From Candidatus Nomurabacteria bacterium (GTDB lineage: Bacteria; Patescibacteriota; Minisyncoccia; Phycocordibacterales; UBA9973): a stretch of 64,000 nt of DNA. Location: the NCBI GenBank assembly GCA_023267195.1, contig JAHFNT010000004.1, positions 64,603 to 128,602 on the forward strand, read 5' to 3'. The translations under genes were made by a program, and so were the position numbers. Below are positions 1-64,000 of the stretch, piece by piece. How positions within the stretch are numbered: the stretch's first letter is position 1; each line of letters opens with the position of its first letter. Below the pieces are notes generated by a model. It did no database searches. It was not told the origin of the DNA and saw only the letters and a list, made by a program, of their open reading frames with translations.

Positions 1-2674
1 AGGGCGCCAGAAGTCGCAGTCAAGTTAAGCGCACCAGTAGTTTGAGTCAAGCCATTTGAAGCAGCCAAAGTACCAGTAGAAGTGATCGTGCCAGTACCTG
101 TTGTTGAAATATTTCCGGAAGTAGTAATATCGTTTGTTGTGGAGATAGAACCAAATCCAGAGGCAATCGAACCAGAAGACAAGGCGCCAGTGGCAGTAAT
201 AGAAGAAGTAACAACGTTAGAAGCAAGAGTTGTACCAGAAATGTTAGCAGCTGCGTTCACTGTTATTGAAGAATTAGGAAATGTTATTGTTCTGTCTGCC
301 GTAGGGTCAGTAAAAGCAAAAGTTGTTTCAAAAGCGTCAGCTGTTACTCCTTCAAAAACAAGAGGCGATGCTCCAGAAAATACCGCACTGCCAACATCAA
401 TAACTCCAGAAGTCGCAGTCAAATTAAGAACCCCATTTGTAAGTGTTAAACCATTTGATGCGGTTAAAGTTTGAGTTGAGGTAAGAGCGCCATTGTTTGT
501 CGTCGTCACTCCTGTCTGTCCTATCGCCACAGAAGTAGCAGTAGAAGTTCCGAGATTTAGAGCTGTTGTAGCGTCGAGAGTTAAAGATGTAGTAGAGGTG
601 ATAGATGTTGCCCCAGTACCAGTCAAAGTAGCACTTCCTGCCGCTATTCCAAAACGAGTTGCTCCACTTGTAATTAAATTAAGTCCGTTTGCATCAGTAG
701 TACCAAGAGTAGCAGTGGCACCGAAGGCATTGCCAGATTGAACAAAAGCAAAACCGCTAACGGTCCCAGAAGTTGCAGGTAATACAACCACTCTCCAACG
801 AGAAGCTCCAGAGTCATATTGCAAACCAACCGAAACCCCATCTGATAAAGTGAGATTACCTCCAGCAGTTGTCAAAATACGATTTGCTTCTGCTGAACCA
901 GCATCTTCATTTGTCAAAACAAGACTAGAACCAGAAACATTCATAATACGAATAAAACGACCGTCTGTTCCACCAGCAATACCAGTAAAAGTAGCAGTGC
1001 TTGCACCTGTATATCTAAACAAAGATCCAGTCCCAAGACTCACATCATTCTGCGTTCCAGTTGTCGCATAATCTGACCCTTTTGGAGTAGTATAATTTCC
1101 ACTTTGAGTAAAAGTGCCGCTTACTGTTTCTGCTCCACTTACAGTCAAAAGACCTGTACCAGTTGTAATAGCTCTATTGGTTGTAGTGTTAAGTCCAAGA
1201 GTTCCTGTCCCGGTCATATCTAAAACAGAAGAATTCCCTGCTAAAGTTATAGCTGTAGAATTTATTGTCGTAACCCCCGTACCTGTTGTAAAAGTATTTG
1301 AACCAGACACAATAGTACTCCCTCCAAAATTTATTCCTCCAGAACCGGAATTTATATTTATAGCAGTTGCTCCGGTTGTATTACCGACAGTAATAGTTTT
1401 TGCTACTGCATCTGTACCGACATTTATCGCCCCTGTACCAGACTGCAGAGTGATTGGGGTATTTAGTGTGGCACTGTCTCCAAGAATCAAACCACCGGTT
1501 GCCGTAGTATCAAAAATAGTTGTACCTCTGGCTCCCAAACTAAATGGCTTAGCGGTACTAGCAGCAATTGTAGCTATTCTTTGTAAATACCCAGTACCAG
1601 AAGAAGCGGAGGTTTCAGAAATATTAAAACCGTTGGTAGCACCAGACAAAACCCAATTCCAATTTATAATATTATTACCGTTACCAATGGTAGCATTACC
1701 TGTAGCAGCGCTAACGGAACTCAATGCTGCTGAACCAGCACCAGAAGGACTCCAAGTTAAATTACCAGCGCCATCATTGGTTAAAACATCTCCACTTCCT
1801 CCTTGTGAAGATGGAAATGAAGTGGTTACATTGTTGATTTTTGTAATGTTGCCAGTGACTTCATCTACATTGAGTTTACTTGTGTTTACAACACAAGTGG
1901 GACAAGCTCCAGCGGAAGACCAAGACAAAACACCCAATCCGTCAGTGGTAAGAACTTGACCAACGGTGCCATCGGAACCTGGTAGAGTCCAAACAACATT
2001 ACCACCCAAAAGATCCGGGGATTTGAAACCAATGTAATTTACTCCGTTCGCCACAAGTTCTGCAAAACGAAGTTCTGTGGTATCGCCAGCGCCAGTATCA
2101 AACGGATTTAATGTCAGACCAGAGGAAGAGATCAGAGTTCCCCCTCCACTACCTGCATTTATATTTACACTTGTTGCTCCGGTGACATTACCCAGGGTTA
2201 TGGTTTTTGCTACAGCATCAGTGCCAAGACTGATTGCTCCCGTACCGGTGTTTAAAGTAAAAATTCCATTTGTTGTAGTGTGAGTAGTACCTCCTGTGCC
2301 TGTATTTATGTTGACGGCGGTTGCATCAGTAATATTACCAATAGTAATTGTTTTAGCATTTGCGTTAGTGCCTATATTTATGGCTCCCGTACTTCCTGAA
2401 TCTAGGGTCAGTGCGCCAGTAGTTCCTGAAGTTATATTAAGCGCTGAACCAGCAGCGGATGAAAGAGAAAGCGTATTGTTTGTGGTGATCGTTGTTGCTC
2501 CTGTACCAGTCAGCGTCGCGCTTCCTGCAGCGATTCCGAATCGAGGATTACCACTTGTTAGGAAATTAAGCCCGTATGCATCGGTAGTACCAAAAACAGC
2601 TGTCGCACCAAAGGCATTTCCAGATTGGAGAATAGCATAAGAACTTATTCCTTCTCTGGTTGTGGGAAGAGTGT
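1..2674 (-). CDS. Giant Gly/Thr/Asn/Ala-rich repetitive surface protein, downstream portion. No start codon; continues past the window start. Probably the same gene as 2675-4777, interrupted by a frameshift.
   Basis: The minus-strand translation is open from 2699 down to the window edge. It reads ...ILQSGNAFGATAVFGTTDAYGLNFLTSGNPRFGIAAGSATLTGTGATTIT... The plus-strand ORFs in the track (82-2640) are PV/VA-rich mirror artifacts of it. Large internal repeats: ~480-740 resembles ~2290-2640, and ~1370-1450 resembles ~2150-2230. There is no ATG, GTG or TTG in the first ~60 codons after the upstream in-frame TGA at 2700-2702. Confidence 0.55.
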
Positions 2675-4777
2675 CTAAATGCCAAACATTTGTTGTGTGT
2701 CATATATAAAACCAACCATAAGATTTGGTGTTAGAGTTATATCACTACCGGTTGGTGTTTCAATTTGGTTGGCAGCTAATGAACTACCATTTAAGTTTGA
2801 AATAACTAAATTGCTTGCACTGTCATTAAATATATGAACCTCACGCCCATCTGCACCGCCAGCAATACCAGTAATTGTCGCAGTGCCAACACCTTCATAA
2901 TGAAAATAAGAACCATCGCTCAGTACTAAATTATTTAAAGTTCCCGTAGTGGTAATAGGGGTACCTCTTGGTGTAACGTAATTTCCAACAATTTTTATAC
3001 CACCATTAATAGTAGTTTCAACACCAGCTTTTCCAACACTCAAGGAAGTTGCATTTGTTGTGCCTAAATTTAAAGCAGCAGCAGAATCGACAGTCAAAGC
3101 ACCAGAACTTGTCGACCAAACAGACGCTCCTCCGCCTGTAATAGTCAAACCAGAAGAAGGAGTTATGGAAGTAATTCCTGTTGCTGAAGTAATGTTATTA
3201 TTAACACCAGCAATGGCATTAGCAAAACCAGTATGGCCAGAAGAGGCATAATCTAAGCCAGTCAGATTGGCATGATTTGTAACAGAAGTCGAAGAACTTC
3301 CTGACATCGAGATAAGTGAAGTTACTTCAGTGGCAGTCGAAGCAGATTTTTGAAAAACAATTTTCCCTAAAAGTTTTCCAAATACTTTTAAACGATTAGG
3401 TAACATAGAAACATCTGGTGCCATTTCAGCATCAGCCAATGACGAAGTGGTATATTCATCCATTCCATATACCATAGAAACCCTTGCGTTAGTATCTATA
3501 TAAAACCACAAGGTGGCATAATTGCCGTCTGTTATTGTAGCCAAGGTTCCTGAACTATCATCGTATTGTGTATTTGGCCATTGGGTAAGATTAGAAACTT
3601 TGGTAAAACCTCCTGATCCATCCATATAATACGCATCAAAATTACCAGTTATACTGGTATTGAGGGCTGGAACAGTATACCTATTCAGCCTGTCCCAAAC
3701 AGCGCCAGCTGTAAGTGTAATATTTCTAGTACCGGTTTCTCCCAAAACCAACCCTCCTTCGCGAATATCTGGAGAAAGTGGCATCGTTTCATATTCGCGC
3801 TGGATCATATTGGCCGCATGGTCACCAACAGCTTGTAAATCACTGTAAATATTTAACACCCCACCCTCATTAACAACCACGCCAATTGGAAAATCTGTTT
3901 TCAAATTCCAGTTTGCAGAAGTGCGAACTGTAACTTGCGGAGAACCTGAATTGTATTCAACTCCGACATAACGGATAGCATCTGTTGGAATAGCAACACC
4001 ACTTACCGCTGCCCAATCAAAATAATTGACTTGGCCAGAAATAGCATTATTACTTGTTCTAATAAGACCAGTACCAGCAGAAACATCTATGGTCTCTCCC
4101 CCAGCATCAGTGATAGTTCCGCCAGAGGTCCAGCCAGCCGAGTGGAAAACATTTTGCATATGCTGCAAGGTAGAAAAAGTAGAATTGCCTATTCGGGCCA
4201 ATGTTAAATTTTGCGCGCTGGCAGTACTCTGAAAAATACAATCTCCCCAAGCGCCATTTTCATAACAACGCAGTTTGTTTGTATTTGCATTGTAATACAT
4301 CGAACCGTTAGTTCCAGATGGATCACCAGCGTCAGATTTTACATCCAGAGTAAGCAAGTCTGGAGTAGAAGAACCAGCGCCGCCTGTACCGATTTGAATC
4401 GTACCGGAAGCTCCGGCATTAGCCGAAAGAACTAAACCTGAAGATGGTGTAGAGATAGTTCCACCACCGACAGATAAATTTCCAGCATCATCAATAGCAA
4501 CATCAAAAGATGCACCTTCAAAGGTGATAGTGTAACCACCTAAGGTTAAAGTTCTAGCAGCAGTAAGAGTAAGATCGGTATTACCAATATTAGTAACAGC
4601 AGGAGTTGAAACTCCACAAGAAGGAGAGCCTGGCGCGCAATCAGGTTCTAACGTATCTCCAGGAGCATAAACCGTTGCGTTGGCTACTTGCGATAATGAT
4701 AGACTAAATATAAAAATAAAAACAGTGAAAAATTTTGGAAGATAGTATTTTTTAAAATTGTATTTGAAATTGCTCAT
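2675..4777 (-). CDS. Large secreted Gly/Thr/Ser/Asn-rich repeat protein, N-terminal part with signal peptide (putative adhesin or S-layer-like surface protein)
   Basis: 700-aa ORF. N-terminal hydrophobic signal (FTVFIFIFSLSLSQVANA). Low-complexity G/T/S/N-rich body. C-terminal module ITGIAGGADGREVHIFNDSASNLVISNLNG...GFIYD also occurs in the minus-strand translation of ~800-1000. Confidence 0.7.
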   Translation of the reverse strand: MSNFKYNFKKYYLPKFFTVFIFIFSLSLSQVANATVYAPGDTLEPDCAPGSPSCGVSTPAVTNIGNTDLTLTAARTLTLGGYTITFEGASFDVAIDDAGNLSVGGGTISTPSSGLVLSANAGASGTIQIGTGGAGSSTPDLLTLDVKSDAGDPSGTNGSMYYNANTNKLRCYENGAWGDCIFQSTASAQNLTLARIGNSTFSTLQHMQNVFHSAGWTSGGTITDAGGETIDVSAGTGLIRTSNNAISGQVNYFDWAAVSGVAIPTDAIRYVGVEYNSGSPQVTVRTSANWNLKTDFPIGVVVNEGGVLNIYSDLQAVGDHAANMIQREYETMPLSPDIREGGLVLGETGTRNITLTAGAVWDRLNRYTVPALNTSITGNFDAYYMDGSGGFTKVSNLTQWPNTQYDDSSGTLATITDGNYATLWFYIDTNARVSMVYGMDEYTTSSLADAEMAPDVSMLPNRLKVFGKLLGKIVFQKSASTATEVTSLISMSGSSSTSVTNHANLTGLDYASSGHTGFANAIAGVNNNITSATGITSITPSSGLTITGGGASVWSTSSGALTVDSAAALNLGTTNATSLSVGKAGVETTINGGIKIVGNYVTPRGTPITTTGTLNNLVLSDGSYFHYEGVGTATITGIAGGADGREVHIFNDSASNLVISNLNGSSLAANQIETPTGSDITLTPNLMVGFIYDTQQMFGI

Positions 4778-4835
4778 GAAATGGCTTAACTTAAACCAAA
4801 CTGGGCTTCATGAGCCTCTAGATAAAAAAAATTAA

Positions 4836-5333
4836 TTATTCCTTCTTCTTCAATTTGGATTCCGTACCAACATAAAAGAGAATCGCCCCGTTGGTATCGA
4901 AAATTGGCGAAATAACAAGTTTAACTTCATAAAATTTCCCATCTTTACGTTTATTAGACAAAACAGTTTGAAAAGATTTCTTTTCTCCTTTTATGGCACG
5001 CCACATTTGCTTATAAAATTCCGGTGGCATTTGATTTCCCCATAAATCTGAAGGCTTTTTCCCTATCACTTCCTTTGTAGTAAATCCTGTTTCCTTTTCT
5101 GTAACCTTATTTATATAGACAATTTTTCCTTCGGGGTCAGTAATCATAACCTGATCAGTTACCTGCTCAAAAATTACGTTAATAGTACCGCAACGATTGC
5201 ACTTGATCTCTAAACTACCACCAAAAAAATCTTTGGCTAGAAGTTTATCGCACGAAACACAACGAATCGAATTGTCGGGAAGTTTTTTTGTTTCTTTTAT
5301 TTCGCTCATTGTATGATTCTCAACAACGCGCAC
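4836..5333 (-). CDS. Zinc-ribbon plus PAS-domain sensor protein (start may be Met9 at 5309)
   Basis: C-x2-C...C-x2-C ribbon (CVSCDK...CNRCG) followed by a PAS-like fold (ITDPEGKIVYINKVTEKETGFTTKEVIGKK...FYEVKLVISPIFDTNGAILFYVG). Confidence 0.6.
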   Translation of the reverse strand: MRVVENHTMSEIKETKKLPDNSIRCVSCDKLLAKDFFGGSLEIKCNRCGTINVIFEQVTDQVMITDPEGKIVYINKVTEKETGFTTKEVIGKKPSDLWGNQMPPEFYKQMWRAIKGEKKSFQTVLSNKRKDGKFYEVKLVISPIFDTNGAILFYVGTESKLKKKE

Positions 5334-5458
5334 CTTACGCGGACGAGTCCTAACGAGCTTCTAAGAGCTTCAGATAAGGTTTATTATAACATGCTAAATA
5401 TAAGAATTCATTAAAACACACCCCGCGACATGTGGATAAATGTTGTATAATAAAAAAT

Positions 5459-5547
5459 TGGCGGAACCGGAGGGATTCGAACCCTCGAGACCTTTCAGCC
5501 TACGCGCTTTCCAAGCGCGCGCACTCGACCGCTATGCGACGGTTCCA
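5459..5547 (-). tRNA. tRNA-Ser (anticodon GGA). Long variable arm, G73, encoded CCA.
   Basis: Reverse complement folds as acceptor GGAACCG/CGGTTCC, 3-bp D stem, anticodon stem CGCGC/GCGCG with loop TTGGAAA, a long variable arm and T arm GAGGG-TTCGAAT-CCCTC. Confidence 0.8.
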
Positions 5548-5594
5548 GTGATAACACTTTATCACATCTTGAATTTTAATAAAGCGTAAATTTA

Positions 5595-8155
<2,561 letters not shown>

Positions 8156-8156
8156 A

Positions 8157-8594
8157 TTATTCTATCCAATTAAATAAATTTTCGGAAAAAGTAATACTAT
8201 AAGTACCTGAACCTTGGTCCCAGTCAACCATTGAGAGTATCTTTACTTCATCATCCGAACCTATATCCACTATTGAAAGAGAGCGGCGAAAATTTGAATC
8301 ATTTACAAAAGGACATGTTATATCTGTATTGGGGTCAAGGGCTACAAAATCTTTCCACCCAAGTCCAGTGACAGCTGTATACAAAACATAATTATCACGC
8401 ACGTTTCTGATACATTCAATCCCCTCTTGCGCTAAATACGAAGCCTTCATTTTCTGTTTGGCATAGCCAGTATCAGAGATGCCAGAAGCCAAAACAGACA
8501 AAAGCGCCAATATAGACATAGTAAAAATTGAAATCGCCACCAATGTTTCTACTAAAGTAAACCCGCTATTTTTTTGTTTAAAAAATTTCTGCAT
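8157..8594 (-). CDS. Prepilin-type N-terminal cleavage/methylation domain minor pilin
   Basis: N-terminus KNSG|FTLVETLVAISIF matches the class III signal (G|FTLxE). Confidence 0.7.
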   Translation of the reverse strand: MQKFFKQKNSGFTLVETLVAISIFTMSILALLSVLASGISDTGYAKQKMKASYLAQEGIECIRNVRDNYVLYTAVTGLGWKDFVALDPNTDITCPFVNDSNFRRSLSIVDIGSDDEVKILSMVDWDQGSGTYSITFSENLFNWIE

Positions 8595-8599
8595 AATTT

Positions 8600-9217
8600 C
8601 TAAATATCTATTTGCCTTTGCGAAACGGAAGTTTGCAGCGAAAAAGGCGAGACAACATTTTTATAAGTTATTTTCCCGATCAATTTAATAGTAATAAAGG
8701 GTTGCTCATGATCGCCAGTACCATCCGGATCCGGTGCCTCGGCGCCAGTTACTAAAAAGGAAGAAGTCGCATCAATCTCTACTTCTTCGGGCGTCAATTG
8801 AATAAAATTGGACAAATTGGATGGACCATTGATTGATTTAAAAATTTTACCTGAATCTATATAGTAAACCCACTGATCATCATTGTTATCATAACTACCT
8901 AAAGCGCTCTCAAAAGCAACACCCCAGCCACCAGATGAACAACTTTTTGGATTACTCATGTTGGGAGTTGGCAATGTATCTTCTCCCGCAACCAAGCAGT
9001 GATAGTTGTACCCTGTCCTTAAATTTTTAGACATATCTTCCATAATAAAACTCAAGTTATCGATAATTGAACGCATATCACGTGATTTCTGGTGAAGTAA
9101 ATTAGCATTGAGAAGCGCGCCAGTGCCTATCATGACAATAATTATAAAAAGAGAAATAGCAATCATCGTTTCTATTATCGTATACCCTCCTTGATTTTTT
9201 AAATATTTTTTTATCAT
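8600..9217 (-). CDS. Prepilin-type minor pilin / pseudopilin
   Basis: N-terminus KNQGG|YTIIETMIAISLFIIIV matches the prepilin peptidase motif with Glu at +5. Confidence 0.7.
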   Translation of the reverse strand: MIKKYLKNQGGYTIIETMIAISLFIIIVMIGTGALLNANLLHQKSRDMRSIIDNLSFIMEDMSKNLRTGYNYHCLVAGEDTLPTPNMSNPKSCSSGGWGVAFESALGSYDNNDDQWVYYIDSGKIFKSINGPSNLSNFIQLTPEEVEIDATSSFLVTGAEAPDPDGTGDHEQPFITIKLIGKITYKNVVSPFSLQTSVSQRQIDI

Positions 9218-9243
9218 TTGATTTGGTGCAACTAGCTTGAATT

Positions 9244-9924
9244 TTAATCAACTTCTATTCTGCCCGATGGATATATTTTTATGTTGGAGTTCTCGCTAGA
9301 GGGCGAGGCAAAAACAATCTCTACATAAGAAACAACACCTAAATTTGCAGTCGATCTTAGAATTGCACCTGAATTAGGTCTAGAAAAAGTTACTGTCAAA
9401 TCAGTTATGGGCGTTGAACCACCTTCATAATAAACATCTAAACTAGAGATCCTATTTTCTTTTGTAATGGTAATTTTTTCTAAACATTCGCTATTGCCCA
9501 GACAGTCTGGATCTGCTAATTCTCCATTTTGATCTAAATCAGTAAAATAATTGAAGCTTTTATTGTCCCCCCCAGCACTAATGTCAAAATAAATTCCATA
9601 GGAGGGTCGCCAAGTAGGGTCAATTTGCGCCTGTTGCGAAAGTGGAGGAAGCACTCCGGATAGGGATGATTTTTGCGCTTCAATGACCTTGAGAGCAACG
9701 TCGCTGGCCAAATTTTTAACATCAATTTTGGATTGAAAATTACCGTAGTTAAAAATTGCAACAGAAGATAAAACAGAAAAAATAGAAAGGACGACAATAA
9801 GCTCTACATAAGTCATCCCTCGGGAATACTCGGGATGACACTGAGGAAACATCGAAGGTGTCATCCCGCCGTTGCAATTACTACTTTTCAATTTAAAATT
9901 ACGAATTATCATAAACAAATCCAC
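9244..9924 (-). CDS. Prepilin-type minor pilin. The probable true start is the ATG at 9864, giving leader MTPSMFPQCHPEYSRG.
   Basis: Contains ...EYSRG|MTYVELIVVLSIFSVL, a class III signal. The upstream extension of the listed ORF overlaps a perfect hairpin and has no pilin features. Confidence 0.65.
   Translation of the reverse strand: MDLFMIIRNFKLKSSNCNGGMTPSMFPQCHPEYSRGMTYVELIVVLSIFSVLSSVAIFNYGNFQSKIDVKNLASDVALKVIEAQKSSLSGVLPPLSQQAQIDPTWRPSYGIYFDISAGGDNKSFNYFTDLDQNGELADPDCLGNSECLEKITITKENRISSLDVYYEGGSTPITDLTVTFSRPNSGAILRSTANLGVVSYVEIVFASPSSENSNIKIYPSGRIEVD
9831..9868 (-). promoter_or_regulatory. Perfect 11-bp stem hairpin spanning the putative start codon and leader-peptide codons of the minor pilin gene
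   Basis: cgggatgacac...(16 nt)...gtgtcatcccg. On the minus strand the ATG lies inside the stem. Confidence 0.4.
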
Positions 9925-9935
9925 CTATATAGAAA

Positions 9936-10724
9936 CTAAAAAAGATGCAGTTCAAAAATGAATGATAAAAATACACCCACGGCTAAATAAGGAGCAAAAG
10001 GAAGTTCGCTTTTAAATCTGTATTTTTTGGAAAAAATAATAAGAAATAAACCAATAACAGACCCAATCCAGAAACTCAACACTGCGCCGGAAAGAGCTAG
10101 GGGAAAACCAAGGAGCCATCCTAATCCAACCATAAGTTTGGCATCTCCGAGACCCATCCATCTCCCCTTCGATATCAACCAGAATAAGGCAAAACAGATA
10201 GCAATCAGTAATGGATAAAAGAATTCTGCAACAGATGGAAGATGCGGATAAAAAGCGGGAAAAAATGATCGATCAAACAAAAACAACCCTATAAATGCCA
10301 AAAAACCAAAACCAAATGAAAGAATATCAGGAATTATTTTATGTTTTAAATCATAAACAGAAATTACTAGCAAAAGTGAAAATGCAACTGCGTAATAGGC
10401 ATACGTGGCAGTGAAAGATAGGGTTGAAAAAAGGAAAGTATTTTGAAATTTTAAAAACAAAGCGGCAAAAACAACTCCAGTCGCCAGCTCAACCATAGGA
10501 TACTGAATGGATATTTTGGTTTTACAAGTGCGGCATCTACCTCTTAGTCCTAAAAAACTGACAACTGGAATAAGTTCGTACCAAGAAAGCTTGTTTTGGC
10601 AAGACATGCAAGCACTCCTCCCCCCGAAAGACTTTTGGGTATTGAATCGAAAAATCACAACGTTCAAAAAGCTCCCGATGATAAGACCAAAAACAAAGAA
10701 AATAATTGTGAGAATTGGAATCAT
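9936..10724 (-). CDS. pilD: Prepilin peptidase (A24 family) PilD
   Basis: GSFLNVVIFRF, a tetra-Cys region (CMSCQNKL...CRTCK), a YPMVE motif and multiple transmembrane segments. Confidence 0.9.
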   Translation of the reverse strand: MIPILTIIFFVFGLIIGSFLNVVIFRFNTQKSFGGRSACMSCQNKLSWYELIPVVSFLGLRGRCRTCKTKISIQYPMVELATGVVFAALFLKFQNTFLFSTLSFTATYAYYAVAFSLLLVISVYDLKHKIIPDILSFGFGFLAFIGLFLFDRSFFPAFYPHLPSVAEFFYPLLIAICFALFWLISKGRWMGLGDAKLMVGLGWLLGFPLALSGAVLSFWIGSVIGLFLIIFSKKYRFKSELPFAPYLAVGVFLSFIFELHLF

Positions 10725-10742
10725 ATTCTAACTAAAAAAAAA

Positions 10743-11180
10743 TTAAGGGCACACGGTATTTCCCGCACCGAGCACATTCGTTCCTATTTTCATGATGGCC
10801 GTGTAATCTATGCAGGCATATTGTGTCGGATCTTCTTTGAGCTGAACTTGAGCTGCCCATTGATTTGTGCTACTACCCACCGTATGCACAGTTGTTTGAC
10901 TATCTAGAAAAGTTAAAATGGCTTGGATATTTACACTTGCAGAAGCCCAGGTATTATTACTGGTAAATAAATTATTATAAGAATTGCCATTACCAATAGC
11001 ATACAGCTCAGCCTCAGATCGCAGGGAAGCCATTTGCTCTTTAATGGCAGAATCTTTTCCTTTTTTCTGTGCACTAGAAAGCATTCCTATGACAATGGTG
11101 GCTAAAATTCCTATAATACCAACAACAACTAAGAGCTCCATTAAGGTAAATCCCTTTTTAAATATTTTTATATTTTTCAT
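10743..11180 (-). CDS. Type IV pilin (PilA-like)
   Basis: MKNIKIFKKG|FTLMELLVVVGIIGILATIV N-terminal methylation domain. 145 aa. Confidence 0.85.
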   Translation of the reverse strand: MKNIKIFKKGFTLMELLVVVGIIGILATIVIGMLSSAQKKGKDSAIKEQMASLRSEAELYAIGNGNSYNNLFTSNNTWASASVNIQAILTFLDSQTTVHTVGSSTNQWAAQVQLKEDPTQYACIDYTAIMKIGTNVLGAGNTVCP

Positions 11181-11223
11181 AAAATTAAATAATTAATAAT
11201 TGCTACCATTATACCATAAAAAC

Positions 11224-11256
11224 AAAAACCACCCCAGGAAGGTGGTTTTTGTTTTT
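11224..11256. terminator. Bidirectional rho-independent terminator between the two pilin genes
   Basis: aaaaaccacc-ccaggaa-ggtggttttt, with an A run before and a T run after. Confidence 0.6.
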
Positions 11257-11273
11257 AAGAAAAATTCCCAAAA

Positions 11274-11708
11274 TTATGAAGCCGGACAAACAACTACTGT
11301 TGCACCTATTGCTGCAGAAACAGCATGAGAAGCCCCAGCTGAATCTACACACCAATGGCCAGAAGACTTAAGCGGTGATGAAATAGCCCACGAGCTAGCA
11401 GCTCCTGAGGCCGGCTTACCACAAACAGCTGTACCACCCGAAGCCGTGTTAGCAGCAGCGATAGCAGAAGCAATTGTTGCGTTTTGCGTTACGCTGTTTG
11501 CTCCGCACACAGCATCATAGTCTCCATCTGTATCATAAATCAACTCTGCTTGAGCACGAGTGTTTGCCAAGTTTGCCTTTACGGCAGCATCAGCCCCTTT
11601 TGCACGCGCAGTATTGAGCGAAGCCAAAACAACAGAAGCAAGAATACCAATAATGGCAACAACCACTAAGAGTTCAATCAACGTAAAACCTTTTTTAAAA
11701 TTCTTCAT
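11274..11708 (-). CDS. Type IV pilin (PilA-like major pilin candidate). Has C-terminal Cys pairs.
   Basis: MKNFKKG|FTLIELLVVVAIIGILASVV. 144 aa. Confidence 0.85.
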   Translation of the reverse strand: MKNFKKGFTLIELLVVVAIIGILASVVLASLNTARAKGADAAVKANLANTRAQAELIYDTDGDYDAVCGANSVTQNATIASAIAAANTASGGTAVCGKPASGAASSWAISSPLKSSGHWCVDSAGASHAVSAAIGATVVVCPAS

Positions 11709-11875
11709 ACTTTTAAAATTAATTAATAATAATTTATAATCACGCCTCCCCGGCGTTTCAGCCGGTTAAGCTGAATATTTTCGACTTATTTTTAATATGC
11801 TTATTATATCATAAGGATAATAATCTATAAGCAACAAAGTTATCCACACCTGCCTGCGGCGGGTAGAGATAAATT

Positions 11876-13084
11876 CTAGCTTATACTTCCCGCCATATTG
11901 TAAATAGGCATTAAAACAGAAACCAAAAGTATCCCCACCCCTAAACCCAAAACTACAATCATCACCGGCTCTATAAGCCCGACTAAAGTATCAACCGCAT
12001 CGTCTACCTCGCGTTTATAAAAATCAGTTAATGTTTTTAATATAGTGCCTAGAGAACCGGTTTCCTCTCCCACCAGCACCATTTGCACCATAATTCCTGG
12101 TATTTGCTCCGGGTGTTTTTCAAATGCCATCGAAAGAGCCAATCCAGACTTTACAGAATCGGCAACTTCCACCAATAAATCTTTATATACCAGGGATCCT
12201 ACAACTTCAGCAGTAATATCTATGGCTCGCACTATTGGTACTCCTGAAGAAAGCATGGTATTTAGATTGTCTGTTATTCTGGAAAGATAGAGTTTTTTGT
12301 AGAGATTGCCCACTGCTGGCGTGGAAAGACGTAATGTATCCAAGTAAATTTTCCCTCTTGGGGTAGACGATAGTCGCCAAACCCAAATTCCCAAAAGTAC
12401 CAAGAAAATTAAAATAAAGAATCCATAATGAACAAATAAGTTTGAAACTGCTATCACTATTTTTGTAAAAAATGGTACCGCCTGTCCTGAGTCAAGAATA
12501 ATTGATGATAGTTTCGGAATGACAACAGTAAACATCAAGGTCATCACCACAATAAATGTAACAATAACAAAAGCTGGATAGATAAGGGCGTTTCTCGTCT
12601 TGGAAGTAAGAGCATATTGGCGATCTAAATATTCTGCCAAATGTAGAAATGTTTGGTTGAGTTTTCCTGTCTCTTCACCCACTTTCACCATGTTTATATA
12701 AAAATCGGAAAAAACATCTGTGTGGCGGGCCAAAGCCCCTGAAATAGAAATCCCCGCCTGAAGGTCATCTCCTATTTGAGTCAATTTTCTACCCAAAAGC
12801 TTATTTTCAGTATTGTTGGCAAGCATGGTGAAAGCCTTTAAAGCAGAAACTTGCGCCTCAAATAAGGTCGCAATTTGCCGCGATAAAATCACCACATCTT
12901 TTGGTTTTACCCTTTCAAAAAAAGAAATTTCAAAAATAGATTTATTTTCGCTTTGTTCATTTATAGATAGAATGATAAAACCGCGACGTTGAAGTCCGCT
13001 TATAGCTATATCGCGATTCGGAGCATCTATCTCTCCTTCTTTGCTTATTCCCTTGTCATCTATTGCCTTGTATTTAAATAACAT
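11876..13084 (-). CDS. pilC: Type IV pilus assembly platform protein PilC (GspF family)
   Basis: 402 aa. Two GspF-like repeats with three transmembrane segments. Sits between pilT and the pilins. Confidence 0.85.
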   Translation of the reverse strand: MLFKYKAIDDKGISKEGEIDAPNRDIAISGLQRRGFIILSINEQSENKSIFEISFFERVKPKDVVILSRQIATLFEAQVSALKAFTMLANNTENKLLGRKLTQIGDDLQAGISISGALARHTDVFSDFYINMVKVGEETGKLNQTFLHLAEYLDRQYALTSKTRNALIYPAFVIVTFIVVMTLMFTVVIPKLSSIILDSGQAVPFFTKIVIAVSNLFVHYGFFILIFLVLLGIWVWRLSSTPRGKIYLDTLRLSTPAVGNLYKKLYLSRITDNLNTMLSSGVPIVRAIDITAEVVGSLVYKDLLVEVADSVKSGLALSMAFEKHPEQIPGIMVQMVLVGEETGSLGTILKTLTDFYKREVDDAVDTLVGLIEPVMIVVLGLGVGILLVSVLMPIYNMAGSIS

Positions 13085-13091
13085 AGAATTA

Positions 13092-14150
13092 TTATATCAA
13101 CCGTTCTAGGCCTTTCGGATTAAGCGAATACTGATAAGCATTTTCAATTGAAATTTCTCCTGCGCGAACCAGTTCAATAAGAGAATGGTTCAAATCTACC
13201 ATTCCGGATTCCATTCCTGTTTCTATAACAACATCTATTTCATGAGTACGTTTCTCGCGAATGAGGTTCGAAACCGCATTATTATTCAAGAGAAGTTCAT
13301 AAGCTGGTATGAGCCCACCTGAAATTCTAGGAATAAGTCTCTGGGAAAAAATTCCGAGAAGCGATGACGCAAGCTGGGCGCGAATTTGATCTTGTTGATT
13401 TCCAGGAAATGAGTCAATTATTCTATCAATCGTTTGCGAAGCATTATTGGTATGGAGAGTAGATAGCACCAAGTGCCCTGTCTCCGCTGCAGTCACCGCA
13501 GTTGAAATAGTTTCCGGCGTGCGCATTTCACCGATCATAATCACATTTACATCTTCACGAAATACTTCTTTCAGGGCTATATGGAAATCCTTGGTATCTA
13601 TGCCAACCTCTCGCTGATTAATGATAGATTTATTAGGCACATAAACATGTTCAATAGGATCTTCAATAGTTATGATATGCCGCGCCTGTTCGTTGTTGAT
13701 TATGTTAACCATTGCGGATAACGTGGTTGATTTTCCCTGCCCGACAGGACCAACAACTAAGAAAAACCCCTGCTTTTTCCGAGCCAAATCTGCTAGAATC
13801 GGGGGTAATTTTAGTTCGGAAATAGTTTGGACTTTGGGCACAAGTCTAAATACAATATTAACCAAACCTTTCTGGAAAAAGGCATTACCCCGCAGTCTTG
13901 CTTCTCCTCGAAAATCATAAGAAAAATCGGCTTCCTGGTTTTCTTTGAATTTTTCAACTTTGGCTTTGTCCAAAATTTCCCCCAGAAACCCAAGCATGTC
14001 TGCCTGTGTCAAAATCGAGTGTTTTGAAAGAAAAATAAGCTCACCCGATACGCGAACAGCCGGCACTCGTCCTGCACCCAGATGCAGATCGGAACCATCC
14101 TCACGAATAACATTCAAAATAAGTTCTTCTAATTCTTTTTTGTAGTCCAT
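13092..14150 (-). CDS. pilT: Twitching motility / pilus retraction ATPase PilT
   Basis: 352 aa. N-terminal GSDLHL, Walker A GPVGQGKSTTL, His box and Asp box (IIDSFP). Confidence 0.85.
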   Translation of the reverse strand: MDYKKELEELILNVIREDGSDLHLGAGRVPAVRVSGELIFLSKHSILTQADMLGFLGEILDKAKVEKFKENQEADFSYDFRGEARLRGNAFFQKGLVNIVFRLVPKVQTISELKLPPILADLARKKQGFFLVVGPVGQGKSTTLSAMVNIINNEQARHIITIEDPIEHVYVPNKSIINQREVGIDTKDFHIALKEVFREDVNVIMIGEMRTPETISTAVTAAETGHLVLSTLHTNNASQTIDRIIDSFPGNQQDQIRAQLASSLLGIFSQRLIPRISGGLIPAYELLLNNNAVSNLIREKRTHEIDVVIETGMESGMVDLNHSLIELVRAGEISIENAYQYSLNPKGLERLI

Positions 14151-14153
14151 ATT

Positions 14154-14585
14154 TTAATCTGTAATTTTTTTTAAAACTTTATTTTCTAAAATTTTTACTA
14201 CTTGGTCTATTACCTCTGTCGGGGTAGAGTTTGCTTTCACAATATAGCCCGCAACTCCTAATTTATTGCTTTTTTCTATATCTTCTTGCTCGTTCTTATT
14301 GGACAACACTACCCTCATACAATTAGAGCATAGCTTTTCTTTGTTCATTTGTTCCATGGCTTCAAAACCATCCATCTCTGGCATTATTATATCCATAAGA
14401 AGAAGATCAGGAGATAATCCGCCTCTTAATTTTTCGAGAGCCTGTAATCCACTTGCCGCAGTATAAACCTCAAAACCGTTTTGGCTGAATTTTAGTGCAT
14501 ACATATCCAGAAGGAAACTATCATCATCCACTATTAAAATTTTTTTTCTTTCTCCCTCCATATACAAGCTAATTATACTACACAA
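14154..14585 (-). CDS. Single-domain response regulator, CheY-like receiver (PilH/PilG-like). Likely start is MEGERKK at 14561.
   Basis: KKILIVDDDSFLLDMYALKF...LLLMDIIMPEMDGFEAMEQM receiver motifs. No output domain. Confidence 0.75.
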   Translation of the reverse strand: MCSIISLYMEGERKKILIVDDDSFLLDMYALKFSQNGFEVYTAASGLQALEKLRGGLSPDLLLMDIIMPEMDGFEAMEQMNKEKLCSNCMRVVLSNKNEQEDIEKSNKLGVAGYIVKANSTPTEVIDQVVKILENKVLKKITD

Positions 14586-14625
14586 TAGCTTCTAATAGAA
14601 ACCCTAAAAATATACGCTAAGCAAA

Positions 14626-16368
14626 CTACTCGTTTTCGTTGCTAAAATTATAAACTTCAGTAAAAGGAATTACCCCTTGTAGTGATTTTAGCATTGCATC
14701 CTCCCTCATCATTAACATACCCTTACTACGTGCCAGCTTGTAAATTGCCGCATCAGTAGGATTTTTTAAGATTACTGCCTGCATTTCCTTGTCAATTTTA
14801 AACATCTCAAAAACGGCAATACGCCCTCTTGTTCCAGAGGGACATTCCGGCGAAGGCACTGTATCATACATCTTATCGCCTATTGTTGGTTTAAATTTAT
14901 CTGGCAGATCTTTCATTTGTTCTTCAATTTGAATTTTGATGCTTGGATCCATGGGCATTTCTTTGCGCGAAGCTGGAAAAGTCATTCGAGCCAAACGTTG
15001 GGCAATGGATACTATCAAGGTAGGGGCAATTAGGTATGGATCTACCCCCATATCTACAAGGCGAGGAATTGCTCCGATTGCGTTGTTGGTGTGAAGGGTA
15101 GAGAGCACAAGATGCCCAGTTAGAGCAGCCTGAATTGCAAGCTGGGCTGTTTCTTTATCACGAATTTCTCCAACCATTATTATGTCCGGGTCCTGTCGTA
15201 AAATTGAACGAAGCCCTGAAGCAAACGTGTATCCAATTTCTGGCATCATTTGCGATTGATTGATATCCGGCATATGATACTCCACTGGATCTTCCAGAGA
15301 TATAATATTACTTTTTTCTTTATCAAGCGCATTCATCATTGAATATAGTGTTGTTGATTTTCCAGAACCAGTCGGCCCAGTCACCAAGATTAAACCGTAC
15401 GGCCTTGTTATCGCCTCTTTGAGTATGTTTAAATTTACTTCAGACAATCCCAATTGATCTAGGGGTTTGACGCCTTTTTCAGAATCCAAAATACGCATCA
15501 CAACCTTCTCTCCATAATATGCCGGCATCGTAGAAACACGGAAATCAATTTTATGCCCATCAATATTTGCACTGAAGGATCCGTCTTGGGGTTTACGTTT
15601 CTCATCCAGTCTCAACTTGGCAAGAATTTTTATACGTGCGACAATTCCACCATAAACATTTGGCGGCAATACTATTGTGGTGTGGAGCACCCCATCCACG
15701 CGAAAACGTACTTTAACTTTTTCACCAGTATGTTCAATATGGATATCAGAAGCACCCCCTTCTATCGCATTTCGCAATATTACCGCAACAATTTTTATAA
15801 CAGGAGCATCTTCCACAATCTTTACCTCCTCTCCTAATTTTATATTTTTAATTTCCTTGCTGAGATTTTCTTCGCTCACACCCTTTGCATCATCCATATC
15901 TTCTTTGCTTAGTTCTTTCAATGCTTCTTCTACTTGAATTCCCATTCCTCTGTACGTCTGTATTATGCTTTCGTAGTCACTTTTAGAAATCAGAAAAATT
16001 TTAAATGGAATACCAACTTTGGTGGAAATAAATTGAAGCGCGTCCATCGCTTGTATATTTTCTGGGTCCATTACCCCCACCTCAAGCACACCATCCTTTA
16101 ATTCAATTGGAGCAAAATGATAGTGTACGGCTGAATCTTCAGAAATATACTTAAGCACATCAAAGGAAATTTCTTCTAAATTTACCTTTTTCACCGGTAT
16201 GCCCAAATACTCCCCCCTCGTCTCAAGGATTTTTTCTTCTGGAATACCAAATTGGGCAAGCGCCTCATCAATATTTCCATCCCATTCCTTTGCTGCGCGA
16301 CTTTTAATCTCGCCTATCTGGCTTCCTTTTATTAAACCTTTTTTTGCTAATTCTTCTAAAAAACTCAT
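14626..16368 (-). CDS. pilB: Type IV pilus assembly ATPase PilB (GspE family)
   Basis: 580 aa. N-terminal GSPII_E_N-like domain, Walker A GPTGSGKSTTL and C-terminal Cys motifs (PECPSGTRG). Confidence 0.9.
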   Translation of the reverse strand: MSFLEELAKKGLIKGSQIGEIKSRAAKEWDGNIDEALAQFGIPEEKILETRGEYLGIPVKKVNLEEISFDVLKYISEDSAVHYHFAPIELKDGVLEVGVMDPENIQAMDALQFISTKVGIPFKIFLISKSDYESIIQTYRGMGIQVEEALKELSKEDMDDAKGVSEENLSKEIKNIKLGEEVKIVEDAPVIKIVAVILRNAIEGGASDIHIEHTGEKVKVRFRVDGVLHTTIVLPPNVYGGIVARIKILAKLRLDEKRKPQDGSFSANIDGHKIDFRVSTMPAYYGEKVVMRILDSEKGVKPLDQLGLSEVNLNILKEAITRPYGLILVTGPTGSGKSTTLYSMMNALDKEKSNIISLEDPVEYHMPDINQSQMMPEIGYTFASGLRSILRQDPDIIMVGEIRDKETAQLAIQAALTGHLVLSTLHTNNAIGAIPRLVDMGVDPYLIAPTLIVSIAQRLARMTFPASRKEMPMDPSIKIQIEEQMKDLPDKFKPTIGDKMYDTVPSPECPSGTRGRIAVFEMFKIDKEMQAVILKNPTDAAIYKLARSKGMLMMREDAMLKSLQGVIPFTEVYNFSNENE

Positions 16369-16380
16369 AACTCTTTTGGA

Positions 16381-16797
16381 TTACGGCGTAGCTGGGGCTC
16401 CGGTCGGAGCGGCAACACTACCAGAATTACTTATGGGCGCCGACATTTCATCATTACCAAATTGAGCAAAAGGATTTGGACGCCCTTCGTTGCCATCCGG
16501 AATAAGAGTAATACTAGAATCGTGCAAATTATTAAAAGATGGATCGGAAAAAATCGAGTCGTCTAGTTTTATATTCTTGACATTCAGTAACAATGCAAGA
16601 AAATCTTTGGCAACCACGGGAGTTTCACTTAGGGCACCCGCCCCAAATTCAGAACTATTTGTGCTAGCAGGCAAACCGAGAGAAGGCGAAGAAACTAAAT
16701 TTTCCTGAGGGGAAGATTCTTTAATATAAAAAATATAAATAAGAACAAAAACTGCCGCAATTCCAGTAAATATTAAGATGTTTTTAAGTTTTGGCAT
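16381..16797 (-). CDS. Membrane-anchored pilus assembly protein, PilP-like (GRPNPF motif)
   Basis: N-terminal transmembrane segment and a GRxNPF motif reminiscent of the PilP RDPF box. Sits between pilO and pilB. Confidence 0.4.
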   Translation of the reverse strand: MPKLKNILIFTGIAAVFVLIYIFYIKESSPQENLVSSPSLGLPASTNSSEFGAGALSETPVVAKDFLALLLNVKNIKLDDSIFSDPSFNNLHDSSITLIPDGNEGRPNPFAQFGNDEMSAPISNSGSVAAPTGAPATP

Positions 16798-16821
16798 TTT
16801 TCTATTGTATTTATTTAAATT

Positions 16822-17427
16822 TTAATTTTTCAGCCAGTAAGTTTTAATTTTGAAATCGTATTTATATATTTCCGAAGAAGTTGTTTTGCCACCGACACCC
16901 ACATTGGCAGAGTTTGAGGAAAATGCTACTGATGATATATCTACTATTCTAAGATTACTTTCTAAATCTTTGGTGAAATTAATAAAATTGTTGTAAGTCC
17001 CTGATGTAGAAAATTCTAAATCAAAAATTCCATAGTCTTTAGAAGCTGGTTTCAAGGTATTGCTCCCTTGAACCACTGCCCCTGCGCCCAGGGCGGCATT
17101 TGCATCCGGAGTGCTATATTTAACATCTTTCAAAACCATTCCATAAGGCATGGCTATCTGCTCTATTTCCAAGATGAGACGGATGTTGTCTACATTTTCA
17201 GGCAACAACTTGCTTAATCTCATCAAATTATCTGGATTGATAGAATTATATTTGGAAGTAAGCTTGTCACGCTCATTTTCGAGCGCTTTAGAATTATCCA
17301 GAGCTTCATTATAGGAAGCAGCTTCATTTTTTAATTCGGATATCCCGGTATAAATAGGATTGGTAAATACAAAAAAAATGGATATTGCGATTCCTATTAA
17401 AATAATTGGCGTAACAAATCTCATCAT
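16822..17427 (-). CDS. pilO: Type IV pilus assembly protein PilO-like
   Basis: N-terminal transmembrane segment plus a coiled-coil region, then a PilO-like C-terminal domain. Positioned after pilN. Confidence 0.6.
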   Translation of the reverse strand: MMRFVTPIILIGIAISIFFVFTNPIYTGISELKNEAASYNEALDNSKALENERDKLTSKYNSINPDNLMRLSKLLPENVDNIRLILEIEQIAMPYGMVLKDVKYSTPDANAALGAGAVVQGSNTLKPASKDYGIFDLEFSTSGTYNNFINFTKDLESNLRIVDISSVAFSSNSANVGVGGKTTSSEIYKYDFKIKTYWLKN

Positions 17428-17453
17428 AAAAATTTATTCATTTAAATCAAACT

Positions 17454-18050
17454 TTAAATTTGCGCCGAAAATGCTTGCTTATAATTCACAAATGAAGGAT
17501 CGACCGAAAACTCCAGATCAAACAGCACATTGCCACTCTGGTCTAAAGTTAAATTGGAAAAAACAGGATCAATCAAATTCTTGTTTTGGGCAAACAAATC
17601 AGACTGCAAAGCTATTGAACGATACCCTATAGCCTGCCCAGACATTTTTATGTCTATTGCAATATTTTTATCTGTGTTTAAGACATAACTGAATTTAGTA
17701 AAACGAACAGTCTTCATAGTAAGCTGTTCAAGCGCGCTGAAAATCGGCGTAACTGTAATATGTTTGGATAAAACTTCGCTTGAAGCGCGCAAACGTTTGT
17801 CTAGAACTTGCAACTCGGCTATTTTGGAAGGCTCAAAACGATTTCTAGCCAAGGCTAAGGTATTTTCCATTTCAGCAATACTTTTGTTCAAAATCCCCCG
17901 GTAAAAGTACAATCCGCCTGTCGCCAAAAGCACAGCAAATAAAATAAACAAAGAAATAACCAAAAAAATACTCACGGGCCTAGAAGAAACAGCGTCTTCC
18001 TTGATTAGAGGCTTTTTGGGTATAAATGATGTTTGAAAATTTTGCTCCAT
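17454..18050 (-). CDS. pilN: Type IV pilus assembly protein PilN-like
   Basis: Short cytoplasmic N-terminus, then a transmembrane segment (VSIFLVISLFILFAVLLATGGLYF), then a periplasmic domain. Positioned after pilM. Confidence 0.6.
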   Translation of the reverse strand: MEQNFQTSFIPKKPLIKEDAVSSRPVSIFLVISLFILFAVLLATGGLYFYRGILNKSIAEMENTLALARNRFEPSKIAELQVLDKRLRASSEVLSKHITVTPIFSALEQLTMKTVRFTKFSYVLNTDKNIAIDIKMSGQAIGYRSIALQSDLFAQNKNLIDPVFSNLTLDQSGNVLFDLEFSVDPSFVNYKQAFSAQI

Positions 18051-18133
18051 TATACTCTACTATTATATTACAAAAACAACTTTTTAAAAAGTAAATTGTG
18101 CATAACTTCCTTTAAGCATGACCTCCCTCTTTG

Positions 18134-19261
18134 TTATTGTAGCTTTCTCAATGCCAAACCAAGTGCCACGGCAAATTCCGGGCCCATCGCAGAAAGAACT
18201 TTCTCCAAAAATGCCGGGGCTTCCACTTTGGAAAATGGATGACCTATTTCTACCTCAGCTCTGAAATTATTTACCGCCACTTCTGAAAGTCCTTTTAGTA
18301 AAGATCCCCCTCCGGTAAATATCACCTTACTGATAGTCCGGTTATATTTCTTTTCATACCCCAGCAGAACATTGTTGGCTTCTGAAAATATGTAATCAAT
18401 ATGAACTCGGATAATGTCAGCCAAACTTTTCTCCGTACTATCACCGAACAAACCAAACTCTTTTTTCATTTTTTCGGCTTGGGCGAAGGGAATGCTCAAG
18501 GATTTGGAAATTGAATTGGAGATATCCGCGCCCCCCCTATCTATCGTGTGATAATTTTTAACCATCCCAAATTCCACAATAGAAAGTTTGGTACGTGACG
18601 CGCCAAAATCTATCAATAAAACCGGGGAAAGCTCGTGCTCAAAATTTGCACGAATGGAAGAAAATATTTCAACTTCAAAAAAAGAAGCATTTAGGTCACA
18701 TTGAGAAATAACTGACTTATATTTGGCTACTGCATCGTTCTGGGTAGCCACCACCAACACATTAATTTTATTTATTTGCTCCAGGGAAGAATCGCCGCTA
18801 TTCATCTCTTCAAAAGAAGATTCTTTTTTGGGTAAAATAAAGTAGTCAACTGAAACTTCAGTAATTGGAACTGGTATATATTTACGGGCTTCAGTAGAAA
18901 CAATGGTAGACAATTCAGCATCGTTCATTTCAGCCGGAAGTGTAAGAGTAAAAATTAAACTTGATTGAATAGGAATAGAAAGAGCCAAGTTTGTACCAGT
19001 AACGCCAGATTGCTTTAAAACCTCCTGTAGAGCTAGGACTATTTTTTCAACCGGAAGATTTGTAACACGCCCAGAATCCTGATCCGCATAAGGACCCAAG
19101 GATATAGCGCCATAGGTTTCAAGCACGGCTTTGCCTCCCTTTTTTTTAATTTCAACCACCTTGATAGCGGAAGATCCAATGTCTACTCCGACAGCGCTGT
19201 CTTCTCTCCCACCCCCAATTTTGCCAAAACCTGAAAAAATATTCTTTAATAAATTGCTCAT
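18134..19261 (-). CDS. pilM: Type IV pilus assembly protein PilM (actin-like ATPase fold)
   Basis: 375 aa. VGVDIGSSAIKVVEIKKKGG N-terminal phosphate-1 motif. Confidence 0.8.
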   Translation of the reverse strand: MSNLLKNIFSGFGKIGGGREDSAVGVDIGSSAIKVVEIKKKGGKAVLETYGAISLGPYADQDSGRVTNLPVEKIVLALQEVLKQSGVTGTNLALSIPIQSSLIFTLTLPAEMNDAELSTIVSTEARKYIPVPITEVSVDYFILPKKESSFEEMNSGDSSLEQINKINVLVVATQNDAVAKYKSVISQCDLNASFFEVEIFSSIRANFEHELSPVLLIDFGASRTKLSIVEFGMVKNYHTIDRGGADISNSISKSLSIPFAQAEKMKKEFGLFGDSTEKSLADIIRVHIDYIFSEANNVLLGYEKKYNRTISKVIFTGGGSLLKGLSEVAVNNFRAEVEIGHPFSKVEAPAFLEKVLSAMGPEFAVALGLALRKLQ

Positions 19262-19269
19262 ATAAATAT

Positions 19270-19983
19270 ATGGTAAAATACTTGTTGATTATAACATATA
19301 TGTATTTTTTGAACACTATCATAGAAAATATACTCAGTATAGTTTTTCCTATAAAATGTATATCGTGTGGAGATACTGGAGCATATTTGTGCTTAAAGTG
19401 CCTTAGCAATGTTCCTCGGGCAGAACGCGAGAGCGCAGAATGGATTTTCTCCCTTTACGATTATCGGGATCCAATAATGAAAAAATCCTTATGGTTTCTA
19501 AAATACAAAGGCAAAAAGATGCTAGCAAATGTTTTTGCGGAAATAATCTATGAAAAAATTTTGGAAGAACTATCCGAATTGTCCGTAATGGAAAATTTTA
19601 ATAATGCTATTTTAATTCCCATCCCCCTCTCCCAAAAACGATATCGTGAGCGCGGATTTAATCAAGCTGAATTGATTTGCCGAGAGTTGATCAAAATAAA
19701 TTCCCTACGCGACAATCTAAATATAAAGTTAGAAATTAATATTTTAATAAAACCCAGGGATACCGAACATCAAGCACGTATTAAAGACAGAAATACAAGA
19801 TTAAAAAATCTTTCCGGTTCTTTTGCGATAAAAAATTCAGAGCAAAATGGAAGTTTAGTAAAAAACAGAAATATAATTTTAATAGACGATATCACCACTA
19901 CCGGCGCAACTTTGAGTGAAGCAAGGAAAGTTTTAAGGCGCTCCGGTGCACGCAAAATCATAGCTTTTACTGTAGCGCATTAA
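19270..19983 (+). CDS. comFC: Competence protein ComF (ComFC), phosphoribosyltransferase family
   Basis: N-terminal double zinc ribbon (CISCGD...CLKCL) and a PRTase motif ILIDDITTTGATL. Confidence 0.85.
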   Translation: MVKYLLIITYMYFLNTIIENILSIVFPIKCISCGDTGAYLCLKCLSNVPRAERESAEWIFSLYDYRDPIMKKSLWFLKYKGKKMLANVFAEIIYEKILEELSELSVMENFNNAILIPIPLSQKRYRERGFNQAELICRELIKINSLRDNLNIKLEINILIKPRDTEHQARIKDRNTRLKNLSGSFAIKNSEQNGSLVKNRNIILIDDITTTGATLSEARKVLRRSGARKIIAFTVAH

Positions 19984-19999
19984 CCCCCCCTCTTTGCTT

Positions 20000-20030
20000 C
20001 TCCCCCTTATCAGGGGGAGTTTGATGGATT
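20000..20030 (+). terminator. Rho-independent terminator after comFC
   Basis: 8-bp stem ctccccct/agggggag with loop tatc, then a T-rich tract. Confidence 0.6.
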
Positions 20031-20043
20031 TTTCTTCAAAAAA

Positions 20044-21252
20044 CTAGAGCCCCCATAAATCCCAGATTTTTCCAGCAATATTTTTTGGCTTGCCGTAAAG
20101 TGCATAATAATGCAAATCAATAAATGGCAGTGTATTACATTCAATAATTCCCCATCGCTGAGTTGTAGCCTCCCGCGTGGGATCTGGCACAATACAATCC
20201 AGACCTATGACGGGCAGATTCACGATTTTTGCCGCATTGGTTAAAATAGGAATAAAACTTGGATGTAATTCATCCAACATTTCTCTGGTAACCCCACCAA
20301 AAAGACGCCCGGTGCGATGCGAGAGTGGCAAGCGAACTCCGGCAGGCAACACACTATCCATTTTGAAACCCAAACGTAAAATGTGATTTTTTAGTTCATC
20401 ATTTACCAGCACTTTTTCTACTCTCACTGGACGCTTTTCATCTTTTTCTCTTATGAGTTGTATGATGCTCTTTTCTCCATCTCCTATAACAAAAGGCGCG
20501 GATCCCCGATAAAAACCCATCAGCACTCCATCAACAAAAGTTGCGCGGCACACATCTCCTTCTAGGTGCTCTTCAGCCACCAAGTAACTGCAAATTTTTT
20601 TTGCAACGCCGACAGCCTGTTTAAATTCTTCTAAGTTATGAATATTGGTGATTGTATGCCTGCCGCGCGACCCTACCCTTGGTTTTACAATTATCGGCGT
20701 TTTAAACTTGGAAAATATATTCTCAAGATTCTGCGGGTAAAATGCCGCGAACTGATAATAATCAGGCACTGGAATATTCTTTTTAGAAAACTCTTTTTTT
20801 AGTAAAAATTTATCATCCCAGTTTTCACTCATATTTAAAAGTTTCTGCGGTATAGGCAAACTGTTGAAATAGACGATAGAACCATTTATTTTTGCCCTAT
20901 ATTGATCGATGGCTTTGCCAAACATTATGATCTGTTTCATTTCAATTCCCCGTCTGTTCGCCTCTTCCCAGATTACCCGCGAACGCAGGGTCGTTGATTT
21001 ATTAATATCGTCTGAAAGTTTTATAACATTAAAAAATAAAAGTATTTCAAAAAAAGAATACAGGAGCCAATCGACAAAATTACGCAGAAAATCAGGCGCG
21101 TTTTTTGTGACTTTGAGTACATGCCTATCAATAGTCATTGATATTAAACTTGCAAAGAAAAAGAGTCCGTGATTTATCGGCGCGTCTCCGCAATATATAC
21201 AAGAAACAATTCCACGATGAGGCTCAATATTTGATTTAACTGATTTTTCCAT
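20044..21252 (-). CDS. ATP-grasp family ligase (RimK / cyanophycin-synthetase-like fold)
   Basis: 402 aa. ATP-grasp signatures (PIIVKPRVGSRGRHTI, LVAEEHLEGD, GLDCIVPDP). Confidence 0.5.
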   Translation of the reverse strand: MEKSVKSNIEPHRGIVSCIYCGDAPINHGLFFFASLISMTIDRHVLKVTKNAPDFLRNFVDWLLYSFFEILLFFNVIKLSDDINKSTTLRSRVIWEEANRRGIEMKQIIMFGKAIDQYRAKINGSIVYFNSLPIPQKLLNMSENWDDKFLLKKEFSKKNIPVPDYYQFAAFYPQNLENIFSKFKTPIIVKPRVGSRGRHTITNIHNLEEFKQAVGVAKKICSYLVAEEHLEGDVCRATFVDGVLMGFYRGSAPFVIGDGEKSIIQLIREKDEKRPVRVEKVLVNDELKNHILRLGFKMDSVLPAGVRLPLSHRTGRLFGGVTREMLDELHPSFIPILTNAAKIVNLPVIGLDCIVPDPTREATTQRWGIIECNTLPFIDLHYYALYGKPKNIAGKIWDLWGL

Positions 21253-21453
21253 AATTTTTCTGAGTATGAAAAGAGACAGCGTAGCTGTCTCTTTTAGAAC
21301 AAAACAAACATTTTTAGTGGCCTCCTGTCATATAATTAATCTGACTTGAAATTTTATAATATACGACCTTTTTTATTATATCACATAAATACAACAAGCA
21401 AGAATGCGCGACTGCGATTATCTAAGTCCACAACCCCAAACAAAATCATTATA

Positions 21454-22089
21454 CTACAAAGGCTTAAATAATTCTTCCAATTCCTTTTTCTTATCGGGGT
21501 TATGTTTAACTTCCTGTAATTTAAGGCCAACTTCCTGTTCTGCAAAATATATGTCTTTGCGGCTCGGCATATCTATAAATTCGTCCAAGGTAACGGGCAA
21601 TAATTTTATTTTTTCCCCCGCGTCCAAATTTAAATTTGAAATTTTTTTCAAACCCTTGGCAATAAAAACATAAACTGCCCAGTCGACTTTTGGGAGCGAG
21701 TTTTGAGCGAACCATAAAATAAATTCGTCCGCAACATACCCGCTTTCCTCCAAGAGCTCTCGCCGTGCCGCAGTCAACACATCTTCCCCTTCATCTACTC
21801 GCCCACCAGTGCCTCCGATAAATAGTCCTTTGCCTGGTTGCTCTTGTTCAGTCAAAAGAATCTTTCCATCCGGCAACACTGCAAAAATCGTCACATTGTC
21901 CGCGCGTTTAGCTTTTTCAAAAATTGCCCGAGTACCATCATACATTTCTTGCTCCCATTGATAAACATCAAAAATTACTCCTTTAAAGACCCTTTTGGCG
22001 TGAGGTGGTATTGGCTGTTTGGGTAAAGGGCGTTCTATGTTCATAAAGTTATTATAAATCATTAAAACCAAGAAACAAACCAGCGCCAA
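21454..22089 (-). CDS. NUDIX hydrolase
   Basis: Nudix box GGTGGRVDEGEDVLTAARRELLEESGY. Confidence 0.8.
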   Translation of the reverse strand: MALVCFLVLMIYNNFMNIERPLPKQPIPPHAKRVFKGVIFDVYQWEQEMYDGTRAIFEKAKRADNVTIFAVLPDGKILLTEQEQPGKGLFIGGTGGRVDEGEDVLTAARRELLEESGYVADEFILWFAQNSLPKVDWAVYVFIAKGLKKISNLNLDAGEKIKLLPVTLDEFIDMPSRKDIYFAEQEVGLKLQEVKHNPDKKKELEELFKPL

Positions 22090-22898
22090 ATCCTTTTTAA
22101 AATATTTACTCTTTCTGGTGGTTGCGGTGATGATTCTGCTTTTATTTCTGGATTTTCAAAAGAAATTACATAATTCACGTATGTTTCAAAACCCCAATTA
22201 AAATTGGAAATTTCGGCATCTTCTTTTTGTTTTTTCAGATTACTGCCTTCAAATAAATGAATAGCTTTGATTGCGCCCTTATCTACTTTATAAGATTCCC
22301 CGGGTGATAAGGTAAACGATTTTCCATCTAATTTAAAATTTACCTCCACATCGCACCTATCTCCCCCGTCGCATTTCAATTCTTCTCCGGGATCTACCAT
22401 TAGTTTACTGTCTTCATAAGAGTAGTCTTGATAGTTGTCATTGATGACGGCAGTTCGCAACTTTCCATCCGGTGAAAATATCCCAGAGAATCTATAACTA
22501 CAAACATGCATAGGTGGGCCATTAATGATGATATCGCCTGCTTTGAGTGAAGTGGCTTTGACGATTTTTTCTGTGAAATTTAATTCATTAAATTTTTTAT
22601 ACAAGGTAAATTCTGATTTGGGTTTTTCAGAAAGTTCAAAATTATTAGCGACATAAGAACCGACAATACCTGCATATTTATCTATACTGTATGTTTGATC
22701 CTCGTTTAAAAAATCAGAAGGGTCAAAAGTGTAAGCCCGGTCTAGTGAAATTTTATAAAAATACTCCTCTTTTTTAATATTATCCACCACACCAATAACA
22801 GGAAAAGCTTCTGCGCACGAAAGCGCTTCCGCTAGATTGCCAAATGGTTCTAAAAATAAAAAAGTTGCGATGATTAGAAAAAATATTTTGTATTGCAT
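22062..22898 (-). CDS. Secreted hypothetical protein
   Basis: 278 aa with an N-terminal signal peptide (FFLIIATFLFLEPFGNLAEA). Confidence 0.5.
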   Translation of the reverse strand: MQYKIFFLIIATFLFLEPFGNLAEALSCAEAFPVIGVVDNIKKEEYFYKISLDRAYTFDPSDFLNEDQTYSIDKYAGIVGSYVANNFELSEKPKSEFTLYKKFNELNFTEKIVKATSLKAGDIIINGPPMHVCSYRFSGIFSPDGKLRTAVINDNYQDYSYEDSKLMVDPGEELKCDGGDRCDVEVNFKLDGKSFTLSPGESYKVDKGAIKAIHLFEGSNLKKQKEDAEISNFNWGFETYVNYVISFENPEIKAESSPQPPERVNILKRIWRWFVSWF

Positions 22899-22902
22899 AT
22901 TT

Positions 22903-22992
22903 TGGCGGAGAGAGAGGGATTCGAACCCTCGGTCCTTTTAAGGGGACGACAGTTTAGTAAACTGTTGGTTTAAACCACTCACCCATCTCTCC
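22903..22992 (-). tRNA. tRNA, Ser-type architecture (long variable arm, G73, encoded CCA). Anticodon loop TTACTAA gives anticodon ACU as read, which is unusual.
   Basis: Acceptor GGAGAGA/TCTCTCC, D stem GGT/ACC, anticodon stem ACAGT/ACTGT, T arm GAGGG-TTCGAAT-CCCTC (identical to the tRNA-Ser(GGA) T arm). Confidence 0.6.
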
Positions 22993-23067
22993 CTATTTGT
23001 TTTTGAGTATAACAGAATCATGGAAAAATACTAATAATATGCTAAAGTAGTTAAGTTATTAAATGAA

Positions 23068-23124
23068 AAAGGAGCCGTGTCAGAGCGGTCTAACGTACCT
23101 CTTTGCTAAAGAGGCAGGGGCTTC
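23068..23124 (+). repeat. Left attachment repeat: a 57-bp direct repeat identical to the 5' half (positions 1-54 plus 3 nt upstream) of tRNA-Ser(GCU) at 35862
   Basis: aaaggagccgtgtcagagcggtctaacgtacctctttgctaaagaggcaggggctt occurs at 23068-23124 and at 35859-35915, then diverges. Confidence 0.8.
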
Positions 23125-23260
23125 CTGAACTCTCTAAACTCTTTCAAACTAAGCCTTTTCTTCAAAAAAGAAATCTCACTGGGATACCTCCTCTTAAGAG
23201 GTAACTCATCACTTAAATAAGAAATCTAACAAATACTTAGCAAGCAATAGAAATATTTCT

Positions 23261-24154
23261 ATGGAAATGCGAGCTTTGTGTCAGCAGTTTTATGATTATT
23301 CATTATCAATTCGTGGTTACTCCAAAGACACGATTAAAAGATATAAATTTACATTAGACTTCTATTGTAAGTTTGCAAACATAACCAATATCAACCAAGT
23401 TTCAGTTGAAAATGTTCGTGCGTTATTTTTTAATGGGAGGTCGGAGCGTAATTGGTCGGTCCATACATTTCTTGTTTACCACAGATCGTTATGTGTATTT
23501 TTCCGCTGGTGTATAGGCCAAGGACTAATAACAAAAAATCCCATAAACGAGATAGAGAAACCAAAACTAGAAAAAAGATTACCCTCAAAACTTACAAAAC
23601 AGGACGCCTTTCGTCTGCTTGAAATAGTTTATAACTATCCATGGCAAAACAAATTCTTGCGTTACAGGAATCATGCCATGTTTGCTACTTTTGTCTTTTG
23701 CGGTTTAAGAAAGAATGAATTATTGAAATTAAAATACACTGATGTAGATATTGATAATCTCACAATATTCATTAAACAAGGGAAAGGATCTAAGGACCGA
23801 ATCTTGCCCATGAGCCCAACGCTAGCAATAATCCTTACGAAATATTTAGAAGAGAGGATGAAACACCAAAAAACATGTCCAGAGTTTTTTGCTTCGCTCC
23901 ACAGAAACACAGGATTAACTTACGGAGGTTTAAGAGACATAGCAGTAATGATTCGCAAATCTTCAAAGATAAACTTTACTATTCACAAACTGAGGCATAG
24001 TTTCGCTTGTATGTTACTTCAAAATGGATGCGATATATATTCACTTTCTCGACTCATGGGCCATTCAGATATTTCCACTACTGCCATATATCTTTCAGCT
24101 TCAGCAGACCATTTACGCTTACAGATGGCGAAACATCCACTTAATGACATTTAG
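23261..24154 (+). CDS. Tyrosine recombinase / integrase (XerC/XerD-phage integrase family)
   Basis: 297 aa. N-terminal SAM-like core-binding domain. C-terminal catalytic region with R...HxxR...Y (KLRHSFACMLLQNG...LMGHSDISTTAIYL). Confidence 0.85.
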   Translation: MEMRALCQQFYDYSLSIRGYSKDTIKRYKFTLDFYCKFANITNINQVSVENVRALFFNGRSERNWSVHTFLVYHRSLCVFFRWCIGQGLITKNPINEIEKPKLEKRLPSKLTKQDAFRLLEIVYNYPWQNKFLRYRNHAMFATFVFCGLRKNELLKLKYTDVDIDNLTIFIKQGKGSKDRILPMSPTLAIILTKYLEERMKHQKTCPEFFASLHRNTGLTYGGLRDIAVMIRKSSKINFTIHKLRHSFACMLLQNGCDIYSLSRLMGHSDISTTAIYLSASADHLRLQMAKHPLNDI

Positions 24155-24216
24155 TGAACCGCTTGGCTTTGCCCTAGCAAATCACTATCTACCAAGCAAC
24201 TATCATATCTTATTTA

Positions 24217-24249
24217 CTCGCTTGGTGCTTGGTAATCACTTATAGTGAT
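24217..24249. repeat. Perfect 14-bp inverted repeat centred on TATA, between the convergent integrase and ATPase genes
   Basis: cttggtaatcactTATAgtgattaccaag. Confidence 0.5.
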
Positions 24250-24280
24250 TACCAAGCCTAACAAGCAAGAAGATTCTCGT

Positions 24281-25363
24281 TTAAAAACCATCTTTAAATT
24301 CAGGGGGCAAAGGCAACGGGAGAAAGAAGAATTTTTCATTGTGAGTTGTTCCGTCTGATATCACAGAAAGTCCTTCTGCTTGTACCTTATCCCAAGTCTT
24401 TGATTTAATTGATTTTACTTCCTCCATTTCTTTTAGGACTTTTCTTAAAGTATGTTCCCCAATAATATCAGCAGATATAAAACCTTTGATGTTGATTCCT
24501 TTACCTCCTTGGTCCTCCAGTAGTTTAATTATCTTTTCAACTACTTTGCTATGTGAATTTTGATTATACTCACCCTCGTAAATAAATGGACTACCCTCAC
24601 CTTTGAGGTTAATAAGAAGACGGAAAGGTTCCATTTTCTTTGCTCCTTTTAATTTTGCTTGTCTGATTATAAGGTATTCTTGTCCATCTTCTTTTTTTGG
24701 TTCTAAACTAAGATGGCCATGTACCGCAGCGTTAATTGCTGTACTTCCACGACTGTCTTCACTATCGCTATTATTATTTTTGAACATATTTTTTTTGCGA
24801 TTGTGATGAGTAAATAGTACGGCTATTCCTGAATTTGTTATTTTCTTTATTTGATCCATTATCTTTTGCATTTCTGTGGCACTGTTTTCTTCTGCATCGT
24901 GGACACTTCTAAGAGAATCTAGAATAATAAAACCGACACCTTTGCCTTTTGCTATAGAGATAATTTGATCTACTGTGCCGTTATCTAATTTTATCTGATT
25001 TTGTATAGAAAAATATATTGATGTTTCGGGCCATTTATTACTTAAGGTATTCATTCTGTCTTTTATTTCAGCTTCAATATCTTCTTCGTTGATAATCCAA
25101 ACTTTTAGTGGTTCACTTACTTCAAAGAAGCCAAATAGAGGTGACCCAATGGCTATCGATATTGCTATGTCTAATGTTAACCAACTTTTATAGTTATTTG
25201 GAGCGGCACTTAGCATGTTCATTGTGTCACTCTGAAATAGTTTATCTATAATCCATTTTGGCTTGATAATCTTTTTCTCACTTAGTTCTTTTGCTGTTAG
25301 TATATTTATGATGTTTTTAGGATGTTCTTGTTGTATTATTTTTGGTTGTTCTAATAAATTCAT
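24281..25363 (-). CDS. AAA_25 / RepA-like RecA-fold ATPase (plasmid/phage replication or helicase-loader type)
   Basis: 360 aa. Degenerate P-loop region (APNNYKSWLTLDIAISIAIGSPLFG), Walker B GFIILDSLRSV and SRGSTAINAAVHGHLSL, typical of AAA_25. Confidence 0.55.
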   Translation of the reverse strand: MNLLEQPKIIQQEHPKNIINILTAKELSEKKIIKPKWIIDKLFQSDTMNMLSAAPNNYKSWLTLDIAISIAIGSPLFGFFEVSEPLKVWIINEEDIEAEIKDRMNTLSNKWPETSIYFSIQNQIKLDNGTVDQIISIAKGKGVGFIILDSLRSVHDAEENSATEMQKIMDQIKKITNSGIAVLFTHHNRKKNMFKNNNSDSEDSRGSTAINAAVHGHLSLEPKKEDGQEYLIIRQAKLKGAKKMEPFRLLINLKGEGSPFIYEGEYNQNSHSKVVEKIIKLLEDQGGKGINIKGFISADIIGEHTLRKVLKEMEEVKSIKSKTWDKVQAEGLSVISDGTTHNEKFFFLPLPLPPEFKDGF

Positions 25364-25372
25364 ATAGTTACA

Positions 25373-25765
25373 TTAATAATAATTTTGAGGCCATTTGTCA
25401 TCAGAAAGTTCTGGATATTTCCTGCACATGGTCCCGTTTTCTTCCTTTTCATTGCCTAACGTTCTATATCTGTGTTCTTCCTTACACTTATCACAGATAT
25501 GTCTAACTTCCTCCGTTTGCTTCATTGTGTCGTTTACTTGTAAACAATTGATATGGTTATAGCAAAATTTGTTTTTGCATTCCCAACATTTTGCTAATGG
25601 ATTTTCATATCTTCTTGCTTTATTGCATTTGAAACACCTTGGACGATAGTGTTTAAATGCCTGTTTTGGCTCAAACGGTACACGTTTTTTTAATGGCACC
25701 GTAGTCGTTTGGATATCAGATACCTTTGTGGGTAAATCTGATACAATTTTTGTGGTTATTTTCAT
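25373..25765 (-). CDS. Cys-rich zinc-finger protein, hypothetical
   Basis: 130 aa with multiple CxxC pairs (CFKCNK, CWECKNKFC, CDKCK). Confidence 0.5.
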   Translation of the reverse strand: MKITTKIVSDLPTKVSDIQTTTVPLKKRVPFEPKQAFKHYRPRCFKCNKARRYENPLAKCWECKNKFCYNHINCLQVNDTMKQTEEVRHICDKCKEEHRYRTLGNEKEENGTMCRKYPELSDDKWPQNYY

Positions 25766-26202
25766 ATAACTTTAAATTAGTTTATTAAGCTGGGGCCAGA
25801 GATGAGTTCCTAAAAATAAGATAGTTTCGACTCCATATTATTTTGGGAACAAGACGCACGAAAAGAGGCATTCTTGAGGTGCCTTTCGCTTTTTACCGAT
25901 GAATTTGAGGGTAAAGCCCAGTATTTTATTATTAGATGATATAAAACCCTTATTAAATGATATCTACGGCCAGGGTTTTCTGATGTATGAATATTATAAT
26001 CTGTAGCTCCAATTTAGAGCGATATATTTTGTGGATAACCTTTTCAAAATAGAAAACCCCAGGTCCATCTAATGGCCTTTTCGGAAATTACCGTAATGAT
26101 GGGATCTAATGCCTTTACAGAAATCTCTATAATCTATACAGCGTTCCATAGCTGCGTAGAATAGAGCTAGACAGAGTAGAAATAGAGCGTAGGGGGACGA
26201 GG

Positions 26203-26487
26203 TTAAAAGTAGGCTAAAAAGCCAAGAACTATCATCTTAAAGTAGGCAATGGAAACAATAGTCACAACAACAGCCAAAAAGCCATAAATGTTCACAGGGA
26301 AGAACTTAAATAACTTCCTTGTCTCAATTGGCGCTTTCTTTAAGGACCATATGCTAGTAAAAACAGAGCACAACAATAAAAGTGAAACGAAGATTATCAT
26401 TGACCTAAGTGAGCTAAAGAAAAGTAAAAAATTGGCCAAAACAAAAAATGTGACTGAGTATAGTAAATATTTCTTTTGATGATTCAT
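26203..26487 (-). CDS. Small membrane protein (3 predicted transmembrane segments), hypothetical
   Basis: 94 aa. Almost entirely hydrophobic helices. Confidence 0.4.
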   Translation of the reverse strand: MNHQKKYLLYSVTFFVLANFLLFFSSLRSMIIFVSLLLLCSVFTSIWSLKKAPIETRKLFKFFPVNIYGFLAVVVTIVSIAYFKMIVLGFLAYF

Positions 26488-26496
26488 ATGTTTATG

Positions 26497-26850
26497 TTAA
26501 TTATTGTCAATAATCGTATCTCGGATTAATTGCATTGTCGCAGGATCTGCTTTACCATTCTTTGCTTCGTTATATCTCTCAATTGCCTTAGTGCAATTAT
26601 TTTCTAAATAAAAAGCAAAACGAGCTTTGGCCATTTCAGCCAGCGATGATCCAGGATTCTTATCATAAAAATTATTTATCCATTTTTCCATAGAATCCGT
26701 TTTTGCTTGAAATCCCGCGTCAGTTTCTGGAAAATCTTCGGGGCAAGTTTGATGCGCTTGTGGTTCTCGTGTCATATAATAAAAATAAGCAACAGCAAGA
26801 ACAGCTATGATAAATATTGGAATATAGATTTTTCTTTTAATTTTTACCAT
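26497..26850 (-). CDS. Membrane-anchored hypothetical protein
   Basis: 117 aa with an N-terminal transmembrane segment (IYIPIFIIAVLAVAYFYY). Confidence 0.4.
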   Translation of the reverse strand: MVKIKRKIYIPIFIIAVLAVAYFYYMTREPQAHQTCPEDFPETDAGFQAKTDSMEKWINNFYDKNPGSSLAEMAKARFAFYLENNCTKAIERYNEAKNGKADPATMQLIRDTIIDNN

Positions 26851-27035
26851 TCCCTTATTTCTTGTGATCTTGGCTCTCCATATCTGTCATTGAATTCTTT
26901 ATCTGTCATTCCATTTATTTCTGAACTTCTATATCCCGAACTCCATATCCATCGACCTATAAGAATTACCACTATAGCAATAAAAATATAGAGGAACATT
27001 TTATTTTTTGATTCTTTTTCCATGATTTTTTAATA

Positions 27036-27770
27036 TTAAAAGCTAAACCATCCTTTTAATCTGGTCCAAAAGCTTTTTGGTTTTTCTTCTGTCGTAGCAG
27101 GAATTTTAATATTTTGATTGGTAATAGTGGGAGTGCTTTCTTTAACTTCTAGTACCTTTTTAACTACAGGAGTTTTTGTTTTTGTTTCTGTCTTTGAAAT
27201 AGGTACAGTGCCACTTCCACCACCACTTGGGAGTTGGTAACTTGTTTCTGTGGGTTTTGAGTTATTTATTTGTACTGGTTGAGGAACAATACACTCAGTT
27301 TTATTTGTATTCCACTCGTAACCACTCTTGCAGTCGCAAATTATGCTTCCTCCACCAATATATAGTCCATTCCATACACTATTTGCCCCATATTTATTAG
27401 GACAGGCTTGATTATTTGTTAAAGACTGTTGTTGAAACTTTTGGTTGTATTGTTGATTTCGTTGTAATTCCAACTGCTGGCGTTGGATATCTAATAGTTG
27501 TTGCTGATATTGCTGTCGTTGCTGTAATAATTTTTGTTGATTTTGTTGTTGTATAAGAGCGTCAAGTCTATCACCAGGTTGGGGAGCAATTTGTATATAT
27601 AAAGGGTTAAGCGATCCACCTGGATAAATTGTTCCATAAGCGTTAACGCTAAAAACAGGCAATGAAAAAATTACTGAAACTAATACAAAAATTATTTTGT
27701 TTTTCATATTTCGCGTAGGTTTTAATTGATAATAGCGAGAACAAAAAAGGTCTCGCGACACAGACGGCAA
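27036..27770 (-). CDS. Secreted Gln-rich coiled-coil protein with C-terminal Cys-containing domain, hypothetical
   Basis: Signal peptide and a Q-rich tract (QQQNQQKLLQQRQQYQQQLLDIQRQQLELQRNQQ). Confidence 0.45.
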   Translation of the reverse strand: MPSVSRDLFCSRYYQLKPTRNMKNKIIFVLVSVIFSLPVFSVNAYGTIYPGGSLNPLYIQIAPQPGDRLDALIQQQNQQKLLQQRQQYQQQLLDIQRQQLELQRNQQYNQKFQQQSLTNNQACPNKYGANSVWNGLYIGGGSIICDCKSGYEWNTNKTECIVPQPVQINNSKPTETSYQLPSGGGSGTVPISKTETKTKTPVVKKVLEVKESTPTITNQNIKIPATTEEKPKSFWTRLKGWFSF

Positions 27771-28250
27771 TTCCTTTCGAAATTGTCACTAGGCTATTTC
27801 TAGCCTAGACCTACGCGAATAGTGTCTGGTCACGAGACCATCTTTATTCGCGTAGGCTTTCATATTTGCACCATGCCATTTCTGGTTTAGGTGTTGTATT
27901 CATATAATACCTCCATTTAACTAATATCACAAATGCAAAATGTACCTAATTTCAAAGCTATTTTCTGAATTTTCTGGGCGATATTTTTTCATAGGCTTGT
28001 TTTCACAAAACCAAATTATTCCAAACAACCCCTATGACCTTTTTCAGTTTTGGGTTCCAGGACAGGCGTGGGTATGTTAACCCCATACGGGTAATTGTAA
28101 GGAATTATTGATTCAAGCCACTGCCCCCATGCCTTATTTTAAATATAGTTATTAGCTCATCAAAACTAAGCTAGTGAGATTAGGTCGAATATATAAGTCT
28201 CAAGATACGAGTTAGTCTCTCGTACAAATTAAATCTATTAAATTAACAAT
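27771..28250. promoter_or_regulatory. Divergent intergenic region of the island with nested inverted repeats. Candidate control or origin region.
   Basis: Hairpin ctaggct-atttct-agcctag. Palindrome tacgcgaata...tggtcacgagacca...tattcgcgta. No ORF. Confidence 0.4.
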
Positions 28251-28577
28251 ATGAAAGCATTAAGTATAAAAGAAATATTAGAGGATGATTCTATTACTTC
28301 TAATTATCAAGGTAGTGAAAAAACCAAAGAGATGGTGGAAGAACAGATCAGAAAAATATATGGAGATAGCGAAGTAAAGAATTACAACCCATATAAAAAT
28401 GCTCTGACTTTCGCTTCATGGATCCGTCTAGGTTATAGACCAAAGAAAGGCAGTAAGGCGCTAAAAAGTATCACTTATGTCGAAAAGAAAGATGCTCAAG
28501 GAAATGTAATTGAAAAATATCCACGCAAAATAAATCTATTTTATTATCGTGCAGTGGAACCAATAAAAGCTAATTAA
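28251..28577 (+). CDS. Hypothetical protein (island cargo)
   Basis: 108-aa ORF, first gene of the plus-strand pair after the divergent region. Confidence 0.4.
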   Translation: MKALSIKEILEDDSITSNYQGSEKTKEMVEEQIRKIYGDSEVKNYNPYKNALTFASWIRLGYRPKKGSKALKSITYVEKKDAQGNVIEKYPRKINLFYYRAVEPIKAN

Positions 28578-28583
28578 AAAATC

Positions 28584-29231
28584 ATGAATAATACAACATA
28601 CAAACCAAGACCAGTCTTATCTCCGATCCAGCCCAAAATCAAGCCAGTGACAAATACTAAAAATGACAGACACCCGATTTACGAAGAGATTAGTAGACTT
28701 TGCCATAGCACCAACTACAATATTAACGTCAGTTTTGAAGAAGATGTCGAGGCATTGGACTCCTTTTCGATACCTGGCTTAGTTGCGGTGAAATGCACTC
28801 TGCGAACACACGGCCAAATAATTGCTTTTGGTCGGTCTTGCTCGGTTTTGGGCAAAATGAATCGTTATGTCGATAGGGTTATTTCTGGTTTAATCGGTGG
28901 AAGTTTTTTATCTGCAGCCAATAACGCAATGAAGGTCCTTGAAACTTTGCGAATGTCGGAAGCAGAAGAAAATATTAGTAGCTTAAATAAAAACAGTATG
29001 AACACACAAACAGCAGTAGCAGATTTTGATGGTTCTAGGCGAGGTTATTACTTTGGTGAAGATTCTGTAGAGGAACCAGAAATGACAAGTAAGCAAAGAG
29101 ATTTCTTAAATCAGCTAATTCTCAACATTGATAACCCAGACACTAGGGAAGAATACTTATCTCAAGTTAATGGTGGATTGTCTCGTGCGGATGCCAGCGA
29201 ACTAATCTCAAGTTTATTACCAATGAAATAG
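28584..29231 (+). CDS. Hypothetical protein (island cargo)
   Basis: 215-aa ORF, 6 nt after the preceding gene. Confidence 0.4.
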   Translation: MNNTTYKPRPVLSPIQPKIKPVTNTKNDRHPIYEEISRLCHSTNYNINVSFEEDVEALDSFSIPGLVAVKCTLRTHGQIIAFGRSCSVLGKMNRYVDRVISGLIGGSFLSAANNAMKVLETLRMSEAEENISSLNKNSMNTQTAVADFDGSRRGYYFGEDSVEEPEMTSKQRDFLNQLILNIDNPDTREEYLSQVNGGLSRADASELISSLLPMK

Positions 29232-29290
29232 GCAGTAATTAAGCAGTTTATGCACAGTAAAGTGGTAAACTGCTTTTTTATTTTAGCTGC

Positions 29291-30991
29291 TTAAAAAATA
29301 TTTGGCAATTTCTTCAATTCACTAAGTAATTCAACGATTGATATTGTATGATGGGGAATCTTTTCTTTTGTAGCGATATGCTTAAACATACCCTCAAGCC
29401 TAGGTTGAATACTGGGAGCAGAAAATATTCCTTCTATAAAATAAGTCTCTCCTATTTTTTTCTGAAGATTCATTATGTGATCGTGAACTGAAGCACCTTC
29501 TGCAGACCACTGCATGGCATTGGCCCTAATAGTTGTTAATTCAAGCACATATGCCTTTTTCTTAATAAAGAAATAAATATCTGGATATCCCTCTTTACCA
29601 CCCAGGGCTGGGTACATTATGCCGAATTCGTCAACCCGTCCATTCCAAATTACATCATCTATTAATCCAAGGTCCTTATACTTTTTTAGTAGTTGAAAAA
29701 ATAAATACTCTAGACGTCCACCTCTAAGCTGTCCTGGATTAAAGTTTGTTTTACCTGTTATCAACCCTACCATATTTATATGATGTGCATATTCAGTGTC
29801 ATAATCATGGCTGTTAATATGATTTAAAATCTTTTCTTCTATTACCTCTTGAGTATCTTCTTTGTATATATTTTGTGGGATGTCTTTTAGAAGAAAATCT
29901 ATTTTGTCAGATTTAATTTGTTTTTGTTCTGAATGGAATAATTCTGCCTTAGTGAAATTAAAGAAATCAAATCGACAGTTTTCTCCTTCAAAAAGAGCTG
30001 TACTGAAATTAGAGGATGCAGAAACCACCCCTGAACTTATTTCTTTATTATCTTTGTTATATATACGTATAAAAGATTTTTCTAATAAGTTAGTAGATAT
30101 ATTTACTAGTAATGGTGGTTTAGTTCTTTTAAAGTCTCCAAAGTAATCAATCCAAAGCATTAAATTATCTCCGAAATCGAATGGTTTTATATCTTTATAT
30201 TTTTCTAAAATAGAGTGGACTTCAGTAATTTTTTCTTCTTTTATATATAAATTATTATTCTTTCGTTCACATAATCCTGTTGCGACACAAAGACCAATAT
30301 AGTAACCAGCAGTTGGGGCTTGTACTAATGTTAGGTTGCCAATTTCTGTATTTTTAAATGCTTCTATCTCAGCACTTCTTCTTTCTTCTGGAAGATGTCT
30401 AAAGGTCTTTATTTTCTCTACAATTAAATTGTATTCATCCTCTTTCTTCATTGAAAAAACTATATAACCTAACTCTTCTTTAGAAATAAAGGTTAGGTCC
30501 AGTAGAAGTTTTAATGTAATACGAAATGGAAACAAGAGAATATTAAGGCAGTCTTCTCTTATAACAGGATTAGTAATTTGTAATTTACTCATTTGACGTT
30601 CAACTATGGTAGATTCCAGAACTTCTTGGCCGTTTGCTGACACAACATTCAGATTTTTACCTAATCCAAGCACTGAACCATGCTTTTTTATTAGTTCAAA
30701 ACCAGCGTTAGTGACATTAATTGTTGAAGGAGTTGTTGTATTATCAATCACAATAAAACCCAAATATTTAATCAGCGCTTCAAGAGTTCTTCTTGCTGAG
30801 GGGGATAAAGGTTTTCCTCTCTCAGTTAGGCCGTATCTTCCTAAAAGGGTATTAAAGTTTTCTTGCTTCATCGAGTTCCAAGATTTTCCGTTAAAATTAT
30901 CAGTAGATAAAATTTCGACAGCACCAATTATCTGATGTATATTTTGTCGTTTTGGAATATGCCAAATTTCTAAACTTCTTGTTCTTGTCAT
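29291..30991 (-). CDS. Putative restriction endonuclease, possibly Type IIS / AlwI-family-like, with a C-terminal PD-(D/E)xK-like core
   Basis: 566 aa. Last gene of the MTase-MTase-X operon, 4 nt after the MTase stop. C-terminal GGRLEYLFF...GYPDIYFFIKKKAYVLELTT resembles a PD...(D/E)xK nuclease core. No MTase motifs. Confidence 0.35.
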   Translation of the reverse strand: MTRTRSLEIWHIPKRQNIHQIIGAVEILSTDNFNGKSWNSMKQENFNTLLGRYGLTERGKPLSPSARRTLEALIKYLGFIVIDNTTTPSTINVTNAGFELIKKHGSVLGLGKNLNVVSANGQEVLESTIVERQMSKLQITNPVIREDCLNILLFPFRITLKLLLDLTFISKEELGYIVFSMKKEDEYNLIVEKIKTFRHLPEERRSAEIEAFKNTEIGNLTLVQAPTAGYYIGLCVATGLCERKNNNLYIKEEKITEVHSILEKYKDIKPFDFGDNLMLWIDYFGDFKRTKPPLLVNISTNLLEKSFIRIYNKDNKEISSGVVSASSNFSTALFEGENCRFDFFNFTKAELFHSEQKQIKSDKIDFLLKDIPQNIYKEDTQEVIEEKILNHINSHDYDTEYAHHINMVGLITGKTNFNPGQLRGGRLEYLFFQLLKKYKDLGLIDDVIWNGRVDEFGIMYPALGGKEGYPDIYFFIKKKAYVLELTTIRANAMQWSAEGASVHDHIMNLQKKIGETYFIEGIFSAPSIQPRLEGMFKHIATKEKIPHHTISIVELLSELKKLPNIF

Positions 30992-30995
30992 AAAA

Positions 30996-32291
30996 TTATT
31001 TTTTAAAAATTAATACATAATCTTTTGGAATAAAGCCTCCTCGACCAAATCTAGGTATTCGTAAATATCTATTTCTAATTATATAAGCAAATTCTAACTC
31101 TTTTGTATATCCTATTGTTTTTGCAATTTTTGAAATTATACTCGATGTATTTACATCAAACCCTCTTATTTTACTATTACCAACAACCATACAATAATGA
31201 CCTCCTTTTTGAAGACAGCTAAAAACGCTTTTTAGGTTTTCTTCCATTGCTCTAAAATACTCAAGGACAACCCAAGCTCTTTTTTTATCAATCAAATATA
31301 TATTATATAACACAGAATCAAGATCTTTGATTCCATATACAGGAATTTCTTTACCCACTTTTACTTTTTCTGAACCCACTTGGTGATTATAAAGCTCATC
31401 TAATTTTTTCTTATTAAAACCATCAAGCCAAAAATTTTCTAATTTCAACGACCTTACATAATCAAATGCATTTATATAGGGAGGCGATGTCATTGCTAGG
31501 TTAATCTTATTTAGATATAAAGACTTATCATCAATATTTCTCGCATCAAATCCAATTATTCTGGCTTCGGCTTTCGAAACTTTAGAAAATTGATCAATAG
31601 CACTTATATATTTCACTAAAGTTTTATAGAACTCATCAAAAACCACCATATGGTCCTTCTTTATTCTAGTTGATATGTAAGGTTTAGGTGATTGATTATC
31701 TGCCTTAGAGACTTTTCTTATAATTGATACTAAAACAATCTCTAAAAAGTTTTTTACTTTTTTATTTTTGTATTTAAAATAATTTGATTGAATTAAATAT
31801 CGAATAAGTGCTAAATCATTTATTGTAACTTCGGAAAACCAGTATTCAATAAGATCTCTTTCGGGAATACATTTTTCTATCTTATTTTTTAACTTGAGTG
31901 GATTTTTTATTGAATTTTTATAGTCAACAATGAATTGATCAATTATAAAAAGTTCTTTTTTTAACAATGGTGTCGTTTTAACACTACTTAAAAGCTTACT
32001 TAATGGATCAATATCCACACCATAACTTGGATATCCTAATAATACTGCTTCAACTAGTGTCGTTCCAGATCCCATAAAAGGGTCCAGTATTCCATATTTT
32101 TTTGTATTTTCTGATGCATAGTTTTCTATAAACCATCTAGGAATGTGAGGTATAAACTTACACGGATATTTAAAAATTCCATGGGTAAAATCTGATATAC
32201 CAACAGCTTTTATTAAAAATACATCCCCACTGTTTGGCTTAGATGGTATTTGTGTTACCTCTATAATTTTTTCTTGGTTATCTTTGCCCAT
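30996..32291 (-). CDS. DNA amino-methyltransferase (N4-cytosine or N6-adenine). Motif I DPFMGSGTT is followed after ~190 aa by motif IV SPPY.
   Basis: DPFMGSGTTLVEA (AdoMet binding) and MTSPPYINAFDY (catalytic). The order I...TRD...IV suggests an alpha-class enzyme, and SPPY favours m4C. Confidence 0.7.
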   Translation of the reverse strand: MGKDNQEKIIEVTQIPSKPNSGDVFLIKAVGISDFTHGIFKYPCKFIPHIPRWFIENYASENTKKYGILDPFMGSGTTLVEAVLLGYPSYGVDIDPLSKLLSSVKTTPLLKKELFIIDQFIVDYKNSIKNPLKLKNKIEKCIPERDLIEYWFSEVTINDLALIRYLIQSNYFKYKNKKVKNFLEIVLVSIIRKVSKADNQSPKPYISTRIKKDHMVVFDEFYKTLVKYISAIDQFSKVSKAEARIIGFDARNIDDKSLYLNKINLAMTSPPYINAFDYVRSLKLENFWLDGFNKKKLDELYNHQVGSEKVKVGKEIPVYGIKDLDSVLYNIYLIDKKRAWVVLEYFRAMEENLKSVFSCLQKGGHYCMVVGNSKIRGFDVNTSSIISKIAKTIGYTKELEFAYIIRNRYLRIPRFGRGGFIPKDYVLIFKK

Positions 32292-32292
32292 T

Positions 32293-33645
32293 TTATTTCT
32301 TCTCTAAATAGATAATACTTTCTCTTAAATATTTGCCGTATTTTTTGGTTTCTTCGTACTGCTGAGAACTAGTTATAATATTACGAGCAACATTTATAGA
32401 TGATACATTAAAACCAAGATGTTTAGCGAATTTCGCTAATAATAAGTCGGTTGGAACAACTATTCCACCATATGCAGAATTACTCACAATAATTACACAA
32501 AAACCTTTTTTCTTTAATGCTTGATATATTTCTGTAAGAGAATGAAACATATCATTAAAATAGGCTTCTACCATTTTTGGTATTCTTTTATCCCAAAGTT
32601 CTTTCTGGGAAAGTTCCGTTACAAGTGTTCCTAACTCTGGTACACTTTTTACTGCAATTTTTGATTCTATCTCATAACCATTCAAATGAGATCTGATGCC
32701 TCTTTTTCTTAGGATTTTTAAATCTGAATATTCTTTCACAAAAGATCCCATCCAGAGTTCTACTTTATATATTTCTGTATAATCAAAACAGTTAGCATAT
32801 GGTGGAGAAAATATAACTCCTTTTACTGAATTCTTCTTTGTGTATTTGTTTAAATTAAAACAGGTGTCTTCTATTACGGAAGTACTTACTTGATTGGATA
32901 TATTAATGGCAAATTCTAAATCCTCACCGATTTTTTTTAATGCGTTAAAAAATATTTTCTTTACATACTCCTTATCTCTAATTGTTTTCTTTATCGTCTT
33001 ACGAATTTTTAATCCGTTACCAGCTTTTCTATAGTTTGATGATTCTTCAAGAATTCCTAACCACGCTAACATTATTAAATCAGCAACCCTCTTATTTTTT
33101 ATTTGCTTAATTTCTTCTTTAATTGTTAAAAGATAAAATAACGCATCTTTTTTAAAAAGTTGTTCAATTGTTGAAAGTTTAGGAATATCAATATTTTGTT
33201 TTTTCTTTATATTGTGAAGCTCAGAAACATTTTCGTAAAAAGAAATCATGTCCTGTTTTTTGTAGTCTTGAGTCTTTACCTTTGCTAAAAATGCAGAAAA
33301 GGGATTTATCTCAAATCCGATACTATTACATTTATTTATTTTTGCTTGCAAAAGAGTACTTCCACTACCACAAAATGGATCGACGATTAAATCACCATCC
33401 TTAACATTGTATTTAGTAAGAATTTTGTCAACTAATTTAATTGAGTAGCCTTCTTTATATCTATACCATCTTTGTATGGGAAGGTTTAAGTCAGAGGCAT
33501 AATTAACAAGACTCTTGTATGTTGTAGAGTTTGTCTTCGGATAATCTACTTTAAATTCTTTTTCTAAAGTGACTAAAAATTTATCATTAAAATTCGGCAT
33601 GTAAAGTACATTCATTTTAGCATTTATTTTACAAATTCTAAACAT
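32293..33645 (-). CDS. DNA amino-methyltransferase, paralogous architecture (motif I DPFCGSGST, motif IV SPPY)
   Basis: DPFCGSGSTLLQA and IFSPPYANCFDY. 1-nt gap to the downstream MTase. Start may be Met11. Confidence 0.7.
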   Translation of the reverse strand: MFRICKINAKMNVLYMPNFNDKFLVTLEKEFKVDYPKTNSTTYKSLVNYASDLNLPIQRWYRYKEGYSIKLVDKILTKYNVKDGDLIVDPFCGSGSTLLQAKINKCNSIGFEINPFSAFLAKVKTQDYKKQDMISFYENVSELHNIKKKQNIDIPKLSTIEQLFKKDALFYLLTIKEEIKQIKNKRVADLIMLAWLGILEESSNYRKAGNGLKIRKTIKKTIRDKEYVKKIFFNALKKIGEDLEFAINISNQVSTSVIEDTCFNLNKYTKKNSVKGVIFSPPYANCFDYTEIYKVELWMGSFVKEYSDLKILRKRGIRSHLNGYEIESKIAVKSVPELGTLVTELSQKELWDKRIPKMVEAYFNDMFHSLTEIYQALKKKGFCVIIVSNSAYGGIVVPTDLLLAKFAKHLGFNVSSINVARNIITSSQQYEETKKYGKYLRESIIYLEKK

Positions 33646-33714
33646 TATCTAATTTTTTACTACAAAATACGACTTTTGGGTTACTTTTTGGCCTTTTTAT
33701 GTGATAATTAGCTT

Positions 33715-35493
33715 ATGAAAATTCAGAGAGTCAAAATCCATAACTGGAGGTCAATAAAAAACATAGACATCTCTTTTGAGAATCTTATGGTTTTTATAGG
33801 CCAGAATAACCACGGGAAATCTAATATTCTTTCAGCCTTGCTCTTTTTCTTCGGTGTAAACAATTGCGTAGAGTTAGATTTTAACAAAGGAGAAGATCAG
33901 ATATTTATTGAGGTAACTTTTATTGATTTAGATGACCACGATAAGGCCCAATTTGCTAAGTATCTTACAAGTGAAAGTTCTATAACTGTAAGAAAACAAA
34001 TAAATAAGGGAGAGTCTTTTGAGTATCACGGTTACTGTCAGATTCCAGGAGAAGATTGGCTAAAAGAAGAGAATATTTCCAACTATGCAACCAGAGAAGC
34101 AATAAACAATACTCCACTAAGTTCACTGGTCCCTTCAACTGGACGGTTAACAAAAGAAATTATTAAGCAAGCGCAACAAGACTATATACAAAAAAATAAT
34201 AGCTCAATAAAATTTTCATATAACTTAGAAGCAACAAATTTTTTAGGATTAAAAAGTGTTGCCCAGGGTATTTTTGGGGAAGTATTTTTTGTTCCTGCAG
34301 TGAAAAATGCAGGTGAAGAGTTCAACATGAAAGGTAAATCTGTATTTAACCAGTTGCTGACAAATGTGATTAACGATATGTCAATCTCAAATCCAGAATA
34401 TATAGAAGTTAAAAAGAAAGTTAGAGAGCTAACACAAATACTTAATAAAAATATTGAAGATGGTTCTCTGAATAATAATAGACCAGAACAAATATCAAAA
34501 TTAGAGAAATTACTTGAGGCAGAATTAGCTAGTTGGAATACTACAATTGATATAGAAATAACTCCACCAGATGTAGATGAAGTATTAAGAGTTGGTACCA
34601 ATGTATGGTTAAATGATGGAGTTCCAACCGATGTAAATCGTAAGGGTAATGGATTACAGAGATCCTTAATCTTTGCACTCATAAAGGCTTGGGCAAAGAT
34701 ATCTCAAGAAGAAAGAAATAAACAAGAAGAACAAGAGGAAGGAGGTACTGCTCGCAAAGCCTCAAAATCAACATTTTTTATTTTTGAAGAACCAGAGTTA
34801 TATTTACATCCTCAGGCACAGCGAGAACTTTATTCTTCACTTAAAAAACTTTCAGAAAATGACAACCAAGTTCTAATTACTACACATTCAAGTTCTTTTA
34901 TTGATCTAGACTTATATAGATCCATTTGCATAGTTTATAAAAATGATATCAAGGAAGGGACCAAGCATTTACAATGTACATCAGATCTATTCAATTCAGT
35001 TGATGACAAGAAAAAGTTTAATATGACTTATTGGATTAATCCAGACAGAGGAGAATTATTTTTTGCTAAGAAGATAATATTAGTTGAAGGTCCCACTGAT
35101 AAGACTGTCGTACCATATTTAGCAAAAAAATTGGATGTGTTTCGCTATGATTACAGTGTCATAGATTGTGGAGGAAAAACCAACATTCAAATTTATATAC
35201 ATTTGTTAAATAATTTTAAATTAAAATATATTGCAGTATATGACAAAGATCATCAAAGTTATAAAACTCCTGATGCTATAGCTTCTGCAGACATAGCCTC
35301 AAAATCAATTGAAGACAATATAAATTCTTCTTACGGAGCATCTATAATTTTAGAAAATGACATAGAAGAAGAGATAGGTATTACTGATGAAAATAACAAA
35401 AATAAACCATATGTTGCCCTCGAACACATTTCAGACACTTCTTTTGTGTTAAGCTCAAGCCTAGAAGAAAAGATTAAAAAAATATTTTTGTAA
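33715..35493 (+). CDS. OLD-family ATP-dependent nuclease: N-terminal ABC ATPase plus C-terminal Toprim (GajA/class-1 OLD-like)
   Basis: N-terminus IHNWRSIKNIDISF..FIGQNNHGKSNILSAL (AAA_15/21 type). Walker B/D-loop FIFEEPELYLHP. C-terminal Toprim ILVEGPTDKTV...IDCGGK...YDKD. Confidence 0.7.
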   Translation: MKIQRVKIHNWRSIKNIDISFENLMVFIGQNNHGKSNILSALLFFFGVNNCVELDFNKGEDQIFIEVTFIDLDDHDKAQFAKYLTSESSITVRKQINKGESFEYHGYCQIPGEDWLKEENISNYATREAINNTPLSSLVPSTGRLTKEIIKQAQQDYIQKNNSSIKFSYNLEATNFLGLKSVAQGIFGEVFFVPAVKNAGEEFNMKGKSVFNQLLTNVINDMSISNPEYIEVKKKVRELTQILNKNIEDGSLNNNRPEQISKLEKLLEAELASWNTTIDIEITPPDVDEVLRVGTNVWLNDGVPTDVNRKGNGLQRSLIFALIKAWAKISQEERNKQEEQEEGGTARKASKSTFFIFEEPELYLHPQAQRELYSSLKKLSENDNQVLITTHSSSFIDLDLYRSICIVYKNDIKEGTKHLQCTSDLFNSVDDKKKFNMTYWINPDRGELFFAKKIILVEGPTDKTVVPYLAKKLDVFRYDYSVIDCGGKTNIQIYIHLLNNFKLKYIAVYDKDHQSYKTPDAIASADIASKSIEDNINSSYGASIILENDIEEEIGITDENNKNKPYVALEHISDTSFVLSSSLEEKIKKIFL

Positions 35494-35861
35494 ATTGAGT
35501 ATGATATCTCTGCAAGAATTTAAGGATGCTCTGGGTGATGAGGCGACAAAACTTACTGAGGAAGAAATACTTAAGCTAAGAGACAATATGGATAAGATGG
35601 CTGACATCTTTTTTACTATGTGGCTGGAAGAAAGAAAGAAGTAAATCAATAGTATTATTGATAATTTAGCGGAAAATCTGCTATTATGAGTTAGTCGAAT
35701 TTTATTATCAAATTAACATGCTTGCGTGTAGTTTTAGATGGTTATTTATGCTCGTTTTTGGCTAAAGAGGTAGGTCATCAAAAACGGGTAGATTTTCACT
35801 TTTTGGGTCCTAAAATCTGAGCAAATCGGATTTAACCCTTGATTTACAAGACTTAATAAAA

Positions 35862-35950
35862 GGAGCCGTGTCAGAGCGGTCTAACGTACCTCTTTGCTAA
35901 AGAGGCAGGGGCTTTAAAACCCCTCGGCGGTTCGAATCCGCCCGGCTCCG
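35862..35950 (+). tRNA. tRNA-Ser (anticodon GCU). Long variable arm, G73, CCA not encoded. This is the integration target of the island.
   Basis: Acceptor GGAGCCG/CGGCTCC, anticodon stem CCTCT/AGAGG with loop TTGCTAA, variable arm GGGGCTTTAAAACCCC, T arm GGCGG-TTCGAAT-CCGCC. Confidence 0.8.
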
Positions 35951-35988
35951 CAAATAAGTTTTGTTATAATAACTTACATAAAACCAAA

Positions 35989-37008
35989 ATGGATAAAGGA
36001 CCAAAAATAAGAATAGTTGGTGGAACTTCCGAAGAGAAAAAAGCAGAAACACGACAAAGGATAAGGAGTAACCTTTTTAATCATCTTGCGTCCATGCCTG
36101 AAAACGAAAGAGGAGATTTTGAAAAATTTGAATATGCTAAATATCCAATAGAAATTGAAATGATTCATTTAGCCAACGAAGAAACTTCCCACCTAATGCA
36201 AGAAGCTGGAATGGAACCTTATGATGTGCCAGTGGAAAATATTCATATAATTCCTCCAGAGCTTTATGAAAAAATAACTGGAACCAAGAAAGCTGGAAGA
36301 ACTAATAGAGTTAAAGAAGTCATAATTCTAAATTCTGCATATTTAGATAGTCCCGTAGCTTTCTACTCCCATATTGTACATGAATTATTGCACCTGAAAG
36401 CTCACTTATCCATCGAAGTTCAAGAAACAGGGGGCGTTCATACAGATGAAACAGTGTATCGTAAAGGTGTAACGGTTTTAGCATCACAACATAGAGAAAG
36501 AAAAGTAGGGTTTCATAAATATCTTGAAGGACTACATGAAGCCATTGTAGCGGAAACAGAAAAAAGATTAGTACTAAAACTACTTGATCAATCTCCACTC
36601 AAGAAAGAAAAAGAGTGGCAATCTTCTGAAGAGGCGGTAAAATTAAAAAAGCAAATTGCAAAAGAAAGTGGTGTATCTGAAGAAGATATTATTTGGATTG
36701 ATGCAGAGGACAAAACCAAATTTGAGATAGGAAGTTATAACTCACAGAGGAAAGTACTAAACTTTGTTTGTACTGAGATATACAAAAAATTTGGAGAGCA
36801 ATTCAAAAGTGTAGATGATGTATATAAATTATTTTTAAATGTAAATTTCACTGGACAACTTTTGCCAATTGCTCGCCTTATCGAAAAAACTTTTGGAAAA
36901 GGAAGCTTTAGATTGTTGGGTAATATGGGCACAGACAAAGAAAGCGGGGTCTGGTGTTTGGAATTGCTAAAGGAGACACGTACACATCAGACAACAGCAA
37001 TGATCTAG
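35989..37008 (+). CDS. Hypothetical protein with HExxH motif (putative zinc-dependent peptidase)
   Basis: 339 aa. HELLH within SHIVHELLHLKAH. Confidence 0.4.
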   Translation: MDKGPKIRIVGGTSEEKKAETRQRIRSNLFNHLASMPENERGDFEKFEYAKYPIEIEMIHLANEETSHLMQEAGMEPYDVPVENIHIIPPELYEKITGTKKAGRTNRVKEVIILNSAYLDSPVAFYSHIVHELLHLKAHLSIEVQETGGVHTDETVYRKGVTVLASQHRERKVGFHKYLEGLHEAIVAETEKRLVLKLLDQSPLKKEKEWQSSEEAVKLKKQIAKESGVSEEDIIWIDAEDKTKFEIGSYNSQRKVLNFVCTEIYKKFGEQFKSVDDVYKLFLNVNFTGQLLPIARLIEKTFGKGSFRLLGNMGTDKESGVWCLELLKETRTHQTTAMI

Positions 37009-37012
37009 AAAT

Positions 37013-37372
37013 CTATTTCGCTTTCCTTTTAAGATTCTTGATTGTCTTTTTAGATACTTTTTCTATTCCCTTCCATTCTCCTTTTAGTTTCTTCGCGAAT
37101 TTTTCTATATCTTTCTCGTGCAGTTTGTATTGCTTCACATAATTCTTGGACACAGCATCTACAGCTTTATGATAAAGAGGAGCGGTAATTTTTTCTGCTT
37201 TTTTTATTTCACTGGTTACTTCTTTCTTCATCTTGCCAAAGAGCGCTTCAGCTTTCTTCTGATGTGCTTTACTTTTTGGGCCAAGAAGATAATAAGCTCC
37301 GGCACTAACAGCGGCCAATCCCGCGGCTACTCCCATCATTTTACCCCCAGACATTTTTTTATTTTTAACCAT
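37013..37372 (-). CDS. YtxH-like (DUF948) Lys-rich membrane-associated protein
   Basis: N-terminal GVAAGLAAVSAGAYYLLGPKSK followed by a K/E-rich helix. Confidence 0.45.
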   Translation of the reverse strand: MVKNKKMSGGKMMGVAAGLAAVSAGAYYLLGPKSKAHQKKAEALFGKMKKEVTSEIKKAEKITAPLYHKAVDAVSKNYVKQYKLHEKDIEKFAKKLKGEWKGIEKVSKKTIKNLKRKAK

Positions 37373-37393
37373 AAAATTATTTAATTAAAATTT

Positions 37394-37663
37394 TTAATCT
37401 TGTTTATTTTTTCTATTTTTGCGCGATAAAAAATGAAACAAAGTACTATCTCTTAATTCTCCAAGCAATTCTTTAGTGGTGTCGCCAACTCTATTTATGT
37501 TGTCTTCAATTTTATCGAGAATGTGCGAAAATACGCTTGTAATTCGAATAATATAAAATAAGGCAACGGCAACCAAAATCCATAAAAGCACGAACCCAAC
37601 CGAAGATATAACAAAAAAAACTTGTGATGCTTGCATGGTTGAATTGTAGCATAAAATGATCAA
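37394..37663 (-). CDS. Small membrane protein, hypothetical
   Basis: 89 aa with one transmembrane segment (VFFVISSVGFVLLWILVAVALFYII). Confidence 0.35.
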   Translation of the reverse strand: MIILCYNSTMQASQVFFVISSVGFVLLWILVAVALFYIIRITSVFSHILDKIEDNINRVGDTTKELLGELRDSTLFHFLSRKNRKNKQD

Positions 37664-37681
37664 AAACCATATAATGCAAAT

Positions 37682-39844
37682 ATGGAGTTGCGTGAGAGTG
37701 TTGAATTAAAATTCCGACTGGATACCAACCAAAAAAAGGCTTTAAGTAGGCTCAGACTTTTCTCAATCGCGGATCTGCTTTTTCACTTCCCTGTTCGGTA
37801 CAGCGATATCAGCCAAGTAAAAAATATTACAGAACTTGTACCGGGAGACGTGGCCACCGTTTATGGCAAAGTTTCAAAATTAAAAACCAAAAAATCATTT
37901 CACACAAAAACCCCGATGGCTGAAGGTGAGATCGAAGATTTATCTGGAAAAATAAAAATCACTTGGTTCAATCAAGCCTATTTGGCCAAAATGCTGCATG
38001 AAGGCGAGAGTGTAAAATTAACCGGAAAAATAACCCAAGGCAAAAACGGACTATATCTAGCCAACCCAGAATTTGAAAAAATTCCTGGTATGCCGATAGA
38101 TACGCACGAGACCCTTTTCAATAAAACCAATATCTCCAATACCGGTTTTTCCTATCCTATTTACAACGAAACTCGTGGCATTACCTCAAAATGGTTTTAT
38201 CACGCAATAGAGAAAATTTTTAATGAAAAAACTCTAGATCTGATCGAGGATTATATCCCAGCCGAAATTTTAAAAAAATATCATTTGCCTACCTTAAAAA
38301 CAGCTCTTATTTGGATACACAAACCCAAAAATAAAAATGATGCGGAGTCAGCGCGTAAAAGATTCGCTTTTGAAGAAGTCTTTTGCATTCAACTCGAACG
38401 CCAGCATGACAAATTTGAATATCGTAAAAACAAATCTTTCCAGATCAAATCCAAAGAAATAGAAGTACAAGAATTTTTAGACAGATTTCCTTTTGAGGCC
38501 ACAAATTCACAAATCAAATCCATAGAAACAATCTTGGAAGATCTGGCGAAAAGCTTTCCAATGTCTCGTTTGTTAGAAGGTGATGTCGGATCTGGTAAAA
38601 CAGCGGTCGCAGCTACGGCGAGTTATGTCGCTGTCAAACAACGTCCTACTGGCCAAAATTTCGGCAACCTGCAAGTAGCCTATATGGCGCCGACAGAAAT
38701 CTTGGCCACACAACACTTCGAATCTTTTATTCAATATTTTAAGCACTTACCGATAAATATCGGCCTCATCACCGGTAGCGGTTGTCGAAAATTTCCTTCT
38801 AAAATAAATCCGGACGGTTGGACGACAATCTCTCGTGCCCAGCTTTTAAAATGGGTCGGGAACGGGGAAATTCCGATATTAATTGGCACTCACACACTCA
38901 TTCAAAAAACAGTTAAATTTAAAAACTTAGCTTTAGTCGTAATCGATGAACAGCATCGCTTCGGCACTGCGCAAAGAAGAAAACTTGTTCGTAAAGACGG
39001 CGTTGCCCCGCACTTACTTTCGATGACTGCTACACCCATCCCCCGCACCCTGGCACTCACTATCTATGGCGACTTAGATTTATCTCTTCTCACAGAGATG
39101 CCGGCCGGCCGAAAACAAATCATTACGGAAATCATTACACCCAATAAGCGTGCAGAAACTTATGAAGCAATTAGGAAAGAATTGAAGGCCGGCCGGCAAC
39201 TCTATGTCATTTGCCCTAGAATTTTTGAGCCTGATAAAGATAAAGAACTCGCGCTCAATGTAAAGTCCGCCACAGAAGAAGCTAAGCGTTTGAAAAAAGA
39301 AGTCTTCCAAGAATATGAGATCGGCGTATTGCATAGCCAGATGAGCAAAGAAAAAAAAGAAGCAGTGATGCAAGAATTCACCGAAGGTAAAATAAATATT
39401 CTTTGCGCGACGTCGGTCGTCGAAGTCGGAGTCAATGTTCCAAATGCTACTATCATTATTATTGAAGGAGCTGAAAGATTTGGACTCGCTCAATTACACC
39501 AACTTCGTGGACGGGTTATTCGTAGCACACATCAAGCGTATTGTTATATTTTTGCTGAAGCGAAAAGCGAAAAAACAATTTCTAGATTAAAAGCATTAAA
39601 AACTGCGAAAAATGGTTTTGAGTTAGCTGAGCTGGATCTCGCGCTCCGCGGCGCCGGAGAACTCGGAGGCACGAAGCAATGGGGCATCACCGACCTCGGC
39701 ATGGAAGCCATCAAGAATATTAAAATGGTCGAAGCCGCTCGCACCGAAGCCGTACGCCTCATAGAAGAAGATCCAGAACTTACAAAGTATCCTCTTCTAA
39801 AACAGAAGGTACACCAAAAAACTTCTGAGTTTCATTTTGAATAA
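37682..39844 (+). CDS. recG: ATP-dependent DNA helicase RecG
   Basis: 720 aa. Wedge/OB N-terminus. Helicase motifs GDVGSGKTAVA, VVIDEQHRFG, LSMTATPIPRTL, TTIIIEGAERFGLAQLHQLRGRV. Confidence 0.9.
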   Translation: MELRESVELKFRLDTNQKKALSRLRLFSIADLLFHFPVRYSDISQVKNITELVPGDVATVYGKVSKLKTKKSFHTKTPMAEGEIEDLSGKIKITWFNQAYLAKMLHEGESVKLTGKITQGKNGLYLANPEFEKIPGMPIDTHETLFNKTNISNTGFSYPIYNETRGITSKWFYHAIEKIFNEKTLDLIEDYIPAEILKKYHLPTLKTALIWIHKPKNKNDAESARKRFAFEEVFCIQLERQHDKFEYRKNKSFQIKSKEIEVQEFLDRFPFEATNSQIKSIETILEDLAKSFPMSRLLEGDVGSGKTAVAATASYVAVKQRPTGQNFGNLQVAYMAPTEILATQHFESFIQYFKHLPINIGLITGSGCRKFPSKINPDGWTTISRAQLLKWVGNGEIPILIGTHTLIQKTVKFKNLALVVIDEQHRFGTAQRRKLVRKDGVAPHLLSMTATPIPRTLALTIYGDLDLSLLTEMPAGRKQIITEIITPNKRAETYEAIRKELKAGRQLYVICPRIFEPDKDKELALNVKSATEEAKRLKKEVFQEYEIGVLHSQMSKEKKEAVMQEFTEGKINILCATSVVEVGVNVPNATIIIIEGAERFGLAQLHQLRGRVIRSTHQAYCYIFAEAKSEKTISRLKALKTAKNGFELAELDLALRGAGELGGTKQWGITDLGMEAIKNIKMVEAARTEAVRLIEEDPELTKYPLLKQKVHQKTSEFHFE

Positions 39845-39846
39845 AA

Positions 39847-40404
39847 TTATTTATAATCCGGTTTGATTTCTTCCACGCCTTCAAGATAGCTAGAAATTCT
39901 AGCAAGTGCATAAAGCAAACTAGAAAGTCTGTTTAAATATTGTGAAGTCTCAGTAGAAATGGTCATCTTCCCTTCTTCTTTCACCGCGACGACCCGCCTT
40001 TCCGCTCGTCTAGCAAGGGTACGCGCAAAATCAAACATACCACCGAGTTCAGTCGCCCCGCTAATAAAGAAATTTTTGATGGGTGGCAACATTTTTTCAA
40101 TTTCATCGATCAGATATTCAACTTTGGCTATTTTTTCCGGAGCAATACTCATCGCCGAGCCAGCGACTTCCGCTTGCACAATAAATAAATTCTGTTGCAC
40201 AGCTAAAAGAACTTCTTCGTATTTTATTTCTTGATTTCCGATTTTAAAAGAAAGACCAGCAGTTTTAGCACGCACCAAACCCAAAAAAGAATTCGTCTCA
40301 TCAAGAGACCCTAACGCTTCCGCTACGATCGAGCTTTTAGAAATACGTTGATCACAGCCAAAAGTTTTGGTCGTGCCACCGTCCCCTTTTCTAGTGTAAA
40401 GCAT
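39847..40404 (-). CDS. ATP:cob(I)alamin adenosyltransferase, PduO-type
   Basis: MLYTRKGDGGTTKTFGCDQRISKSSIVAEALGSLDETNSFLG matches the PduO/MMAB N-terminal signature. Confidence 0.8.
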   Translation of the reverse strand: MLYTRKGDGGTTKTFGCDQRISKSSIVAEALGSLDETNSFLGLVRAKTAGLSFKIGNQEIKYEEVLLAVQQNLFIVQAEVAGSAMSIAPEKIAKVEYLIDEIEKMLPPIKNFFISGATELGGMFDFARTLARRAERRVVAVKEEGKMTISTETSQYLNRLSSLLYALARISSYLEGVEEIKPDYK

Positions 40405-40425
40405 GGTTATATTCTAGTCTTGTTT

Positions 40426-42744
40426 TTAGATTTCGCAAACGCCAGAGACGCAAGCGAATTCTTTGGCGCCAGTAGTGTTGTCCGCTGCTTCGTATTGAGA
40501 AAGTTTTGAGAAATCAATTTTACCAATTGCTTTCGTTCGTCTCTCATACTCTTCTTTAGTGATCGCTTCATAGGGAGCGAGTTGGTAGACATGCTCGGAT
40601 CGCGGGAGGAAAGAAAGTCCGCCAACCCAATCCCAGTTTTCATAGACAAAGTTGCCGACAGCGATCCATTCATCGGGACCGACATAAATAGTTGCCGACG
40701 GGTTGTGTTCTACAAAATGCTCTTTGAGCCTTTTCCACTCTTTCATTAAATCTAAGGCGGAAACTTGATCTTTGAAAATTGCCCCTTCTGGCGCCTTCAC
40801 TGGAAACTCTAGCACATAGGTGGTAGCGGTAGACTCAGATTGCCCAACTTCTGGCATACAAGGTACGCCTTGATCTCGAGCCATTTGGAGCAAAGTATCT
40901 GTGTGAGAAATGCGAACTCGGCGTATAAAGTAAGGAGCAAACCATGGGTGCATACCTGAACCAACACCTAGAAGCTGTCCGGAATTGCCATGAGGCTTTA
41001 CGCAAGTAATAGCGGTAGAAGCGTTAATCCCAAAACGTTTAGCATATTTTTTATTTGTTTCAATAGAATCCATTTTTAACAAAGACAACACTTTATCATC
41101 ACGAATTATTGGATTGTCATAATAACCAGTGAGTGATACGCCAAGCAGTCTCTCTTCCTCGCAATTTTCCTTCCATTTTTTCGAAAGATAACCAAAATTG
41201 GTCAAGGTAGATTGATAAGTTCCAAGCAGGGTTGCTATTTCCATTTTTCTTTTTAGGGTGGCGACAGTATCTTTCGGACGAATCACAATACTGGTCAAAT
41301 TACAAAATTGTTTGGAGCGAAGATAAATTTCCCCGCATGGATTGAGGCCCATCTGTCTTTCCTCTTTGATGGCTGCCCACCTACGCGCTGGTACTTGTTT
41401 CTCGAGCCCCGCTCGGTTGAAAATTCCGCGCTCACCCGACTTAGATTTCACTAAGGCGGTCCACTCATCCAAGAACTCTTCCGCGCTAGGCTTCGCATTA
41501 TAAACGGCTGAATTATTGGCCATACTACGTTGCCCTTCTGTCAGGTAAAATTGTCCCTTCTTTGAATCTCGCATTTCAGAATCATCCAATTCAGAAAGAG
41601 AAATAAGAGCGCTCCTGCGTACCCCCCCAGCAACGACAATCATTCCAATCTGACAAATGATATCGTGCATGTCTATATTGGAAAGACGGCGGCCTTGTTT
41701 CGATAAAATTTTACGTCTAGCAAATTCCATCAAATCCATAAGCGGTTGCGGTCCGGACGCTTTCCCCCCCGCTGTCTCTAATCTTGATCCAGCTGGCCTG
41801 ATCATAGAATAATCAAACTTTATATCTCGTCCGTCAAACCAAGCCTTGAGCCCCATAACAAATGCATCTGCCCATCCTTCCTTGCTGTCTACAACAACAT
41901 GAGTAGTTACTTTTTCTTTGCCTTGCTTTTTTATTTGCGGAAATTGTTGAACATTTTCCCACTCAACCGCAAAACCAAGCCCTGCTCCGCACATTGAAAT
42001 ATACATAATTTCGCCCAAATCCTGCGGGCAAGTAGGAGCAATGTATGAACAATTATATGCCCAGACATTAGACTGGCGACACGCCTTGCCAGCCGACCAC
42101 AAAAGGCGCATTGAGGGACAAACTTCTTGGTCGAGAATCGCTTGTCTTACTTCTTCATATTCTTTGACAGAGAGTTTATCCTTTAAATTCTCTTTCATAT
42201 ATGCCATATAACGATCAACTGTCTCTATCCAGGTTTCTCGACGACCTAATTCTGGAACCCACCTTGAATAAAATTGATAGAAAATATATTCTGAATAAGG
42301 GCTAGAAAAATATTTACTGCTCTCTTCTACTGCCAGCCTTACTGCATCTGATACTGGGCCAAAAGCTTTCCTGAGTTCTGAACGCTTGTTGCGATAGAGA
42401 ATATATTTTTTGGCCGTTTCAGTAAAACCATCTTTCATTAATTCTTTTTCCACACAATCCTGAATAAGTTCAACTGTCGGTAAAAATTTAGCTTTTTTGT
42501 TTTCTTTTGTTAACTCAGATTGGAGGCTAAGAAGAGTTTTAAATACGCGACTAGCCACGACGTGAGATTCTGCCTCTCCCCCCTCGCCAGAAACTTCAAA
42601 AGCTTTGAACACGGCTCGGGCAATTCTTTCCAAATCAAATGGAACAACTTCCCCAGTTCTCCTGCGAATTGATTTTATTTTTACTAATTCGCTTTTTAAA
42701 ATTTTTTCACTTGATTTCATTTTTGTTTTTGTTGTTGGGTTCAT
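40426..42744 (-). CDS. nrdJ: Class II adenosylcobalamin-dependent ribonucleotide reductase (monomeric RTPR/NrdJ-like)
   Basis: 772 aa. Thiyl-radical loop NPCGEIYL. C-terminal redox Cys pair CVSGVCEI. Adjacent to the cobalamin adenosyltransferase. Confidence 0.75.
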   Translation of the reverse strand: MNPTTKTKMKSSEKILKSELVKIKSIRRRTGEVVPFDLERIARAVFKAFEVSGEGGEAESHVVASRVFKTLLSLQSELTKENKKAKFLPTVELIQDCVEKELMKDGFTETAKKYILYRNKRSELRKAFGPVSDAVRLAVEESSKYFSSPYSEYIFYQFYSRWVPELGRRETWIETVDRYMAYMKENLKDKLSVKEYEEVRQAILDQEVCPSMRLLWSAGKACRQSNVWAYNCSYIAPTCPQDLGEIMYISMCGAGLGFAVEWENVQQFPQIKKQGKEKVTTHVVVDSKEGWADAFVMGLKAWFDGRDIKFDYSMIRPAGSRLETAGGKASGPQPLMDLMEFARRKILSKQGRRLSNIDMHDIICQIGMIVVAGGVRRSALISLSELDDSEMRDSKKGQFYLTEGQRSMANNSAVYNAKPSAEEFLDEWTALVKSKSGERGIFNRAGLEKQVPARRWAAIKEERQMGLNPCGEIYLRSKQFCNLTSIVIRPKDTVATLKRKMEIATLLGTYQSTLTNFGYLSKKWKENCEEERLLGVSLTGYYDNPIIRDDKVLSLLKMDSIETNKKYAKRFGINASTAITCVKPHGNSGQLLGVGSGMHPWFAPYFIRRVRISHTDTLLQMARDQGVPCMPEVGQSESTATTYVLEFPVKAPEGAIFKDQVSALDLMKEWKRLKEHFVEHNPSATIYVGPDEWIAVGNFVYENWDWVGGLSFLPRSEHVYQLAPYEAITKEEYERRTKAIGKIDFSKLSQYEAADNTTGAKEFACVSGVCEI

Positions 42745-42749
42745 ATAGT

Positions 42750-43307
42750 TTAAATTATTTTAGGATTAAAAGTAGTCACAATTAATTCGGATTCTTTTTT
42801 CTTTTTCTTGATCATAAAATTATAAATAGCGGGAGAAAGCAAAAGAGCAAAAATAATATTGCCCGCCAGGTGAAGAATAGTGAATGGTATCTGACCTGTC
42901 AAAGCTCCGAGAAACGATTGGTGAAAAAATATTGGACCGACGGTCAGCCCAGTTAGCGCATCAAAAACTAAAGTTCCCAAAATTGCAAAATGCACATAGT
43001 CTATAGTATTTCCTTTTTTATTTTTAAAATAACTTGCAGACCATAAACCGATCAATCCATAGGCGCCAGCGGTAAAAAGCGTTCGTACTCCGAGCGTGCC
43101 CGTAACCAAATCGTAAAGAAAAATACTCAAAACAGCAAAAGAAAATCCCCAAAATGCTCCGGAAACACGGCTGATAGGCATAGTCGCTGCTAAAATTGGC
43201 TCTACATTCGGAATCCGAACTGGAATCAAGCGCGCAAGCAAACACAAAAACAAAATAAGGAAAAATTTTGGATTAAATTCAGAATAAATTTTTTTAGATG
43301 TGTTCAT
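42750..43307 (-). CDS. Integral membrane protein, possible ECF-type vitamin (cobalamin?) S-component
   Basis: 185 aa with 5-6 transmembrane helices. Immediately downstream of the B12-dependent RNR. Function not established. Confidence 0.3.
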   Translation of the reverse strand: MNTSKKIYSEFNPKFFLILFLCLLARLIPVRIPNVEPILAATMPISRVSGAFWGFSFAVLSIFLYDLVTGTLGVRTLFTAGAYGLIGLWSASYFKNKKGNTIDYVHFAILGTLVFDALTGLTVGPIFFHQSFLGALTGQIPFTILHLAGNIIFALLLSPAIYNFMIKKKKKESELIVTTFNPKII

Positions 43308-43487
43308 TTTTTCTCCGCCTGCTACAAATTTATAAAGATTTCTTTTGATAAATAAAAATTGTATAATATTATCTGAAGGTCACCACTTTTATAACTGTTT
43401 GACCATTATACACGAGATTAGTCCCCTTGTGTAAAGTGGATAACTGAAAATTTTTATCAATTTTTAGAGAAAATTATTTTAAGCAAC

Positions 43488-43982
43488 ATGGAACAAAATA
43501 ATGCAAGGTATGTTTGGGGGCTTTTGAGGTTAACAATGGGGCTCATTTTTCTTTGGGCCTTTATTGATAAGGTGTTTGGGTTCGGTTTTGCAACAACTCC
43601 CGAAAAGGCGTGGCTTCTTGGTGGCTCACCAACTACCGGGTTCCTGCAATTTGGCGTTCATGGCCCCTTTGCAAGCTTTTATCACAGCTTGGCTGGCATA
43701 CCCCTCGTGGATTGGTTATTTATGCTGGGTCTTTTATGGATTGGGCTCACTTTAACCCTAGGTATTTTTGTAAAATTGGGTAGTTTGACAGGAATTCTAA
43801 TGTTATTCTTAATGTATACGGCCGTCGGAATACAGCCGACCAATCACCCTTTTATAGATGACCACATTGTATACATATTTGTGATGATTGGTCTCTTGAT
43901 TTCAAATTCGGGAGATTATCTCGGCTTTGGAAAATATTGGTCCCGCGTTAATCTAGTGCAAAAATATAAAATCCTGAAATAA
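43488..43982 (+). CDS. DoxX family membrane protein
   Basis: RLTMGLIFLWAFIDKVFGFGFA and four transmembrane helices, typical of DoxX. Confidence 0.6.
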   Translation: MEQNNARYVWGLLRLTMGLIFLWAFIDKVFGFGFATTPEKAWLLGGSPTTGFLQFGVHGPFASFYHSLAGIPLVDWLFMLGLLWIGLTLTLGIFVKLGSLTGILMLFLMYTAVGIQPTNHPFIDDHIVYIFVMIGLLISNSGDYLGFGKYWSRVNLVQKYKILK

Positions 43983-43986
43983 ATTG

Positions 43987-44060
43987 TCCGCCCTCTTGGA
44001 TTCGAACCAAGGACCCCAGAGGTATAAGCTCTGTGCTCTAACCAGCTGAGCTAAGGGCGG
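43987..44060 (-). tRNA. tRNA-Ile (anticodon UAU, decoding AUA). CCA not encoded.
   Basis: D arm TAGCTCAGCTGGTTAGAGC, anticodon stem CAGAG/CTCTG with loop CTTATAC, T arm CTTGG-TTCGAAT-CCAAG, acceptor CCGCCCT/AGGGCGG. Confidence 0.75.
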
Positions 44061-45970
44061 ATGTTTTCTGCTATTTCTTTTTTCTTTAAAAGTATTCCGT
44101 GCGCGGTCAAAATCTTTTCGTATTCATCTTGTTCCAGAGTTTCTACTTCAATAAGTTTTTGGGCAATAGCAGTGAAAGCTTTTTTGTGTTCAGCTAAAAC
44201 TTTTTCCGCAGTTTTTAATCCATCGTTGATGATTCTAGAAACTTCGGCATCGACTTTAGTAGAAACTGTTTCCGAAAATTCTTTTTCTGGTATTTCTCCA
44301 AACTGTGGCCTACCGCCAGAATCAACCAAAGCTATCGGACCAATAAGATCAGACATCCCCCAGCGGGTCACCATCGCGCGCGCAATGTTGGTCGCCACTT
44401 GCAGATCACTCGAAGGTCCAGTCGTAATATCGCCAAACATCATTTGTTCCGCGACATATCCCCCGAGCGACATCGCGATATCATCGATAAATTCTTTTTT
44501 CGATTGTAAACGTCTTTCTTCGAGTGGAAGTTTTAAAGTATAGCCGCCAGCATTGCCACGAGAAATGATCGAAACTTTGTGCACTGGATCAGCATGCGGT
44601 AAGACTGAAGCCACGATCGCGTGCCCAGCTTCGTGATACGCGGTAATTTCTTTTTCTTTTTTAGAAAGCAAATGACTTTTTCTCTCAGGACCCAGCATGA
44701 CTTTTTCAATCGCGCGAATCAAATCAAATTGAAAAACTTTTTTACGATTCTCGCGTGCTGCCAAGATCGCTCCTTCGTTCATGAGCGAATACAAATCCGC
44801 ACCAGAAAATCCTGGGGTACGTTCGGCCACTAATTTTAAATTAATATCTTCAGCCAGCGGTTTTTTTATAGCATGAATCTTTAATATTTCCTCACGATCC
44901 GCGCGATCCGGTAAATCAAGAATTACTTTCCGGTCAAAACGCCCAGGACGGATAAGTGCTGGGTCAAGCACGTCTGGTCGATTCGTAGCCGCCATCACAA
45001 TCACTTTGTCATTCGGCTCGAAACCATCCATCTCTACTAAGATTTGGTTTAAGGTTTGCTCGCGTTCGTCGTTCCCCCCGCCGAACCCGCCTCCGCGGGT
45101 TCGGCCTATTGCATCTATTTCATCCACGAAGATAATAGCTGGCGCCGCTTTCTTGGCCATTTTGAAAAGATCGCGTACACGGGAAGCACCGACGCCAACG
45201 AACATTTCTACGAACTCAGATCCGGATAAATGGAAAAATGGCACACCCGCCTCCCCTGCGACCGCTCGCGCGAGCAAAGTCTTGCCGGTACCAGGAGCAC
45301 CAGTCAACATCACGCCCTTGGGAATTCTCGCGCCAATATCTAAAAACTTTTTCGGACTTTTCAAAAAATCTACGATTTCTTTCAATTCTTCTTTCGCTTC
45401 CTTGCAACCAGCGACATCCTTAAACGTTACCCGGTTGTTTTTATCATTCGGATCCGTGATGCGCGCTTTGGACTGGCCGAAAGTAAAAGCTTGCATTCCC
45501 GCACCTTTCACCTGACGGGATAAATACCAGAAGAAAAGTAAAATAAAGACTATTGGCAGGAGAAATGGCAAGAAATTTAGGAGCCAATAACTAAATCCGC
45601 TTTCATTTTTGATTGCAATGGATGTTTTCGCAAGCGCGTCTTTTGTTACACCGTAATTAAAAAGCGTCTGAGAGAGAGAAGCGTCTACCTCTTTTTTGGC
45701 TGTTTTCACTTCGTCGTTGGTGTAAGTGATCGTGAGCTTATCTCCCTCCACCAAAATATTTTTTACTTCCCCCGCCTGCACGCTTTTCGCCAAATCAGAA
45801 ATCGCCACTTCAGGCACAACTTTCCCTTCGCCAGAAATTGCCAAATAAAGTGCCATAATGAGCATGAAGAAAAAAATCGCACCGGCAATACTGCCACCCC
45901 ACCCGGATTGCTTAGGCGCTCTTTTACCTTTGCCTTGCGGCTCTTTTTGACCAAGAAAATTAAAATCCAT
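44051..45970 (-). CDS. ftsH: ATP-dependent zinc metalloprotease FtsH
   Basis: 639 aa. Two N-terminal transmembrane segments. AAA Walker [27 protein letters not shown] region and HEAGHAIVA zinc site. 3' end overlaps the tRNA by ~10 nt. Confidence 0.9.
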
Positions 45971-46024
45971 GTGGCTACTTTAACACAAAATATATATAAA
46001 GAAAAGTTGTGTTAATATAAACTC

Positions 46025-46471
46025 ATGGCGAATTATGCAGAAAACCGAAAAGCCCGCTTTGATTATGAAATCTTGGAAAAATACGAGACCGGTATTGAGC
46101 TTTTGGGTACGGAAGTAAAGTCTGTGCGCGCCGGGCAAATGTCATTGGAGGGCGCCTTTGTTATCGTGCGCGGAGGTGAAGCATTTTTAATCAATGCGAA
46201 TATTCCACCATATCAACCCAAAAATGCGCCGAAAGATTATGATCCACTTAGAAATCGTAAACTTTTACTCACCAAAAAAGAAATCGCCGAGCTTGCAGGC
46301 AATGAGAAGAATAAGAGTTTGACAATTATGCCTATTTCAGTGTATAATAAAAAAAGAAAAATCAAAGTAGAAATTGCTTTAGTGAAAGGTAAAAAGAAAA
46401 CCGATAAACGCGAGACGATCAAGAAGCGCGAGACTGACAGAGAAATCAGAAGAGAAATCAAGGATCATTGA
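46025..46471 (+). CDS. smpB: SsrA-binding protein SmpB
   Basis: 148 aa. KARFDYEILEKYETGIELLGTEVKS signature. TGA stop. Confidence 0.9.
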   Translation: MANYAENRKARFDYEILEKYETGIELLGTEVKSVRAGQMSLEGAFVIVRGGEAFLINANIPPYQPKNAPKDYDPLRNRKLLLTKKEIAELAGNEKNKSLTIMPISVYNKKRKIKVEIALVKGKKKTDKRETIKKRETDREIRREIKDH

Positions 46472-46484
46472 AATTACAATATTT

Positions 46485-46882
46485 GGGGATGCAAGGCATA
46501 GACAGTTGGTCCATTTGTCAAAAATGCATACCGAGCATGGACGTAATCTCGTAAAAATTCGTTCAAATGTTAATTGCAAAATTGACTGCTAAGGCAAAAG
46601 CTGTCGTCTCTCCATTCTTCGGAATGAATGACTTCGCTTTTGCTTCGGTTTCCGCTTTAGCGTAAGCCGATGTCTCTCGTATAGACTTCCGATATATACG
46701 TCGAGGCATAATATTATCGGGATAAGGGAATGCCCGCTCGAGCACTTCACGAAAACCTAGAGCTCGATTAAAAAATATTTGGCGCGTTTAAGAATTTTTT
46801 AATCTAAACCGAAAAGCGCGCTATGTATGTAGATTTTTTTGCAAAAACCTTCTGCACGGGGATTCGATTTCCCCCATCTCCA
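46485..46882 (+). ncRNA. ssrA: tmRNA (ssrA), ~398 nt. tRNA-Ala-like ends with a G3:U70 pair. Predicted tag ends ...SALA-stop.
   Basis: 5' GGGGATG pairs with 3' CATCTCC-A (G3:U70). T arm GGGGA-TTCGATT-TCCCC. Internal ORF gca aaa gct ... gct tta gcg taa. Lies right after smpB. Confidence 0.7.
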
Positions 46883-46959
46883 CAAAACATTGACTTTAAA
46901 GCACAATTACGCTATTATCTCCTAGTAGTCAAAGGCTCTAATAGCTTTACTTATATCAA

Positions 46960-47463
46960 TTGCGCGAAAGAATAAACAACCAAATACGGGCGAAAGAGGT
47001 TCGGGTTTTAGATAGTGAAAACAAAAATCTCGGTATTTTAAGCATCAGAGACGCTTTGGAAATGGCTGAGAGTAGGGGCTTAGACTTAATTGAGATATCC
47101 CCGAACGGCAATCCGCCAATTGCCAAGTTGATGGATTTTGGCAAATATCAATACGAGGCCGCCAAGAAACTGAAGAAGGCCAAAGCTGGAGCCAGTAAGA
47201 CAGAAACCAAATCAATCCAGATAAAGATAGGTACTGGAGATCATGATTTGGAATTAAAAGCGAAAACCGCTTCGAAGTGGATCAAGGAAGGGCATCGCAT
47301 CAAAGTGGAACTTTTCCTCGCCGGACGCGCCAAGTATATGGATGAAAAATTTTTACGAGAACGTTTAGACAGAGTGCTCCATTTAATTACCGAAGATTAT
47401 AAAGTGTCAGATCAATATAAAAAGGGACCAAAGGGTTTGACCATAACAATAGAAAAAAAATAA
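46960..47463 (+). CDS. infC: Translation initiation factor IF-3 (TTG start as listed; a non-canonical start is possible)
   Basis: INNQIRAKEVRVLDSENKNLGILSIRDALEMAESRGLDLIEISPN. Confidence 0.9.
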   Translation: MRERINNQIRAKEVRVLDSENKNLGILSIRDALEMAESRGLDLIEISPNGNPPIAKLMDFGKYQYEAAKKLKKAKAGASKTETKSIQIKIGTGDHDLELKAKTASKWIKEGHRIKVELFLAGRAKYMDEKFLRERLDRVLHLITEDYKVSDQYKKGPKGLTITIEKK

Positions 47464-47464
47464 T

Positions 47465-47662
47465 ATGGGAAAAGGAATGAAAACAAATAAATCATATAGC
47501 AAGAGATTAAAAGTCACCAAAAATGGCAAGATTTTAGCGCGCAAGGCGGGATTCAACCATTTCAATGCCAAGCAATCACGTAACAAACAACTTGGGGGCA
47601 AGAAGGGCGTAGAGTTTGTGATTAAAAATAAACCGATGAGCCATTTATTACCATTCACATAA
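47465..47662 (+). CDS. rpmI: 50S ribosomal protein L35
   Basis: 65 aa. MGKGMKTNKSYSKRLKVTKNGKI. Confidence 0.85.
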   Translation: MGKGMKTNKSYSKRLKVTKNGKILARKAGFNHFNAKQSRNKQLGGKKGVEFVIKNKPMSHLLPFT

Positions 47663-47734
47663 CAGCTTATAGCTGTTAGCTGATAGGGATTAGAAAATTC
47701 CTAAAAGCTAAAAGCTAAAAGCTAAAAGCTAACA

Positions 47735-48079
47735 ATGACAAGAGTAAAAAAGGGAGTACATGCGTTAAAGAGAAGGAGAAGTGTTTTAAAACAAACGAAG
47801 GGTTTCCGTCACGGTCGTAGCACCAAGGAACGCCAAGCCAAAGATGCGCTTTTACATGCTGGCAATTATGCTTTCGCCCACCGCAAAGATAAGAAATCGC
47901 ACAATCGCAAACTTTGGAACATTAAAATCAACGCTGGAGCGCGAGAGCTCGGCATGTCTTATTCAAGATTTATGGATGCTCTTAAAAAGAAAAACATAAT
48001 GCTTGATAGAAAAATTCTATCTGACTTTGCAGAACATCATCCAACGACTTTCGCTAAAGTTTTAGAAGCAATAAAATAA
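47735..48079 (+). CDS. rplT: 50S ribosomal protein L20
   Basis: MTRVKKGVHALKRRRSVLKQTKGFRHGRS. Confidence 0.9.
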   Translation: MTRVKKGVHALKRRRSVLKQTKGFRHGRSTKERQAKDALLHAGNYAFAHRKDKKSHNRKLWNIKINAGARELGMSYSRFMDALKKKNIMLDRKILSDFAEHHPTTFAKVLEAIK

Positions 48080-48090
48080 ATCCTAAACAA

Positions 48091-48120
48091 AAACCCCCGC
48101 TAGAAGCGGGGGTTTTTGTT
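48091..48120. terminator. Bidirectional rho-independent terminator after rplT and the convergent LOG-like gene
   Basis: aaaacccccgc-tagaa-gcgggggttttt. Confidence 0.7.
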
Positions 48121-48746
48121 TACATAATACTTTCTACACCAGTGCCTTTAGTTATTTGATATTCGTTAATCTTGTCTCTTTTAATAATAGCAATCATATC
48201 CTCGACAAGTTTTTTGGGGTCAGCACCCATGACAATTTTATTGTTTGGGCGATGAGCTTTCTCTAAAATACCCTTGAGCTCATCTCCCATCTCCCACGGT
48301 CCTTCGAAAATACCCAGAGCCTTCCCGTCTTCAAAAGCCACTGTAAACTCATGAATCGTGCCGATGCGTCCGCAACCACAAATAACTCCATCCGCCGAAC
48401 GGGTGATGAGCAAATCACGCCCCGGATAACCGAAACCGGTATAAATAATTAAATCCATATAATCTAGCGGCAGCTTGTAAACTTCCACGTGTTCTTTTTC
48501 TGAACCAGCTGGCGACATACCGATAGAAATACCGCCTGCTTCTTTGGCTCCCATTGCTGCCCAAAGCGGAAAACCAGTCGTCGCCCCAGTAATGAGCACG
48601 GCTCCATGTCGAGCTATTTCACGTCCAAGTTCTTTCGCCTTATCAAGCGCACCAACACCGCAATGCCCAGTCTCAGCCGCACCAGAAACACAGATCTTGA
48701 TCTGATTGTGCGCATGTTTTTTTGAAAGATATTCTTTTGGGTCCAT
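48120..48746 (-). CDS. LOG / TIGR00725 family Rossmann-fold nucleotide-binding protein
   Basis: 208 aa. GCGRIGTIHEF motif resembling the LOG PGGxGTxxE box. Confidence 0.45.
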   Translation of the reverse strand: MDPKEYLSKKHAHNQIKICVSGAAETGHCGVGALDKAKELGREIARHGAVLITGATTGFPLWAAMGAKEAGGISIGMSPAGSEKEHVEVYKLPLDYMDLIIYTGFGYPGRDLLITRSADGVICGCGRIGTIHEFTVAFEDGKALGIFEGPWEMGDELKGILEKAHRPNNKIVMGADPKKLVEDMIAIIKRDKINEYQITKGTGVESIM

Positions 48747-48753
48747 GGCTTTA

Positions 48754-50130
48754 TTATAACATTAGTGTAACACTACTACCCTGCTCTGGAGCGTAGGCTT
48801 CTATGCCAAGATTATCCCGAAGCTTTTGTACTAAAAACATTGCGGACTTTGGTTCACCCATAACCACAAAAACTTTTTTTACTGCGTCTTGCATGTCTTC
48901 CACGAAAGCAAGCAATCCATCTGAATCTTTATGTCCAGAATATCCAGAAATGGTGACAACATGCGCCCGAACTTGTACATCTTCACCAGAGATATGAACC
49001 ACCTTCAATCCTTCTCGAATCAAACGCCCCGGCGTGCCGACAGATTGATACCCAGTCAAAAGCAGAGTATTGTTTGGATCTGGCAAATAATGCCTTTCGT
49101 GGTGCACGATGCGTCCGCCGGTCGACATTCCACTTCCCGCGATAACTATCTTTGGATCAGGCACTGCGCCGATCATTTTGGATTCTTCTGATTTTAAAGT
49201 GTTATGCAACCCCGGAAAATCAAATAAATATTTGCCGGGAGATATAGCTTTTTGCGCTTTTTCATTAAAATAACTTTTATATTGTTTGAAAACATCCGTC
49301 AAACGGATCGCAAGCGGAGAGTCGAGGAACACCGGCATGACAGGTATACGATTTTCTTCAACTAAGGCATCAAGTTCAAACAAAAGCTCCTGTGAACGTT
49401 CAAGCGAAAAAGTGGGGATGATTAGGGTTCCTTTCCTTTTATAATTGTCTTCAATCACTCCTTCCAAATATTTTCGGCGATCATCCCTCGACTCATGATT
49501 TCTATCCCCATAGACAGATTCCATAATCAAATAATCTGCGTCGGTGATTCTTTCCGTATCAGGCAGAAGGGGCGAGGGACTATTGCCCAAATCTCCAGTA
49601 AAAAGAATTTTCTTCCCATTGAACAAAAATTCAACCATCGCTGAACCCAAAATATGCCCGGCATTTAAAAAAGAAACTTTTAGATCAGGAGTTATCGGCA
49701 GGTCTTGATGATAAGTAAAACCCTGCCAGAGACTAAGTGTTAATTTTATATTTTCTTCTGTGTATATTTTATCTAAACCCAATTTCGTATTCTTGCTCAA
49801 AATACCCGCTGTGTCTTCCAGCATCGGACTCGCGAGCGCGCGGGTGGGCTCGGTAGAATAAATTTTCCCGCGAAAGCCTTCTCCGACAAGCTTCGGAATG
49901 AGACCCAGATGATCCACATGCGCATGCGTGACAAACAAAATATCTATCTCCTTCGGATCGTAGACAAAAGGCTTCCAGTTTATCTCATCATCTAAATTTT
50001 CTCCTTGTGTCAGCCCGCAATCTATCAAAATTTTCTTACCAGCAATCTCTAAAAGAAAATTCGCGCCAGTAACCGAGCCTGTCCCTCCGTAAAATGTTAT
50101 TTTTGCCTTCTTTTCCATTGCCATCATCAT
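48754..50130 (-). CDS. Beta-CASP family metallo-beta-lactamase ribonuclease (RNase J / CPSF-like)
   Basis: 458 aa. HxHxDH motif (VTHAHVDHLG) and beta-CASP region. Confidence 0.65.
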   Translation of the reverse strand: MMMAMEKKAKITFYGGTGSVTGANFLLEIAGKKILIDCGLTQGENLDDEINWKPFVYDPKEIDILFVTHAHVDHLGLIPKLVGEGFRGKIYSTEPTRALASPMLEDTAGILSKNTKLGLDKIYTEENIKLTLSLWQGFTYHQDLPITPDLKVSFLNAGHILGSAMVEFLFNGKKILFTGDLGNSPSPLLPDTERITDADYLIMESVYGDRNHESRDDRRKYLEGVIEDNYKRKGTLIIPTFSLERSQELLFELDALVEENRIPVMPVFLDSPLAIRLTDVFKQYKSYFNEKAQKAISPGKYLFDFPGLHNTLKSEESKMIGAVPDPKIVIAGSGMSTGGRIVHHERHYLPDPNNTLLLTGYQSVGTPGRLIREGLKVVHISGEDVQVRAHVVTISGYSGHKDSDGLLAFVEDMQDAVKKVFVVMGEPKSAMFLVQKLRDNLGIEAYAPEQGSSVTLML

Positions 50131-50519
50131 ACCGTATTTTTTTCAGTAATCATAATTCTTTTAGCAAAATATAAAATCGCTGCTCCCCCACCCAGGAGGT
50201 CGAAAAATAGATCAGACAGGGTGTCTAAAATATCAAAAGGCTCGCGGGAAATGGTCCCTAGAAAAAACTCAAAAACTTCATAGGAGATTCCGATTAACAA
50301 GACAGAAAGAATGATGATTAAAATTTTATTAGAAAACCATTTCCTAGTATAAAAAACGTAAAAAAAGAATAATCCAACCCAAGCTCCCCCAAAAAAATGC
50401 ATAACCATATCAATCCACCAGATAGAATAATACCAATGAAACTTCAAAATAACGCTGTTGGCAAGAAACATTAAAAACATCAGAAACACAATATTTTTTA
50501 AAAGCTTTTTTCTGTCCAT
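50127..50519 (-). CDS. Small integral membrane protein (VanZ-like?)
   Basis: 130 aa with 4 transmembrane helices. Confidence 0.3.
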   Translation of the reverse strand: MDRKKLLKNIVFLMFLMFLANSVILKFHWYYSIWWIDMVMHFFGGAWVGLFFFYVFYTRKWFSNKILIIILSVLLIGISYEVFEFFLGTISREPFDILDTLSDLFFDLLGGGAAILYFAKRIMITEKNTV

Positions 50520-50554
50520 AAGAGTATTCTACCTTAGAATAACATTTTTTGTAA

Positions 50555-50580
50555 GAAAAAACCCCGCCGTGGCGGGGATT
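50555..50580 (-). terminator. Rho-independent terminator downstream of the P-loop kinase gene
   Basis: Minus strand reads ccccgcc-ac-ggcgggg followed by a T run. Confidence 0.6.
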
Positions 50581-50785
50581 CTTCTTAGGACTATCTCTGA
50601 TGTATTACCATAGCTTATAGCTAGGTGGGTGAGAGACGCGAGAGACCAAGGTCAAACACGATCGACTCTCCCATTAATTAGTGTTCTAGGTAATAATCGG
50701 AAATAACCCTACTTAAACTATACTCCCCCCAAATTTTTCCGCAACATAGACGAATTCCCTTTTTTGTTTTGGAATTTTTTCAAAA

Positions 50786-51346
50786 CTAAATAAGCAAAGG
50801 AAGGATTTCTTCCGCAATTTCTTCGGGTGTTTTACTAGTGGTATCTATTTTTTTATAGTTTGGATAGAAAAATGGATCAGGGCTTGGAGCAAAGTTCAGA
50901 GTTTTTTCTAAAAGAATAACTTTTTCCTTATTGGGTGCGTACTTTTTTTCTAAATTGCGCGAAGGATGGCTCGCTCGCTCAGCCCTAACAGAAAGCGGAG
51001 CAATTAACTCAACAAAAATTACTTGGCCACCCCTTGATTCGTATATACTTTTATATGTATCTATATTTATTTTGCCTTTTTCTTTCGTAAAGTTCCAAAC
51101 ATAAGTAAAAATAAGATTCAACCCAGCTTCTGCGGCTTCGGTAATCACCGCTTCTCGTATAAGACGACTCAATTTGTCTTCAGCAGAAGTTCCTACTCCA
51201 AACAAATGCATGACACTATCCATAATCATGTGATTGTGGAAAAGTTTAAAATTTGACTTCGATTCTAAAATCTTGCCCACAGTCGTCTTGCCAACAGCCG
51301 AAGGTCCGAATAAGATTAAAAGTTTTTTATCTTTTGCACTTTGCAT
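50786..51346 (-). CDS. P-loop NTPase / AAA-domain kinase-like protein
   Basis: LILFGPSAVGKTTVGKIL Walker A. 186 aa. Confidence 0.5.
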   Translation of the reverse strand: MQSAKDKKLLILFGPSAVGKTTVGKILESKSNFKLFHNHMIMDSVMHLFGVGTSAEDKLSRLIREAVITEAAEAGLNLIFTYVWNFTKEKGKINIDTYKSIYESRGGQVIFVELIAPLSVRAERASHPSRNLEKKYAPNKEKVILLEKTLNFAPSPDPFFYPNYKKIDTTSKTPEEIAEEILPLLI

Positions 51347-51350
51347 ATTT

Positions 51351-51908
51351 TTATTTCAAATATTTTTTCCTTTTTTCTTCTAACATAATATCGTACTTAT
51401 GGTTTACCAAAAGATCTTCTTTTTTTACACCCAAAGTTTCTAGAAAACCACATAACTCTTGTTGAATTTTTTGTCTGTCTTCGTGATTCTCGTTTGTTAC
51501 TATTTTCTCTATTTCTATAAACTCTCCTAATTCTTTTACCTCATCAAGCTCTATCACCATATCTTGGTATTTTGTTTTAATTCTCTTTTTATCAACCAAT
51601 ACTGTCTCTTGCCATTTCAAAAGTTTGAGAATTTGTATCATCATTTCACCATCTAAAATTTCTAATTCTCTTTCAAGTGAATCTTGCCGGCCAGATTGCG
51701 AAATTTTTAGAGTAAAAAGATATCTATCATTTTCTTTTCGAACTCGAAGTACCGGTGAATTCAAAGGCGGAGGAAAATTCTCCCCCTCGCGGTTAAAAAT
51801 ATGATCTACTTGATGTAATTCTTCCCCAAATCTACACCCAAAATCTTCTAGTTTTTTTATAACCTCTGTCCTGTCTCGCAGATGCGCCTTTACTTCAACT
51901 TCGTACAT
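51351..51908 (-). CDS. CYTH-domain protein (class IV adenylyl cyclase / triphosphatase family)
   Basis: N-terminal MYEVEVKAHL (ExExK signature). ~185 aa. Confidence 0.6.
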   Translation of the reverse strand: MYEVEVKAHLRDRTEVIKKLEDFGCRFGEELHQVDHIFNREGENFPPPLNSPVLRVRKENDRYLFTLKISQSGRQDSLERELEILDGEMMIQILKLLKWQETVLVDKKRIKTKYQDMVIELDEVKELGEFIEIEKIVTNENHEDRQKIQQELCGFLETLGVKKEDLLVNHKYDIMLEEKRKKYLK

Positions 51909-51911
51909 GGT

Positions 51912-52496
51912 TTACTCATCCACTCCGAAACGTTTGTAGTCGTAAGTTTTATTTTCGCCGAACCAATATTTTATTTCATGTTCTGCTTCTTCTGGAGTTT
52001 CTGAACAGTGCACGATGTTCATCACAGCACGCTTTTCCTTATTAGCTAATGCTGGACTATCAATTGAGAAATCTCCACGGATAGTGCCAACTTCCGCCAA
52101 GTATGGCATAGTCGGACCGGCAATCTTTCTAACAACATCAATAGCGTGTACTCCTTGTACCACCATTTTTACTAGGGGAGATGATTTCATGTAATCAATA
52201 AGCCACTTGCGAATTTCTGGCCCGATATTTGCAGGATCAACTGTACCAAAATCCATCATCGCATCATAGCCGTATTTCTCATAAGTTGAGAGAGTCTTTT
52301 TACCAAGTCTGGTAATCCATTCTTCGTTCTTTGGATAATGATTGTCTATCTGATCATGTGACGGCTGGAACATTTCAAGTGCCACAATCTTCAAATCTCG
52401 CTGTTCAAAACGACTAATAATCTCACCCGTGAGACCTTTCCTAACCCCATCAGGCTTGATCATTACATATGTGCGTTCTTCTTTTGGATGTTTCAT
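51912..52496 (-). CDS. ndk: Nucleoside diphosphate kinase (extended form)
   Basis: ERTYVMIKPDGVRKGLTGEIISRFEQRDLKIVALEM and active-site region NIVHCSE. Confidence 0.7.
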   Translation of the reverse strand: MKHPKEERTYVMIKPDGVRKGLTGEIISRFEQRDLKIVALEMFQPSHDQIDNHYPKNEEWITRLGKKTLSTYEKYGYDAMMDFGTVDPANIGPEIRKWLIDYMKSSPLVKMVVQGVHAIDVVRKIAGPTMPYLAEVGTIRGDFSIDSPALANKEKRAVMNIVHCSETPEEAEHEIKYWFGENKTYDYKRFGVDE

Positions 52497-52541
52497 ATGT
52501 GTCTATACTAGCAGAAAAAAATATTTTTGCAAAAGCTATTA

Positions 52542-55310
52542 TTACTCCATCGTCTTATACCTCCCCATAATTTCCGCTTCCACTTCCGCGCGATCACGGC
52601 CATATTTTACGTAAGAAAGTTCTTTCAAACTATCCACAATGTCAGGGTTTCCCTTTTCTGGAGCTAAGGTTCTAATATTAAAAGGTTTGGTTGGTTGGCC
52701 ATTCACTAGCATACTCACATAAGCATTGTAGTTATCGAGTTTGGTAATATCCTGCGCATTGAAAATTGGTTTAAATTTTGGCTCCAAAAACGTAGCATCT
52801 TCAGTGCCGACACGGAACACCGCCATCGAACCGACGTTGCCAAAGACTGCGTTTTTGATATTTTCCTCAAGCTGGGTAATGTATTGATGCGCAATGTTGA
52901 GCGAGAGTCGGTATTTGCGCGCCTCAGAGAGAATAGAAGCGATAGAATCCGTAGTGACATTCTGGAACTCGTCGATATACAGGTAGAAATCATTCATTGG
53001 CTTGCCGAACATATCCACGCGCGAGAGCGCCGCCATTTGGATCTTGCCAACCAACACCAGACCGATTAAGTTTGCATTGATGTCCCCGAGTCGGCCTTTG
53101 GAAAGATTCACCAAGAGAATTTTCTTCTCATCCATAATCTTGCGGAAATTAAAAACAGAATTCTGCTGAAGTACAACTGGGCGCATAATGTCGTTTGAAA
53201 TAAAATTATCAAATTTGGAAGAAATATACGGCACGAAGTTTGCCAGCGACTGGTCCCCCGTCGTTTGTTCGGCTGAAATCCAAAATTGTTTAATGATCGG
53301 ATTTTTGCATTTTGCCAATTTCAGATCACGGAATTCTTTATCAGCCAAAACACGAGTAATCTCGAGCAAGGTCGAACCAGATTCTGGATCTTCCATCACT
53401 AGAAACGCACTGTTTCTGAAGTATTGCTCAAACATTGCTCCGCCTCCAACCTTCATATCAAAAAGTTTATTGAAAATACCCATCAGTTCATTTACCACGA
53501 AAGTCTTCTGCTCAGGATATTTCGGATCATACTCCAGCATATTGAGCCCCATCGGCCGCGCGGTGTAGGCCGGATCAAAATAAATCACATCGTCAATGCG
53601 CTCTTTCGGAATACGCGACAAAATAGTCTGAATATCCGTACCATGCGGATCAATATAACAACAACCATCCCCGTTTTTTATATCCTGCGTGATCATATTG
53701 AGCATGATATTCGTCTTACCAGTACCCGTCTGACCGATAACGTAAAAATGACGCATGCGATCTTCCCGCGCCAAATGAACCTCTGTTTCTCTCCCCCGAT
53801 AGCTGTTCACACCAAGCAATATACCCTCCTGTCCCATTTCTATTGGAGCGGGAGCAATGCCCGCTTTGGCCTCTTTGAGCTGTGGCTGATTGCCCACTCC
53901 GACCGGGAAATGAAATACCGAGGCAAGTTCTTTTAGATTCATGGGCAATATCTTCTGATGTGAAAATGCTCGATAGGAAAAATCATGAAAGAGCTGTTTT
54001 AGGTCACTTCCTTGCGCTTCTTCAAAAACAAAAGAGTTGCTGGCCGCCTCAGCAAATTGATTGAAGCTCGACTCAATCTCTTTCAAAATCGCCTCTGCGC
54101 GCGACTTTGTTTCACTGGAGGCAATGACCCGAATGTTAGATGCCATAATTGTGCTTTTTATTTTATTCCCTATTTTCTCCACAGCATTGGTATCAACCGC
54201 TCGCCTGCCCTTCATATACTTTTCTTTTTTTTCTCCCGCTTCTTTTTCTTTCTGGCCGAAAAATAATTCTTTCCCGACTTTTACCAACTCTTCCTTGATT
54301 TTATAAAAATTGTCTGCAGCATGCTTGACTGAAATGCCGTCTTTCACATCATCCAAGATGTGATGAAATTGGTTGATAAATTTATCGCCAGCCGGCACGA
54401 TCACTAGCTGGATCGCCGCACCCTCACCGACCGTCTTCAACTTGGAAAAAACGTTCAAGATCGGATTCATTGGGTCATGCTCAATGTTGTCATAGGTCTT
54501 GATCGGCATCACTCCACGTTCGGCAAAAGAAGCGTAAGCGCCAACCGAAGCGCCATCAATGTTAAAAATATTGTAATCATCCGTCACCTCGCGAATTTTC
54601 GCATTGTGATAGAAAGCCAAGACTTGCTTTTCAAACAACGTCAGATGTTTATTTGGAATACCGGCATATACCACGACTTCATCACTCTGGTTGCCAAGCG
54701 CCACTTCCAAGGTAAAGTAATTTTCTTTTTCGTTATTGCGCCCCTCCGAAATAGAATGCATGCCAGCATAAAATTGCTCCATCGCTCCGATAAATTCTTT
54801 GAAACCCTTGGACTTGTCCGCTTCCTCTTCCGGCGGCGGCAAAGTAATTTCAAAAAGCGTCATATTAAAAGCTTTATACATCGGTGTTCCTTCTTTAAAA
54901 TCAAGTTTTACTTGCCCAGTTTTTAAATATTGAATAAGAATTCTATGAAAATCATCATCAATATGTGGGTTATTCATTGCCTCCACGACAGAAAGCGCGT
55001 TCCTGATCCCTTTAGTTATCACTATCCCTAAAAGTTCTTCCATGGTGGCATCATGGGTTTCTGGTTTGAGCGCCAGCACAATACCTTCTGTTTCTTTCTT
55101 GCTCAGCAAATTGTCTTCGTGCACCAATTTTTCTGCTGGAATATTCTTATATTCTCCCACCACCTCCCGCGCCGCCTTTTCAGTCGCATGTTCGATGTGC
55201 CCTAATTTGATAAGTTCCTCTTCTTTTTCTTTGACATGCGCGCGCAAATACTCAAGCTCCTCTTCTGGGCTTTTAAACTTCGGCATCTCTTTAAAGAATG
55301 ACGGTTCCAT
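52542..55310 (-). CDS. Large P-loop ATPase with TraD/VirD4/HerA-like (DUF87 / T4SS-coupling-protein-type) C-terminal domain
   Basis: 922 aa. Walker A HFYVIGQTGTGKTNIMLNMI followed by CYIDPHG. Walker B LYIDEFQNV. No N-terminal transmembrane segment. Confidence 0.5.
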   Translation of the reverse strand: MEPSFFKEMPKFKSPEEELEYLRAHVKEKEEELIKLGHIEHATEKAAREVVGEYKNIPAEKLVHEDNLLSKKETEGIVLALKPETHDATMEELLGIVITKGIRNALSVVEAMNNPHIDDDFHRILIQYLKTGQVKLDFKEGTPMYKAFNMTLFEITLPPPEEEADKSKGFKEFIGAMEQFYAGMHSISEGRNNEKENYFTLEVALGNQSDEVVVYAGIPNKHLTLFEKQVLAFYHNAKIREVTDDYNIFNIDGASVGAYASFAERGVMPIKTYDNIEHDPMNPILNVFSKLKTVGEGAAIQLVIVPAGDKFINQFHHILDDVKDGISVKHAADNFYKIKEELVKVGKELFFGQKEKEAGEKKEKYMKGRRAVDTNAVEKIGNKIKSTIMASNIRVIASSETKSRAEAILKEIESSFNQFAEAASNSFVFEEAQGSDLKQLFHDFSYRAFSHQKILPMNLKELASVFHFPVGVGNQPQLKEAKAGIAPAPIEMGQEGILLGVNSYRGRETEVHLAREDRMRHFYVIGQTGTGKTNIMLNMITQDIKNGDGCCYIDPHGTDIQTILSRIPKERIDDVIYFDPAYTARPMGLNMLEYDPKYPEQKTFVVNELMGIFNKLFDMKVGGGAMFEQYFRNSAFLVMEDPESGSTLLEITRVLADKEFRDLKLAKCKNPIIKQFWISAEQTTGDQSLANFVPYISSKFDNFISNDIMRPVVLQQNSVFNFRKIMDEKKILLVNLSKGRLGDINANLIGLVLVGKIQMAALSRVDMFGKPMNDFYLYIDEFQNVTTDSIASILSEARKYRLSLNIAHQYITQLEENIKNAVFGNVGSMAVFRVGTEDATFLEPKFKPIFNAQDITKLDNYNAYVSMLVNGQPTKPFNIRTLAPEKGNPDIVDSLKELSYVKYGRDRAEVEAEIMGRYKTME

Positions 55311-55332
55311 CTATTTAATTATACAACAAAAA

Positions 55333-56106
55333 TTAAATTTTAGTTAAAATTTCTGGCTCGCCATCAGTAATTAAAATCGTATGTTCAAAATGCGCGCTGC
55401 GCTTCCCGTCAGCGGTGCGGATAGTGTAACCATCTTCATCTATCGTCACATGTTTAGTCCCCAGATTTATCATTGGTTCAAGCGCCACGATCATCCCCGG
55501 CACTAATTTTTCGCCTTTCCCTCTTTTGCCAAAATTTGGAATATATGGATCTTCGTGAATTTTCTTGCCCACGCCATGCCCAGAGAGAACTTCCACGATT
55601 CCATACTTACCCTGCGAACGAATATAGCTTTCTATGGCATAACCGACATCTCCTACTGTATTGCCTCCCAACGCAGCCTCAATACCGACTTGCAGAGATT
55701 CTTCTGTAACCTGCATTAGTTTCAAATCTTCTTTACTAACTTTCCCCACAGGCACCGTCATGGCCATATCTGTAAAAAGTCCTCGGTGTTTTACCCCAAG
55801 ATCAATGGAGACAATGTCTCCTGCTTTTAAGATTCTGTCTTTTTTGGGAATACCATGCACCACTTCATCATTTACCGACACACAAAGAGTGGCGGGAAAA
55901 GGTCTATCGGCTCCATCTGGGCGATATCCTAAAAATGCCGGCTCGTCCCTCATCTCGCGAATTAATTTCTCCGCATATAAATCTAAATCTTTAGTGGAAA
56001 TACCGGGCGCCACTTTTTCTTTGACTTTATAAAGTACAGTCGCCAAATGTTTGCCGCCTTCACGAATTATTTCTATCTCTTCTTTTGTCTTGATGATAAT
56101 TGACAT
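55333..56106 (-). CDS. map: Methionine aminopeptidase, type I
   Basis: 257 aa. Metal ligands in GDIVSIDLG, GHGVGKKIHEDP, MIVALEPM. Confidence 0.9.
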   Translation of the reverse strand: MSIIIKTKEEIEIIREGGKHLATVLYKVKEKVAPGISTKDLDLYAEKLIREMRDEPAFLGYRPDGADRPFPATLCVSVNDEVVHGIPKKDRILKAGDIVSIDLGVKHRGLFTDMAMTVPVGKVSKEDLKLMQVTEESLQVGIEAALGGNTVGDVGYAIESYIRSQGKYGIVEVLSGHGVGKKIHEDPYIPNFGKRGKGEKLVPGMIVALEPMINLGTKHVTIDEDGYTIRTADGKRSAHFEHTILITDGEPEILTKI

Positions 56107-56117
56107 AATTTAAAACC

Positions 56118-56798
56118 TCAGCTAATAGTTGTTCCCAAAAATTTTTCGCCGTTTAGGTAATTGGCGAGATTGGTTATCGGTTTGCCATTCATGATCGCCA
56201 CAGTAATGCCTGCTTCCTGCGCCGCCTTCGAAGCAATCGGGTCAAAGGGGGAGTTCAGTCCTGGATTCCATTCTTTTGGTATAAGAACCTGGTAATCTGC
56301 CCAAGAAATCTGCTCTATTTTTTTAGCATTAGAGTTCGTTTTTGGATCAGAATCATATACATGATCAATATTGGATAAATTAATCACTTTTTTTGCGCCA
56401 AGTTGCTTCCCCAGTATTACCGCATCATAATCCGTACTCCATCCAGGCTTCCAACCACCTCCTACAATTACAGATTTTGTTAATTTAACTGGCAAGGTTG
56501 GATCAAGAATTATTTTATCTTCCGCCAAGTCCCCAAATAAAATTTTTAGAAACTCTGCATTAAAACGAGTAGAATATATACCAAGCCAATCTAAATCTGC
56601 GCTAGAAGGATTAATGAGTTGTTTGGCTGCATCTTGATATTTTCGACAAATTTTTCCTCCACCAGCAATAATCACAAACTTTTTTCCTGTTGCAGCCTGC
56701 GCAAGAATAAGATTTCTAAAATCTTTCAAGAATTCTGTATCTATCGCTTCAGGTATGATAAGTGATCCTCCTAGTGAAATAACGATTATTTCTTCCAT
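56118..56798 (-). CDS. pyrH: UMP kinase, archaeal-type (amino-acid kinase family)
   Basis: IIVISLGGSLI, VIIAGGGKI, GWKPGWSTDYDAVILGKQLGAK. Confidence 0.65.
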   Translation of the reverse strand: MEEIIVISLGGSLIIPEAIDTEFLKDFRNLILAQAATGKKFVIIAGGGKICRKYQDAAKQLINPSSADLDWLGIYSTRFNAEFLKILFGDLAEDKIILDPTLPVKLTKSVIVGGGWKPGWSTDYDAVILGKQLGAKKVINLSNIDHVYDSDPKTNSNAKKIEQISWADYQVLIPKEWNPGLNSPFDPIASKAAQEAGITVAIMNGKPITNLANYLNGEKFLGTTIS

Positions 56799-56799
56799 A

Positions 56800-57399
56800 T
56801 TAGAATCCTAGAGCTTGAATAATATCTTTGTGCACGTCTTCGACACTCTGTTCTCCATTTATCGCATAAATTTCATAACCTTGTTTGCCCTTAAAATAAT
56901 CCATCGCTGGAACTACATTTTTTTCATACTCCTCAAATCTTTTTTCCAAACCCTCCTTGGTATCATCATGACGCCCGCGCAGAAGATTCCTCTTCATTGC
57001 TTCTTCTTTGCCAACTTTAATATAAATAATTTTTACCTCTTCCCGCTTAAAAAATTTCGCCATTGTTTCAAAAGTTTTTGCTTGCACAATTGTGCGAGGG
57101 TATCCGTCAGTTATCAAATGTTTTTCCGCGGTCAAGGAAGAGATCAACGCATTCGCGACCAGCGAATCAGTTAGAAAATCAGGTTGAAGATTGCCCCTGG
57201 AAACCGATTCTTTTACTAAAACCCCTGTGTAGTTGCCATGATCAATAAGTTTCCGATATTCGTTACCGGGAGATATAAAAACGCTCTCGCGCCCGTCGCG
57301 CTTCTTTAAAAAGTTGACTAAAAGATCCACTTGGGTACCCTTTCCAGAACCCACTTGCCCGAAAAATACAAAAGTCTGTGGTTGCATATATCTACACAA
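56800..57399 (-). CDS. adk: Adenylate kinase
   Basis: GQVGSGKGTQ P-loop, DGYPRT, GRHDDTKE. Confidence 0.85.
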   Translation of the reverse strand: MCRYMQPQTFVFFGQVGSGKGTQVDLLVNFLKKRDGRESVFISPGNEYRKLIDHGNYTGVLVKESVSRGNLQPDFLTDSLVANALISSLTAEKHLITDGYPRTIVQAKTFETMAKFFKREEVKIIYIKVGKEEAMKRNLLRGRHDDTKEGLEKRFEEYEKNVVPAMDYFKGKQGYEIYAINGEQSVEDVHKDIIQALGF

Positions 57400-57447
57400 T
57401 ACAAAATTTAGCTTGAAAAATCAATCTAAATAACATACTATTCTGGT

Positions 57448-58020
57448 ATGGTTAAAAAAGAAATTATAACGATCACAGGCTTCCCGGGAAGTGGTAAATC
57501 AAGCACGGCAGATGGAGTGGCAAAAGCACTTGGGTTTCAGAGATTTTCTTCTGGTGACTTTATGCGCCAGATTGCTATTGACCGAAAAATTTCTCTCAAC
57601 GAACTGAGTGTACTCGCGGAAAGAGACACAACGGTAGATGAAAGTATCGACAATGCAGTGAAAAAAGCTGGTAAAATGGACAAAGTTGTTATCGACTCTC
57701 GTTTAGCATTCCACTGGATACCAAATTCTTTTAAGGTATACCTAGATCTTCCTTTAGAGATCGCCAAGGAAAGAATTTCACACAATCTAAAAACAAATAC
57801 GTTGCGGCAAGAGAGCGAGGGACAAACTGATGTTGACGAAGTGTATAAAAAAATAGTCGCACGGCTTGAATCTGAGAAAAAGAGATACAAAGAGCTCTAT
57901 AACATAGACCACACAGACAAAACTAATTTCGATTTAGTGATAGACACAAACAAAAACAACTTAGAACAAGTTGTGAATGTTATCGTTTCGGAATATAAAA
58001 AGTGGAGAGAAAAAATTTAG
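57448..58020 (+). CDS. cmk: Cytidylate kinase, archaeal-type (CMP kinase)
   Basis: ITITGFPGSGKSST P-loop and VVIDSRLAFHWIP. Opposite strand to the flanking secY and adk. Confidence 0.65.
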   Translation: MVKKEIITITGFPGSGKSSTADGVAKALGFQRFSSGDFMRQIAIDRKISLNELSVLAERDTTVDESIDNAVKKAGKMDKVVIDSRLAFHWIPNSFKVYLDLPLEIAKERISHNLKTNTLRQESEGQTDVDEVYKKIVARLESEKKRYKELYNIDHTDKTNFDLVIDTNKNNLEQVVNVIVSEYKKWREKI

Positions 58021-59288
58021 TATTCCCTCATGGAAACCTGTGCGTCAACTTTTTTGATCAGGTCGAGCACCACAGAAACCACGATCAGCACCGAGGTGCC
58101 GCCTAGGGCAAAAGCAGTGTTGCCAGTAATGAATTGCATAATCAAAGGCAAAACGGCAATAAATCCTAGAAAAACGGCACCCACTAAGGTGATATGAGTA
58201 AGAACCTTGGAAATATATTGAGAAGTCGATAATCCAGGGCGAATACCCGGAATAAACGCCCCGTTTTTTTGTAAGTTAGTCGAAAGCGCTTCCGGATCAA
58301 AAGTTACAGCGGTATAAAAGTAGGTGAAAAGAAATACAAAAATAAAATAAAGAACAGCATACAGCACGCTGGTTTGGGTGAAGGCCACAAGCACTTTTGA
58401 AATACTTACCAAAATCTCATTGGAAAATCGAGAGAGAAAGGTCCCAATCATTTGTGGAAAAAGCAAAATAGAAAGGGCAAAGATTATCGGAATAACTCCA
58501 GCCTGATTCACACGCAGCGGAAGATAAGTGGAACCACCACCATACATTTTCATGCCCCGAACACGTTTGGCATAGGTGACTGGGATAGGACGTTCAGCTT
58601 CAGTCACCAGCACAATCCCACCCAAAATAAGGACGCCGACTACCGCAAACACTAAATACAAAGGAATCTGGGAAACATCAAAAGTAAATGCATTCTGACT
58701 AACCCACGCTGGAAGTCGGGAAACAATACCCGCGAAGATTATAAGTGAAACCCCATTACCAATACCAAACTCAGAAATAAGTTCGCCAATCCACATTATC
58801 AAAATTGAACCAGCAATAATAATAAATAAATTGGTAATGCGATCAAAGGCAGTCAAATTAAATAAAATATTTTGCTTTTCTAGAACATACAAAAGGCTGA
58901 ATCCTTGTATGGCCGCAAGTGGAACAGTAAGCACTCTCGAATACTGAGCAAACTTCTTTCTCCCTGCTTCCCCCTCTTCATGGTAAATCTTTTTTAGGGA
59001 AGGTACCATGATAGTAAGAAGTTGCATTATAATAGAGCCGGTAATGTATGGACCAACACCAAGCATAATGATAGACAAGTTGGAAAGTCCACCACCCGAA
59101 AAGATGTTCAGAATGCCGAAAAATTGATTATTGGATAAAAATCTTGAGAGCGCTACTGTATCAATACCAGGAATAGGAATAGCGGAGAGTAATCTGAATA
59201 TTATCAGAGCGGCAAATACAAACAAAACTCTTTTCCGCAAAGATGCATCCGTCCAAATTAGTTTTATTTTATTCCAAAAATTTTGCAT
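58017..59288 (-). CDS. secY: Preprotein translocase subunit SecY
   Basis: 423 aa, 10 transmembrane segments. GGGLSNLSIIMLGVGPYITGSIIMQLL. Confidence 0.95.
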   Translation of the reverse strand: MQNFWNKIKLIWTDASLRKRVLFVFAALIIFRLLSAIPIPGIDTVALSRFLSNNQFFGILNIFSGGGLSNLSIIMLGVGPYITGSIIMQLLTIMVPSLKKIYHEEGEAGRKKFAQYSRVLTVPLAAIQGFSLLYVLEKQNILFNLTAFDRITNLFIIIAGSILIMWIGELISEFGIGNGVSLIIFAGIVSRLPAWVSQNAFTFDVSQIPLYLVFAVVGVLILGGIVLVTEAERPIPVTYAKRVRGMKMYGGGSTYLPLRVNQAGVIPIIFALSILLFPQMIGTFLSRFSNEILVSISKVLVAFTQTSVLYAVLYFIFVFLFTYFYTAVTFDPEALSTNLQKNGAFIPGIRPGLSTSQYISKVLTHITLVGAVFLGFIAVLPLIMQFITGNTAFALGGTSVLIVVSVVLDLIKKVDAQVSMREY

Positions 59289-59289
59289 A

Positions 59290-59601
59290 TTACTTTATGA
59301 CTATTTTCTTTCCTTTAACACCTAATCGTTTGCGAATCTCAGAGAACTTCTCTATTTTGCCGGCACTTGAAAGAACTTTCTCTTTGAGAACAATAAAAGG
59401 TTTGCGCACAGACTTGAACTGGTAGCCACGATTCTTCGGCAATTTTTTAATTATATCGCGAAGTTCTGGTCGGCGCTTGTTGCCAGCGCGAGCTGTCTGA
59501 CCCTTGCCTCCGCGACCAGAAGTCTTGGCGTGCTTGCCACCACGACCTACTAGCCTATCTTTTTTATTCTTATGGGTTCTTTTTAAATTATGTATTTGCA
59601 T
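59290..59601 (-). CDS. rplO: 50S ribosomal protein L15
   Basis: KRTHKNKKDRLVGRGGKHAKTSGRGGKGQTARAG. Confidence 0.9.
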   Translation of the reverse strand: MQIHNLKRTHKNKKDRLVGRGGKHAKTSGRGGKGQTARAGNKRRPELRDIIKKLPKNRGYQFKSVRKPFIVLKEKVLSSAGKIEKFSEIRKRLGVKGKKIVIK

Positions 59602-59628
59602 AAAATTTATAATGAGTTTACTGAATTA

Positions 59629-60201
59629 TTATTCTTCTACAACTACAGGAACTTCTTTATTGGCAACGACAATACTTTCGGGTATAGGCTTGGTATATTT
59701 TGAAGAAATTTCTGAAAGAGCAGACATCACTGCTTTGGCATTATTCAGTTTATTTTTACTGTTGGATAAAATTTTTCCAGTAATATCTTTAATTCCGGAC
59801 AGCTTTACAATATCACGAACCACCGATCCCGCCACTAGCCCGCGTCCTTTGTTGGGCAAAATCACCACATACGAACTCCTGAATTTTGCCGAAAGCTCAT
59901 GAGGGATGGACATTGTTTTAGTGAGATTAAGTTTAACCATGTTTTTCTTGGCATTTCGGAGCGCCTTGTTGATAGCGAGAGCAGTGTCTCCAGCCTTTCC
60001 CAAACCCAAACCAACCCCTCCTTTCTTATCACCCGCCACCAGCGCAACACTAAAAGAAAATCTGCGCCCTCCTGCAACAACACGAGTCACGCGTCGAATG
60101 TCTATGATCTTCTGGTCAAATTCAGGCTTCACGCGATTAAAAGAAGAACCTCGGCGGCCGCTACCTTTCTTTTCTCTTATGTTTTCTTTTGCTTTTTCCA
60201 T
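59629..60201 (-). CDS. rpsE: 30S ribosomal protein S5 (no L30 gene between S5 and L15)
   Basis: VTRVVAGGRRFSFSVALVAGDKKGGVGLGLGKAGDTALAINKA. Confidence 0.9.
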   Translation of the reverse strand: MEKAKENIREKKGSGRRGSSFNRVKPEFDQKIIDIRRVTRVVAGGRRFSFSVALVAGDKKGGVGLGLGKAGDTALAINKALRNAKKNMVKLNLTKTMSIPHELSAKFRSSYVVILPNKGRGLVAGSVVRDIVKLSGIKDITGKILSNSKNKLNNAKAVMSALSEISSKYTKPIPESIVVANKEVPVVVEE

Positions 60202-60231
60202 ATTACTTTATGAAGTTTATAACTTTCCGCT

Positions 60232-60573
60232 TTAAAACTCGAGCCCACCTGCGCGAGCTTCATCTGCTACTAATTTTATGCGTCCAGTATACTTAAATCC
60301 ATTGCGATCAAAAACAACTTTTGTGATTTTGGCTTTCAGACAAACCTCCGCAATCATCTTACCGACTTCTTTCGCTCTTTCTGTCTTGGTACCCTTAGTT
60401 ATCTTAACGTCACTTGCCTGTGCTATCGTCTTGCCTGTTTGATCATTGATAACTTGCGCATAAATAAATTTATTTGAACGGAAAACGGTCAGCCTAGGGC
60501 GCGTATCAGTACCTTTGATCTTTACTCGGATCTTTTTCTTTAACCTTATTCTTTTGTCAGTTTTGTTAATCAT
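60232..60573 (-). CDS. rplR: 50S ribosomal protein L18
   Basis: RLTVFRSNKFIYAQVINDQTGKTIAQAS. Confidence 0.9.
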   Translation of the reverse strand: MINKTDKRIRLKKKIRVKIKGTDTRPRLTVFRSNKFIYAQVINDQTGKTIAQASDVKITKGTKTERAKEVGKMIAEVCLKAKITKVVFDRNGFKYTGRIKLVADEARAGGLEF

Positions 60574-60600
60574 AATTTTATTTATAGTGAGCTTGTCGAA

Positions 60601-61134
60601 CTATACTGTTTTCTTGCCTTGTTTACGTCTGATAACCTCAGTATCATAGCGCATTCCCTTACCTTTGTAAGGCTCTGGCTTCTTGAGCGCGCGAATGGCT
60701 GCAGTGAAATTACCCACCAACTCTTTATCAATACCCGAAATGGTTATGTTGTTTTTATCGGCCGTGGCAGTAATCCCTTCTGGAATTGGAACAACAACTG
60801 GATGAGAAAATCCAAGAGCAAAGTGAAATTGTTTCCCCTTAACTTCAGACTTGAATCCCACTCCTTCTAATATTAATTTCTTTTGGTAAGGTATTTCCAC
60901 CCCCTTTATCATGTTCTTTATATGTGAAGCATAGGTACCCCAAAGAGATTGAGAAAACTTATCATTTCTTTTTATATTTAAAGTAACGGCGGTAGCGCTG
61001 ACAGTAATAGCAACATCGTCTTTAAAAACCCTACTGAGAGTTCCCTTGGGCCCTGCTACCGTCACATTGTTGCCACCTTGTGTGACCTTTACTCCTGCTG
61101 GTATTAAAATTTCTTGTTTTCCAATTCTTGACAT
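60601..61134 (-). CDS. rplF: 50S ribosomal protein L6
   Basis: MSRIGKQEILIPAGVKVTQGGNNVTVAGPKGTL. Confidence 0.9.
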   Translation of the reverse strand: MSRIGKQEILIPAGVKVTQGGNNVTVAGPKGTLSRVFKDDVAITVSATAVTLNIKRNDKFSQSLWGTYASHIKNMIKGVEIPYQKKLILEGVGFKSEVKGKQFHFALGFSHPVVVPIPEGITATADKNNITISGIDKELVGNFTAAIRALKKPEPYKGKGMRYDTEVIRRKQGKKTV

Positions 61135-61167
61135 ATATTTTAATTATTTATAGTGAGCATAGTCGAA

Positions 61168-61554
61168 CTACCAAACTCTGAACAAAGCTTCCCCACCGAC
61201 TTGTTCTTTGCGAGCTTCTTTACCTGATAAAATTCCTTTGGGCGTTGAAAGCACCAATAAACCGGACCCATTACGAACTGAATGAATATCTTTCATGCCA
61301 AAATATACGCGGCGAGACTGTTTGGAAATTCTTTCTACTTCCGTAATTTTTGGTTTTTTATCTACATAAACTAATTTAACTTCGAGCAAAGGTTGTCCGA
61401 GTTTTATTTTCTTAGAAATATCAGAAACATAACCTGCTTTTTTCAAACACTCAGCAATAGCGTTTTTCATCTTTGAATAAGGAACAGAAACAGACTCCTT
61501 ACCTGCGAGGCTTCCGTTCTTCATCACTATTATCATGTTTGAAATTGAATCCAT
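61168..61554 (-). CDS. rpsH: 30S ribosomal protein S8 (start taken at MDSISNMI; the listed upstream extension would overlap rpsZ)
   Basis: DSISNMIIVMKNG...LLVLSTPKGILSGKEARKEQVGGEALFRVW. Confidence 0.85.
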   Translation of the reverse strand: MDSISNMIIVMKNGSLAGKESVSVPYSKMKNAIAECLKKAGYVSDISKKIKLGQPLLEVKLVYVDKKPKITEVERISKQSRRVYFGMKDIHSVRNGSGLLVLSTPKGILSGKEARKEQVGGEALFRVW

Positions 61555-61570
61555 AATTTTATTTATATTC

Positions 61571-61756
61571 TTACCAGCTTGATTTACGAACACCCGGAAG
61601 CATTCCTTCATTAGCTAATTCTCGAAAACAGATACGGCAAATACCAAAGTCGCGCATGAAGGCATTCCCCCTGCCACAGCGAAAACATCGATTTTTAGCT
61701 CGTGTTGAAAATTTTGGTTTCTTCGCCGCTCGGGCTTTGACTGATGTTTTTGCCAT
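61571..61756 (-). CDS. rpsZ: 30S ribosomal protein S14, type Z (zinc-binding)
   Basis: 61 aa. [25 protein letters not shown]. Confidence 0.9.
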
Positions 61757-61908
61757 AAAAATTTAATCGGGAGCGCTCTGTTAATATCTCACTTTTTTTC
61801 TTTAACCCTTTAAACTAAAGAATTAAAGGAGAAAAATGGATTAATCAAAGCTCTATTCCCTTGAAGACATACTAGCAAAAAAATGGAAAATAGTCAAATA
61901 AATTTAAC

Positions 61909-62742
61909 TTATCGAACACAACGAACATCCCAATTAGTAGCCTTATCTCTGCCGTACGTGTCGCCATCATAAAAATCGACATACCATGCCAGACTCTGGC
62001 CACCAGTGTCCTGGTAGGTAGTACTAGACCAGTAGATGTAATTTTGCGCATTAAATAAATTATTAATTGCTGGAGCTAATCTGTCATAATCAACTATGGA
62101 TGTAATCTCTCGAATATTTGGTAGACGCCAGTCTGTATATCCTCCGGTGGTGTCTGCTTCACAATCGGCCAAGGCCTGCGTCCAGTTTTCACGAGTCACG
62201 ACACCTGTGGCGCACGTTGCGCCAGTTAATCCTTGAGTGCATTTCTTCCACATTAAACCAGTAGCATTGTCTGTGATAGTGCCATCACTATTATCAGTAT
62301 AAGCCGGCGCAATGCCTTTCTGGTAATATCCATCTTGCCCACCCAAGGCAGTACCTCCATCTGTACAAGTAATGGTTGCACCAGTTGCGTCCCAACATCC
62401 TGTTTGATTTGTCTTCGGTAAACCCCCTGCAGAAGCACTCCCCGCTTTACCAAAAATAGAAGTACCAGTTAAGATCTTGGTTTCATCTATCGCAGCGATT
62501 TTAGTGGTCATTAGATCATAGATGTCTCCGAGAGAGTTCATGGTAGAGGAAACGGTAGCTGGTGTCGTAAAGTCAGTAGAAGGAGTGTTAGCTCCAGTAT
62601 TGATGAGTTGATAAAGATCAGAAAGAGATTTCATGGTTTTGGAGGGAGAACCAGGTGGAGTGAGGGTGCCGGCGTAGGATATGCCTATACCTACCAGAAC
62701 GGCAATCAATACAAAGGAGAAAATTAAAATTAGTTTTTTCAT
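61909..62742 (-). CDS. Secreted DUF1566 (Lcl C-terminal domain) protein inserted within the ribosomal-protein cluster
   Basis: Signal peptide. GTITDNATGLMWKKC, DWRLPNIREITSIVDY, YWSSTTY, ending VRCVR (DUF1566 hallmarks). Confidence 0.65.
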   Translation of the reverse strand: MKKLILIFSFVLIAVLVGIGISYAGTLTPPGSPSKTMKSLSDLYQLINTGANTPSTDFTTPATVSSTMNSLGDIYDLMTTKIAAIDETKILTGTSIFGKAGSASAGGLPKTNQTGCWDATGATITCTDGGTALGGQDGYYQKGIAPAYTDNSDGTITDNATGLMWKKCTQGLTGATCATGVVTRENWTQALADCEADTTGGYTDWRLPNIREITSIVDYDRLAPAINNLFNAQNYIYWSSTTYQDTGGQSLAWYVDFYDGDTYGRDKATNWDVRCVR

Positions 62743-62755
62743 ACAGTAAAGTATA

Positions 62756-62765
62756 CCCCCCCCCC
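62756..62765 (-). repeat. Homopolymeric G10 (C10 on plus strand) tract, 13 nt upstream of the DUF1566 ATG and directly abutting a TATACT -10-like hexamer
   Basis: Minus strand reads cgGGGGGGGGGGtatactttactgtATG. Confidence 0.8.
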
Positions 62766-62800
62766 GAATCCTGTTAGCAAGAAAATTGGTGGGGATAACG

Positions 62801-62830
62801 TAAAAACACCCACTAGTCGAGGGTGTTTTT
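62801..62830. terminator. Bidirectional hairpin terminator downstream of rplE
   Basis: aaaaacaccc-actagtcga-gggtgttttt. Confidence 0.55.
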
Positions 62831-62849
62831 AATTACATGTTAGCAAATT

Positions 62850-63416
62850 TTATTTTTTCTTCTTTTCTTCTTCTTTCTTAAAGGGAATTCCTAGAAGTTC
62901 GAAGAAAGCAGTGCCTTCTTTTTTATTTTTAGCAGTGGAAACGAGAGTGATAGATAAACCAAAAACATCGCGGATATCTTCATCGGCAGTTTCAGGGAAA
63001 ATGGTATGTTCTTTGATACCGATGGTAAGATTACCGATATTGTCTACCCCGCTTCTGTTTATACCACGAAAGTCTTTCGTTCGAGGAAGCGCGACATTGA
63101 TAAGCTTTTCGAGAAAAGCAAACATTCTTTTACCGCGAAGGGTCGCGACGACACCGACAGGATCTCCTTGGCGAATTTTGAAAGAAGAGATTGATTGCTT
63201 TGCACCTCGGAGGGCTGTCTTTTGACCGGTGATTTTCGCTAGACGATCAGCGACCGCTTCGTTTTTATTCTTATCTTTTTTGACCATCGTGCCAGTGCCG
63301 ACATTAATAACAACCTTTGCCATCTTTGGAGATGCCATGACGTTTTTATAATGAAAAAGTTCTTTCATTTTTCCAAAAACCTCTCCTTCTTTTTCTTTGA
63401 CAGTTAAATGTTTCAT
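62850..63416 (-). CDS. rplE: 50S ribosomal protein L5
   Basis: 188 aa. VINVGTGTMVKKDKNKNEAVADRLAKITGQK. Confidence 0.9.
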   Translation of the reverse strand: MKHLTVKEKEGEVFGKMKELFHYKNVMASPKMAKVVINVGTGTMVKKDKNKNEAVADRLAKITGQKTALRGAKQSISSFKIRQGDPVGVVATLRGKRMFAFLEKLINVALPRTKDFRGINRSGVDNIGNLTIGIKEHTIFPETADEDIRDVFGLSITLVSTAKNKKEGTAFFELLGIPFKKEEEKKKK

Positions 63417-63420
63417 ATAT

Positions 63421-63639
63421 TTATTCGGCTTTCTTAACGTTTGAAGCGTGGATCGGCATCGCGATATTCATCATCGAACCCTTTTCTCCAGACTTTCTTG
63501 GACGCTGATGTTTCTTCATCATATTTAAACCTTCGACAATAACTTTATTTTCTTTGACAAGCACACGAACAACTTTGCCTTTTTTGCCTTTGTCTTTGCC
63601 TGTTATCAATATTACATTGTCGTTCTTTTTGATTTTCAT
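63421..63639 (-). CDS. rplX: 50S ribosomal protein L24
   Basis: MKIKKNDNVILITGKDKGKKGKVVRV (KOW motif). Confidence 0.9.
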   Translation of the reverse strand: MKIKKNDNVILITGKDKGKKGKVVRVLVKENKVIVEGLNMMKKHQRPRKSGEKGSMMNIAMPIHASNVKKAE

Positions 63640-63655
63640 ATATTTACAAAAAAAA

Positions 63656-64000
63656 TTAAATGACTTCTTGTGCTAAAGAAATTATCTTCTGGAATCCTTT
63701 TTCTGCGAGCTCTCTCGGTATCGGTCCGAAAATACGTCCCGCTTTAGGATCTAATTTTCCTTTTTCCAAAATAACCACTGCGTTATCATCAAAACGAATA
63801 TAAGAGCCGTCTTTTCGACGATAAGCGCCACGAGTTCGGACGACGACAGCTTGGTGCACATCTTTCTTTTTGACTGCTTTACGAGGAGTAGCGACTTTGA
63901 CAGAGATCACTACGATTTCACCCAAGGTGGCATACCTCTTTTTGGAAGAGCCTAAAATCTTGAACACCTTTCCTACGGTGCCTCCGGCGTTGTCTGTTAT
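63656..64000 (-). CDS. rplN: 50S ribosomal protein L14 (N-terminus beyond window end)
   Basis: ...GSSKKRYATLGEIVVISVKVATP...AVVVRT...IRFDDNAVVIL. The ORF is open to the window edge. Confidence 0.85.
   Translation of the reverse strand: MTDNAGGTVGKVFKILGSSKKRYATLGEIVVISVKVATPRKAVKKKDVHQAVVVRTRGAYRRKDGSYIRFDDNAVVILEKGKLDPKAGRIFGPIPRELAEKGFQKIISLAQEVI

Follow-up and report, generated by a model that had tools for sequence, protein, structure and literature searches.

A giant tail-fiber-like protein gene of a Patescibacterium parted by a one-base shift, probably a recent deletion

On the minus strand at the start of the 64-kb window (the whole stretch of DNA analyzed here), a 700-codon open reading frame (ORF A) ends in ...GFIYDTQQMFGI with the TAG at 2677-2675, and a second and longer frame, shifted by -1 relative to it (frame B), carries on in the same direction. 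Are these two genes or one, and if one, is the shift between them an error in the consensus, a mutation, or a switch? Frame B starts after the TGA at 2702-2700, runs open for 899 codons, and leaves the window still open at its start; it overlaps ORF A only in 2699..2678 (CACACAACAAATGTTTGGCATT). Its first ATG, GTG, or TTG is a GTG at codon 215 with no Shine-Dalgarno-like sequence upstream, and it is the only long open frame in the window that has no start codon. On the 3′ side of the TAG, the frame of ORF A offers just short open stretches of 50-69 codons. The features discussed below are listed in Table 1.

Table 1. Features of the split gene and its surroundings, in window coordinates
Feature	Position	Strand	Basis
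ORF A, 5′ part of the giant gene	2675..4777	-	translation; identity to ortholog N-termini; exact protein recorded in NCBI, ENA, and Logan
Frame B, continuation of the same gene	3..2699	-	open frame; 71-78% identical to P0001-P0004
First possible start codon of frame B, GTG	2052..2054	-	20 nt upstream AACTTCGTTTTGCAGAACTT; Shine-Dalgarno-like sequence absent
Predicted Sec signal peptide (MSNFKYNFKKYYLPKFFTVFIFIFSLSLSQVANA / TVYAPG)	4676..4777	-	inferred from translation: basic N-terminus, hydrophobic core, A-x-A-type site
Conserved ~340-aa tail-fiber-like domain (ORF A residues 185-530)	3188..4225	-	homologs, PHROG, tblastn, AF2
β-module copy 1, ~105 aa, holding the frameshift	2658..2971	-	AF2 model of the repaired segment; alignment with 11 intact copies
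β-module copy 2, intact paralog (..GLQYDSGASRWRVVVLP..)	771..1085	-	DNA self-BLAST, regular expressions, MAFFT
Missing-base site, 14 nt (ACACAACAAATGTT)	2685..2698	-	flanked by two invariant codons, Asp at 2701-2699 (frame A) and Trp at 2684-2682 (frame B)
Zn-ribbon (Com-type) and PAS gene, upstream neighbor of the giant gene	4836..5333	-	Pfam matches

A comparison with orthologs argues strongly for a single gene. Specifically, i) four orthologs (P0001-P0004) are single proteins of 2205-2378 aa, 65-72% identical to the repaired fusion of ORF A and frame B over 89-100% of its length, and the alignment runs unbroken through the junction; ii) ORF A shares 64-67% identity with the N-terminal portions of P0001-P0005, and the 215 codons of frame B that precede any start codon are 72-78% identical to P0001-P0004; iii) the module in which the frames part is uninterrupted in 12 GTDB species-representative genomes (L008-L019), mostly labelled Patescibacteria, and no split ortholog was found either among P0001-P0004 or in these 12 genomes with the whole module; and iv) a similar Zn-ribbon/PAS gene lies directly upstream of the orthologs in L006 and L007, confirming orthology for these two. 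A search for two-gene orthologs, or for upstream stops in frame B, thus came out in favor of a single split gene. The preliminary description had proposed one modular gene in two ORFs separated by a 1-nt shift, the second of them without an authentic start; single-ORF orthologs, an alignment offset between module copies (see below), and a first candidate start at codon 215 that lacks a Shine-Dalgarno-like sequence bear out both proposals. Its description of the gene as pilus-adjacent holds in this window, but no pilus gene was seen near any of the four orthologous loci. We conclude that the minus strand of 1-4777 carries ~1,590 codons from the 5′ end of a single ancestral gene that was ~2,200-2,400 codons long, and that, judged from the orthologs, about 650-750 further codons of frame B would lie beyond the window.

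Homology to the orthologs and to the module copies narrows the shift to the 14 nt of the missing-base site. The spacing between the flanking Asp and Trp codons is 14 nt here as against 15 nt (5 codons) in 9 of 11 intact module copies (the other two have 27 nt, or 9 codons), so that one base is missing; an added base, as in a change from AAA to AAAA, restores YDTQQNVWHL and reproduces the conserved spacing. Consistent with a net deficit of 1 nt, the alignment offset between module copies 1 and 2 falls from 14 to 13 across the junction. The repeats were defined by DNA self-BLAST, regular expressions, and MAFFT (self-BLASTP of the protein returned no repeat pairs), and exactly two copies of the module are found in every ortholog. 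The recurring motif block noted earlier near the stop is therefore real, copy 1 (2915-2484) aligning to copy 2 (1029-597) at 65-78% DNA identity. AF2 modeling of the repaired segment gives residues 27-131 a pLDDT of 84-96 and puts the last two strands at residues 110-117 (..MVGFIYD) and 122-131 (VWHLDTLPTT), placing the missing base in the predicted turn before the last β-strand of a folded ~105-aa domain. Since it precedes a strand inside the domain, the break would not coincide with a clean module boundary, as had been supposed of the stop; rather, the TAG removes the last β-strand of the predicted domain.

Why is the base missing? The preliminary description had left open sequence error, pseudogene, and phase variation. 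We favor a recent mutation: the shift is probably a real and very recent 1-nt deletion, present in the DNA itself and not just in the consensus, that would have left the sampled population with a truncated allele or young pseudogene, neither programmed nor switchable. A sequencing or assembly error, in which the genome would have 15 nt and an intact gene and one A was dropped from the consensus, is unlikely, though much about the locus would suit it: indels do occur now and then in MAG consensus sequences, a single additional A in a short A run would be the simplest repair, and the downstream frame is undamaged and as conserved as the upstream part. But the identical 700-aa product is found on three contigs from three pipelines, of 6 kb (ENA), 10-20 kb (Logan), and 141 kb (NCBI), possibly derived from the same sequencing data, so that an error in the consensus, or a mixture of majority and minority alleles, could be common to all three. 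The ENA contig (L001), a MEGAHIT k141 short-read contig, is identical to the window at 100% over 5,934 nt including the site; short reads seldom carry indel errors at an A3 run, and only k-mers that recur are assembled. Nor does the assembly appear to be prone to indels, since the window contains 74 homopolymers of at least 7 nt and yet nothing else in its 64 kb looks frameshifted (no other open frame of at least 150 codons has its first start codon more than 43 codons in). Misassembly by repeat collapse or mis-joining is excluded because the paralogous module copies are too divergent at the DNA level (65-78% identity).

Slipped-strand phase variation, in which the ACACACAACAAA tract would often gain or lose a base and so turn the full-length fiber ON or OFF, the assembly capturing the OFF state, seems to us very unlikely. 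Contingency loci typically target large surface proteins, as in the poly-G/poly-C or pentanucleotide tracts of surface-protein genes in Neisseria, Haemophilus, and Campylobacter, and the giant protein resembles these targets in being of the large secreted or surface type and in having its shift in low-complexity sequence, a stretch of A and C only. Unlike those loci, however, the tract has just 2-3 repeat units, namely (AC)3, (CAA)2, and A3, whereas hypermutability is known from roughly 7-8 nt upward in homopolymers and 5-6 units upward in short repeats, and TRF reported no repeat at the shift site. What had been singled out as a simple-sequence tract is in fact commonplace, for the window holds 141 dinucleotide tracts of at least 3 units, 875 trinucleotide doublets, 2,709 three-base runs, and 57 two-letter tracts of at least 12 nt; nor is it conserved, since orthologs have unrelated codons at the site (TCC GGT GTC TCT CGT; GCC GAT TCT TTA AAT; etc.); and all three contigs, with a data source that is possibly common, carry the same allele. 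The earlier suggestion of phase variation thus finds no support in a tract so short, so common, and absent from orthologs. More broadly, it is very doubtful that the population switches the one-base gap back and forth, or that expression bypasses it, so as to yield a full-length tail-fiber-like surface fiber of ~2,250 aa at some times and a 700-aa secreted "head only" form at others; if so, the gene would be a contingency locus through which an episymbiotic Patescibacterium controls a putative host-attachment structure. The preserved 899 downstream codons are the only positive hint in that direction.

Two further readings would dispense with a mutation altogether. Programmed -1 ribosomal frameshifting, known in dnaX, IS3-family transposases, and phage tail assembly chaperones, or else transcriptional slippage, could in principle yield the full-length protein: frame B is intact, and the shift needed to join the two frames is -1, the usual direction of programmed frameshifting. 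Unlike those systems, however, this locus has no slippery heptamer (no X XXY YYZ occurs in the overlap, whose frame A codons are ACA CAA CAA ATG TTT GGC ATT TAG), no stimulatory structure (the 121 nt from the overlap downstream have an MFE of -22.6 kcal/mol against a shuffle mean of -21.9, z = -0.23), and no conserved shift, the orthologs and the 12 GTDB genomes carrying the whole module in frame with no need of one; moreover, the run at the site is just A3, which is too short for transcriptional slippage. Programmed frameshifting is therefore close to refuted. Recoding of the stop codon was also rejected, because readthrough of the TAG in frame A reaches a TAA 9 codons on and it is the other frame that carries the homology; the stops used in the window are 36 TAA, 15 TAG, and 4 TGA. 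It is also very improbable that fission of the ancestral gene has left two genuine, separately translated genes. A gene caller does annotate a second gene from the GTG at 2054, but i) the 215 codons before that GTG would then be non-coding, despite the protein identity to orthologs given above; ii) no Shine-Dalgarno-like sequence precedes the GTG; iii) the cut would take the last strand off a domain predicted to be folded; iv) the second product would lack a signal peptide; and v) no ortholog is split.

If the deletion is real, one base would have been lost between the codon for Asp693 and the next invariant Trp codon, most simply by a change from A4 to A3 in CAA-CAA-AAT. Ribosomes that start at the ATG at 4777 would thereupon leave the conserved frame and terminate 4 codons on at the TAG. 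For the protein, we infer that the sole product of the cell would be a 700-aa secreted fragment bearing the tail-fiber-like domain, lacking the last strand of the first β-module, and that the distal ~1,500 aa would go untranslated because frame B has no start codon for 215 codons. The locus resembles other frameshift-disrupted genes of bacterial genomes and MAGs in that the adjacent same-strand ORFs match consecutive parts of single orthologs, the second ORF is startless, and one base restores both the frame and the conserved spacing; it differs from them in the absence of secondary decay, for no stops, indels, or relaxed conservation could be found across the 899 downstream codons of frame B. 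The frameshift, if real, must accordingly be very recent, but we wish to stress that these undamaged codons fit an artifact or a bypassed frameshift as well as they fit a very young mutation. We were unable to find a sister strain with an intact copy by which to date the event: junction scans with exact anchors and a variable 8-14-nt gap gave no match in GTDB species genomes or JGI metagenomes, and a look-up of the neighboring PAS protein for strain variants returned the same three contigs. A real deletion would mean that the population can get by without a surface protein that is very costly to make.

In annotation, the two "genes" are best merged into a single entry that is flagged as frameshifted. 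The second of them in the gene caller's output (3881-6007 in L001) begins at window position 2054; left unmerged, the two enter the databases as hypothetical proteins of 700 aa and ~1,400 aa, each in a family of its own, and the 700-aa fragment is already a cluster representative. The frameshift itself is biologically ordinary. A more useful by-product is the description of the giant-protein family, which is worth structural and experimental follow-up.

Read from its sequence, the gene product appears to be a giant Sec-secreted protein of ~2,250 aa in a Patescibacteria (CPR) bacterium, built of a phage-tail-fiber-like domain, Thr/Gly-rich repeats, and the two ~105-aa β-modules; ortholog N-termini have the same signal-peptide layout. 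The ~340-aa domain is common to about 90 of the 105 homologs found. ORF A residues 200-493 match PHROG 5668 "tail fiber protein" at profile positions 95-383 of 1,567 (E 1e-30), and tblastn matches the domain to a gene of Stenotrophomonas phage vB_SmaS-DLP_6 annotated as tail fiber protein (E 4e-29, 31% identity over 82% of the domain). Modeled with AF2, the domain has a mean pLDDT of 79, and the top Foldseek matches in the PDB are the phi812 baseplate (E 1e-5) and the HFTV1 tail fiber, with TM-scores of at most 0.32 and a high rmsd. The profile match is thus shared with the PHROG 5668 family, of which the DLP_6 tail fiber is an example, but here just the one section of the full profile is matched, and, unlike the phage fibers, the domain belongs to a ~2,250-aa protein with a Sec signal, encoded among cellular genes. 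Its neighbors in the window are a PAS regulator, a tRNA, ligA, a type IV pilus cluster, and tmRNA/smpB, with no phage or prophage tail-module context, and no phage structural family was called at the orthologous loci, where the only phage-named calls were Zn_ribbon_Com and Phage_holin_4_2 (L007). Searches of Pfam, of NCBIfam, and of profiles against PDB sequences gave no match for either ORF or for the orthologs, and nothing specific to the giant-protein family could be found in the literature. We conclude that the protein belongs to a family of giant, apparently secreted proteins that is widespread in Patescibacteria, carries no Pfam or NCBIfam annotation, and is related to phage tail fibers.

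The ~105-aa module may have relatives of its own. The N-terminal β-domains of branched tailspikes (CBA120 TSP4; T4 gp10-like) resemble the twice-repeated module, and Foldseek matches the module with a probability of 1.0 and E values of 1e-3 to 5e-3 to TSP4 residues 1-335, the Pa223 capsid spike, and the Solidus tailspike, at low TM-scores (~0.33) and 11-17% sequence identity; the resemblance is a lead only. Members of the family often adjoin PAS or two-component signaling genes, and the combination of tail-fiber-like and tailspike-adaptor-like modules with these adjoining genes makes the giant protein a candidate host-attachment fiber.

Re-translation of the minus strand reproduced the ORF extents, the frame offset, and the missing start codon reported in the preliminary description, whose account and coordinates of the two frames are therefore correct. 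Frame B, the startless frame, is -1 relative to ORF A and opens immediately after a TGA at 2702-2700; its first ATG, GTG, or TTG is the GTG at 2054, codon 215, before which no Shine-Dalgarno-like sequence was found, and it is unique in the 64-kb window in being open for at least 150 codons with its first start codon more than 43 codons in. Past its TAG, the frame of ORF A has short open stretches only.

ORF A to ..YDTQQ, one inserted residue, and frame B from VWHL were joined in silico into a repaired fusion of 1,592 aa, which was searched against 5.8 billion proteins. Specifically, i) four orthologous proteins (P0001-P0004, 2205-2378 aa) are 65-72% identical to the fusion with 89-100% query coverage, cross the junction in alignment without interruption, and are each a single called gene at their own locus; ii) a Com-type Zn-ribbon and PAS gene lies directly upstream of the orthologue in loci L006 and L007, as in the window, and these are therefore positional orthologues; iii) in a scan that took one genome from each GTDB species, 12 more genomes (L008-L019) have the junction module as one unbroken tblastn segment, most of them labeled Patescibacteria, with Nomurabacteria, Taylorbacteria, Uhrbacteria, and Saccharibacteria among them; and iv) the 215 startless codons of frame B, with 72-78% identity to the four orthologues, are conserved no less than ORF A, with 64-66%. 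We conclude from these sequence comparisons that ORF A and frame B are one gene, and that some 650-750 more of its codons must be located past the window start. The core of the preliminary description, one giant modular gene split by a single-base frameshift, thus holds on the strength of the single-gene orthologues and the 14-nt spacing described below; the orthologue comparison it proposed yielded single proteins through the junction, not two genes.

The lesion lies in copy 1 of a ~105-aa beta-module present in exactly two copies per orthologue. When 11 intact copies (ten from five orthologues, and the window copy at 771-1085) are aligned with the repaired window copy, one Asp and one Trp are invariant, spaced by 5 codons (15 nt) in 9 of the 11 intact copies and by 9 codons in both P0003 copies. 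In the lesion copy, 14 nt separate the Asp codon (2701-2699), read in frame A, from the Trp codon (2684-2682), read in frame B, and, independently of this spacing count, the offset in a DNA alignment of the window's two copies falls from 14 to 13 across the site; exactly one base is thus missing within ACACAACAAATGTT (2698-2685). The simplest history would be AAAA to AAA, reversal of which would give back YDTQQNVWHL; P0002, the closest orthologue at the lesion, reads YDADSLNWHL. AlphaFold2 modeling of the repaired segment (200 aa) gives a confident all-beta domain at residues 27-131 (pLDDT 84-96), and the lesion falls in the turn that leads from strand 110-117 (..MVGFIYD) to strand 122-131 (VWHLDTLPTT), the last of the domain. 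The premature stop, earlier placed at an internal module boundary, therefore does not coincide with a clean boundary; the 700-aa product would be without this last strand and all distal sequence.

A real and very recent deletion is the probable cause, a step we infer from the assembled contigs. Three contigs (6 kb, 10-20 kb, and 141 kb), recorded in NCBI, ENA, and Logan, encode the identical 700-aa product, and L001, an ENA MEGAHIT contig (k141_15024), aligns to the window with 100% identity across 5,934 nt, lesion site included; both results count for a real deletion. The three contigs may nevertheless share the same reads, and an artefact would likewise leave the downstream frame undamaged; even so, a consensus error seems unlikely, an A3 run being an improbable location for one in short-read data, and the 74 homopolymers of at least 7 nt in the window, with no other sign of frameshift, indicate that the assembly is not indel-prone. 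Repeat-induced misassembly was ruled out, as DNA identity between the two module copies is no higher than 65-78%.

Switching, recoding, and true gene fission are more improbable still, even taken together. The earlier suggestion of phase variation finds no support: the tract at the lesion, (AC)3, (CAA)2, A3, is short, and known contingency loci have much longer tracts; it is commonplace in the window (141 dinucleotide tracts of at least 3 units, 875 trinucleotide doublets, 2,709 three-base homopolymers, and 57 two-letter tracts of at least 12 nt); the orthologue codons at its position are unrelated, so it is not conserved; and Tandem Repeats Finder reported no repeat at the site. As to recoding, the overlap, read in the zero frame, is free of X XXY YYZ heptamers, the RNA fold of 121 nt from the overlap region downstream is no better than that of shuffled sequence (z = -0.23), an A3 run is too short for transcriptional slippage, and none of P0001-P0004 and L008-L019 requires a frameshift. 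Read-through of the TAG is irrelevant, since a TAA follows 9 codons on and the homology is in the other frame; stop codons in the window are TAA (36), TAG (15), and TGA (4).

Overall, this is a frameshifted gene of ordinary type. It is most likely a pseudogene of recent origin or a truncated allele, although a consensus error may be responsible instead.

The 700-aa fragment (P0106, window 2678-4777, minus strand) is already the representative of its own cluster in public protein collections, and L001 has a second called gene, starting at GTG 2054, for the distal part; the frameshift is therefore spreading as two 'hypothetical proteins'.

Features of the giant gene and its surroundings (window positions unless a locus is named; L002, L004, L006, and L007 are the orthologous loci)
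Feature	Position	Strand	Remarks
ORF A	ATG 4777 to TAG 2677-2675	minus	700 codons; C-terminal end ...GFIYDTQQMFGI
Frame B	2699 to 3	minus	899 codons open; continues off window
Tail-fibre-like domain, ~340 aa	3188-4225	minus	ORF A residues ~185-530; PHROG 5668
Com-type Zn-ribbon + PAS gene	4836-5333; L006 5266-5811; L007 2923-3360	minus (window)	directly upstream of giant gene
Response-regulator / GAF-PAS-histidine-kinase genes	L002 2632-3015 and 11233-13362; L004 18085-20186		next to giant gene
Gene pair after giant gene	L002 10048-11229; L004 16474-18074; L006 12684-14356; L007 10337-12529		window equivalent beyond its edge
tRNA gene	5462-5546	minus	between ligA and PAS/giant-gene pair
Type IV pilus cluster, complete	7631-19261	minus	PilM, PilO-like, PilB-type and PilT-type ATPases, PilC; five proteins with N-terminal methylation motifs; one prepilin peptidase
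LOOT RNA (RF03000)	27766-27893	minus	Rfam, 55.8 bits (gathering score 46.4)
smpB	46025-46471	plus	tmRNA gene 14 nt further on
tmRNA gene	46485-46885	plus	120.9 bits

The frameshift itself is of low interest; the protein family is of moderate interest. The giant protein has no match among Pfam, NCBIfam, or PDB sequence profiles, and its N-terminus, read directly, is predicted to be a Sec signal peptide. Of the 105 homologues found, about 90 share the tail-fibre-like domain of ORF A, whose PHROG match is to family 5668, 'tail fiber protein' (E 1e-30). The domain also matches a gene annotated as tail fibre in Stenotrophomonas phage DLP_6 (E 4e-29), as well as stretches without annotation in uncultured phages of 635-735 kb. 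In fold comparison, its AlphaFold2 model (pLDDT 79) has as its first hits chains from phage baseplates and tail fibres, although with low TM-scores, and the duplicated beta-module resembles domains at the N-termini of the CBA120 tailspike TSP4 and of related spikes (Foldseek probability 1.0, TM ~0.33). Among the further homologues P0007-P0105, the domain occurs in about 90 otherwise dissimilar large proteins (880-2,750 aa), with start positions that range between residues 61 and 1312; some of these proteins also have Peptidase_S74, beta-helix, or Kelch domains from Pfam. The pattern looks like that of a family of shuffled modules, for which Pfam has no entry. The giant-protein family is unannotated, widespread in Patescibacteria, and related to phage tail fibres, and a plausible, putative function of the protein is that of a surface or host-attachment fibre.

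The giant gene sits in cellular rather than prophage surroundings, which include a tRNA gene, ligA, the complete type IV pilus cluster, and smpB with the tmRNA gene. The giant gene had been called pilus-adjacent, which is true of the window but not as a conserved trait, since no pilus gene was called near it in any of the four orthologous loci. PAS or two-component signaling genes adjoin it in every locus compared, and such constant neighbors suggest regulated expression. In every orthologous locus the giant gene is immediately followed by two genes that lack annotation (140-242 aa and 251-485 aa) and may encode partner or assembly proteins. An old integration site could be marked by the tRNA gene so close to one of tail-fibre-like type, but no further phage-like genes were seen. 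Elsewhere in the window, the LOOT RNA overlaps the start of ORF 27036-27770 by about 5 nt and reaches into the gap between this and the next listed ORF, 28584-29231.

Follow-up and report, generated by a model that had tools for sequence, protein, structure and literature searches.

An intact tRNA-Ser(GCU) gene in the 64,000-nucleotide stretch of DNA analyzed here (the window), called by ARAGORN at 35862-35951 (+), shares its 5' portion with a truncated copy that lies upstream in the same orientation. A repeat finder and a base-by-base recheck delimit a direct repeat pair of 57 nt with 100% identity (23067-23123 and 35858-35914), made up of AAAA and nt 1-53 of the tRNA, with its 3' limit in the variable arm. 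Identity stops at the repeat borders, with mismatches in the adjoining bases (A/T to the left and C/T to the right). An exact repeat of this length cannot have arisen by chance within 64 kb. ARAGORN called the tRNA at the right repeat copy only and returned none at 23071-23123 in its run on the window; because the left copy has neither a T arm nor an acceptor 3' strand, we rejected the idea that it is a tRNA paralogue. The original prediction was correct about the exact identity and about a makeup of tRNA 5' half plus upstream nucleotides, but its coordinates (23068-23124) were off by one, the true start being 23067, and its division into 3 upstream and 54 tRNA nucleotides should read 4 and 53. 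Its remark that the 5' half is duplicated, and not the usual 3' end, agrees with a repeat spanning nt -4 to 53. The interior measures 12,734 bp, or 12,791 bp with one repeat copy.

As predicted, a tyrosine recombinase gene lies directly inside the left repeat, its open reading frame starting 137 bp past it (Table 1). The protein has an Xer-like two-domain architecture without a separate arm-binding domain, and it retains all six catalytic residues (R150, K175, H242, R245, H268, and Y277), which are invariant across 15 relatives. The expected RepA-like AAA_25 ATPase is also present; in PHROG it matches primase/helicase families over their C-terminal parts, and it corresponds to the helicase module of primase-helicases. 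Its counterpart in a related element, L123, has 640 aa and an extra NrS1-1 pol-like domain, and another related element, L129, carries no helicase. Because the primase/polymerase domain is missing here and the helicase is missing in L129, autonomous replication of the element is doubtful. A proposed zinc-finger protein was not borne out: the Cys-rich 130-aa product gave only insignificant zinc-finger matches (E > 0.3) and no significant match to any other family. Four small membrane or secreted proteins were found where such proteins had been suggested; none has a family match, including in Pfam and PHROG searches. The 215-aa protein of the conserved backbone pair shows a weak RAD52/Mgm101-like fold match. 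Pfam and PHROG searches of the element for excisionase, relaxase, packaging, and capsid genes recognized none.

The right half of the interior carries defense genes. Judged by profile matches, 29291..33645 (-) is a Type II restriction-modification (R-M) cassette of the AlwI family, probably Type IIS. Here the two DNA methyltransferases of the original prediction can be specified as Type II enzymes, its putative nuclease becomes a full-length AlwI-type restriction endonuclease, and its OLD-family nuclease is retained with ATPase and TOPRIM domains. An asymmetric Type IIS site needs two separate methyltransferases. The full-length REase_II, MTase_II, and Old matches liken this cargo to defense islands bearing AlwI-family Type II R-M systems and OLD nucleases (P2 Old and Gabija GajA relatives), but a search near the OLD gene found no GajB/UvrD-like partner, and the gene stands alone. 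The same OLD gene recurs in a sibling element at tRNA-Thr, with 98.6% identity in protein and 92% in DNA (1953 bp compared), and is accompanied there by another AlwI-type R-M system. Since the integrases of the two elements are only 61% identical, cargo has been exchanged between elements.

Table 1. Features of the tRNA-Ser(GCU) element and its borders (window coordinates)
Feature	Coordinates	Strand	Basis and remarks
Host tRNA-Ser(ACU)	22903..22992	-	ARAGORN; Rfam tRNA 59 bits
Native extended -10 motif TGCTAAAGT of tRNA-Ser(GCU)	23040..23048	+	Stranded before truncated copy, pointing into int
attL repeat copy	23067..23123	+	4 nt + tRNA-Ser(GCU) nt 1-53 (23071-23123); T arm and acceptor 3' strand missing
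Anticodon stem-loop CCTCT-TTGCTAA-AGAGG (inferred crossover core)	23098..23114	+	Within attL; repeated at 35889-35905 in attR; only dyad in identity block
P' arm palindrome TACCTC-CTCTTAA-GAGGTA	23185..23203	+	Between attL and int; resembles anticodon stem
Tyrosine integrase, 297 aa	23261..24154	+	Pfam Phage_integrase 2.6e-29, SAM-like N domain; PHROG integrase 2.6e-49
AAA_25 (RepA/DnaB-like) ATPase, 360 aa	24281..25363	-	Pfam AAA_25 3.6e-25
Cys-rich ORF, 130 aa	25373..25765	-	Translation
Small membrane/secreted protein, 94 aa	26203-26487	-	Within 26203..27770; homologues in sibling elements L216, L219
Small membrane/secreted protein, 117 aa	26497-26850	-	Within 26203..27770; homologues in sibling elements L216, L219
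Small membrane/secreted protein, 59 aa	26844-27023	-	Within 26203..27770; translation
Signal-peptide, Gln-rich, Cys-rich protein, 244 aa	27036-27770	-	Likely true start 27707; homologues in L123, L138
LOOT RNA (Rfam RF03000), four hairpins	27766..27893	-	Rfam 55.8 bits vs gathering score 46.4
Conserved backbone pair, 108-aa protein	28251-28577	+	
Conserved backbone pair, 215-aa protein	28584-29231	+	
AlwI-type Type II restriction endonuclease	29291-30991	-	PADLOC REase_II 1.8e-103, full length; Pfam RE_AlwI
Type II methyltransferases (two)	30996-32291, 32293-33645	-	PADLOC MTase_II 3.4e-93 and 4.6e-96; Pfam N6_N4_Mtase
OLD-family nuclease (ABC ATPase + TOPRIM)	33715..35493	+	Pfam AAA_15 3.5e-38, OLD-like_TOPRIM 3.5e-18; PADLOC Old 1.2e-71
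Promoter-like TTGATA-N18-TATTAT with TG (candidate)	35658..35687	+	Right (P) arm; consensus scan 10/12
GCTAAAGAGGTAGG in P arm	35761..35774	+	Near-copy of anticodon loop + 3' stem; kept in window and L129
attR	35858..35950	+	Repeat 35858-35914 inside intact tRNA-Ser(GCU), from 35862; ARAGORN, sequence, identity check

Between the small-protein genes and the backbone pair lies a LOOT RNA, whose transcription diverges from that of the 108-aa/215-aa operon. The Rfam match extends over the full length and shows the four-hairpin architecture, and the predicted fold has a minimum free energy of -53 kcal/mol (z = -8.4). Read by eye, a TATTAT hexamer precedes it by ~10 nt and a hairpin with a T-run follows (27743-27765). 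Rfam lists RF03000 (type "Gene; sRNA") only as a candidate small RNA, and our literature search turned up no account of what it does or of the genes around it. In the present data it is a constant part of one integrative-element family: it occurs in eight further distinct related elements, nine in all, and 719 kb of empty-site DNA from relatives contain no copy.

The interior is, as the original prediction supposed, more AT-rich than its flanks, its GC content being 32.5%, compared with 39.6% elsewhere in the window. Same-size windows outside the element have a mean of 39.7% (sd 1.1) and a minimum of 37.8%, placing the element about 6.5 sd below. Its tetranucleotide distance to the flanks (0.249) is about twice the flank-window maximum of 0.134. 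The lowest GC in the window, 27-31%, falls over the R-M cassette.

Comparison with related genomes locates the site before insertion. The named relatives of the flanking RecG, at 83-86% identity, are Parcubacteria, Paceibacterota, and Nomurabacteria metagenome-assembled genomes; on this evidence the host is an ultra-small Patescibacteria/Paceibacteria (CPR) bacterium. In 89 of 120 related metagenomic loci tRNA-Ser(ACU) adjoins tRNA-Ser(GCU), and 80 of these have the two as a divergent pair with a gap of 68-1358 bp (median, 89.5 bp). In the window, tRNA-Ser(ACU) is separated by 78 bp from the truncated copy but by 12,869 bp from intact tRNA-Ser(GCU). As the conserved divergent partner of that gene, it belongs to the native left flank, outside the element. 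Searched by tblastn, the 120 loci gave no match to any element protein; matches were obtained for the RecG, NUDIX, 402-aa, and 119-aa genes of the flanks. Apart from three copies truncated by a contig end, every matched tRNA is full length. The empty site that the prediction called for therefore exists in 80 relatives, all of other species; a conspecific empty-site genome was sought but not found, the closest RecG being 87% identical. On either side of the tRNA pair, the adjoining gene (22062-22898 and 35989-37008) likewise has no homologue among the relatives, so the neighborhood may hold older insertions.

Integrases 79-90% identical to that of the window occur at six other loci (L129, L123, L125, the L131 group, L302, and L303), all with the same layout: native flank, 3'-truncated tRNA-Ser(GCU), about 110-130 bp, and then int. 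L129 is a complete element of 7.25 kb with a 66-bp repeat and different cargo. The int-side tRNA remnant is 53 nt in the window, the shortest in the family, and 62, 65, 66, or 79 nt in the others. More distant integrases (58-64% identical) directly follow an intact tRNA. One of these, L141 (60% identical), has the usual polarity, with a 43-nt repeat corresponding to tRNA-Lys nt 32-74, from the anticodon loop to the 3' end; five others have a matching layout, with the intact tRNA just upstream of int. Because the L141 repeat starts at the anticodon loop, its crossover is placed there. Hosts with integrases ~90% identical differ far more in their flanking proteins (only 57-82% identity), implying that the family has moved horizontally in the recent past. 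No excised attP junction was found in the contigs; all related junctions were recovered in integrated form.

These observations indicate how the locus formed. The tyrosine integrase inserted the element into the chromosomal tRNA-Ser(GCU) gene of its Paceibacteria (CPR) host by means of an attP that has the 5' portion of the tRNA (-4 to +53) in place of the usual 3' portion. The crossover point cannot be read here because the repeat is exact. The anticodon stem-loop is the probable core, with recombination most likely across its 7-nt loop, and both arms of the element contain further copies of the stem sequence. The arms of the P' palindrome (ACC-C ... AGAGGT) are invariant in an alignment of five independent elements and recur in L302 and L303; we consider it a putative accessory integrase-binding site or int operator. 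In the P arm, whose approximately 210 nt are roughly 85-90% identical between the window and L129 by inspection, GCTAAAGAGGTAGG is a putative accessory integrase-binding half-site. After integration, attL keeps the host upstream flank, the native promoter, and a 53-nt tRNA stump directly before int, and a full-length tRNA gene is rebuilt at attR with its 5' portion from the element. Part or all of nt 1-53 at attR would be element derived, depending on the crossover point within the repeat, or up to about nt 31-38 if the crossover is at the anticodon loop.

Such an exchange separates the tRNA gene from its promoter. Among 102 distinct orthologous upstream regions, 85 have a TGnTAnnnT motif, mostly TAGAGT or TAAAGT, at 10-36 nt before the tRNA. 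The window has it 22 nt upstream of the attL copy, and none was found within 70 nt upstream of the intact gene. Transcription of the rebuilt tRNA would have to come from the element, either from the TTGATA-N18-TATTAT site 174 nt upstream or by read-through from the OLD gene. We found no terminator-like site between this candidate replacement promoter and the tRNA, and both hexamers are kept in an alignment with the independent element L129. The consensus scan returned 2 sites versus 1.4 in shuffled sequence, which is about equal, so the conservation in L129 is the one observation that argues for this promoter.

We considered whether there was any insertion at all. The left copy could have arisen by local duplication or by decay of a tRNA paralogue, and the recombinase could be a chromosomal Xer-type enzyme: the integrase aligns over its full length to XerC/D/A models, one source labels it XerD, and relatives differ in how the tRNA pair is oriented with respect to RecG, so the region rearranges. 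This reading is contradicted on several grounds, and we judge it very improbable. The integrase reaches about half the NCBIfam cut-offs for XerC and XerD and 172 of the 220 bits needed for XerA, which by score argues against an Xer orthologue, and its close relatives always lie beside a truncated tRNA-Ser copy; the chromosomal XerC/D that the prediction had named as a check thus did not materialize. Moreover, the repeat identity ends abruptly in the variable arm and takes in 4 nt of 5' flank, in 80 relatives nothing separates the two neighboring tRNAs, the interior has a foreign composition, and the stump-plus-int junction recurs in unrelated host contexts. A temperate virus or phage satellite (a small membrane-containing virus, or PICI/P4-like), rather than a plasmid-like island, is a less remote idea. 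The 12.8-kb size, terminal integrase, primase-helicase-type helicase (PHROG matches), cluster of small membrane and secreted proteins, and RAD52/Mgm101-like fold are all common in phages and satellites. However, none of the 13 ORFs matches a PHROG structural, packaging, or lysis family, IMG/VR integrases are at most 36% identical, and both the tRNA/att 36-mer and the P-arm motif are absent from IMG/VR. The backbone also occurs with a serine recombinase and other cargo, still without added virion genes. We therefore regard a viral identity as unlikely.

It is harder to dismiss a fixed relic, integrated as proposed but since deprived of excision or transfer, although we hold this to be the lesser probability. 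What would hold such a relic in place is the reliance of the rebuilt tRNA on DNA of the element, together with the addictive effect of the R-M system. Consistent with this reading, no excisionase, relaxase, or packaging gene is recognizable, the helicase is shorter than its L123 counterpart, the tRNA remnant is the shortest of its family, no contig examined has an episomal junction, and both assemblies of one sample contain the same configuration. Against it, the integrase is intact, the arm motifs are conserved, the family has moved recently, and the repeats are identical throughout. tRNA function guards repeat identity at attR only; therefore, the intact attL stump suggests a recent event. 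The element may still be mobile. The exact repeat, the empty sites in relatives, the foreign composition, and the non-Xer integrase uphold the predicted attL/attR signature of site-specific integration, and we are highly confident that the 12.8-kb segment is an integrative element (genomic island) in tRNA-Ser(GCU) that arose by the mechanism proposed.

In integrative elements such as pSAM2 at tRNA-Pro and HP1 at tRNA-Leu, as reportedly classified by Williams in 2002, the identity block extends from the anticodon loop to the tRNA 3' end. The element shares with these a symmetric anticodon stem-loop target and an attP immediately beside int, and L141 is exactly of this form. In the window, by contrast, homology runs from the loop toward the 5' end, and the element therefore replaces the tRNA 5' half and parts the gene from its own promoter. 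Uncommon as it is, this configuration has been catalogued before: a 5' tDNA fragment is present in 159 of 3919 Islander islands (about 4%; PMC4383910, Table 1 there), and the configuration filter requires such a fragment to lie upstream of the tDNA (PMC4383910). Like this minority of tyrosine-integrase tRNA/tmRNA islands, the window has an intact tDNA and a co-oriented upstream fragment bracketing an integrase-bearing segment; its size is within the 2-200 kb of the catalogue, and its inferred crossover is centered on the anticodon region, termed "site A" (PMC4383910). It differs in that the whole 79-90% integrase subgroup uses the 5' polarity, whereas L141 at 60% uses the 3' polarity, and in its CPR host. 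The dusA-specific integrase islands (PMC4482086) may offer, by analogy, a second case of a tyrosine integrase targeting a 5' end, but their target is protein coding and their integrase family is different.

The tRNA-Ser element is a real, cleanly delimited example of a well-known kind. It is made up of an integration module of attP arms and int, a conserved backbone comprising the LOOT RNA, the 108-aa/215-aa pair, the small membrane and secreted proteins, and here the AAA_25 helicase, and a swappable defense cargo of AlwI-type R-M system and OLD nuclease that would protect the host and stabilize the island.

We found a single long direct repeat within 20-40 kb of the window. It is 57 nt long and 100% identical between its two copies, as returned by a repeat finder and checked base by base, and it is composed of four A's followed by nt 1-53 of tRNA-Ser(GCU). 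The bases bordering the copies mismatch (A versus T on the left, C versus T on the right). The original prediction had described this repeat as the boundary of an element integrated in the tRNA gene; the identical 57-bp pair stands, but it had been placed one base too far right. ARAGORN calls the intact gene at the right copy (attR) and no tRNA at the left copy (attL), a stump cut off in the variable arm, with neither T arm nor acceptor 3' strand. The window contains three tRNAs besides tRNA-Ser(GCU). Islander requires a 5' fragment to lie upstream of the tDNA and an island length of 2-200 kb (PMC4383910). Here, an intact tDNA and a co-oriented cognate end fragment lie on one replicon, a tyrosine integrase gene is within the interval, the 5' fragment is 12.8 kb upstream of the tDNA, a length inside that range, and the site is unoccupied in related genomes, all of them other species.

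To place the native ends of the gene, we drew on relatives. A 36-nt piece of the tRNA, scanned through a metagenome collection, recovered at least 120 loci. Among the matches listed, the tRNA is full length in all loci except those cut by a contig end; tblastn with all element proteins gives no match in any of the 120 loci, and the same search with the flank proteins matches the RecG, 119-aa, NUDIX, and 402-aa genes many times, with RecG identity of at most 87%. ARAGORN calls tRNA-Ser(ACU), the divergent host partner, in 89 of these 120 loci (matches listed). In 80 loci among the same matches, the ACU and GCU tRNAs lie side by side in divergent orientation, 68-1358 bp apart (median 89.5 bp); 63 of these 80 pairs are separated by no more than 130 bp. 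The corresponding distances in the window are 78 bp from tRNA-Ser(ACU) to the truncated copy and 12,869 bp to the intact gene. The motif TGnTA(G/A)AGT, the extended -10 motif that serves as the native promoter, is present in 85 of 102 distinct orthologous upstream regions, at 10-36 nt from the tRNA; the window has it 22 nt upstream of the truncated copy and lacks it in the 70 nt upstream of the intact gene. It follows from tRNA spacing and promoter position that the native 5' side of the gene consists of the left flank, promoter, and stump, and its native right side of the 3' part plus the sequence downstream, with everything between having been inserted.

The empty site that had been proposed as a check is provided by these relatives, which are other species and have both tRNAs adjacent without element proteins. 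No empty site turned up within the species itself: when the flanking proteins were looked up exactly, every hit was a fragment 100% identical to the window and from a single sample, and none showed an empty-site allele; the closest RecG, at 87% identity, does not allow a comparison within one species. Named RecG relatives at 83-86% identity belong to Parcubacteria, Paceibacterota, Nomurabacteria, and Minisyncoccia MAGs, and because of this taxonomy we regard the host as a CPR bacterium. The element is also AT-rich, as had been claimed from its appearance. Its interior GC content is 32.5%, compared with 39.6% in the rest of the window, and same-size windows outside it never fall below 37.8%; element and flanks are 0.249 apart in tetranucleotide distance, and the flank maximum is 0.134. 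The half carrying the restriction-modification (R-M) and OLD genes is the most AT-rich portion (GC 30.3%). These results support the earlier reading of an island inserted in tRNA-Ser(GCU) and confirm the observation underlying it.

Directly outside the tRNA pair are two genes, of 278 and 339 aa, without family matches and with no homologue in any of the 120 related loci (matches listed); the 36-38 kb stretch is likewise low in GC. Both genes may be left over from earlier insertions at this hotspot. We also noticed that the divergent tRNA-Ser pair has one orientation relative to RecG in three of the compared metagenome loci (L102, L027, and L076) and the opposite in three others (L024, L071, and L059). 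This inversion among relatives implies that the neighbourhood rearranges repeatedly.

Coordinates of features in the window and in the loci compared (L numbers)
Feature	Locus	Position	Strand	Remarks
278-aa flank gene	window	22062-22898	-	
tRNA-Ser, anticodon ACU	window	22903-22992	-	ARAGORN; 78 bp from left repeat
Extended -10 motif	window	23040-23048		
Left repeat (attL)	window	23067-23123		
tRNA-Ser(GCU) nt 1-53 fragment	window	23071-23123	+	100% identical to intact gene
Palindrome TACCTC-N7-GAGGTA	window	23185-23203		between stump and int
Integrase gene (int)	window	23261-24154	+	297 aa
LOOT RNA (RF03000)	window	27766-27893	-	Rfam, 55.8 bits vs gathering 46.4; model 1-121 of 121
OLD region	window	33700-35650		
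TTGATA-N17/18-TATTAT	window	35658-35687		consensus match 10/12
Right repeat (attR)	window	35858-35914		
Intact tRNA-Ser(GCU)	window	35862-35950 (to 35951 by ARAGORN)	+	ARAGORN
339-aa flank gene	window	35989-37008	+	
tRNA-Ile, anticodon UAU	window	43986-44060	-	also in 14 related loci (matches listed)
LOOT RNA	L123	8847-8974		Rfam
LOOT RNA	L125	6168-6286		Rfam
LOOT RNA	L129	12720-12847		Rfam
LOOT RNA	L136	15392-15509		Rfam
LOOT RNA	L138	14159-14272		Rfam
LOOT RNA	L140	15161-15278		Rfam
LOOT RNA	L216	2948-3070		covariance model
LOOT RNA	L219	7265-7390		covariance model
OLD region	L216	9986-11933		
KAP-family NTPase	L303	1254-3977		907 aa
REP-like palindromes	L125	1902-3422, 4100-4454		four palindrome copies; the positions also take in the tRNA-Ser-like piece and the GIY-YIG ORF
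Short element	L141	6488-8440		1.9 kb
5' tRNA fragment	L142	9732-9768		tRNA nt 1-38, 89% identity
5' tRNA fragment	L136	9732-9748		
Large serine recombinase	L219	3263-4957		
Large serine recombinase	L221	1520-3214		
Large serine recombinase	L129	15426-16991		just outside attR

The tyrosine recombinase predicted immediately inside the left repeat begins 137 bp past it, has a Phage_integrase domain (2.6e-29) and a SAM-like N domain, and keeps the catalytic residues R150, K175, H242, R245, H268, and Y277. We weighed other identities for the enzyme and for the interval. A chromosomal XerC, XerD, or XerA, which together with a dif site had been named as the reading opposed to integration, is rejected by NCBIfam equivalog cut-offs: the protein is recognized by the models but scores below all three cut-offs (XerC, 168 versus 335 bits; XerD, 161 versus 330; XerA, 172 versus 220). 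A prophage is rejected as well: among the 13 ORFs, PHROG matches are only to integrase, primase/helicase-type, and methyltransferase families, and neither PHROGs nor Pfam finds capsid, portal, terminase, tail, or lysis genes. An ICE or IME is rejected in turn, no relaxase, coupling protein, or type IV secretion Pfam domain being present in the element ORFs.

At E ≤ 1e-10 the integrase has 1662 relatives. The best in species-representative genomes are 58-64% identical among the matches listed, and their hosts are Paceibacteria, Parcubacteria, and Minisyncoccia, and also Saprospiraceae, Mucilaginibacter, and Ignavibacteria. With no relative above 64% among the matches listed, no species-representative genome carrying the closer, 79-90% identical subgroup was recovered. 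Across phyla the family shows unusual conservation: Paceibacteria members are 58-66% identical to those of Saprospiraceae, Mucilaginibacter, or Ignavibacteria (L136-L145, L126-L128). Downstream of the integrase gene in Saprospiraceae loci is an oppositely oriented tRNA-Lys(CUU). IMG/VR holds no match to the tRNA/att 36-mer or the conserved motif of the P arm (the element DNA inside attR), and nothing above 36% identity by integrase alignment; the family is therefore unrepresented among catalogued viral contigs.

We recovered the context of seven contigs with integrases 79-90% identical to that of the window. In L129 (GCA_041643075.1; integrase 89%), the order is tRNA-Ser(ACU), native promoter, tRNA-Ser(GCU) nt 1-65, int, and intact tRNA-Ser(GCU), with 6 kb of cargo unlike that of the window between int and the intact gene, and an exact 66-bp repeat whose copies are 7,252 bp apart. 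A 3'-truncated tRNA-Ser(GCU) lies 110-130 bp upstream of int in L123/L124 (integrase 80%), L125 (88%), the L131-L135 group (89%), and L302 and L303 (about 90%). The native promoter and tRNA-Ser(ACU) or RecG are found in most siblings whose contig reaches upstream. Stump lengths by element are 53, 62, 65, 66, about 66, and 79 nt. There are at least six sibling junctions, one from a complete element; all seven contigs are integrated, and no episomal attP form was found among them. Next to int, L303 has a variable slot carrying a defence-like KAP-family NTPase. L125 has REP-like palindromes, ACTTGGGAGCTAAGCTCCCAAGT, close to a gene resembling a Y1 transposase; it also contains another tRNA-Ser-like piece, which is interrupted, and a GIY-YIG ORF running into the truncated tRNA.

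By inspection, about 210 nt of the P arm are ~85-90% identical between the window and L129. Conserved within it are TTGATA-N17/18-TATTAT and GCTAAAGAGGTAGG, which nearly duplicates the anticodon loop and 3' stem. The palindrome between stump and int is kept in five elements. In the CPR relatives of the 58-64% group, int is directly preceded by an intact, co-oriented tRNA gene (Lys-UUU, Pro-GGG, or Thr-GGU). One of these relatives, L141, contains little beyond tRNA-Lys, the integrase, and a 43-nt repeat at its far end that covers tRNA-Lys nt 32-74, beginning at the first anticodon-loop base and reaching the 3' end. A repeat running from the anticodon loop to the tRNA 3' end is the classical arrangement, and because it starts at nt 32, the exchange site of L141 is at the anticodon loop. 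In L136, L138, L140, and L216, no far-end 3' tRNA fragment was found in the flanks fetched. The identity block of the window (-4 to 53) includes the anticodon loop, the stem-loop of which is the only dyad in the block, and stem-like motifs are present in both arms of the element. From these sequence features we infer that the crossover, which is not readable from the exact repeat, is probably at the anticodon loop here too, with homology extending the opposite way.

The 5'-fragment configuration accounts for 159 of 3919 Islander islands (PMC4383910) and is uncommon, yet already known. The 5' polarity of the tRNA-Ser subgroup may have arisen from an attP that once held a nearly full tRNA copy, with the int-side part eroding (79 to 53 nt). 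Short 5' fragments of the target tRNA also occur ~120 nt upstream of the intact tRNA in L142 and L136, which have the usual layout, and these may be scars of earlier events.

Since the tRNA 5' half is replaced on integration, the element would be forced to supply a promoter, and int would come to lie behind the host tRNA promoter. The rebuilt tRNA gene, without its own promoter, would be transcribed from element DNA, with the conserved site in the P arm, 174 nt before the tRNA, as candidate promoter; no terminator-like site follows the OLD gene, which is on the same strand. At the other end, transcription from the host tRNA promoter could pass through the stump toward int, and no terminator-like site lies between them. 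The conserved palindrome in this stretch could be a putative integrase or repressor site.

Two other tRNAs in the window drew our attention. tRNA-Ser(ACU) has A at the wobble position and, as noted, is widely kept beside tRNA-Ser(GCU). Bacteria seldom have A34 in tRNAs other than tRNA-Arg(ACG), and the GCU tRNA already decodes AGY codons; no explanation of the role of tRNA-Ser(ACU) came out of a literature search. The tRNA-Ile with anticodon UAU suggests AUA decoding without lysidine in this lineage.

The cargo of the 13-ORF interval largely bears out the annotations made from sequence. The presumed AAA_25 ATPase, next after int, aligns to the helicase parts of phage primase-helicases. Beyond it comes the supposed zinc-finger protein, which exists as a Cys-rich ORF of 130 aa, but its family assignment falls away, with no significant match; then four ORFs encode the small membrane or secreted proteins. 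A pair of 108- and 215-aa proteins likewise has no significant family. The putative nuclease proved to be a full-length AlwI-type Type II endonuclease (PADLOC 1.8e-103; REase_II match over 3-552 of 566 aa; Pfam RE_AlwI 3.2e-09), and the two methyltransferases are adjacent and of Type II (MTase_II). An endonuclease beside methyltransferases for both strands fits a predicted AlwI-family Type IIS R-M system. The OLD-family nuclease has AAA_15 at residues 1-396 and OLD-like_TOPRIM at 449-512 (PADLOC Old 1.2e-71). Gabija, which would share the GajA-like nuclease, was rejected: the GajA models match, but more weakly than Old, and the neighbours of the gene are a methyltransferase and the tRNA, with no helicase gene. 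The OLD region is 92% identical in DNA and 98.6% in protein to that of L216, an element with an integrase only 61% identical to that of the window and an AlwI-type endonuclease showing no relation at E 1e-4. This pattern indicates that one defence gene was recently passed from element to element, and the AlwI-type R-M plus OLD cassette has visibly moved among them.

The element also carries a LOOT RNA in the intergenic DNA between divergent genes, ahead of the 108-aa gene. Its predicted fold has -53 kcal/mol (z = -8.4), and by eye it is preceded by a TATTAT hexamer and followed by a hairpin and T-run. LOOT is a constant component of the element family, present in nine distinct elements. By Rfam, it is absent from seven non-CPR loci (Bacteroidota, Ignavibacteria, and one Multivoradales MAG) with related integrases (37-66%). 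A covariance model built from the copies in the window, L123, L125, L129, L136, L138, and L140 stays at E 0.7 or worse across the 120 empty-site loci (matches listed, 719 kb) and has no hit in about 70 loci with distant integrases; it does detect LOOT in two further elements, L216/L217 and L219-L222. We found no paper on the genomic context of LOOT.

The genes around LOOT recur with it. L216/L217, at tRNA-Thr(CGU) with a 61% identical integrase, encode homologues of the 108-, 215-, 117-, and 94-aa proteins, and their cargo combines the near-identical OLD protein with a different AlwI-type R-M system. In L219-L222, the 108- and 215-aa proteins are 98% and 96% identical to those of the window; two of these loci, L219 and L221, have a large serine recombinase with the 108-aa/215-aa and LOOT backbone, and all carry a methyltransferase, then a ResIII-type helicase gene where the contig is long enough. 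A large serine recombinase also lies just outside the L129 element. L138 repeats the order 215-aa, 108-aa, LOOT, secreted protein, and loci with int plus LOOT also adjoin tRNA-Lys, -Pro, and -Thr. The contents of L138, L216, and L219-L222 show a backbone that the elements share, with exchange of recombinase and defence cargo. For the 108-aa protein there is an ArdC-N match below threshold, and for the 215-aa model only weak Mgm101/RAD52-like or dsRBD-like similarity. We give about even chances to a so far undescribed family of mobile elements in Paceibacteria whose defining feature is this backbone (LOOT transcribed divergently from the 108-aa/215-aa pair, plus small membrane or secreted proteins) and not the integrase, and which combines it with interchangeable integration modules and defence cargo. 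The modules would be tyrosine integrases at tRNA-Ser or, in one sibling, tRNA-Thr, or a large serine recombinase.

To our knowledge, mobile elements of CPR/Patescibacteria are poorly catalogued, and because these bacteria are not growable alone, cleanly delimited elements are the main handle on their gene exchange and defence. The element is a tyrosine-integrase tRNA-gene island of the rarer 5' configuration, in a lineage with few such elements documented, and it clearly illustrates integration that exchanges a tRNA gene's 5' half. A site-specific insertion tool for Paceibacteria might in principle be developed starting from the integrase and its att site, since the target tRNA segment is kept in more than 120 metagenomic loci (matches listed). 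The island also supplies a reproducible genomic context for the orphan LOOT RNA. If the backbone does define a family, LOOT would be an element-encoded RNA rather than a host small RNA, and might act in replication control, in copy-number or immunity regulation, or as a partner of the 215-aa protein.

What the first reader, a model, noticed from the sequence alone, without database searches (positions are those of the whole stretch)
29291..35493. Compact defense locus on the island: MTase-MTase-nuclease operon back-to-back with an OLD-family ATPase-Toprim nuclease
Three minus-strand genes are separated by only 1 and 4 nt: a 450-aa MTase, a 431-aa MTase and a 566-aa protein. Both MTases have motif I (DPFCGSGST / DPFMGSGTT) about 190 aa before motif IV SPPY. 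That order (I-TRD-IV) is alpha-class-like, and the SPPY tetrapeptide is typical of N4-cytosine methylation. Two strand-specific MTases plus one nuclease is the layout of Type IIS systems that recognise asymmetric sites. A gene divergent from the first MTase, 70 bp away, encodes a 592-aa protein with an N-terminal ABC-type ATPase (GQNNHGKSNILSAL, FIFEEPELYLHP) and a C-terminal Toprim domain (ILVEGPTD ... IDCGGK ... YDKD). This is the OLD / Gabija-GajA architecture, but no GajB-like helicase or other partner is present. The tight juxtaposition of an R-M-like module and a solitary OLD nuclease on a tRNA-integrated element suggests either a two-layer defense island or a functionally coupled, undescribed combination.
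Basis: partly seen in the sequence, partly recalled or inferred. Interest (0 to 1): 0.8.

Follow-up and report, generated by a model that had tools for sequence, protein, structure and literature searches.

The report
R-M plus OLD nuclease defence island
A 12.8-kb mobile element inserted in a serine tRNA gene of a Patescibacteria-like genome carries two ordinary, separately mobile anti-phage modules side by side: a Type IIS restriction-modification operon of the AlwI family and a solitary OLD nuclease.

Summary
All four ORFs, their 1-nt and 4-nt spacings and every quoted motif are present.

- **Domains.** There are two paralogous, permuted N6_N4 MTases (motif I about 190-200 aa before SPPY). 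There is an AlwI-family, FokI-like Type IIS endonuclease with its catalytic residues intact. There is an intact ABC-ATPase/Toprim OLD nuclease closest to Class 1.
- **Island.** The locus lies at the cargo end of a real integrated element. It is bounded by a perfect 57-nt direct repeat of the 5' part of tRNA-Ser(GCU), has a tyrosine integrase, and is 32.5% GC against 39-40% in the flanks.
- **Two modules.** Nucleotide homology splits the locus in two. The R-M cassette (29290-33625) recurs without OLD in two other genomes. The OLD module (33700-35646) recurs at 92% identity beside a different AlwI-family R-M.
- **Best reading.** This is a stacked two-layer defence island built from known kinds of system.
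- **Open lead.** In the close OLD subclade, 9 of 16 loci have an R-M beside OLD, of six different types. In three loci OLD lies inside an R-M operon. Cooperation is therefore not excluded.

The recognition site and the methylated base remain unknown.

The parts
23067..23123 (+). Left border repeat (attL-like): displaced copy of 4 nt plus the first 53 nt of tRNA-Ser(GCU)
   Evidence: Perfect 57-nt direct repeat with 35858-35914. Sequence read.
23261..24154 (+). Tyrosine recombinase/integrase of the element (297 aa)
   Evidence: Pfam Phage_integrase 2.6e-29 plus the N-terminal SAM-like domain. A 65%-nt homologue lies on the sister element L095.
24281..25363 (-). AAA_25 (RepA/DnaB-like) ATPase, element backbone (360 aa)
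   Evidence: Pfam AAA_25 3.6e-25.
29291..30991 (-). Type IIS restriction endonuclease, AlwI/BstNBI family (566 aa). It has an N-terminal recognition region and a C-terminal FokI-like PD-(D/E)XK cleavage domain. Conserved residues are D471, E484, T486, E498 and H505.
   Evidence: Pfam RE_AlwI 36.7 bits against a cut-off of 23.1. PADLOC REase_II PDLC03422 1.8e-103, full length. The family profile hits Nt.BspD6I at 3.5e-7, collinear. Invariant residues. AF2 model pLDDT 87.3. Top PDB folds are Nt.BspD6I 1.4e-14 and FokI 4e-6.
30996..32291 (-). M2: amino-MTase, permuted (motif I at residue 70, SPPY at 269), 431 aa
   Evidence: Pfam N6_N4_Mtase 2e-11. PADLOC MTase_II PDLC03362 3.4e-93, full length. 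28% identical to M1. Motif positions.
32293..33645 (-). M1: amino-MTase, permuted (motif I at residue 89, SPPY at 280). The ORF is 450 aa, but the likely start is Met16 at 33600 (435 aa).
   Evidence: Pfam N6_N4_Mtase 6.5e-14. PADLOC MTase_II PDLC03224 4.6e-96. Homologues are 435 aa. Cassette homology ends at 33625.
33715..35493 (+). Class 1-type OLD nuclease: ABC ATPase (Walker A GQNNHGKS, Walker B FIFEEPE) plus Toprim (E458/G459/D462, D510/D512), 592 aa
   Evidence: Pfam AAA_15 3.5e-38, AAA_21 6.7e-20, OLD-like_TOPRIM 3.5e-18. PADLOC Old 1.2e-71. PDB 6p74 (TsOLD) 3.4e-23 against GajA about 5e-9. Fold search TsOLD 2.6e-15. P2 Old 25.8% identity, 8e-15. Invariant residues.
35501..35644 (+). 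47-aa ORF that travels with OLD (function unknown)
   Evidence: Lies within the 92%-identical OLD module shared with L094/L095. 83% aa identity. No Pfam hit.
35858..35951 (+). Right border repeat (35858-35914) within the reconstituted tRNA-Ser(GCU) gene (35862-35951)
   Evidence: Direct repeat. ARAGORN. Rfam tRNA 42.7 bits.

Best explanation
A 12.8-kb integrative element (integrase, AAA_25 ATPase, small ORFs) inserted into the 5' half of tRNA-Ser(GCU). It carries two autonomous defence modules at one end.

**Module 1: a Type IIS R-M operon, M1-M2-R.** The inferred mechanism is as follows.
- The two paralogous alpha-like amino-MTases each methylate one strand of an asymmetric site. SPPY suggests N4-cytosine.
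- R is a FokI-like modular enzyme of the AlwI/PleI/BstNBI family.
- It binds the unmethylated site through its N-terminal domain.
- It cuts a few bases away with its C-terminal PD-(D/E)XK domain.
- A double-strand break would need transient dimerisation.

**Module 2: a solitary Class 1-type OLD protein with its own upstream region.** By analogy with P2 Old, TsOLD and Vc OLD, it would nick or degrade nucleic acid through its Toprim site under control of its ABC ATPase. That gives a second, independent layer of defence.

**Shown here.** Domain content, intact catalytic residues, element borders, and the separate mobility of the two modules.

**Inferred.** All enzymatic activities, the methylated base, the recognition site, and the defence phenotype.
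For: **Domains and full-length family matches.**

**REase.** The family profile is collinear with Nt.BspD6I, and PD...E.T...E...H is conserved. A confident model matches Nt.BspD6I, FokI and the BspD6I small subunit.

**R-M family coherence.** M1 homologues occur on contigs of the same lengths as REase homologues, down to about 45-50% identity. The published AlwI-family layout has two MTases (PMC9799307).

**OLD.** It is closest to Class 1 TsOLD by sequence and by fold. No helicase lies on the element and no RT domain was found among its ORFs.

**Element borders.**

**Modularity.**
- The R-M cassette 29290-33625 is 73-75% nt identical to L002 and L004. Those loci have no OLD within 10 kb.
- The OLD module 33700-35646 is 92% nt identical to L094/L095. 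There the divergent operon is a different AlwI-family R-M: DUF5655, a 253-aa N6_N4 MTase, a 289-aa D12 MTase and a 570-aa REase.
- Only 74 nt (33626-33699) separate the two homology blocks.

**Broad OLD clade.** Across 78 genomes the immediate neighbours fall into 98 different Pfam families. This fits a self-sufficient gene.
Against: No activity, methylation or phenotype data exist.

The Pfam RE_AlwI hit covers only residues 117-207. Single-sequence search against PDB finds nothing for the REase. Family assignment therefore rests on the profile, PADLOC and fold evidence.

R-M systems sit next to this OLD subclade more often than a purely independent model would suggest. This includes three loci where OLD is inside an R-M operon.

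GGATC and GAGTC are not avoided in the window. That is uninformative for a recent insertion, but it gives no support either.
Confidence: 0.72

Rival explanations
1. Functional cooperation. The OLD nuclease works with the adjacent R-M rather than independently. It might degrade or convert nicked or cut DNA left by the Type IIS enzyme. Patescibacteria-type genomes may lack a RecBCD-like exonuclease (from memory, not tested). Alternatively it might act as a guard that fires when the R-M layer is evaded, by analogy with PARIS or P2 Old.
For: **Close OLD subclade (at least 64% identity).** Nine of 16 loci have R-M genes within two genes of OLD. They are of six unrelated or distantly related types.

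**AlwI-family REases.** Four of these loci carry one: window, L095, L092 and L040.

**Operonic cases.**
- In L111 and L012, OLD lies between a BsaWI-type REase and a second MTase, with 1-4 nt gaps. The 4.4-kb unit is conserved at 83% nt in two genomes.
- In L040 the MTase and OLD genes overlap by 29 nt.

**Precedent.** OLD relatives can sense interference with host nucleases. P2 Old is activated by RecBC inhibition (PMC13261556).
Against: In this window the two modules are divergent and separately mobile, with sharp borders. The closest relatives of the R-M cassette lack OLD.

Across 78 genomes only about 8-9% of OLD genes have an R-M gene as immediate neighbour. No base rate for defence-island co-localisation was computed. 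R-M adjacency could simply reflect a shared element backbone with an R-M hot spot.
Confidence: 0.2
2. The modules mainly serve the mobile element. This could be post-segregational killing by the R-M, or exclusion of competing phages and elements by OLD as in prophage P2. Host immunity would then be secondary.
For: Both modules lie inside a recently integrated element with perfect 57-nt repeats. OLD is conserved as element backbone between the window and L095, while the R-M slot is exchanged. P2 Old is a prophage-encoded interference gene (PMC10568477). Relatives lie next to serine recombinases and on an ICE-like element.
Against: This reading is not exclusive of host defence, and nothing here tests it. 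The broad OLD clade is also found in apparently chromosomal contexts.
Confidence: 0.3
3. The 566-aa protein is a site-specific nicking enzyme like Nt.BstNBI or Nt.BspD6I, not a double-strand cutter.
For: The only solved relatives are the nickase Nt.BspD6I and its small subunit. The family contains natural nickases (PMC3017599, listed; family knowledge).
Against: The window has no gene for a small catalytic subunit next to R. The 163-aa ORF after R in L004 has no detectable similarity to a solved small subunit and is absent from the window and L002. AlwI, PleI and MlyI, from the same family, cut both strands (family knowledge). Sequence alone cannot decide.
Confidence: 0.15
4. The system is decayed. 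The MTases would be orphans beside an inactive endonuclease, or the OLD would be inactive.
For: None specific. Only the general frequency of degraded R-M systems in genomes.
Against: All four ORFs are full length relative to their homologues. Family-invariant catalytic residues are retained. The island appears recently acquired.
Confidence: 0.04

Closest known systems
AlwI-family Type IIS R-M systems with two MTases (for example the SfaNI-like Cal02329 system of Caldicellulosiruptor; family members AlwI, PleI, MlyI, BstNBI/BspD6I)
   Same: One endonuclease plus two strand-specific MTases in one operon (PMC9799307). RE_AlwI Pfam match. Collinear profile match and fold match to Nt.BspD6I with conserved catalytic residues.
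   Different: It is only distantly related to any characterised member. Single-sequence search finds no PDB hit, and Pfam covers only about 90 residues. The MTases are a permuted N6_N4 type with SPPY rather than DPPY. The recognition sequence is unknown, and neither GGATC nor GAGTC is avoided in the window.
Class 1 OLD nucleases (P2 Old, Thermus scotoductus OLD, Vibrio cholerae Vc OLD, E. coli YbjD/OldB)
   Same: A fused ABC ATPase-Toprim protein of about 590 aa with no helicase, retron or AriB partner. The best sequence and fold match is TsOLD. It is homologous to P2 Old. It is carried on a mobile element like P2 Old and Vc OLD (PMC12392090).
   Different: It is 18-26% identical to the characterised members. 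It belongs to a very conserved, uncharacterised clade, at least 50% identical from Patescibacteria to Vibrio and Flavobacterium. It lies directly beside another defence system, whereas reviews describe Class 1 as not proximal to other defence genes (PMC10568477).
Gabija (GajA/GajB)
   Same: GajA has the same ATPase-Toprim architecture. PADLOC GajA models hit at 1e-40 or weaker.
   Different: There is no GajB/UvrD-like helicase on the element. GajA matches are much weaker than the Old and TsOLD matches.
tRNA-targeting integrative elements / defence islands with exchangeable cargo (for example the P2 old / P4 hot spots)
   Same: Tyrosine integrase, tRNA target, direct repeats and low GC. One cargo slot is exchanged between sister elements while the neighbouring gene is kept.
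   Different: The duplicated segment is the 5' part of the tRNA gene, not the usual 3' part. The host is a Patescibacteria-type genome.

Membership tests
AlwI-family Type IIS restriction endonuclease | Match to the family profile above the curated threshold | tested here: met
   Pfam RE_AlwI 36.7 bits against a cut-off of 23.1, but only residues 117-207. PADLOC REase_II PDLC03422 1.8e-103 over residues 3-552. NCBI names relatives 'AlwI family type II restriction endonuclease'.
AlwI-family Type IIS restriction endonuclease | Modular architecture: N-terminal recognition domain plus C-terminal FokI-like cleavage domain, collinear with a characterised member | tested here: met
   The profile of 27 homologues hits Nt.BspD6I at 3.5e-7 in the N-terminal and C-terminal stretches, in order. 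AF2 model pLDDT 87.3. Foldseek gives Nt.BspD6I 1.4e-14, FokI 4e-6, ss.BspD6I 1e-5 and the BpuJI recognition domain 2.8e-4.
AlwI-family Type IIS restriction endonuclease | Conserved catalytic residues of the PD-(D/E)XK-type site | tested here: met
   D471, E484, T486, E498 and H505 are invariant in 27 homologues. They align with PD..E.T..E..H of Nt.BspD6I.
AlwI-family Type IIS restriction endonuclease | Asymmetric recognition site with cleavage outside it | not testable with these tools
   Needs enzymology or a methylome. K-mer avoidance in the window is uninformative: GGATC 1.17, GAGTC 0.82 observed/expected.
Type IIS R-M operon with two strand-specific MTases | Two separate MTase genes co-transcribed with the endonuclease, conserved as a unit | tested here: met
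   Gaps of 1 and 4 nt. The same M-M-R order occurs in L002-L006 at 73-75% nt identity. M1 and M2 are paralogues, 28% identical.
Amino (N6A/N4C) DNA MTases, alpha-like order | Motif I (FxGxG-type) and motif IV ((D/N/S)PP(Y/F)), with I before IV and a long insert between them | tested here: met
   Positions 89 to 280 in M1 and 70 to 269 in M2. The Pfam beta-ordered model matches only its motif-I end, at the N-terminus of both proteins.
N4-cytosine-specific MTases | The product is N4-methylcytosine | not testable with these tools
   SPPY is the usual m4C hallmark, but the motif rule has exceptions (PMC3425538; PMC10406627).
OLD family nucleases | N-terminal ABC ATPase with Walker A/B plus C-terminal Toprim with conserved acidic residues, in one polypeptide | tested here: met
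   AAA_15, AAA_21 and OLD-like_TOPRIM. Motifs located. K35, E358/E359, E458, D462, D510 and D512 are invariant or nearly invariant in 23 homologues. Aligned to TsOLD.
Class 1 OLD | [quoted passage not shown] | tested here: met
   ORF and Pfam inventory of the whole element. Rfam finds only tRNAs and a LOOT RNA. ATPase and Toprim are in a single polypeptide.
Class 1 OLD | Closer to Class 1 than to Class 2 or 3 proteins | tested here: met
   PDB phmmer: TsOLD 3.4e-23 against GajA about 5e-9. Foldseek: TsOLD 2.6e-15, GajA 1.9e-12, Eco8 1e-10, on a moderate model of pLDDT 69.8. PADLOC: Old 240 bits against GajA 137 bits or less.
Class 1 OLD | 'Single gene not proximal to other candidate defence genes' (as worded in PMC10568477) | tested here: not met
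   The gene is about 70-115 nt from an R-M operon. Many subclade relatives are also next to R-M. This is a descriptive generalisation rather than a mechanistic criterion. Schiltz et al. already noted 107/837 old genes in species-specific operons that include defence genes (PMC6755086).
Gabija | GajB (UvrD-like helicase) adjacent to GajA | tested here: not met
   No helicase on the element.
tRNA-integrated mobile element | Integrase, flanking direct repeats derived from the tRNA gene, and compositional contrast | tested here: met
   No empty site in a relative was examined.

The most novel reading that the evidence does not exclude
A subclade of Class 1-type OLD nucleases, mainly in Patescibacteria, is a recurrent and sometimes operonic partner of Type II R-M systems, especially two-MTase and AlwI-family Type IIS ones. 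The arrangements include M-R-OLD-M and M-R-M-OLD cassettes. The OLD would act downstream of, or as a back-up to, restriction. The window would then be one divergent-promoter version of an undescribed 'R-M plus OLD' composite defence.
Probability: 0.2. Interest if true: 0.7.

Novelty: new member of a known kind. Interest (0 to 1): 0.4.

Why it matters
As it stands the locus is a clean, well-delimited example of defence cargo on a small integrative element in a candidate-phyla-type genome. It supplies an uncharacterised AlwI-family Type IIS enzyme, possibly with a new specificity and a pair of SPPY alpha-like MTases. It also supplies a member of a very conserved but unstudied Class 1 OLD clade.

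How solitary OLD proteins defend is still an open question (PMC10568477, PMC12392090). If the recurrent OLD/R-M adjacency proved functional, it would give that question a concrete, testable context. It would also add a case of cooperation between restriction and a second nuclease.

Tried and rejected
- **Site avoidance.** I used it to guess the recognition sequence. GGATC (1.17) and GAGTC (0.82) are not avoided, and the island is probably too recent for any signal.
- **Single-sequence PDB search for the REase.** It gave no hit. A family profile was needed.
- **PDB and NCBIfam searches for the MTases.** They gave only motif-I-level hits and do not inform on base specificity.
- **Promoter and terminator scan of 29-36 kb.** It found fewer promoter-like sites than in shuffles and is uninformative.
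- **Viral-contig scans.** One REase relative and four OLD relatives turned up, too few to use.
- **Metagenome scan with the single OLD protein.** It gave only 12 loci, but these included the key sister element L094/L095.
- **Small nicking-enzyme subunit next to R.** None is present in the window. The 163-aa ORF after R in L004 has no informative match.
- **att repeats of the sister element in L095.** Not found within the fetched 21.8 kb.
- **The 339-aa ORF after the tRNA (35989-37008).** I considered it as the equivalent of the 343-aa OLD partner seen in Bacteroidota. It lies outside the element, has no Pfam family, and did not cluster with those proteins.
- **Gabija.** Rejected because no helicase is present.
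- **MADS and retron Eco8.** Rejected. The NCBIfam hits lie far below their cut-offs, and their best stretches cover only the N-terminal P-loop region.
- **Literature check for OLD in defence-island surveys.** PMC3632139 contains no mention of OLD or Toprim.

Full report

Yes. The ORF listing gives four genes:
- R at 29291-30991(-), 566 aa
- M2 at 30996-32291(-), 431 aa
- M1 at 32293-33645(-), 450 aa
- a divergent gene at 33715-35493(+), 592 aa

The gaps are 4 nt and 1 nt, as stated. All quoted peptide motifs are present at the stated relative positions. In M1, motif I is at residue 89 and SPPY at 280. In M2 they are at 70 and 269. In the 592-aa protein, Walker A is at 29, Walker B at 355, and the Toprim motifs at 456, 483 and 509.

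One correction concerns the M1 start. One gene caller used Met11 (440 aa). The close homologues are 435 aa, and nucleotide homology of the cassette to L002/L004 starts at 33625. The likely start is therefore Met16 at 33600, which makes the divergent intergenic region about 114 nt.

**2. What are the four proteins?**

Both MTases hit N6_N4_Mtase. The 566-aa protein hits RE_AlwI at 36.7 bits against a cut-off of 23.1, although only over residues 117-207. The 592-aa protein hits AAA_15, AAA_21 and OLD-like_TOPRIM. PADLOC gives full-length matches to a Type II REase model (1.8e-103), to two Type II MTase models (3.4e-93 and 4.6e-96), and to 'Old' as the best OLD-type model (1.2e-71, against GajA models at 1e-40 or weaker).

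*Endonuclease.* Because the Pfam hit was partial and a single-sequence PDB search found nothing, I built a family alignment of 27 homologues.
- Its profile hits the nickase Nt.BspD6I, the large subunit of the GAGTC-recognising BspD6I enzyme, at 3.5e-7. The match is collinear in the N-terminal and C-terminal parts.
- The family-invariant residues D471, E484, T486, E498 and H505 align with the PD..E.T..E..H catalytic stretch of that enzyme.
- An AlphaFold model (pLDDT 87.3) finds Nt.BspD6I (1.4e-14), FokI (4e-6), the BspD6I small catalytic subunit and the BpuJI recognition domain as best solved folds.

R is therefore a FokI-like modular Type IIS enzyme of the AlwI/PleI/BstNBI family, and it looks catalytically intact.

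*MTases.* M1 and M2 are paralogues, 28% identical over 345 aa. The Pfam model is beta-ordered (IV before I). It matches only its motif-I end, and that match sits at the N-terminus of both proteins. This confirms the permuted, alpha-like I-TRD-IV order. Homologues of M1 sit on contigs of the same lengths as homologues of R, down to about 45-50% identity, so M-M-R is a coherent R-M family. An AlwI-family endonuclease with two strand-specific MTases in one operon is a published architecture (PMC9799307).

*Methylated base.* It is not determined. SPP(Y/F) is the usual hallmark of N4-cytosine MTases (PMC3425538; PMC10406627). The same paper documents an m4C enzyme with DPPY, so the rule is not strict.

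*OLD protein.* It is full length, and Walker A, Walker B and the Toprim acidic residues are invariant across 23 homologues.
- Its best solved relative is the Class 1 OLD of Thermus scotoductus, both by sequence (3.4e-23 against about 5e-9 for GajA) and by fold (2.6e-15). The model is only moderately confident (pLDDT 69.8).
- It is 25.8% identical to P2 Old over residues 178-512.
- There is no helicase or reverse transcriptase on the element, and ATPase and Toprim are not split.

By context and by similarity it is a Class 1-type OLD.

**3. The island.**

A perfect 57-nt direct repeat links 23067-23123 and 35858-35914. The right-hand copy is 4 nt plus the first 53 nt of tRNA-Ser(GCU) at 35862-35951. 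A Phage_integrase-family recombinase at 23261-24154 lies next to the left repeat, followed by an AAA_25 ATPase. GC is 0.325 in the island, and 0.296 in the R-M, against 0.388 and 0.402 in the flanks.

This is a 12.8-kb integrated element with the R-M and OLD at its right end. Unusually, the 5' part of the tRNA gene is duplicated rather than the 3' part. Relatives of the proteins are annotated as Pacebacteria, Shapirobacteria and other Patescibacteria.

**4. One system or two?**

*Nucleotide homology splits the locus into two modules.*
- The R-M cassette, window 29290-33625, is 74.8% identical to L002 and 73.3% to L004. The borders fall at the gene ends. In those genomes the cassette has no OLD within 10 kb. 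It sits next to other defence-like genes: an Eco57I-like MTase, HNH and HATPase proteins in L002, and Mrr in L004.
- The OLD module, window 33700-35646, comprises OLD plus a 47-aa ORF. It is 92.2% identical to L094/L095, and the proteins are 98% identical.
- In L094/L095, similarity stops about 15-30 nt upstream of the OLD start codon. It keeps a TGnTATAAT-like element.
- L094/L095 is a sister element, with an integrase 65% identical at nucleotide level.
- There the divergent operon upstream of OLD is a different R-M: a DUF5655 protein, a 253-aa N6_N4 MTase, a 289-aa D12 MTase and a 570-aa RE_AlwI protein. That REase is only 23% identical to the window's R, in the C-terminal domain.

Only 74 nt in the window lie between the two homology blocks. 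Each module therefore exists without the other, and the R-M slot next to a conserved OLD gene has been exchanged. That is the behaviour of a defence hot spot on a mobile element.

*A broader sample points the same way.* One genome per species gave 80 loci of this OLD clade, 46-71% identical, from Patescibacteria to Vibrio, Flavobacterium and Campylobacter. The 150 immediate neighbours fall into 98 Pfam families. The commonest are KTSC (10), DUF2130 (4), N6_N4_Mtase (3), Mrr_cat (3) and HTH_3 (3). That pattern fits a gene that works on its own.

**5. The lead that remains.**

Within the subclade at least 64% identical to the window's OLD, R-M genes lie within two genes of OLD in 9 of 16 distinct loci. 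They are of six different types:
- AlwI type A: the window.
- AlwI type B: L095, and probably the P0124 contig.
- AlwI type C: L092, with a fused double D12 MTase, convergent with OLD.
- A two-MTase operon followed by 360-aa and 337-aa ORFs: P0123, and L007 where a serine recombinase lies between it and OLD.
- A BsaWI-type system: L111 and L012.
- A DpnII/MboI-type REase domain protein: L042.

In L111 and L012, OLD lies inside the operon (C/HTH, M, BsaWI REase, OLD, M) with 1-4 nt gaps. The 4.4-kb unit is 82.7% identical between two genomes with different flanks. In L040, an HTH-D12 MTase, an AlwI-family REase, an N6_N4 MTase and OLD are co-directional, and the last two overlap by 29 nt. Outside the subclade, OLD is next to Eco57I-type systems (L098, L017, L025, L037), an MTase-Mrr fusion (L021) and a Type I HsdM (L073).

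I could not compute a base rate for co-localisation of R-M with other defence genes on such elements. Several of these loci also share an element backbone. The excess is therefore suggestive and is not a demonstrated association. [quoted passage not shown] Schiltz et al. had already noted 107 of 837 old genes in species-specific operons that include defence genes (PMC6755086).

**6. Most likely mechanism.**

*R-M (inferred from family membership).* M1 and M2 each methylate one strand of an asymmetric site. R binds unmethylated sites as a monomer through its N-terminal domain. It cleaves at a fixed short distance with the C-terminal domain, and needs a second catalytic domain for the second strand. 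Whether it cuts both strands or only nicks cannot be told from sequence. No small-subunit gene is present.

*OLD (inferred from characterised Class 1 members).*
- TsOLD nicks and degrades DNA 5'-3' (PMC10568477).
- Vc OLD nicks DNA and blocks phage replication (PMC12392090).
- P2 Old is triggered by RecBC inhibition and cleaves tRNA (PMC13261556).

Which of these applies here is unknown.

*Shown versus inferred.* Shown here are domain content, conserved catalytic residues, element borders and module independence. Everything enzymatic is inferred.

**7. Comparison, novelty and score.**

Both modules are new members of known kinds. The endonuclease is a distant, uncharacterised branch of the AlwI family with SPPY alpha-like MTases, and may have a new specificity. 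The OLD belongs to a strikingly conserved but unstudied Class 1-type clade. The juxtaposition in this window is best read as stacking of two independent layers.

I score overall interest at 0.4. The locus itself is ordinary. The recurrent and sometimes operonic OLD/R-M association seen while checking it is a real lead on how solitary OLDs work. I give the coupled reading a probability of about 0.2.

Noticed in passing
L111:5031-9454 and L012:4193-8613: A four-gene co-directional cassette: HTH/C protein, 422-aa N6_N4 MTase, 222-aa BsaWI-type REase, 592-aa OLD and a 223-226-aa MTase, with 1-4 nt gaps. It is conserved at 82.7% nt identity in two genomes with different flanks. OLD sits inside an R-M operon.
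   Followed up: partly
L040:480-6150: An HTH-D12 MTase (435 aa), an RE_AlwI protein (604 aa), an N6_N4 MTase (275 aa) and OLD (588 aa) are all co-directional. The MTase and OLD genes overlap by 29 nt. The contig is from a Patescibacteria MAG.
   Followed up: partly
L015, L017, L028, L029, L032, L035, L039, L044, L050, L051, L078, L082 and others (around position 10001 of each locus): In Bacteroidota, Ignavibacteria and some other relatives, OLD sits in a tight three-gene unit. A roughly 71-aa KTSC-domain protein lies upstream, and a conserved 343-aa protein with no Pfam family lies downstream (13 loci). In 3-4 loci a DUF2130 protein takes the downstream place. This may be an undescribed multi-gene OLD system.
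   Followed up: partly
window 22903-22992 (-): A tRNA-Ser with anticodon ACT (A at position 34) lies just outside the island's left repeat and is divergent from tRNA-Ser(GCT). This is an unusual anticodon for the AGY codons.
   Followed up: no
window 23067-23123 / 35858-35914: The element duplicates the 5' part of the tRNA-Ser(GCU) gene rather than the usual 3' part. The functional tRNA therefore carries an element-derived 5' half and upstream region.
   Followed up: partly
whole window: CCWGG is the most under-represented 5-mer: observed/expected 0.53 in the whole window and 0.44 outside the island (z -5.4 and -6.2). This suggests past or present exposure to a CCWGG-specific restriction system elsewhere in the genome.
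   Followed up: no
window 27766-27893 (-): A match to the Rfam LOOT RNA (55.8 bits, gathering score 46.4) lies inside the island. It is immediately upstream of the 244-aa Q-rich, secreted-looking ORF at 27036-27770.
   Followed up: no
window 35501-35644 (+): A 47-aa ORF 7 nt after the OLD stop is conserved with OLD in L094/L095 (83% aa identity). It has no Pfam family. It could be a small partner or regulator.
   Followed up: partly
window 28251-28577 (+): A 108-aa island ORF has a weak, sub-threshold similarity to the N-terminal domain of the anti-restriction factor ArdC (E 0.029). A full ArdC-N protein lies on the ICE-like OLD-bearing locus L112.
   Followed up: no
L009/L011: OLD at 8001-9779 (L009) = 10001-11779 (L011); helicase at L009 10878-13274: In a Shapirobacteria MAG, the 71%-identical OLD has an HTH_3 gene upstream. 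A UvrD-like helicase (798 aa, with a TM2 domain) lies 1.1 kb downstream. This is a loose Gabija-like layout around a Class 1-type OLD.
   Followed up: no
P0255, P0295, P0331: Some M1 homologues carry N-terminal HTH_3 or MerR/excisionase-type HTH domains. This suggests autoregulating MTases in place of a separate controller protein. The window's M1 lacks such a domain.
   Followed up: no
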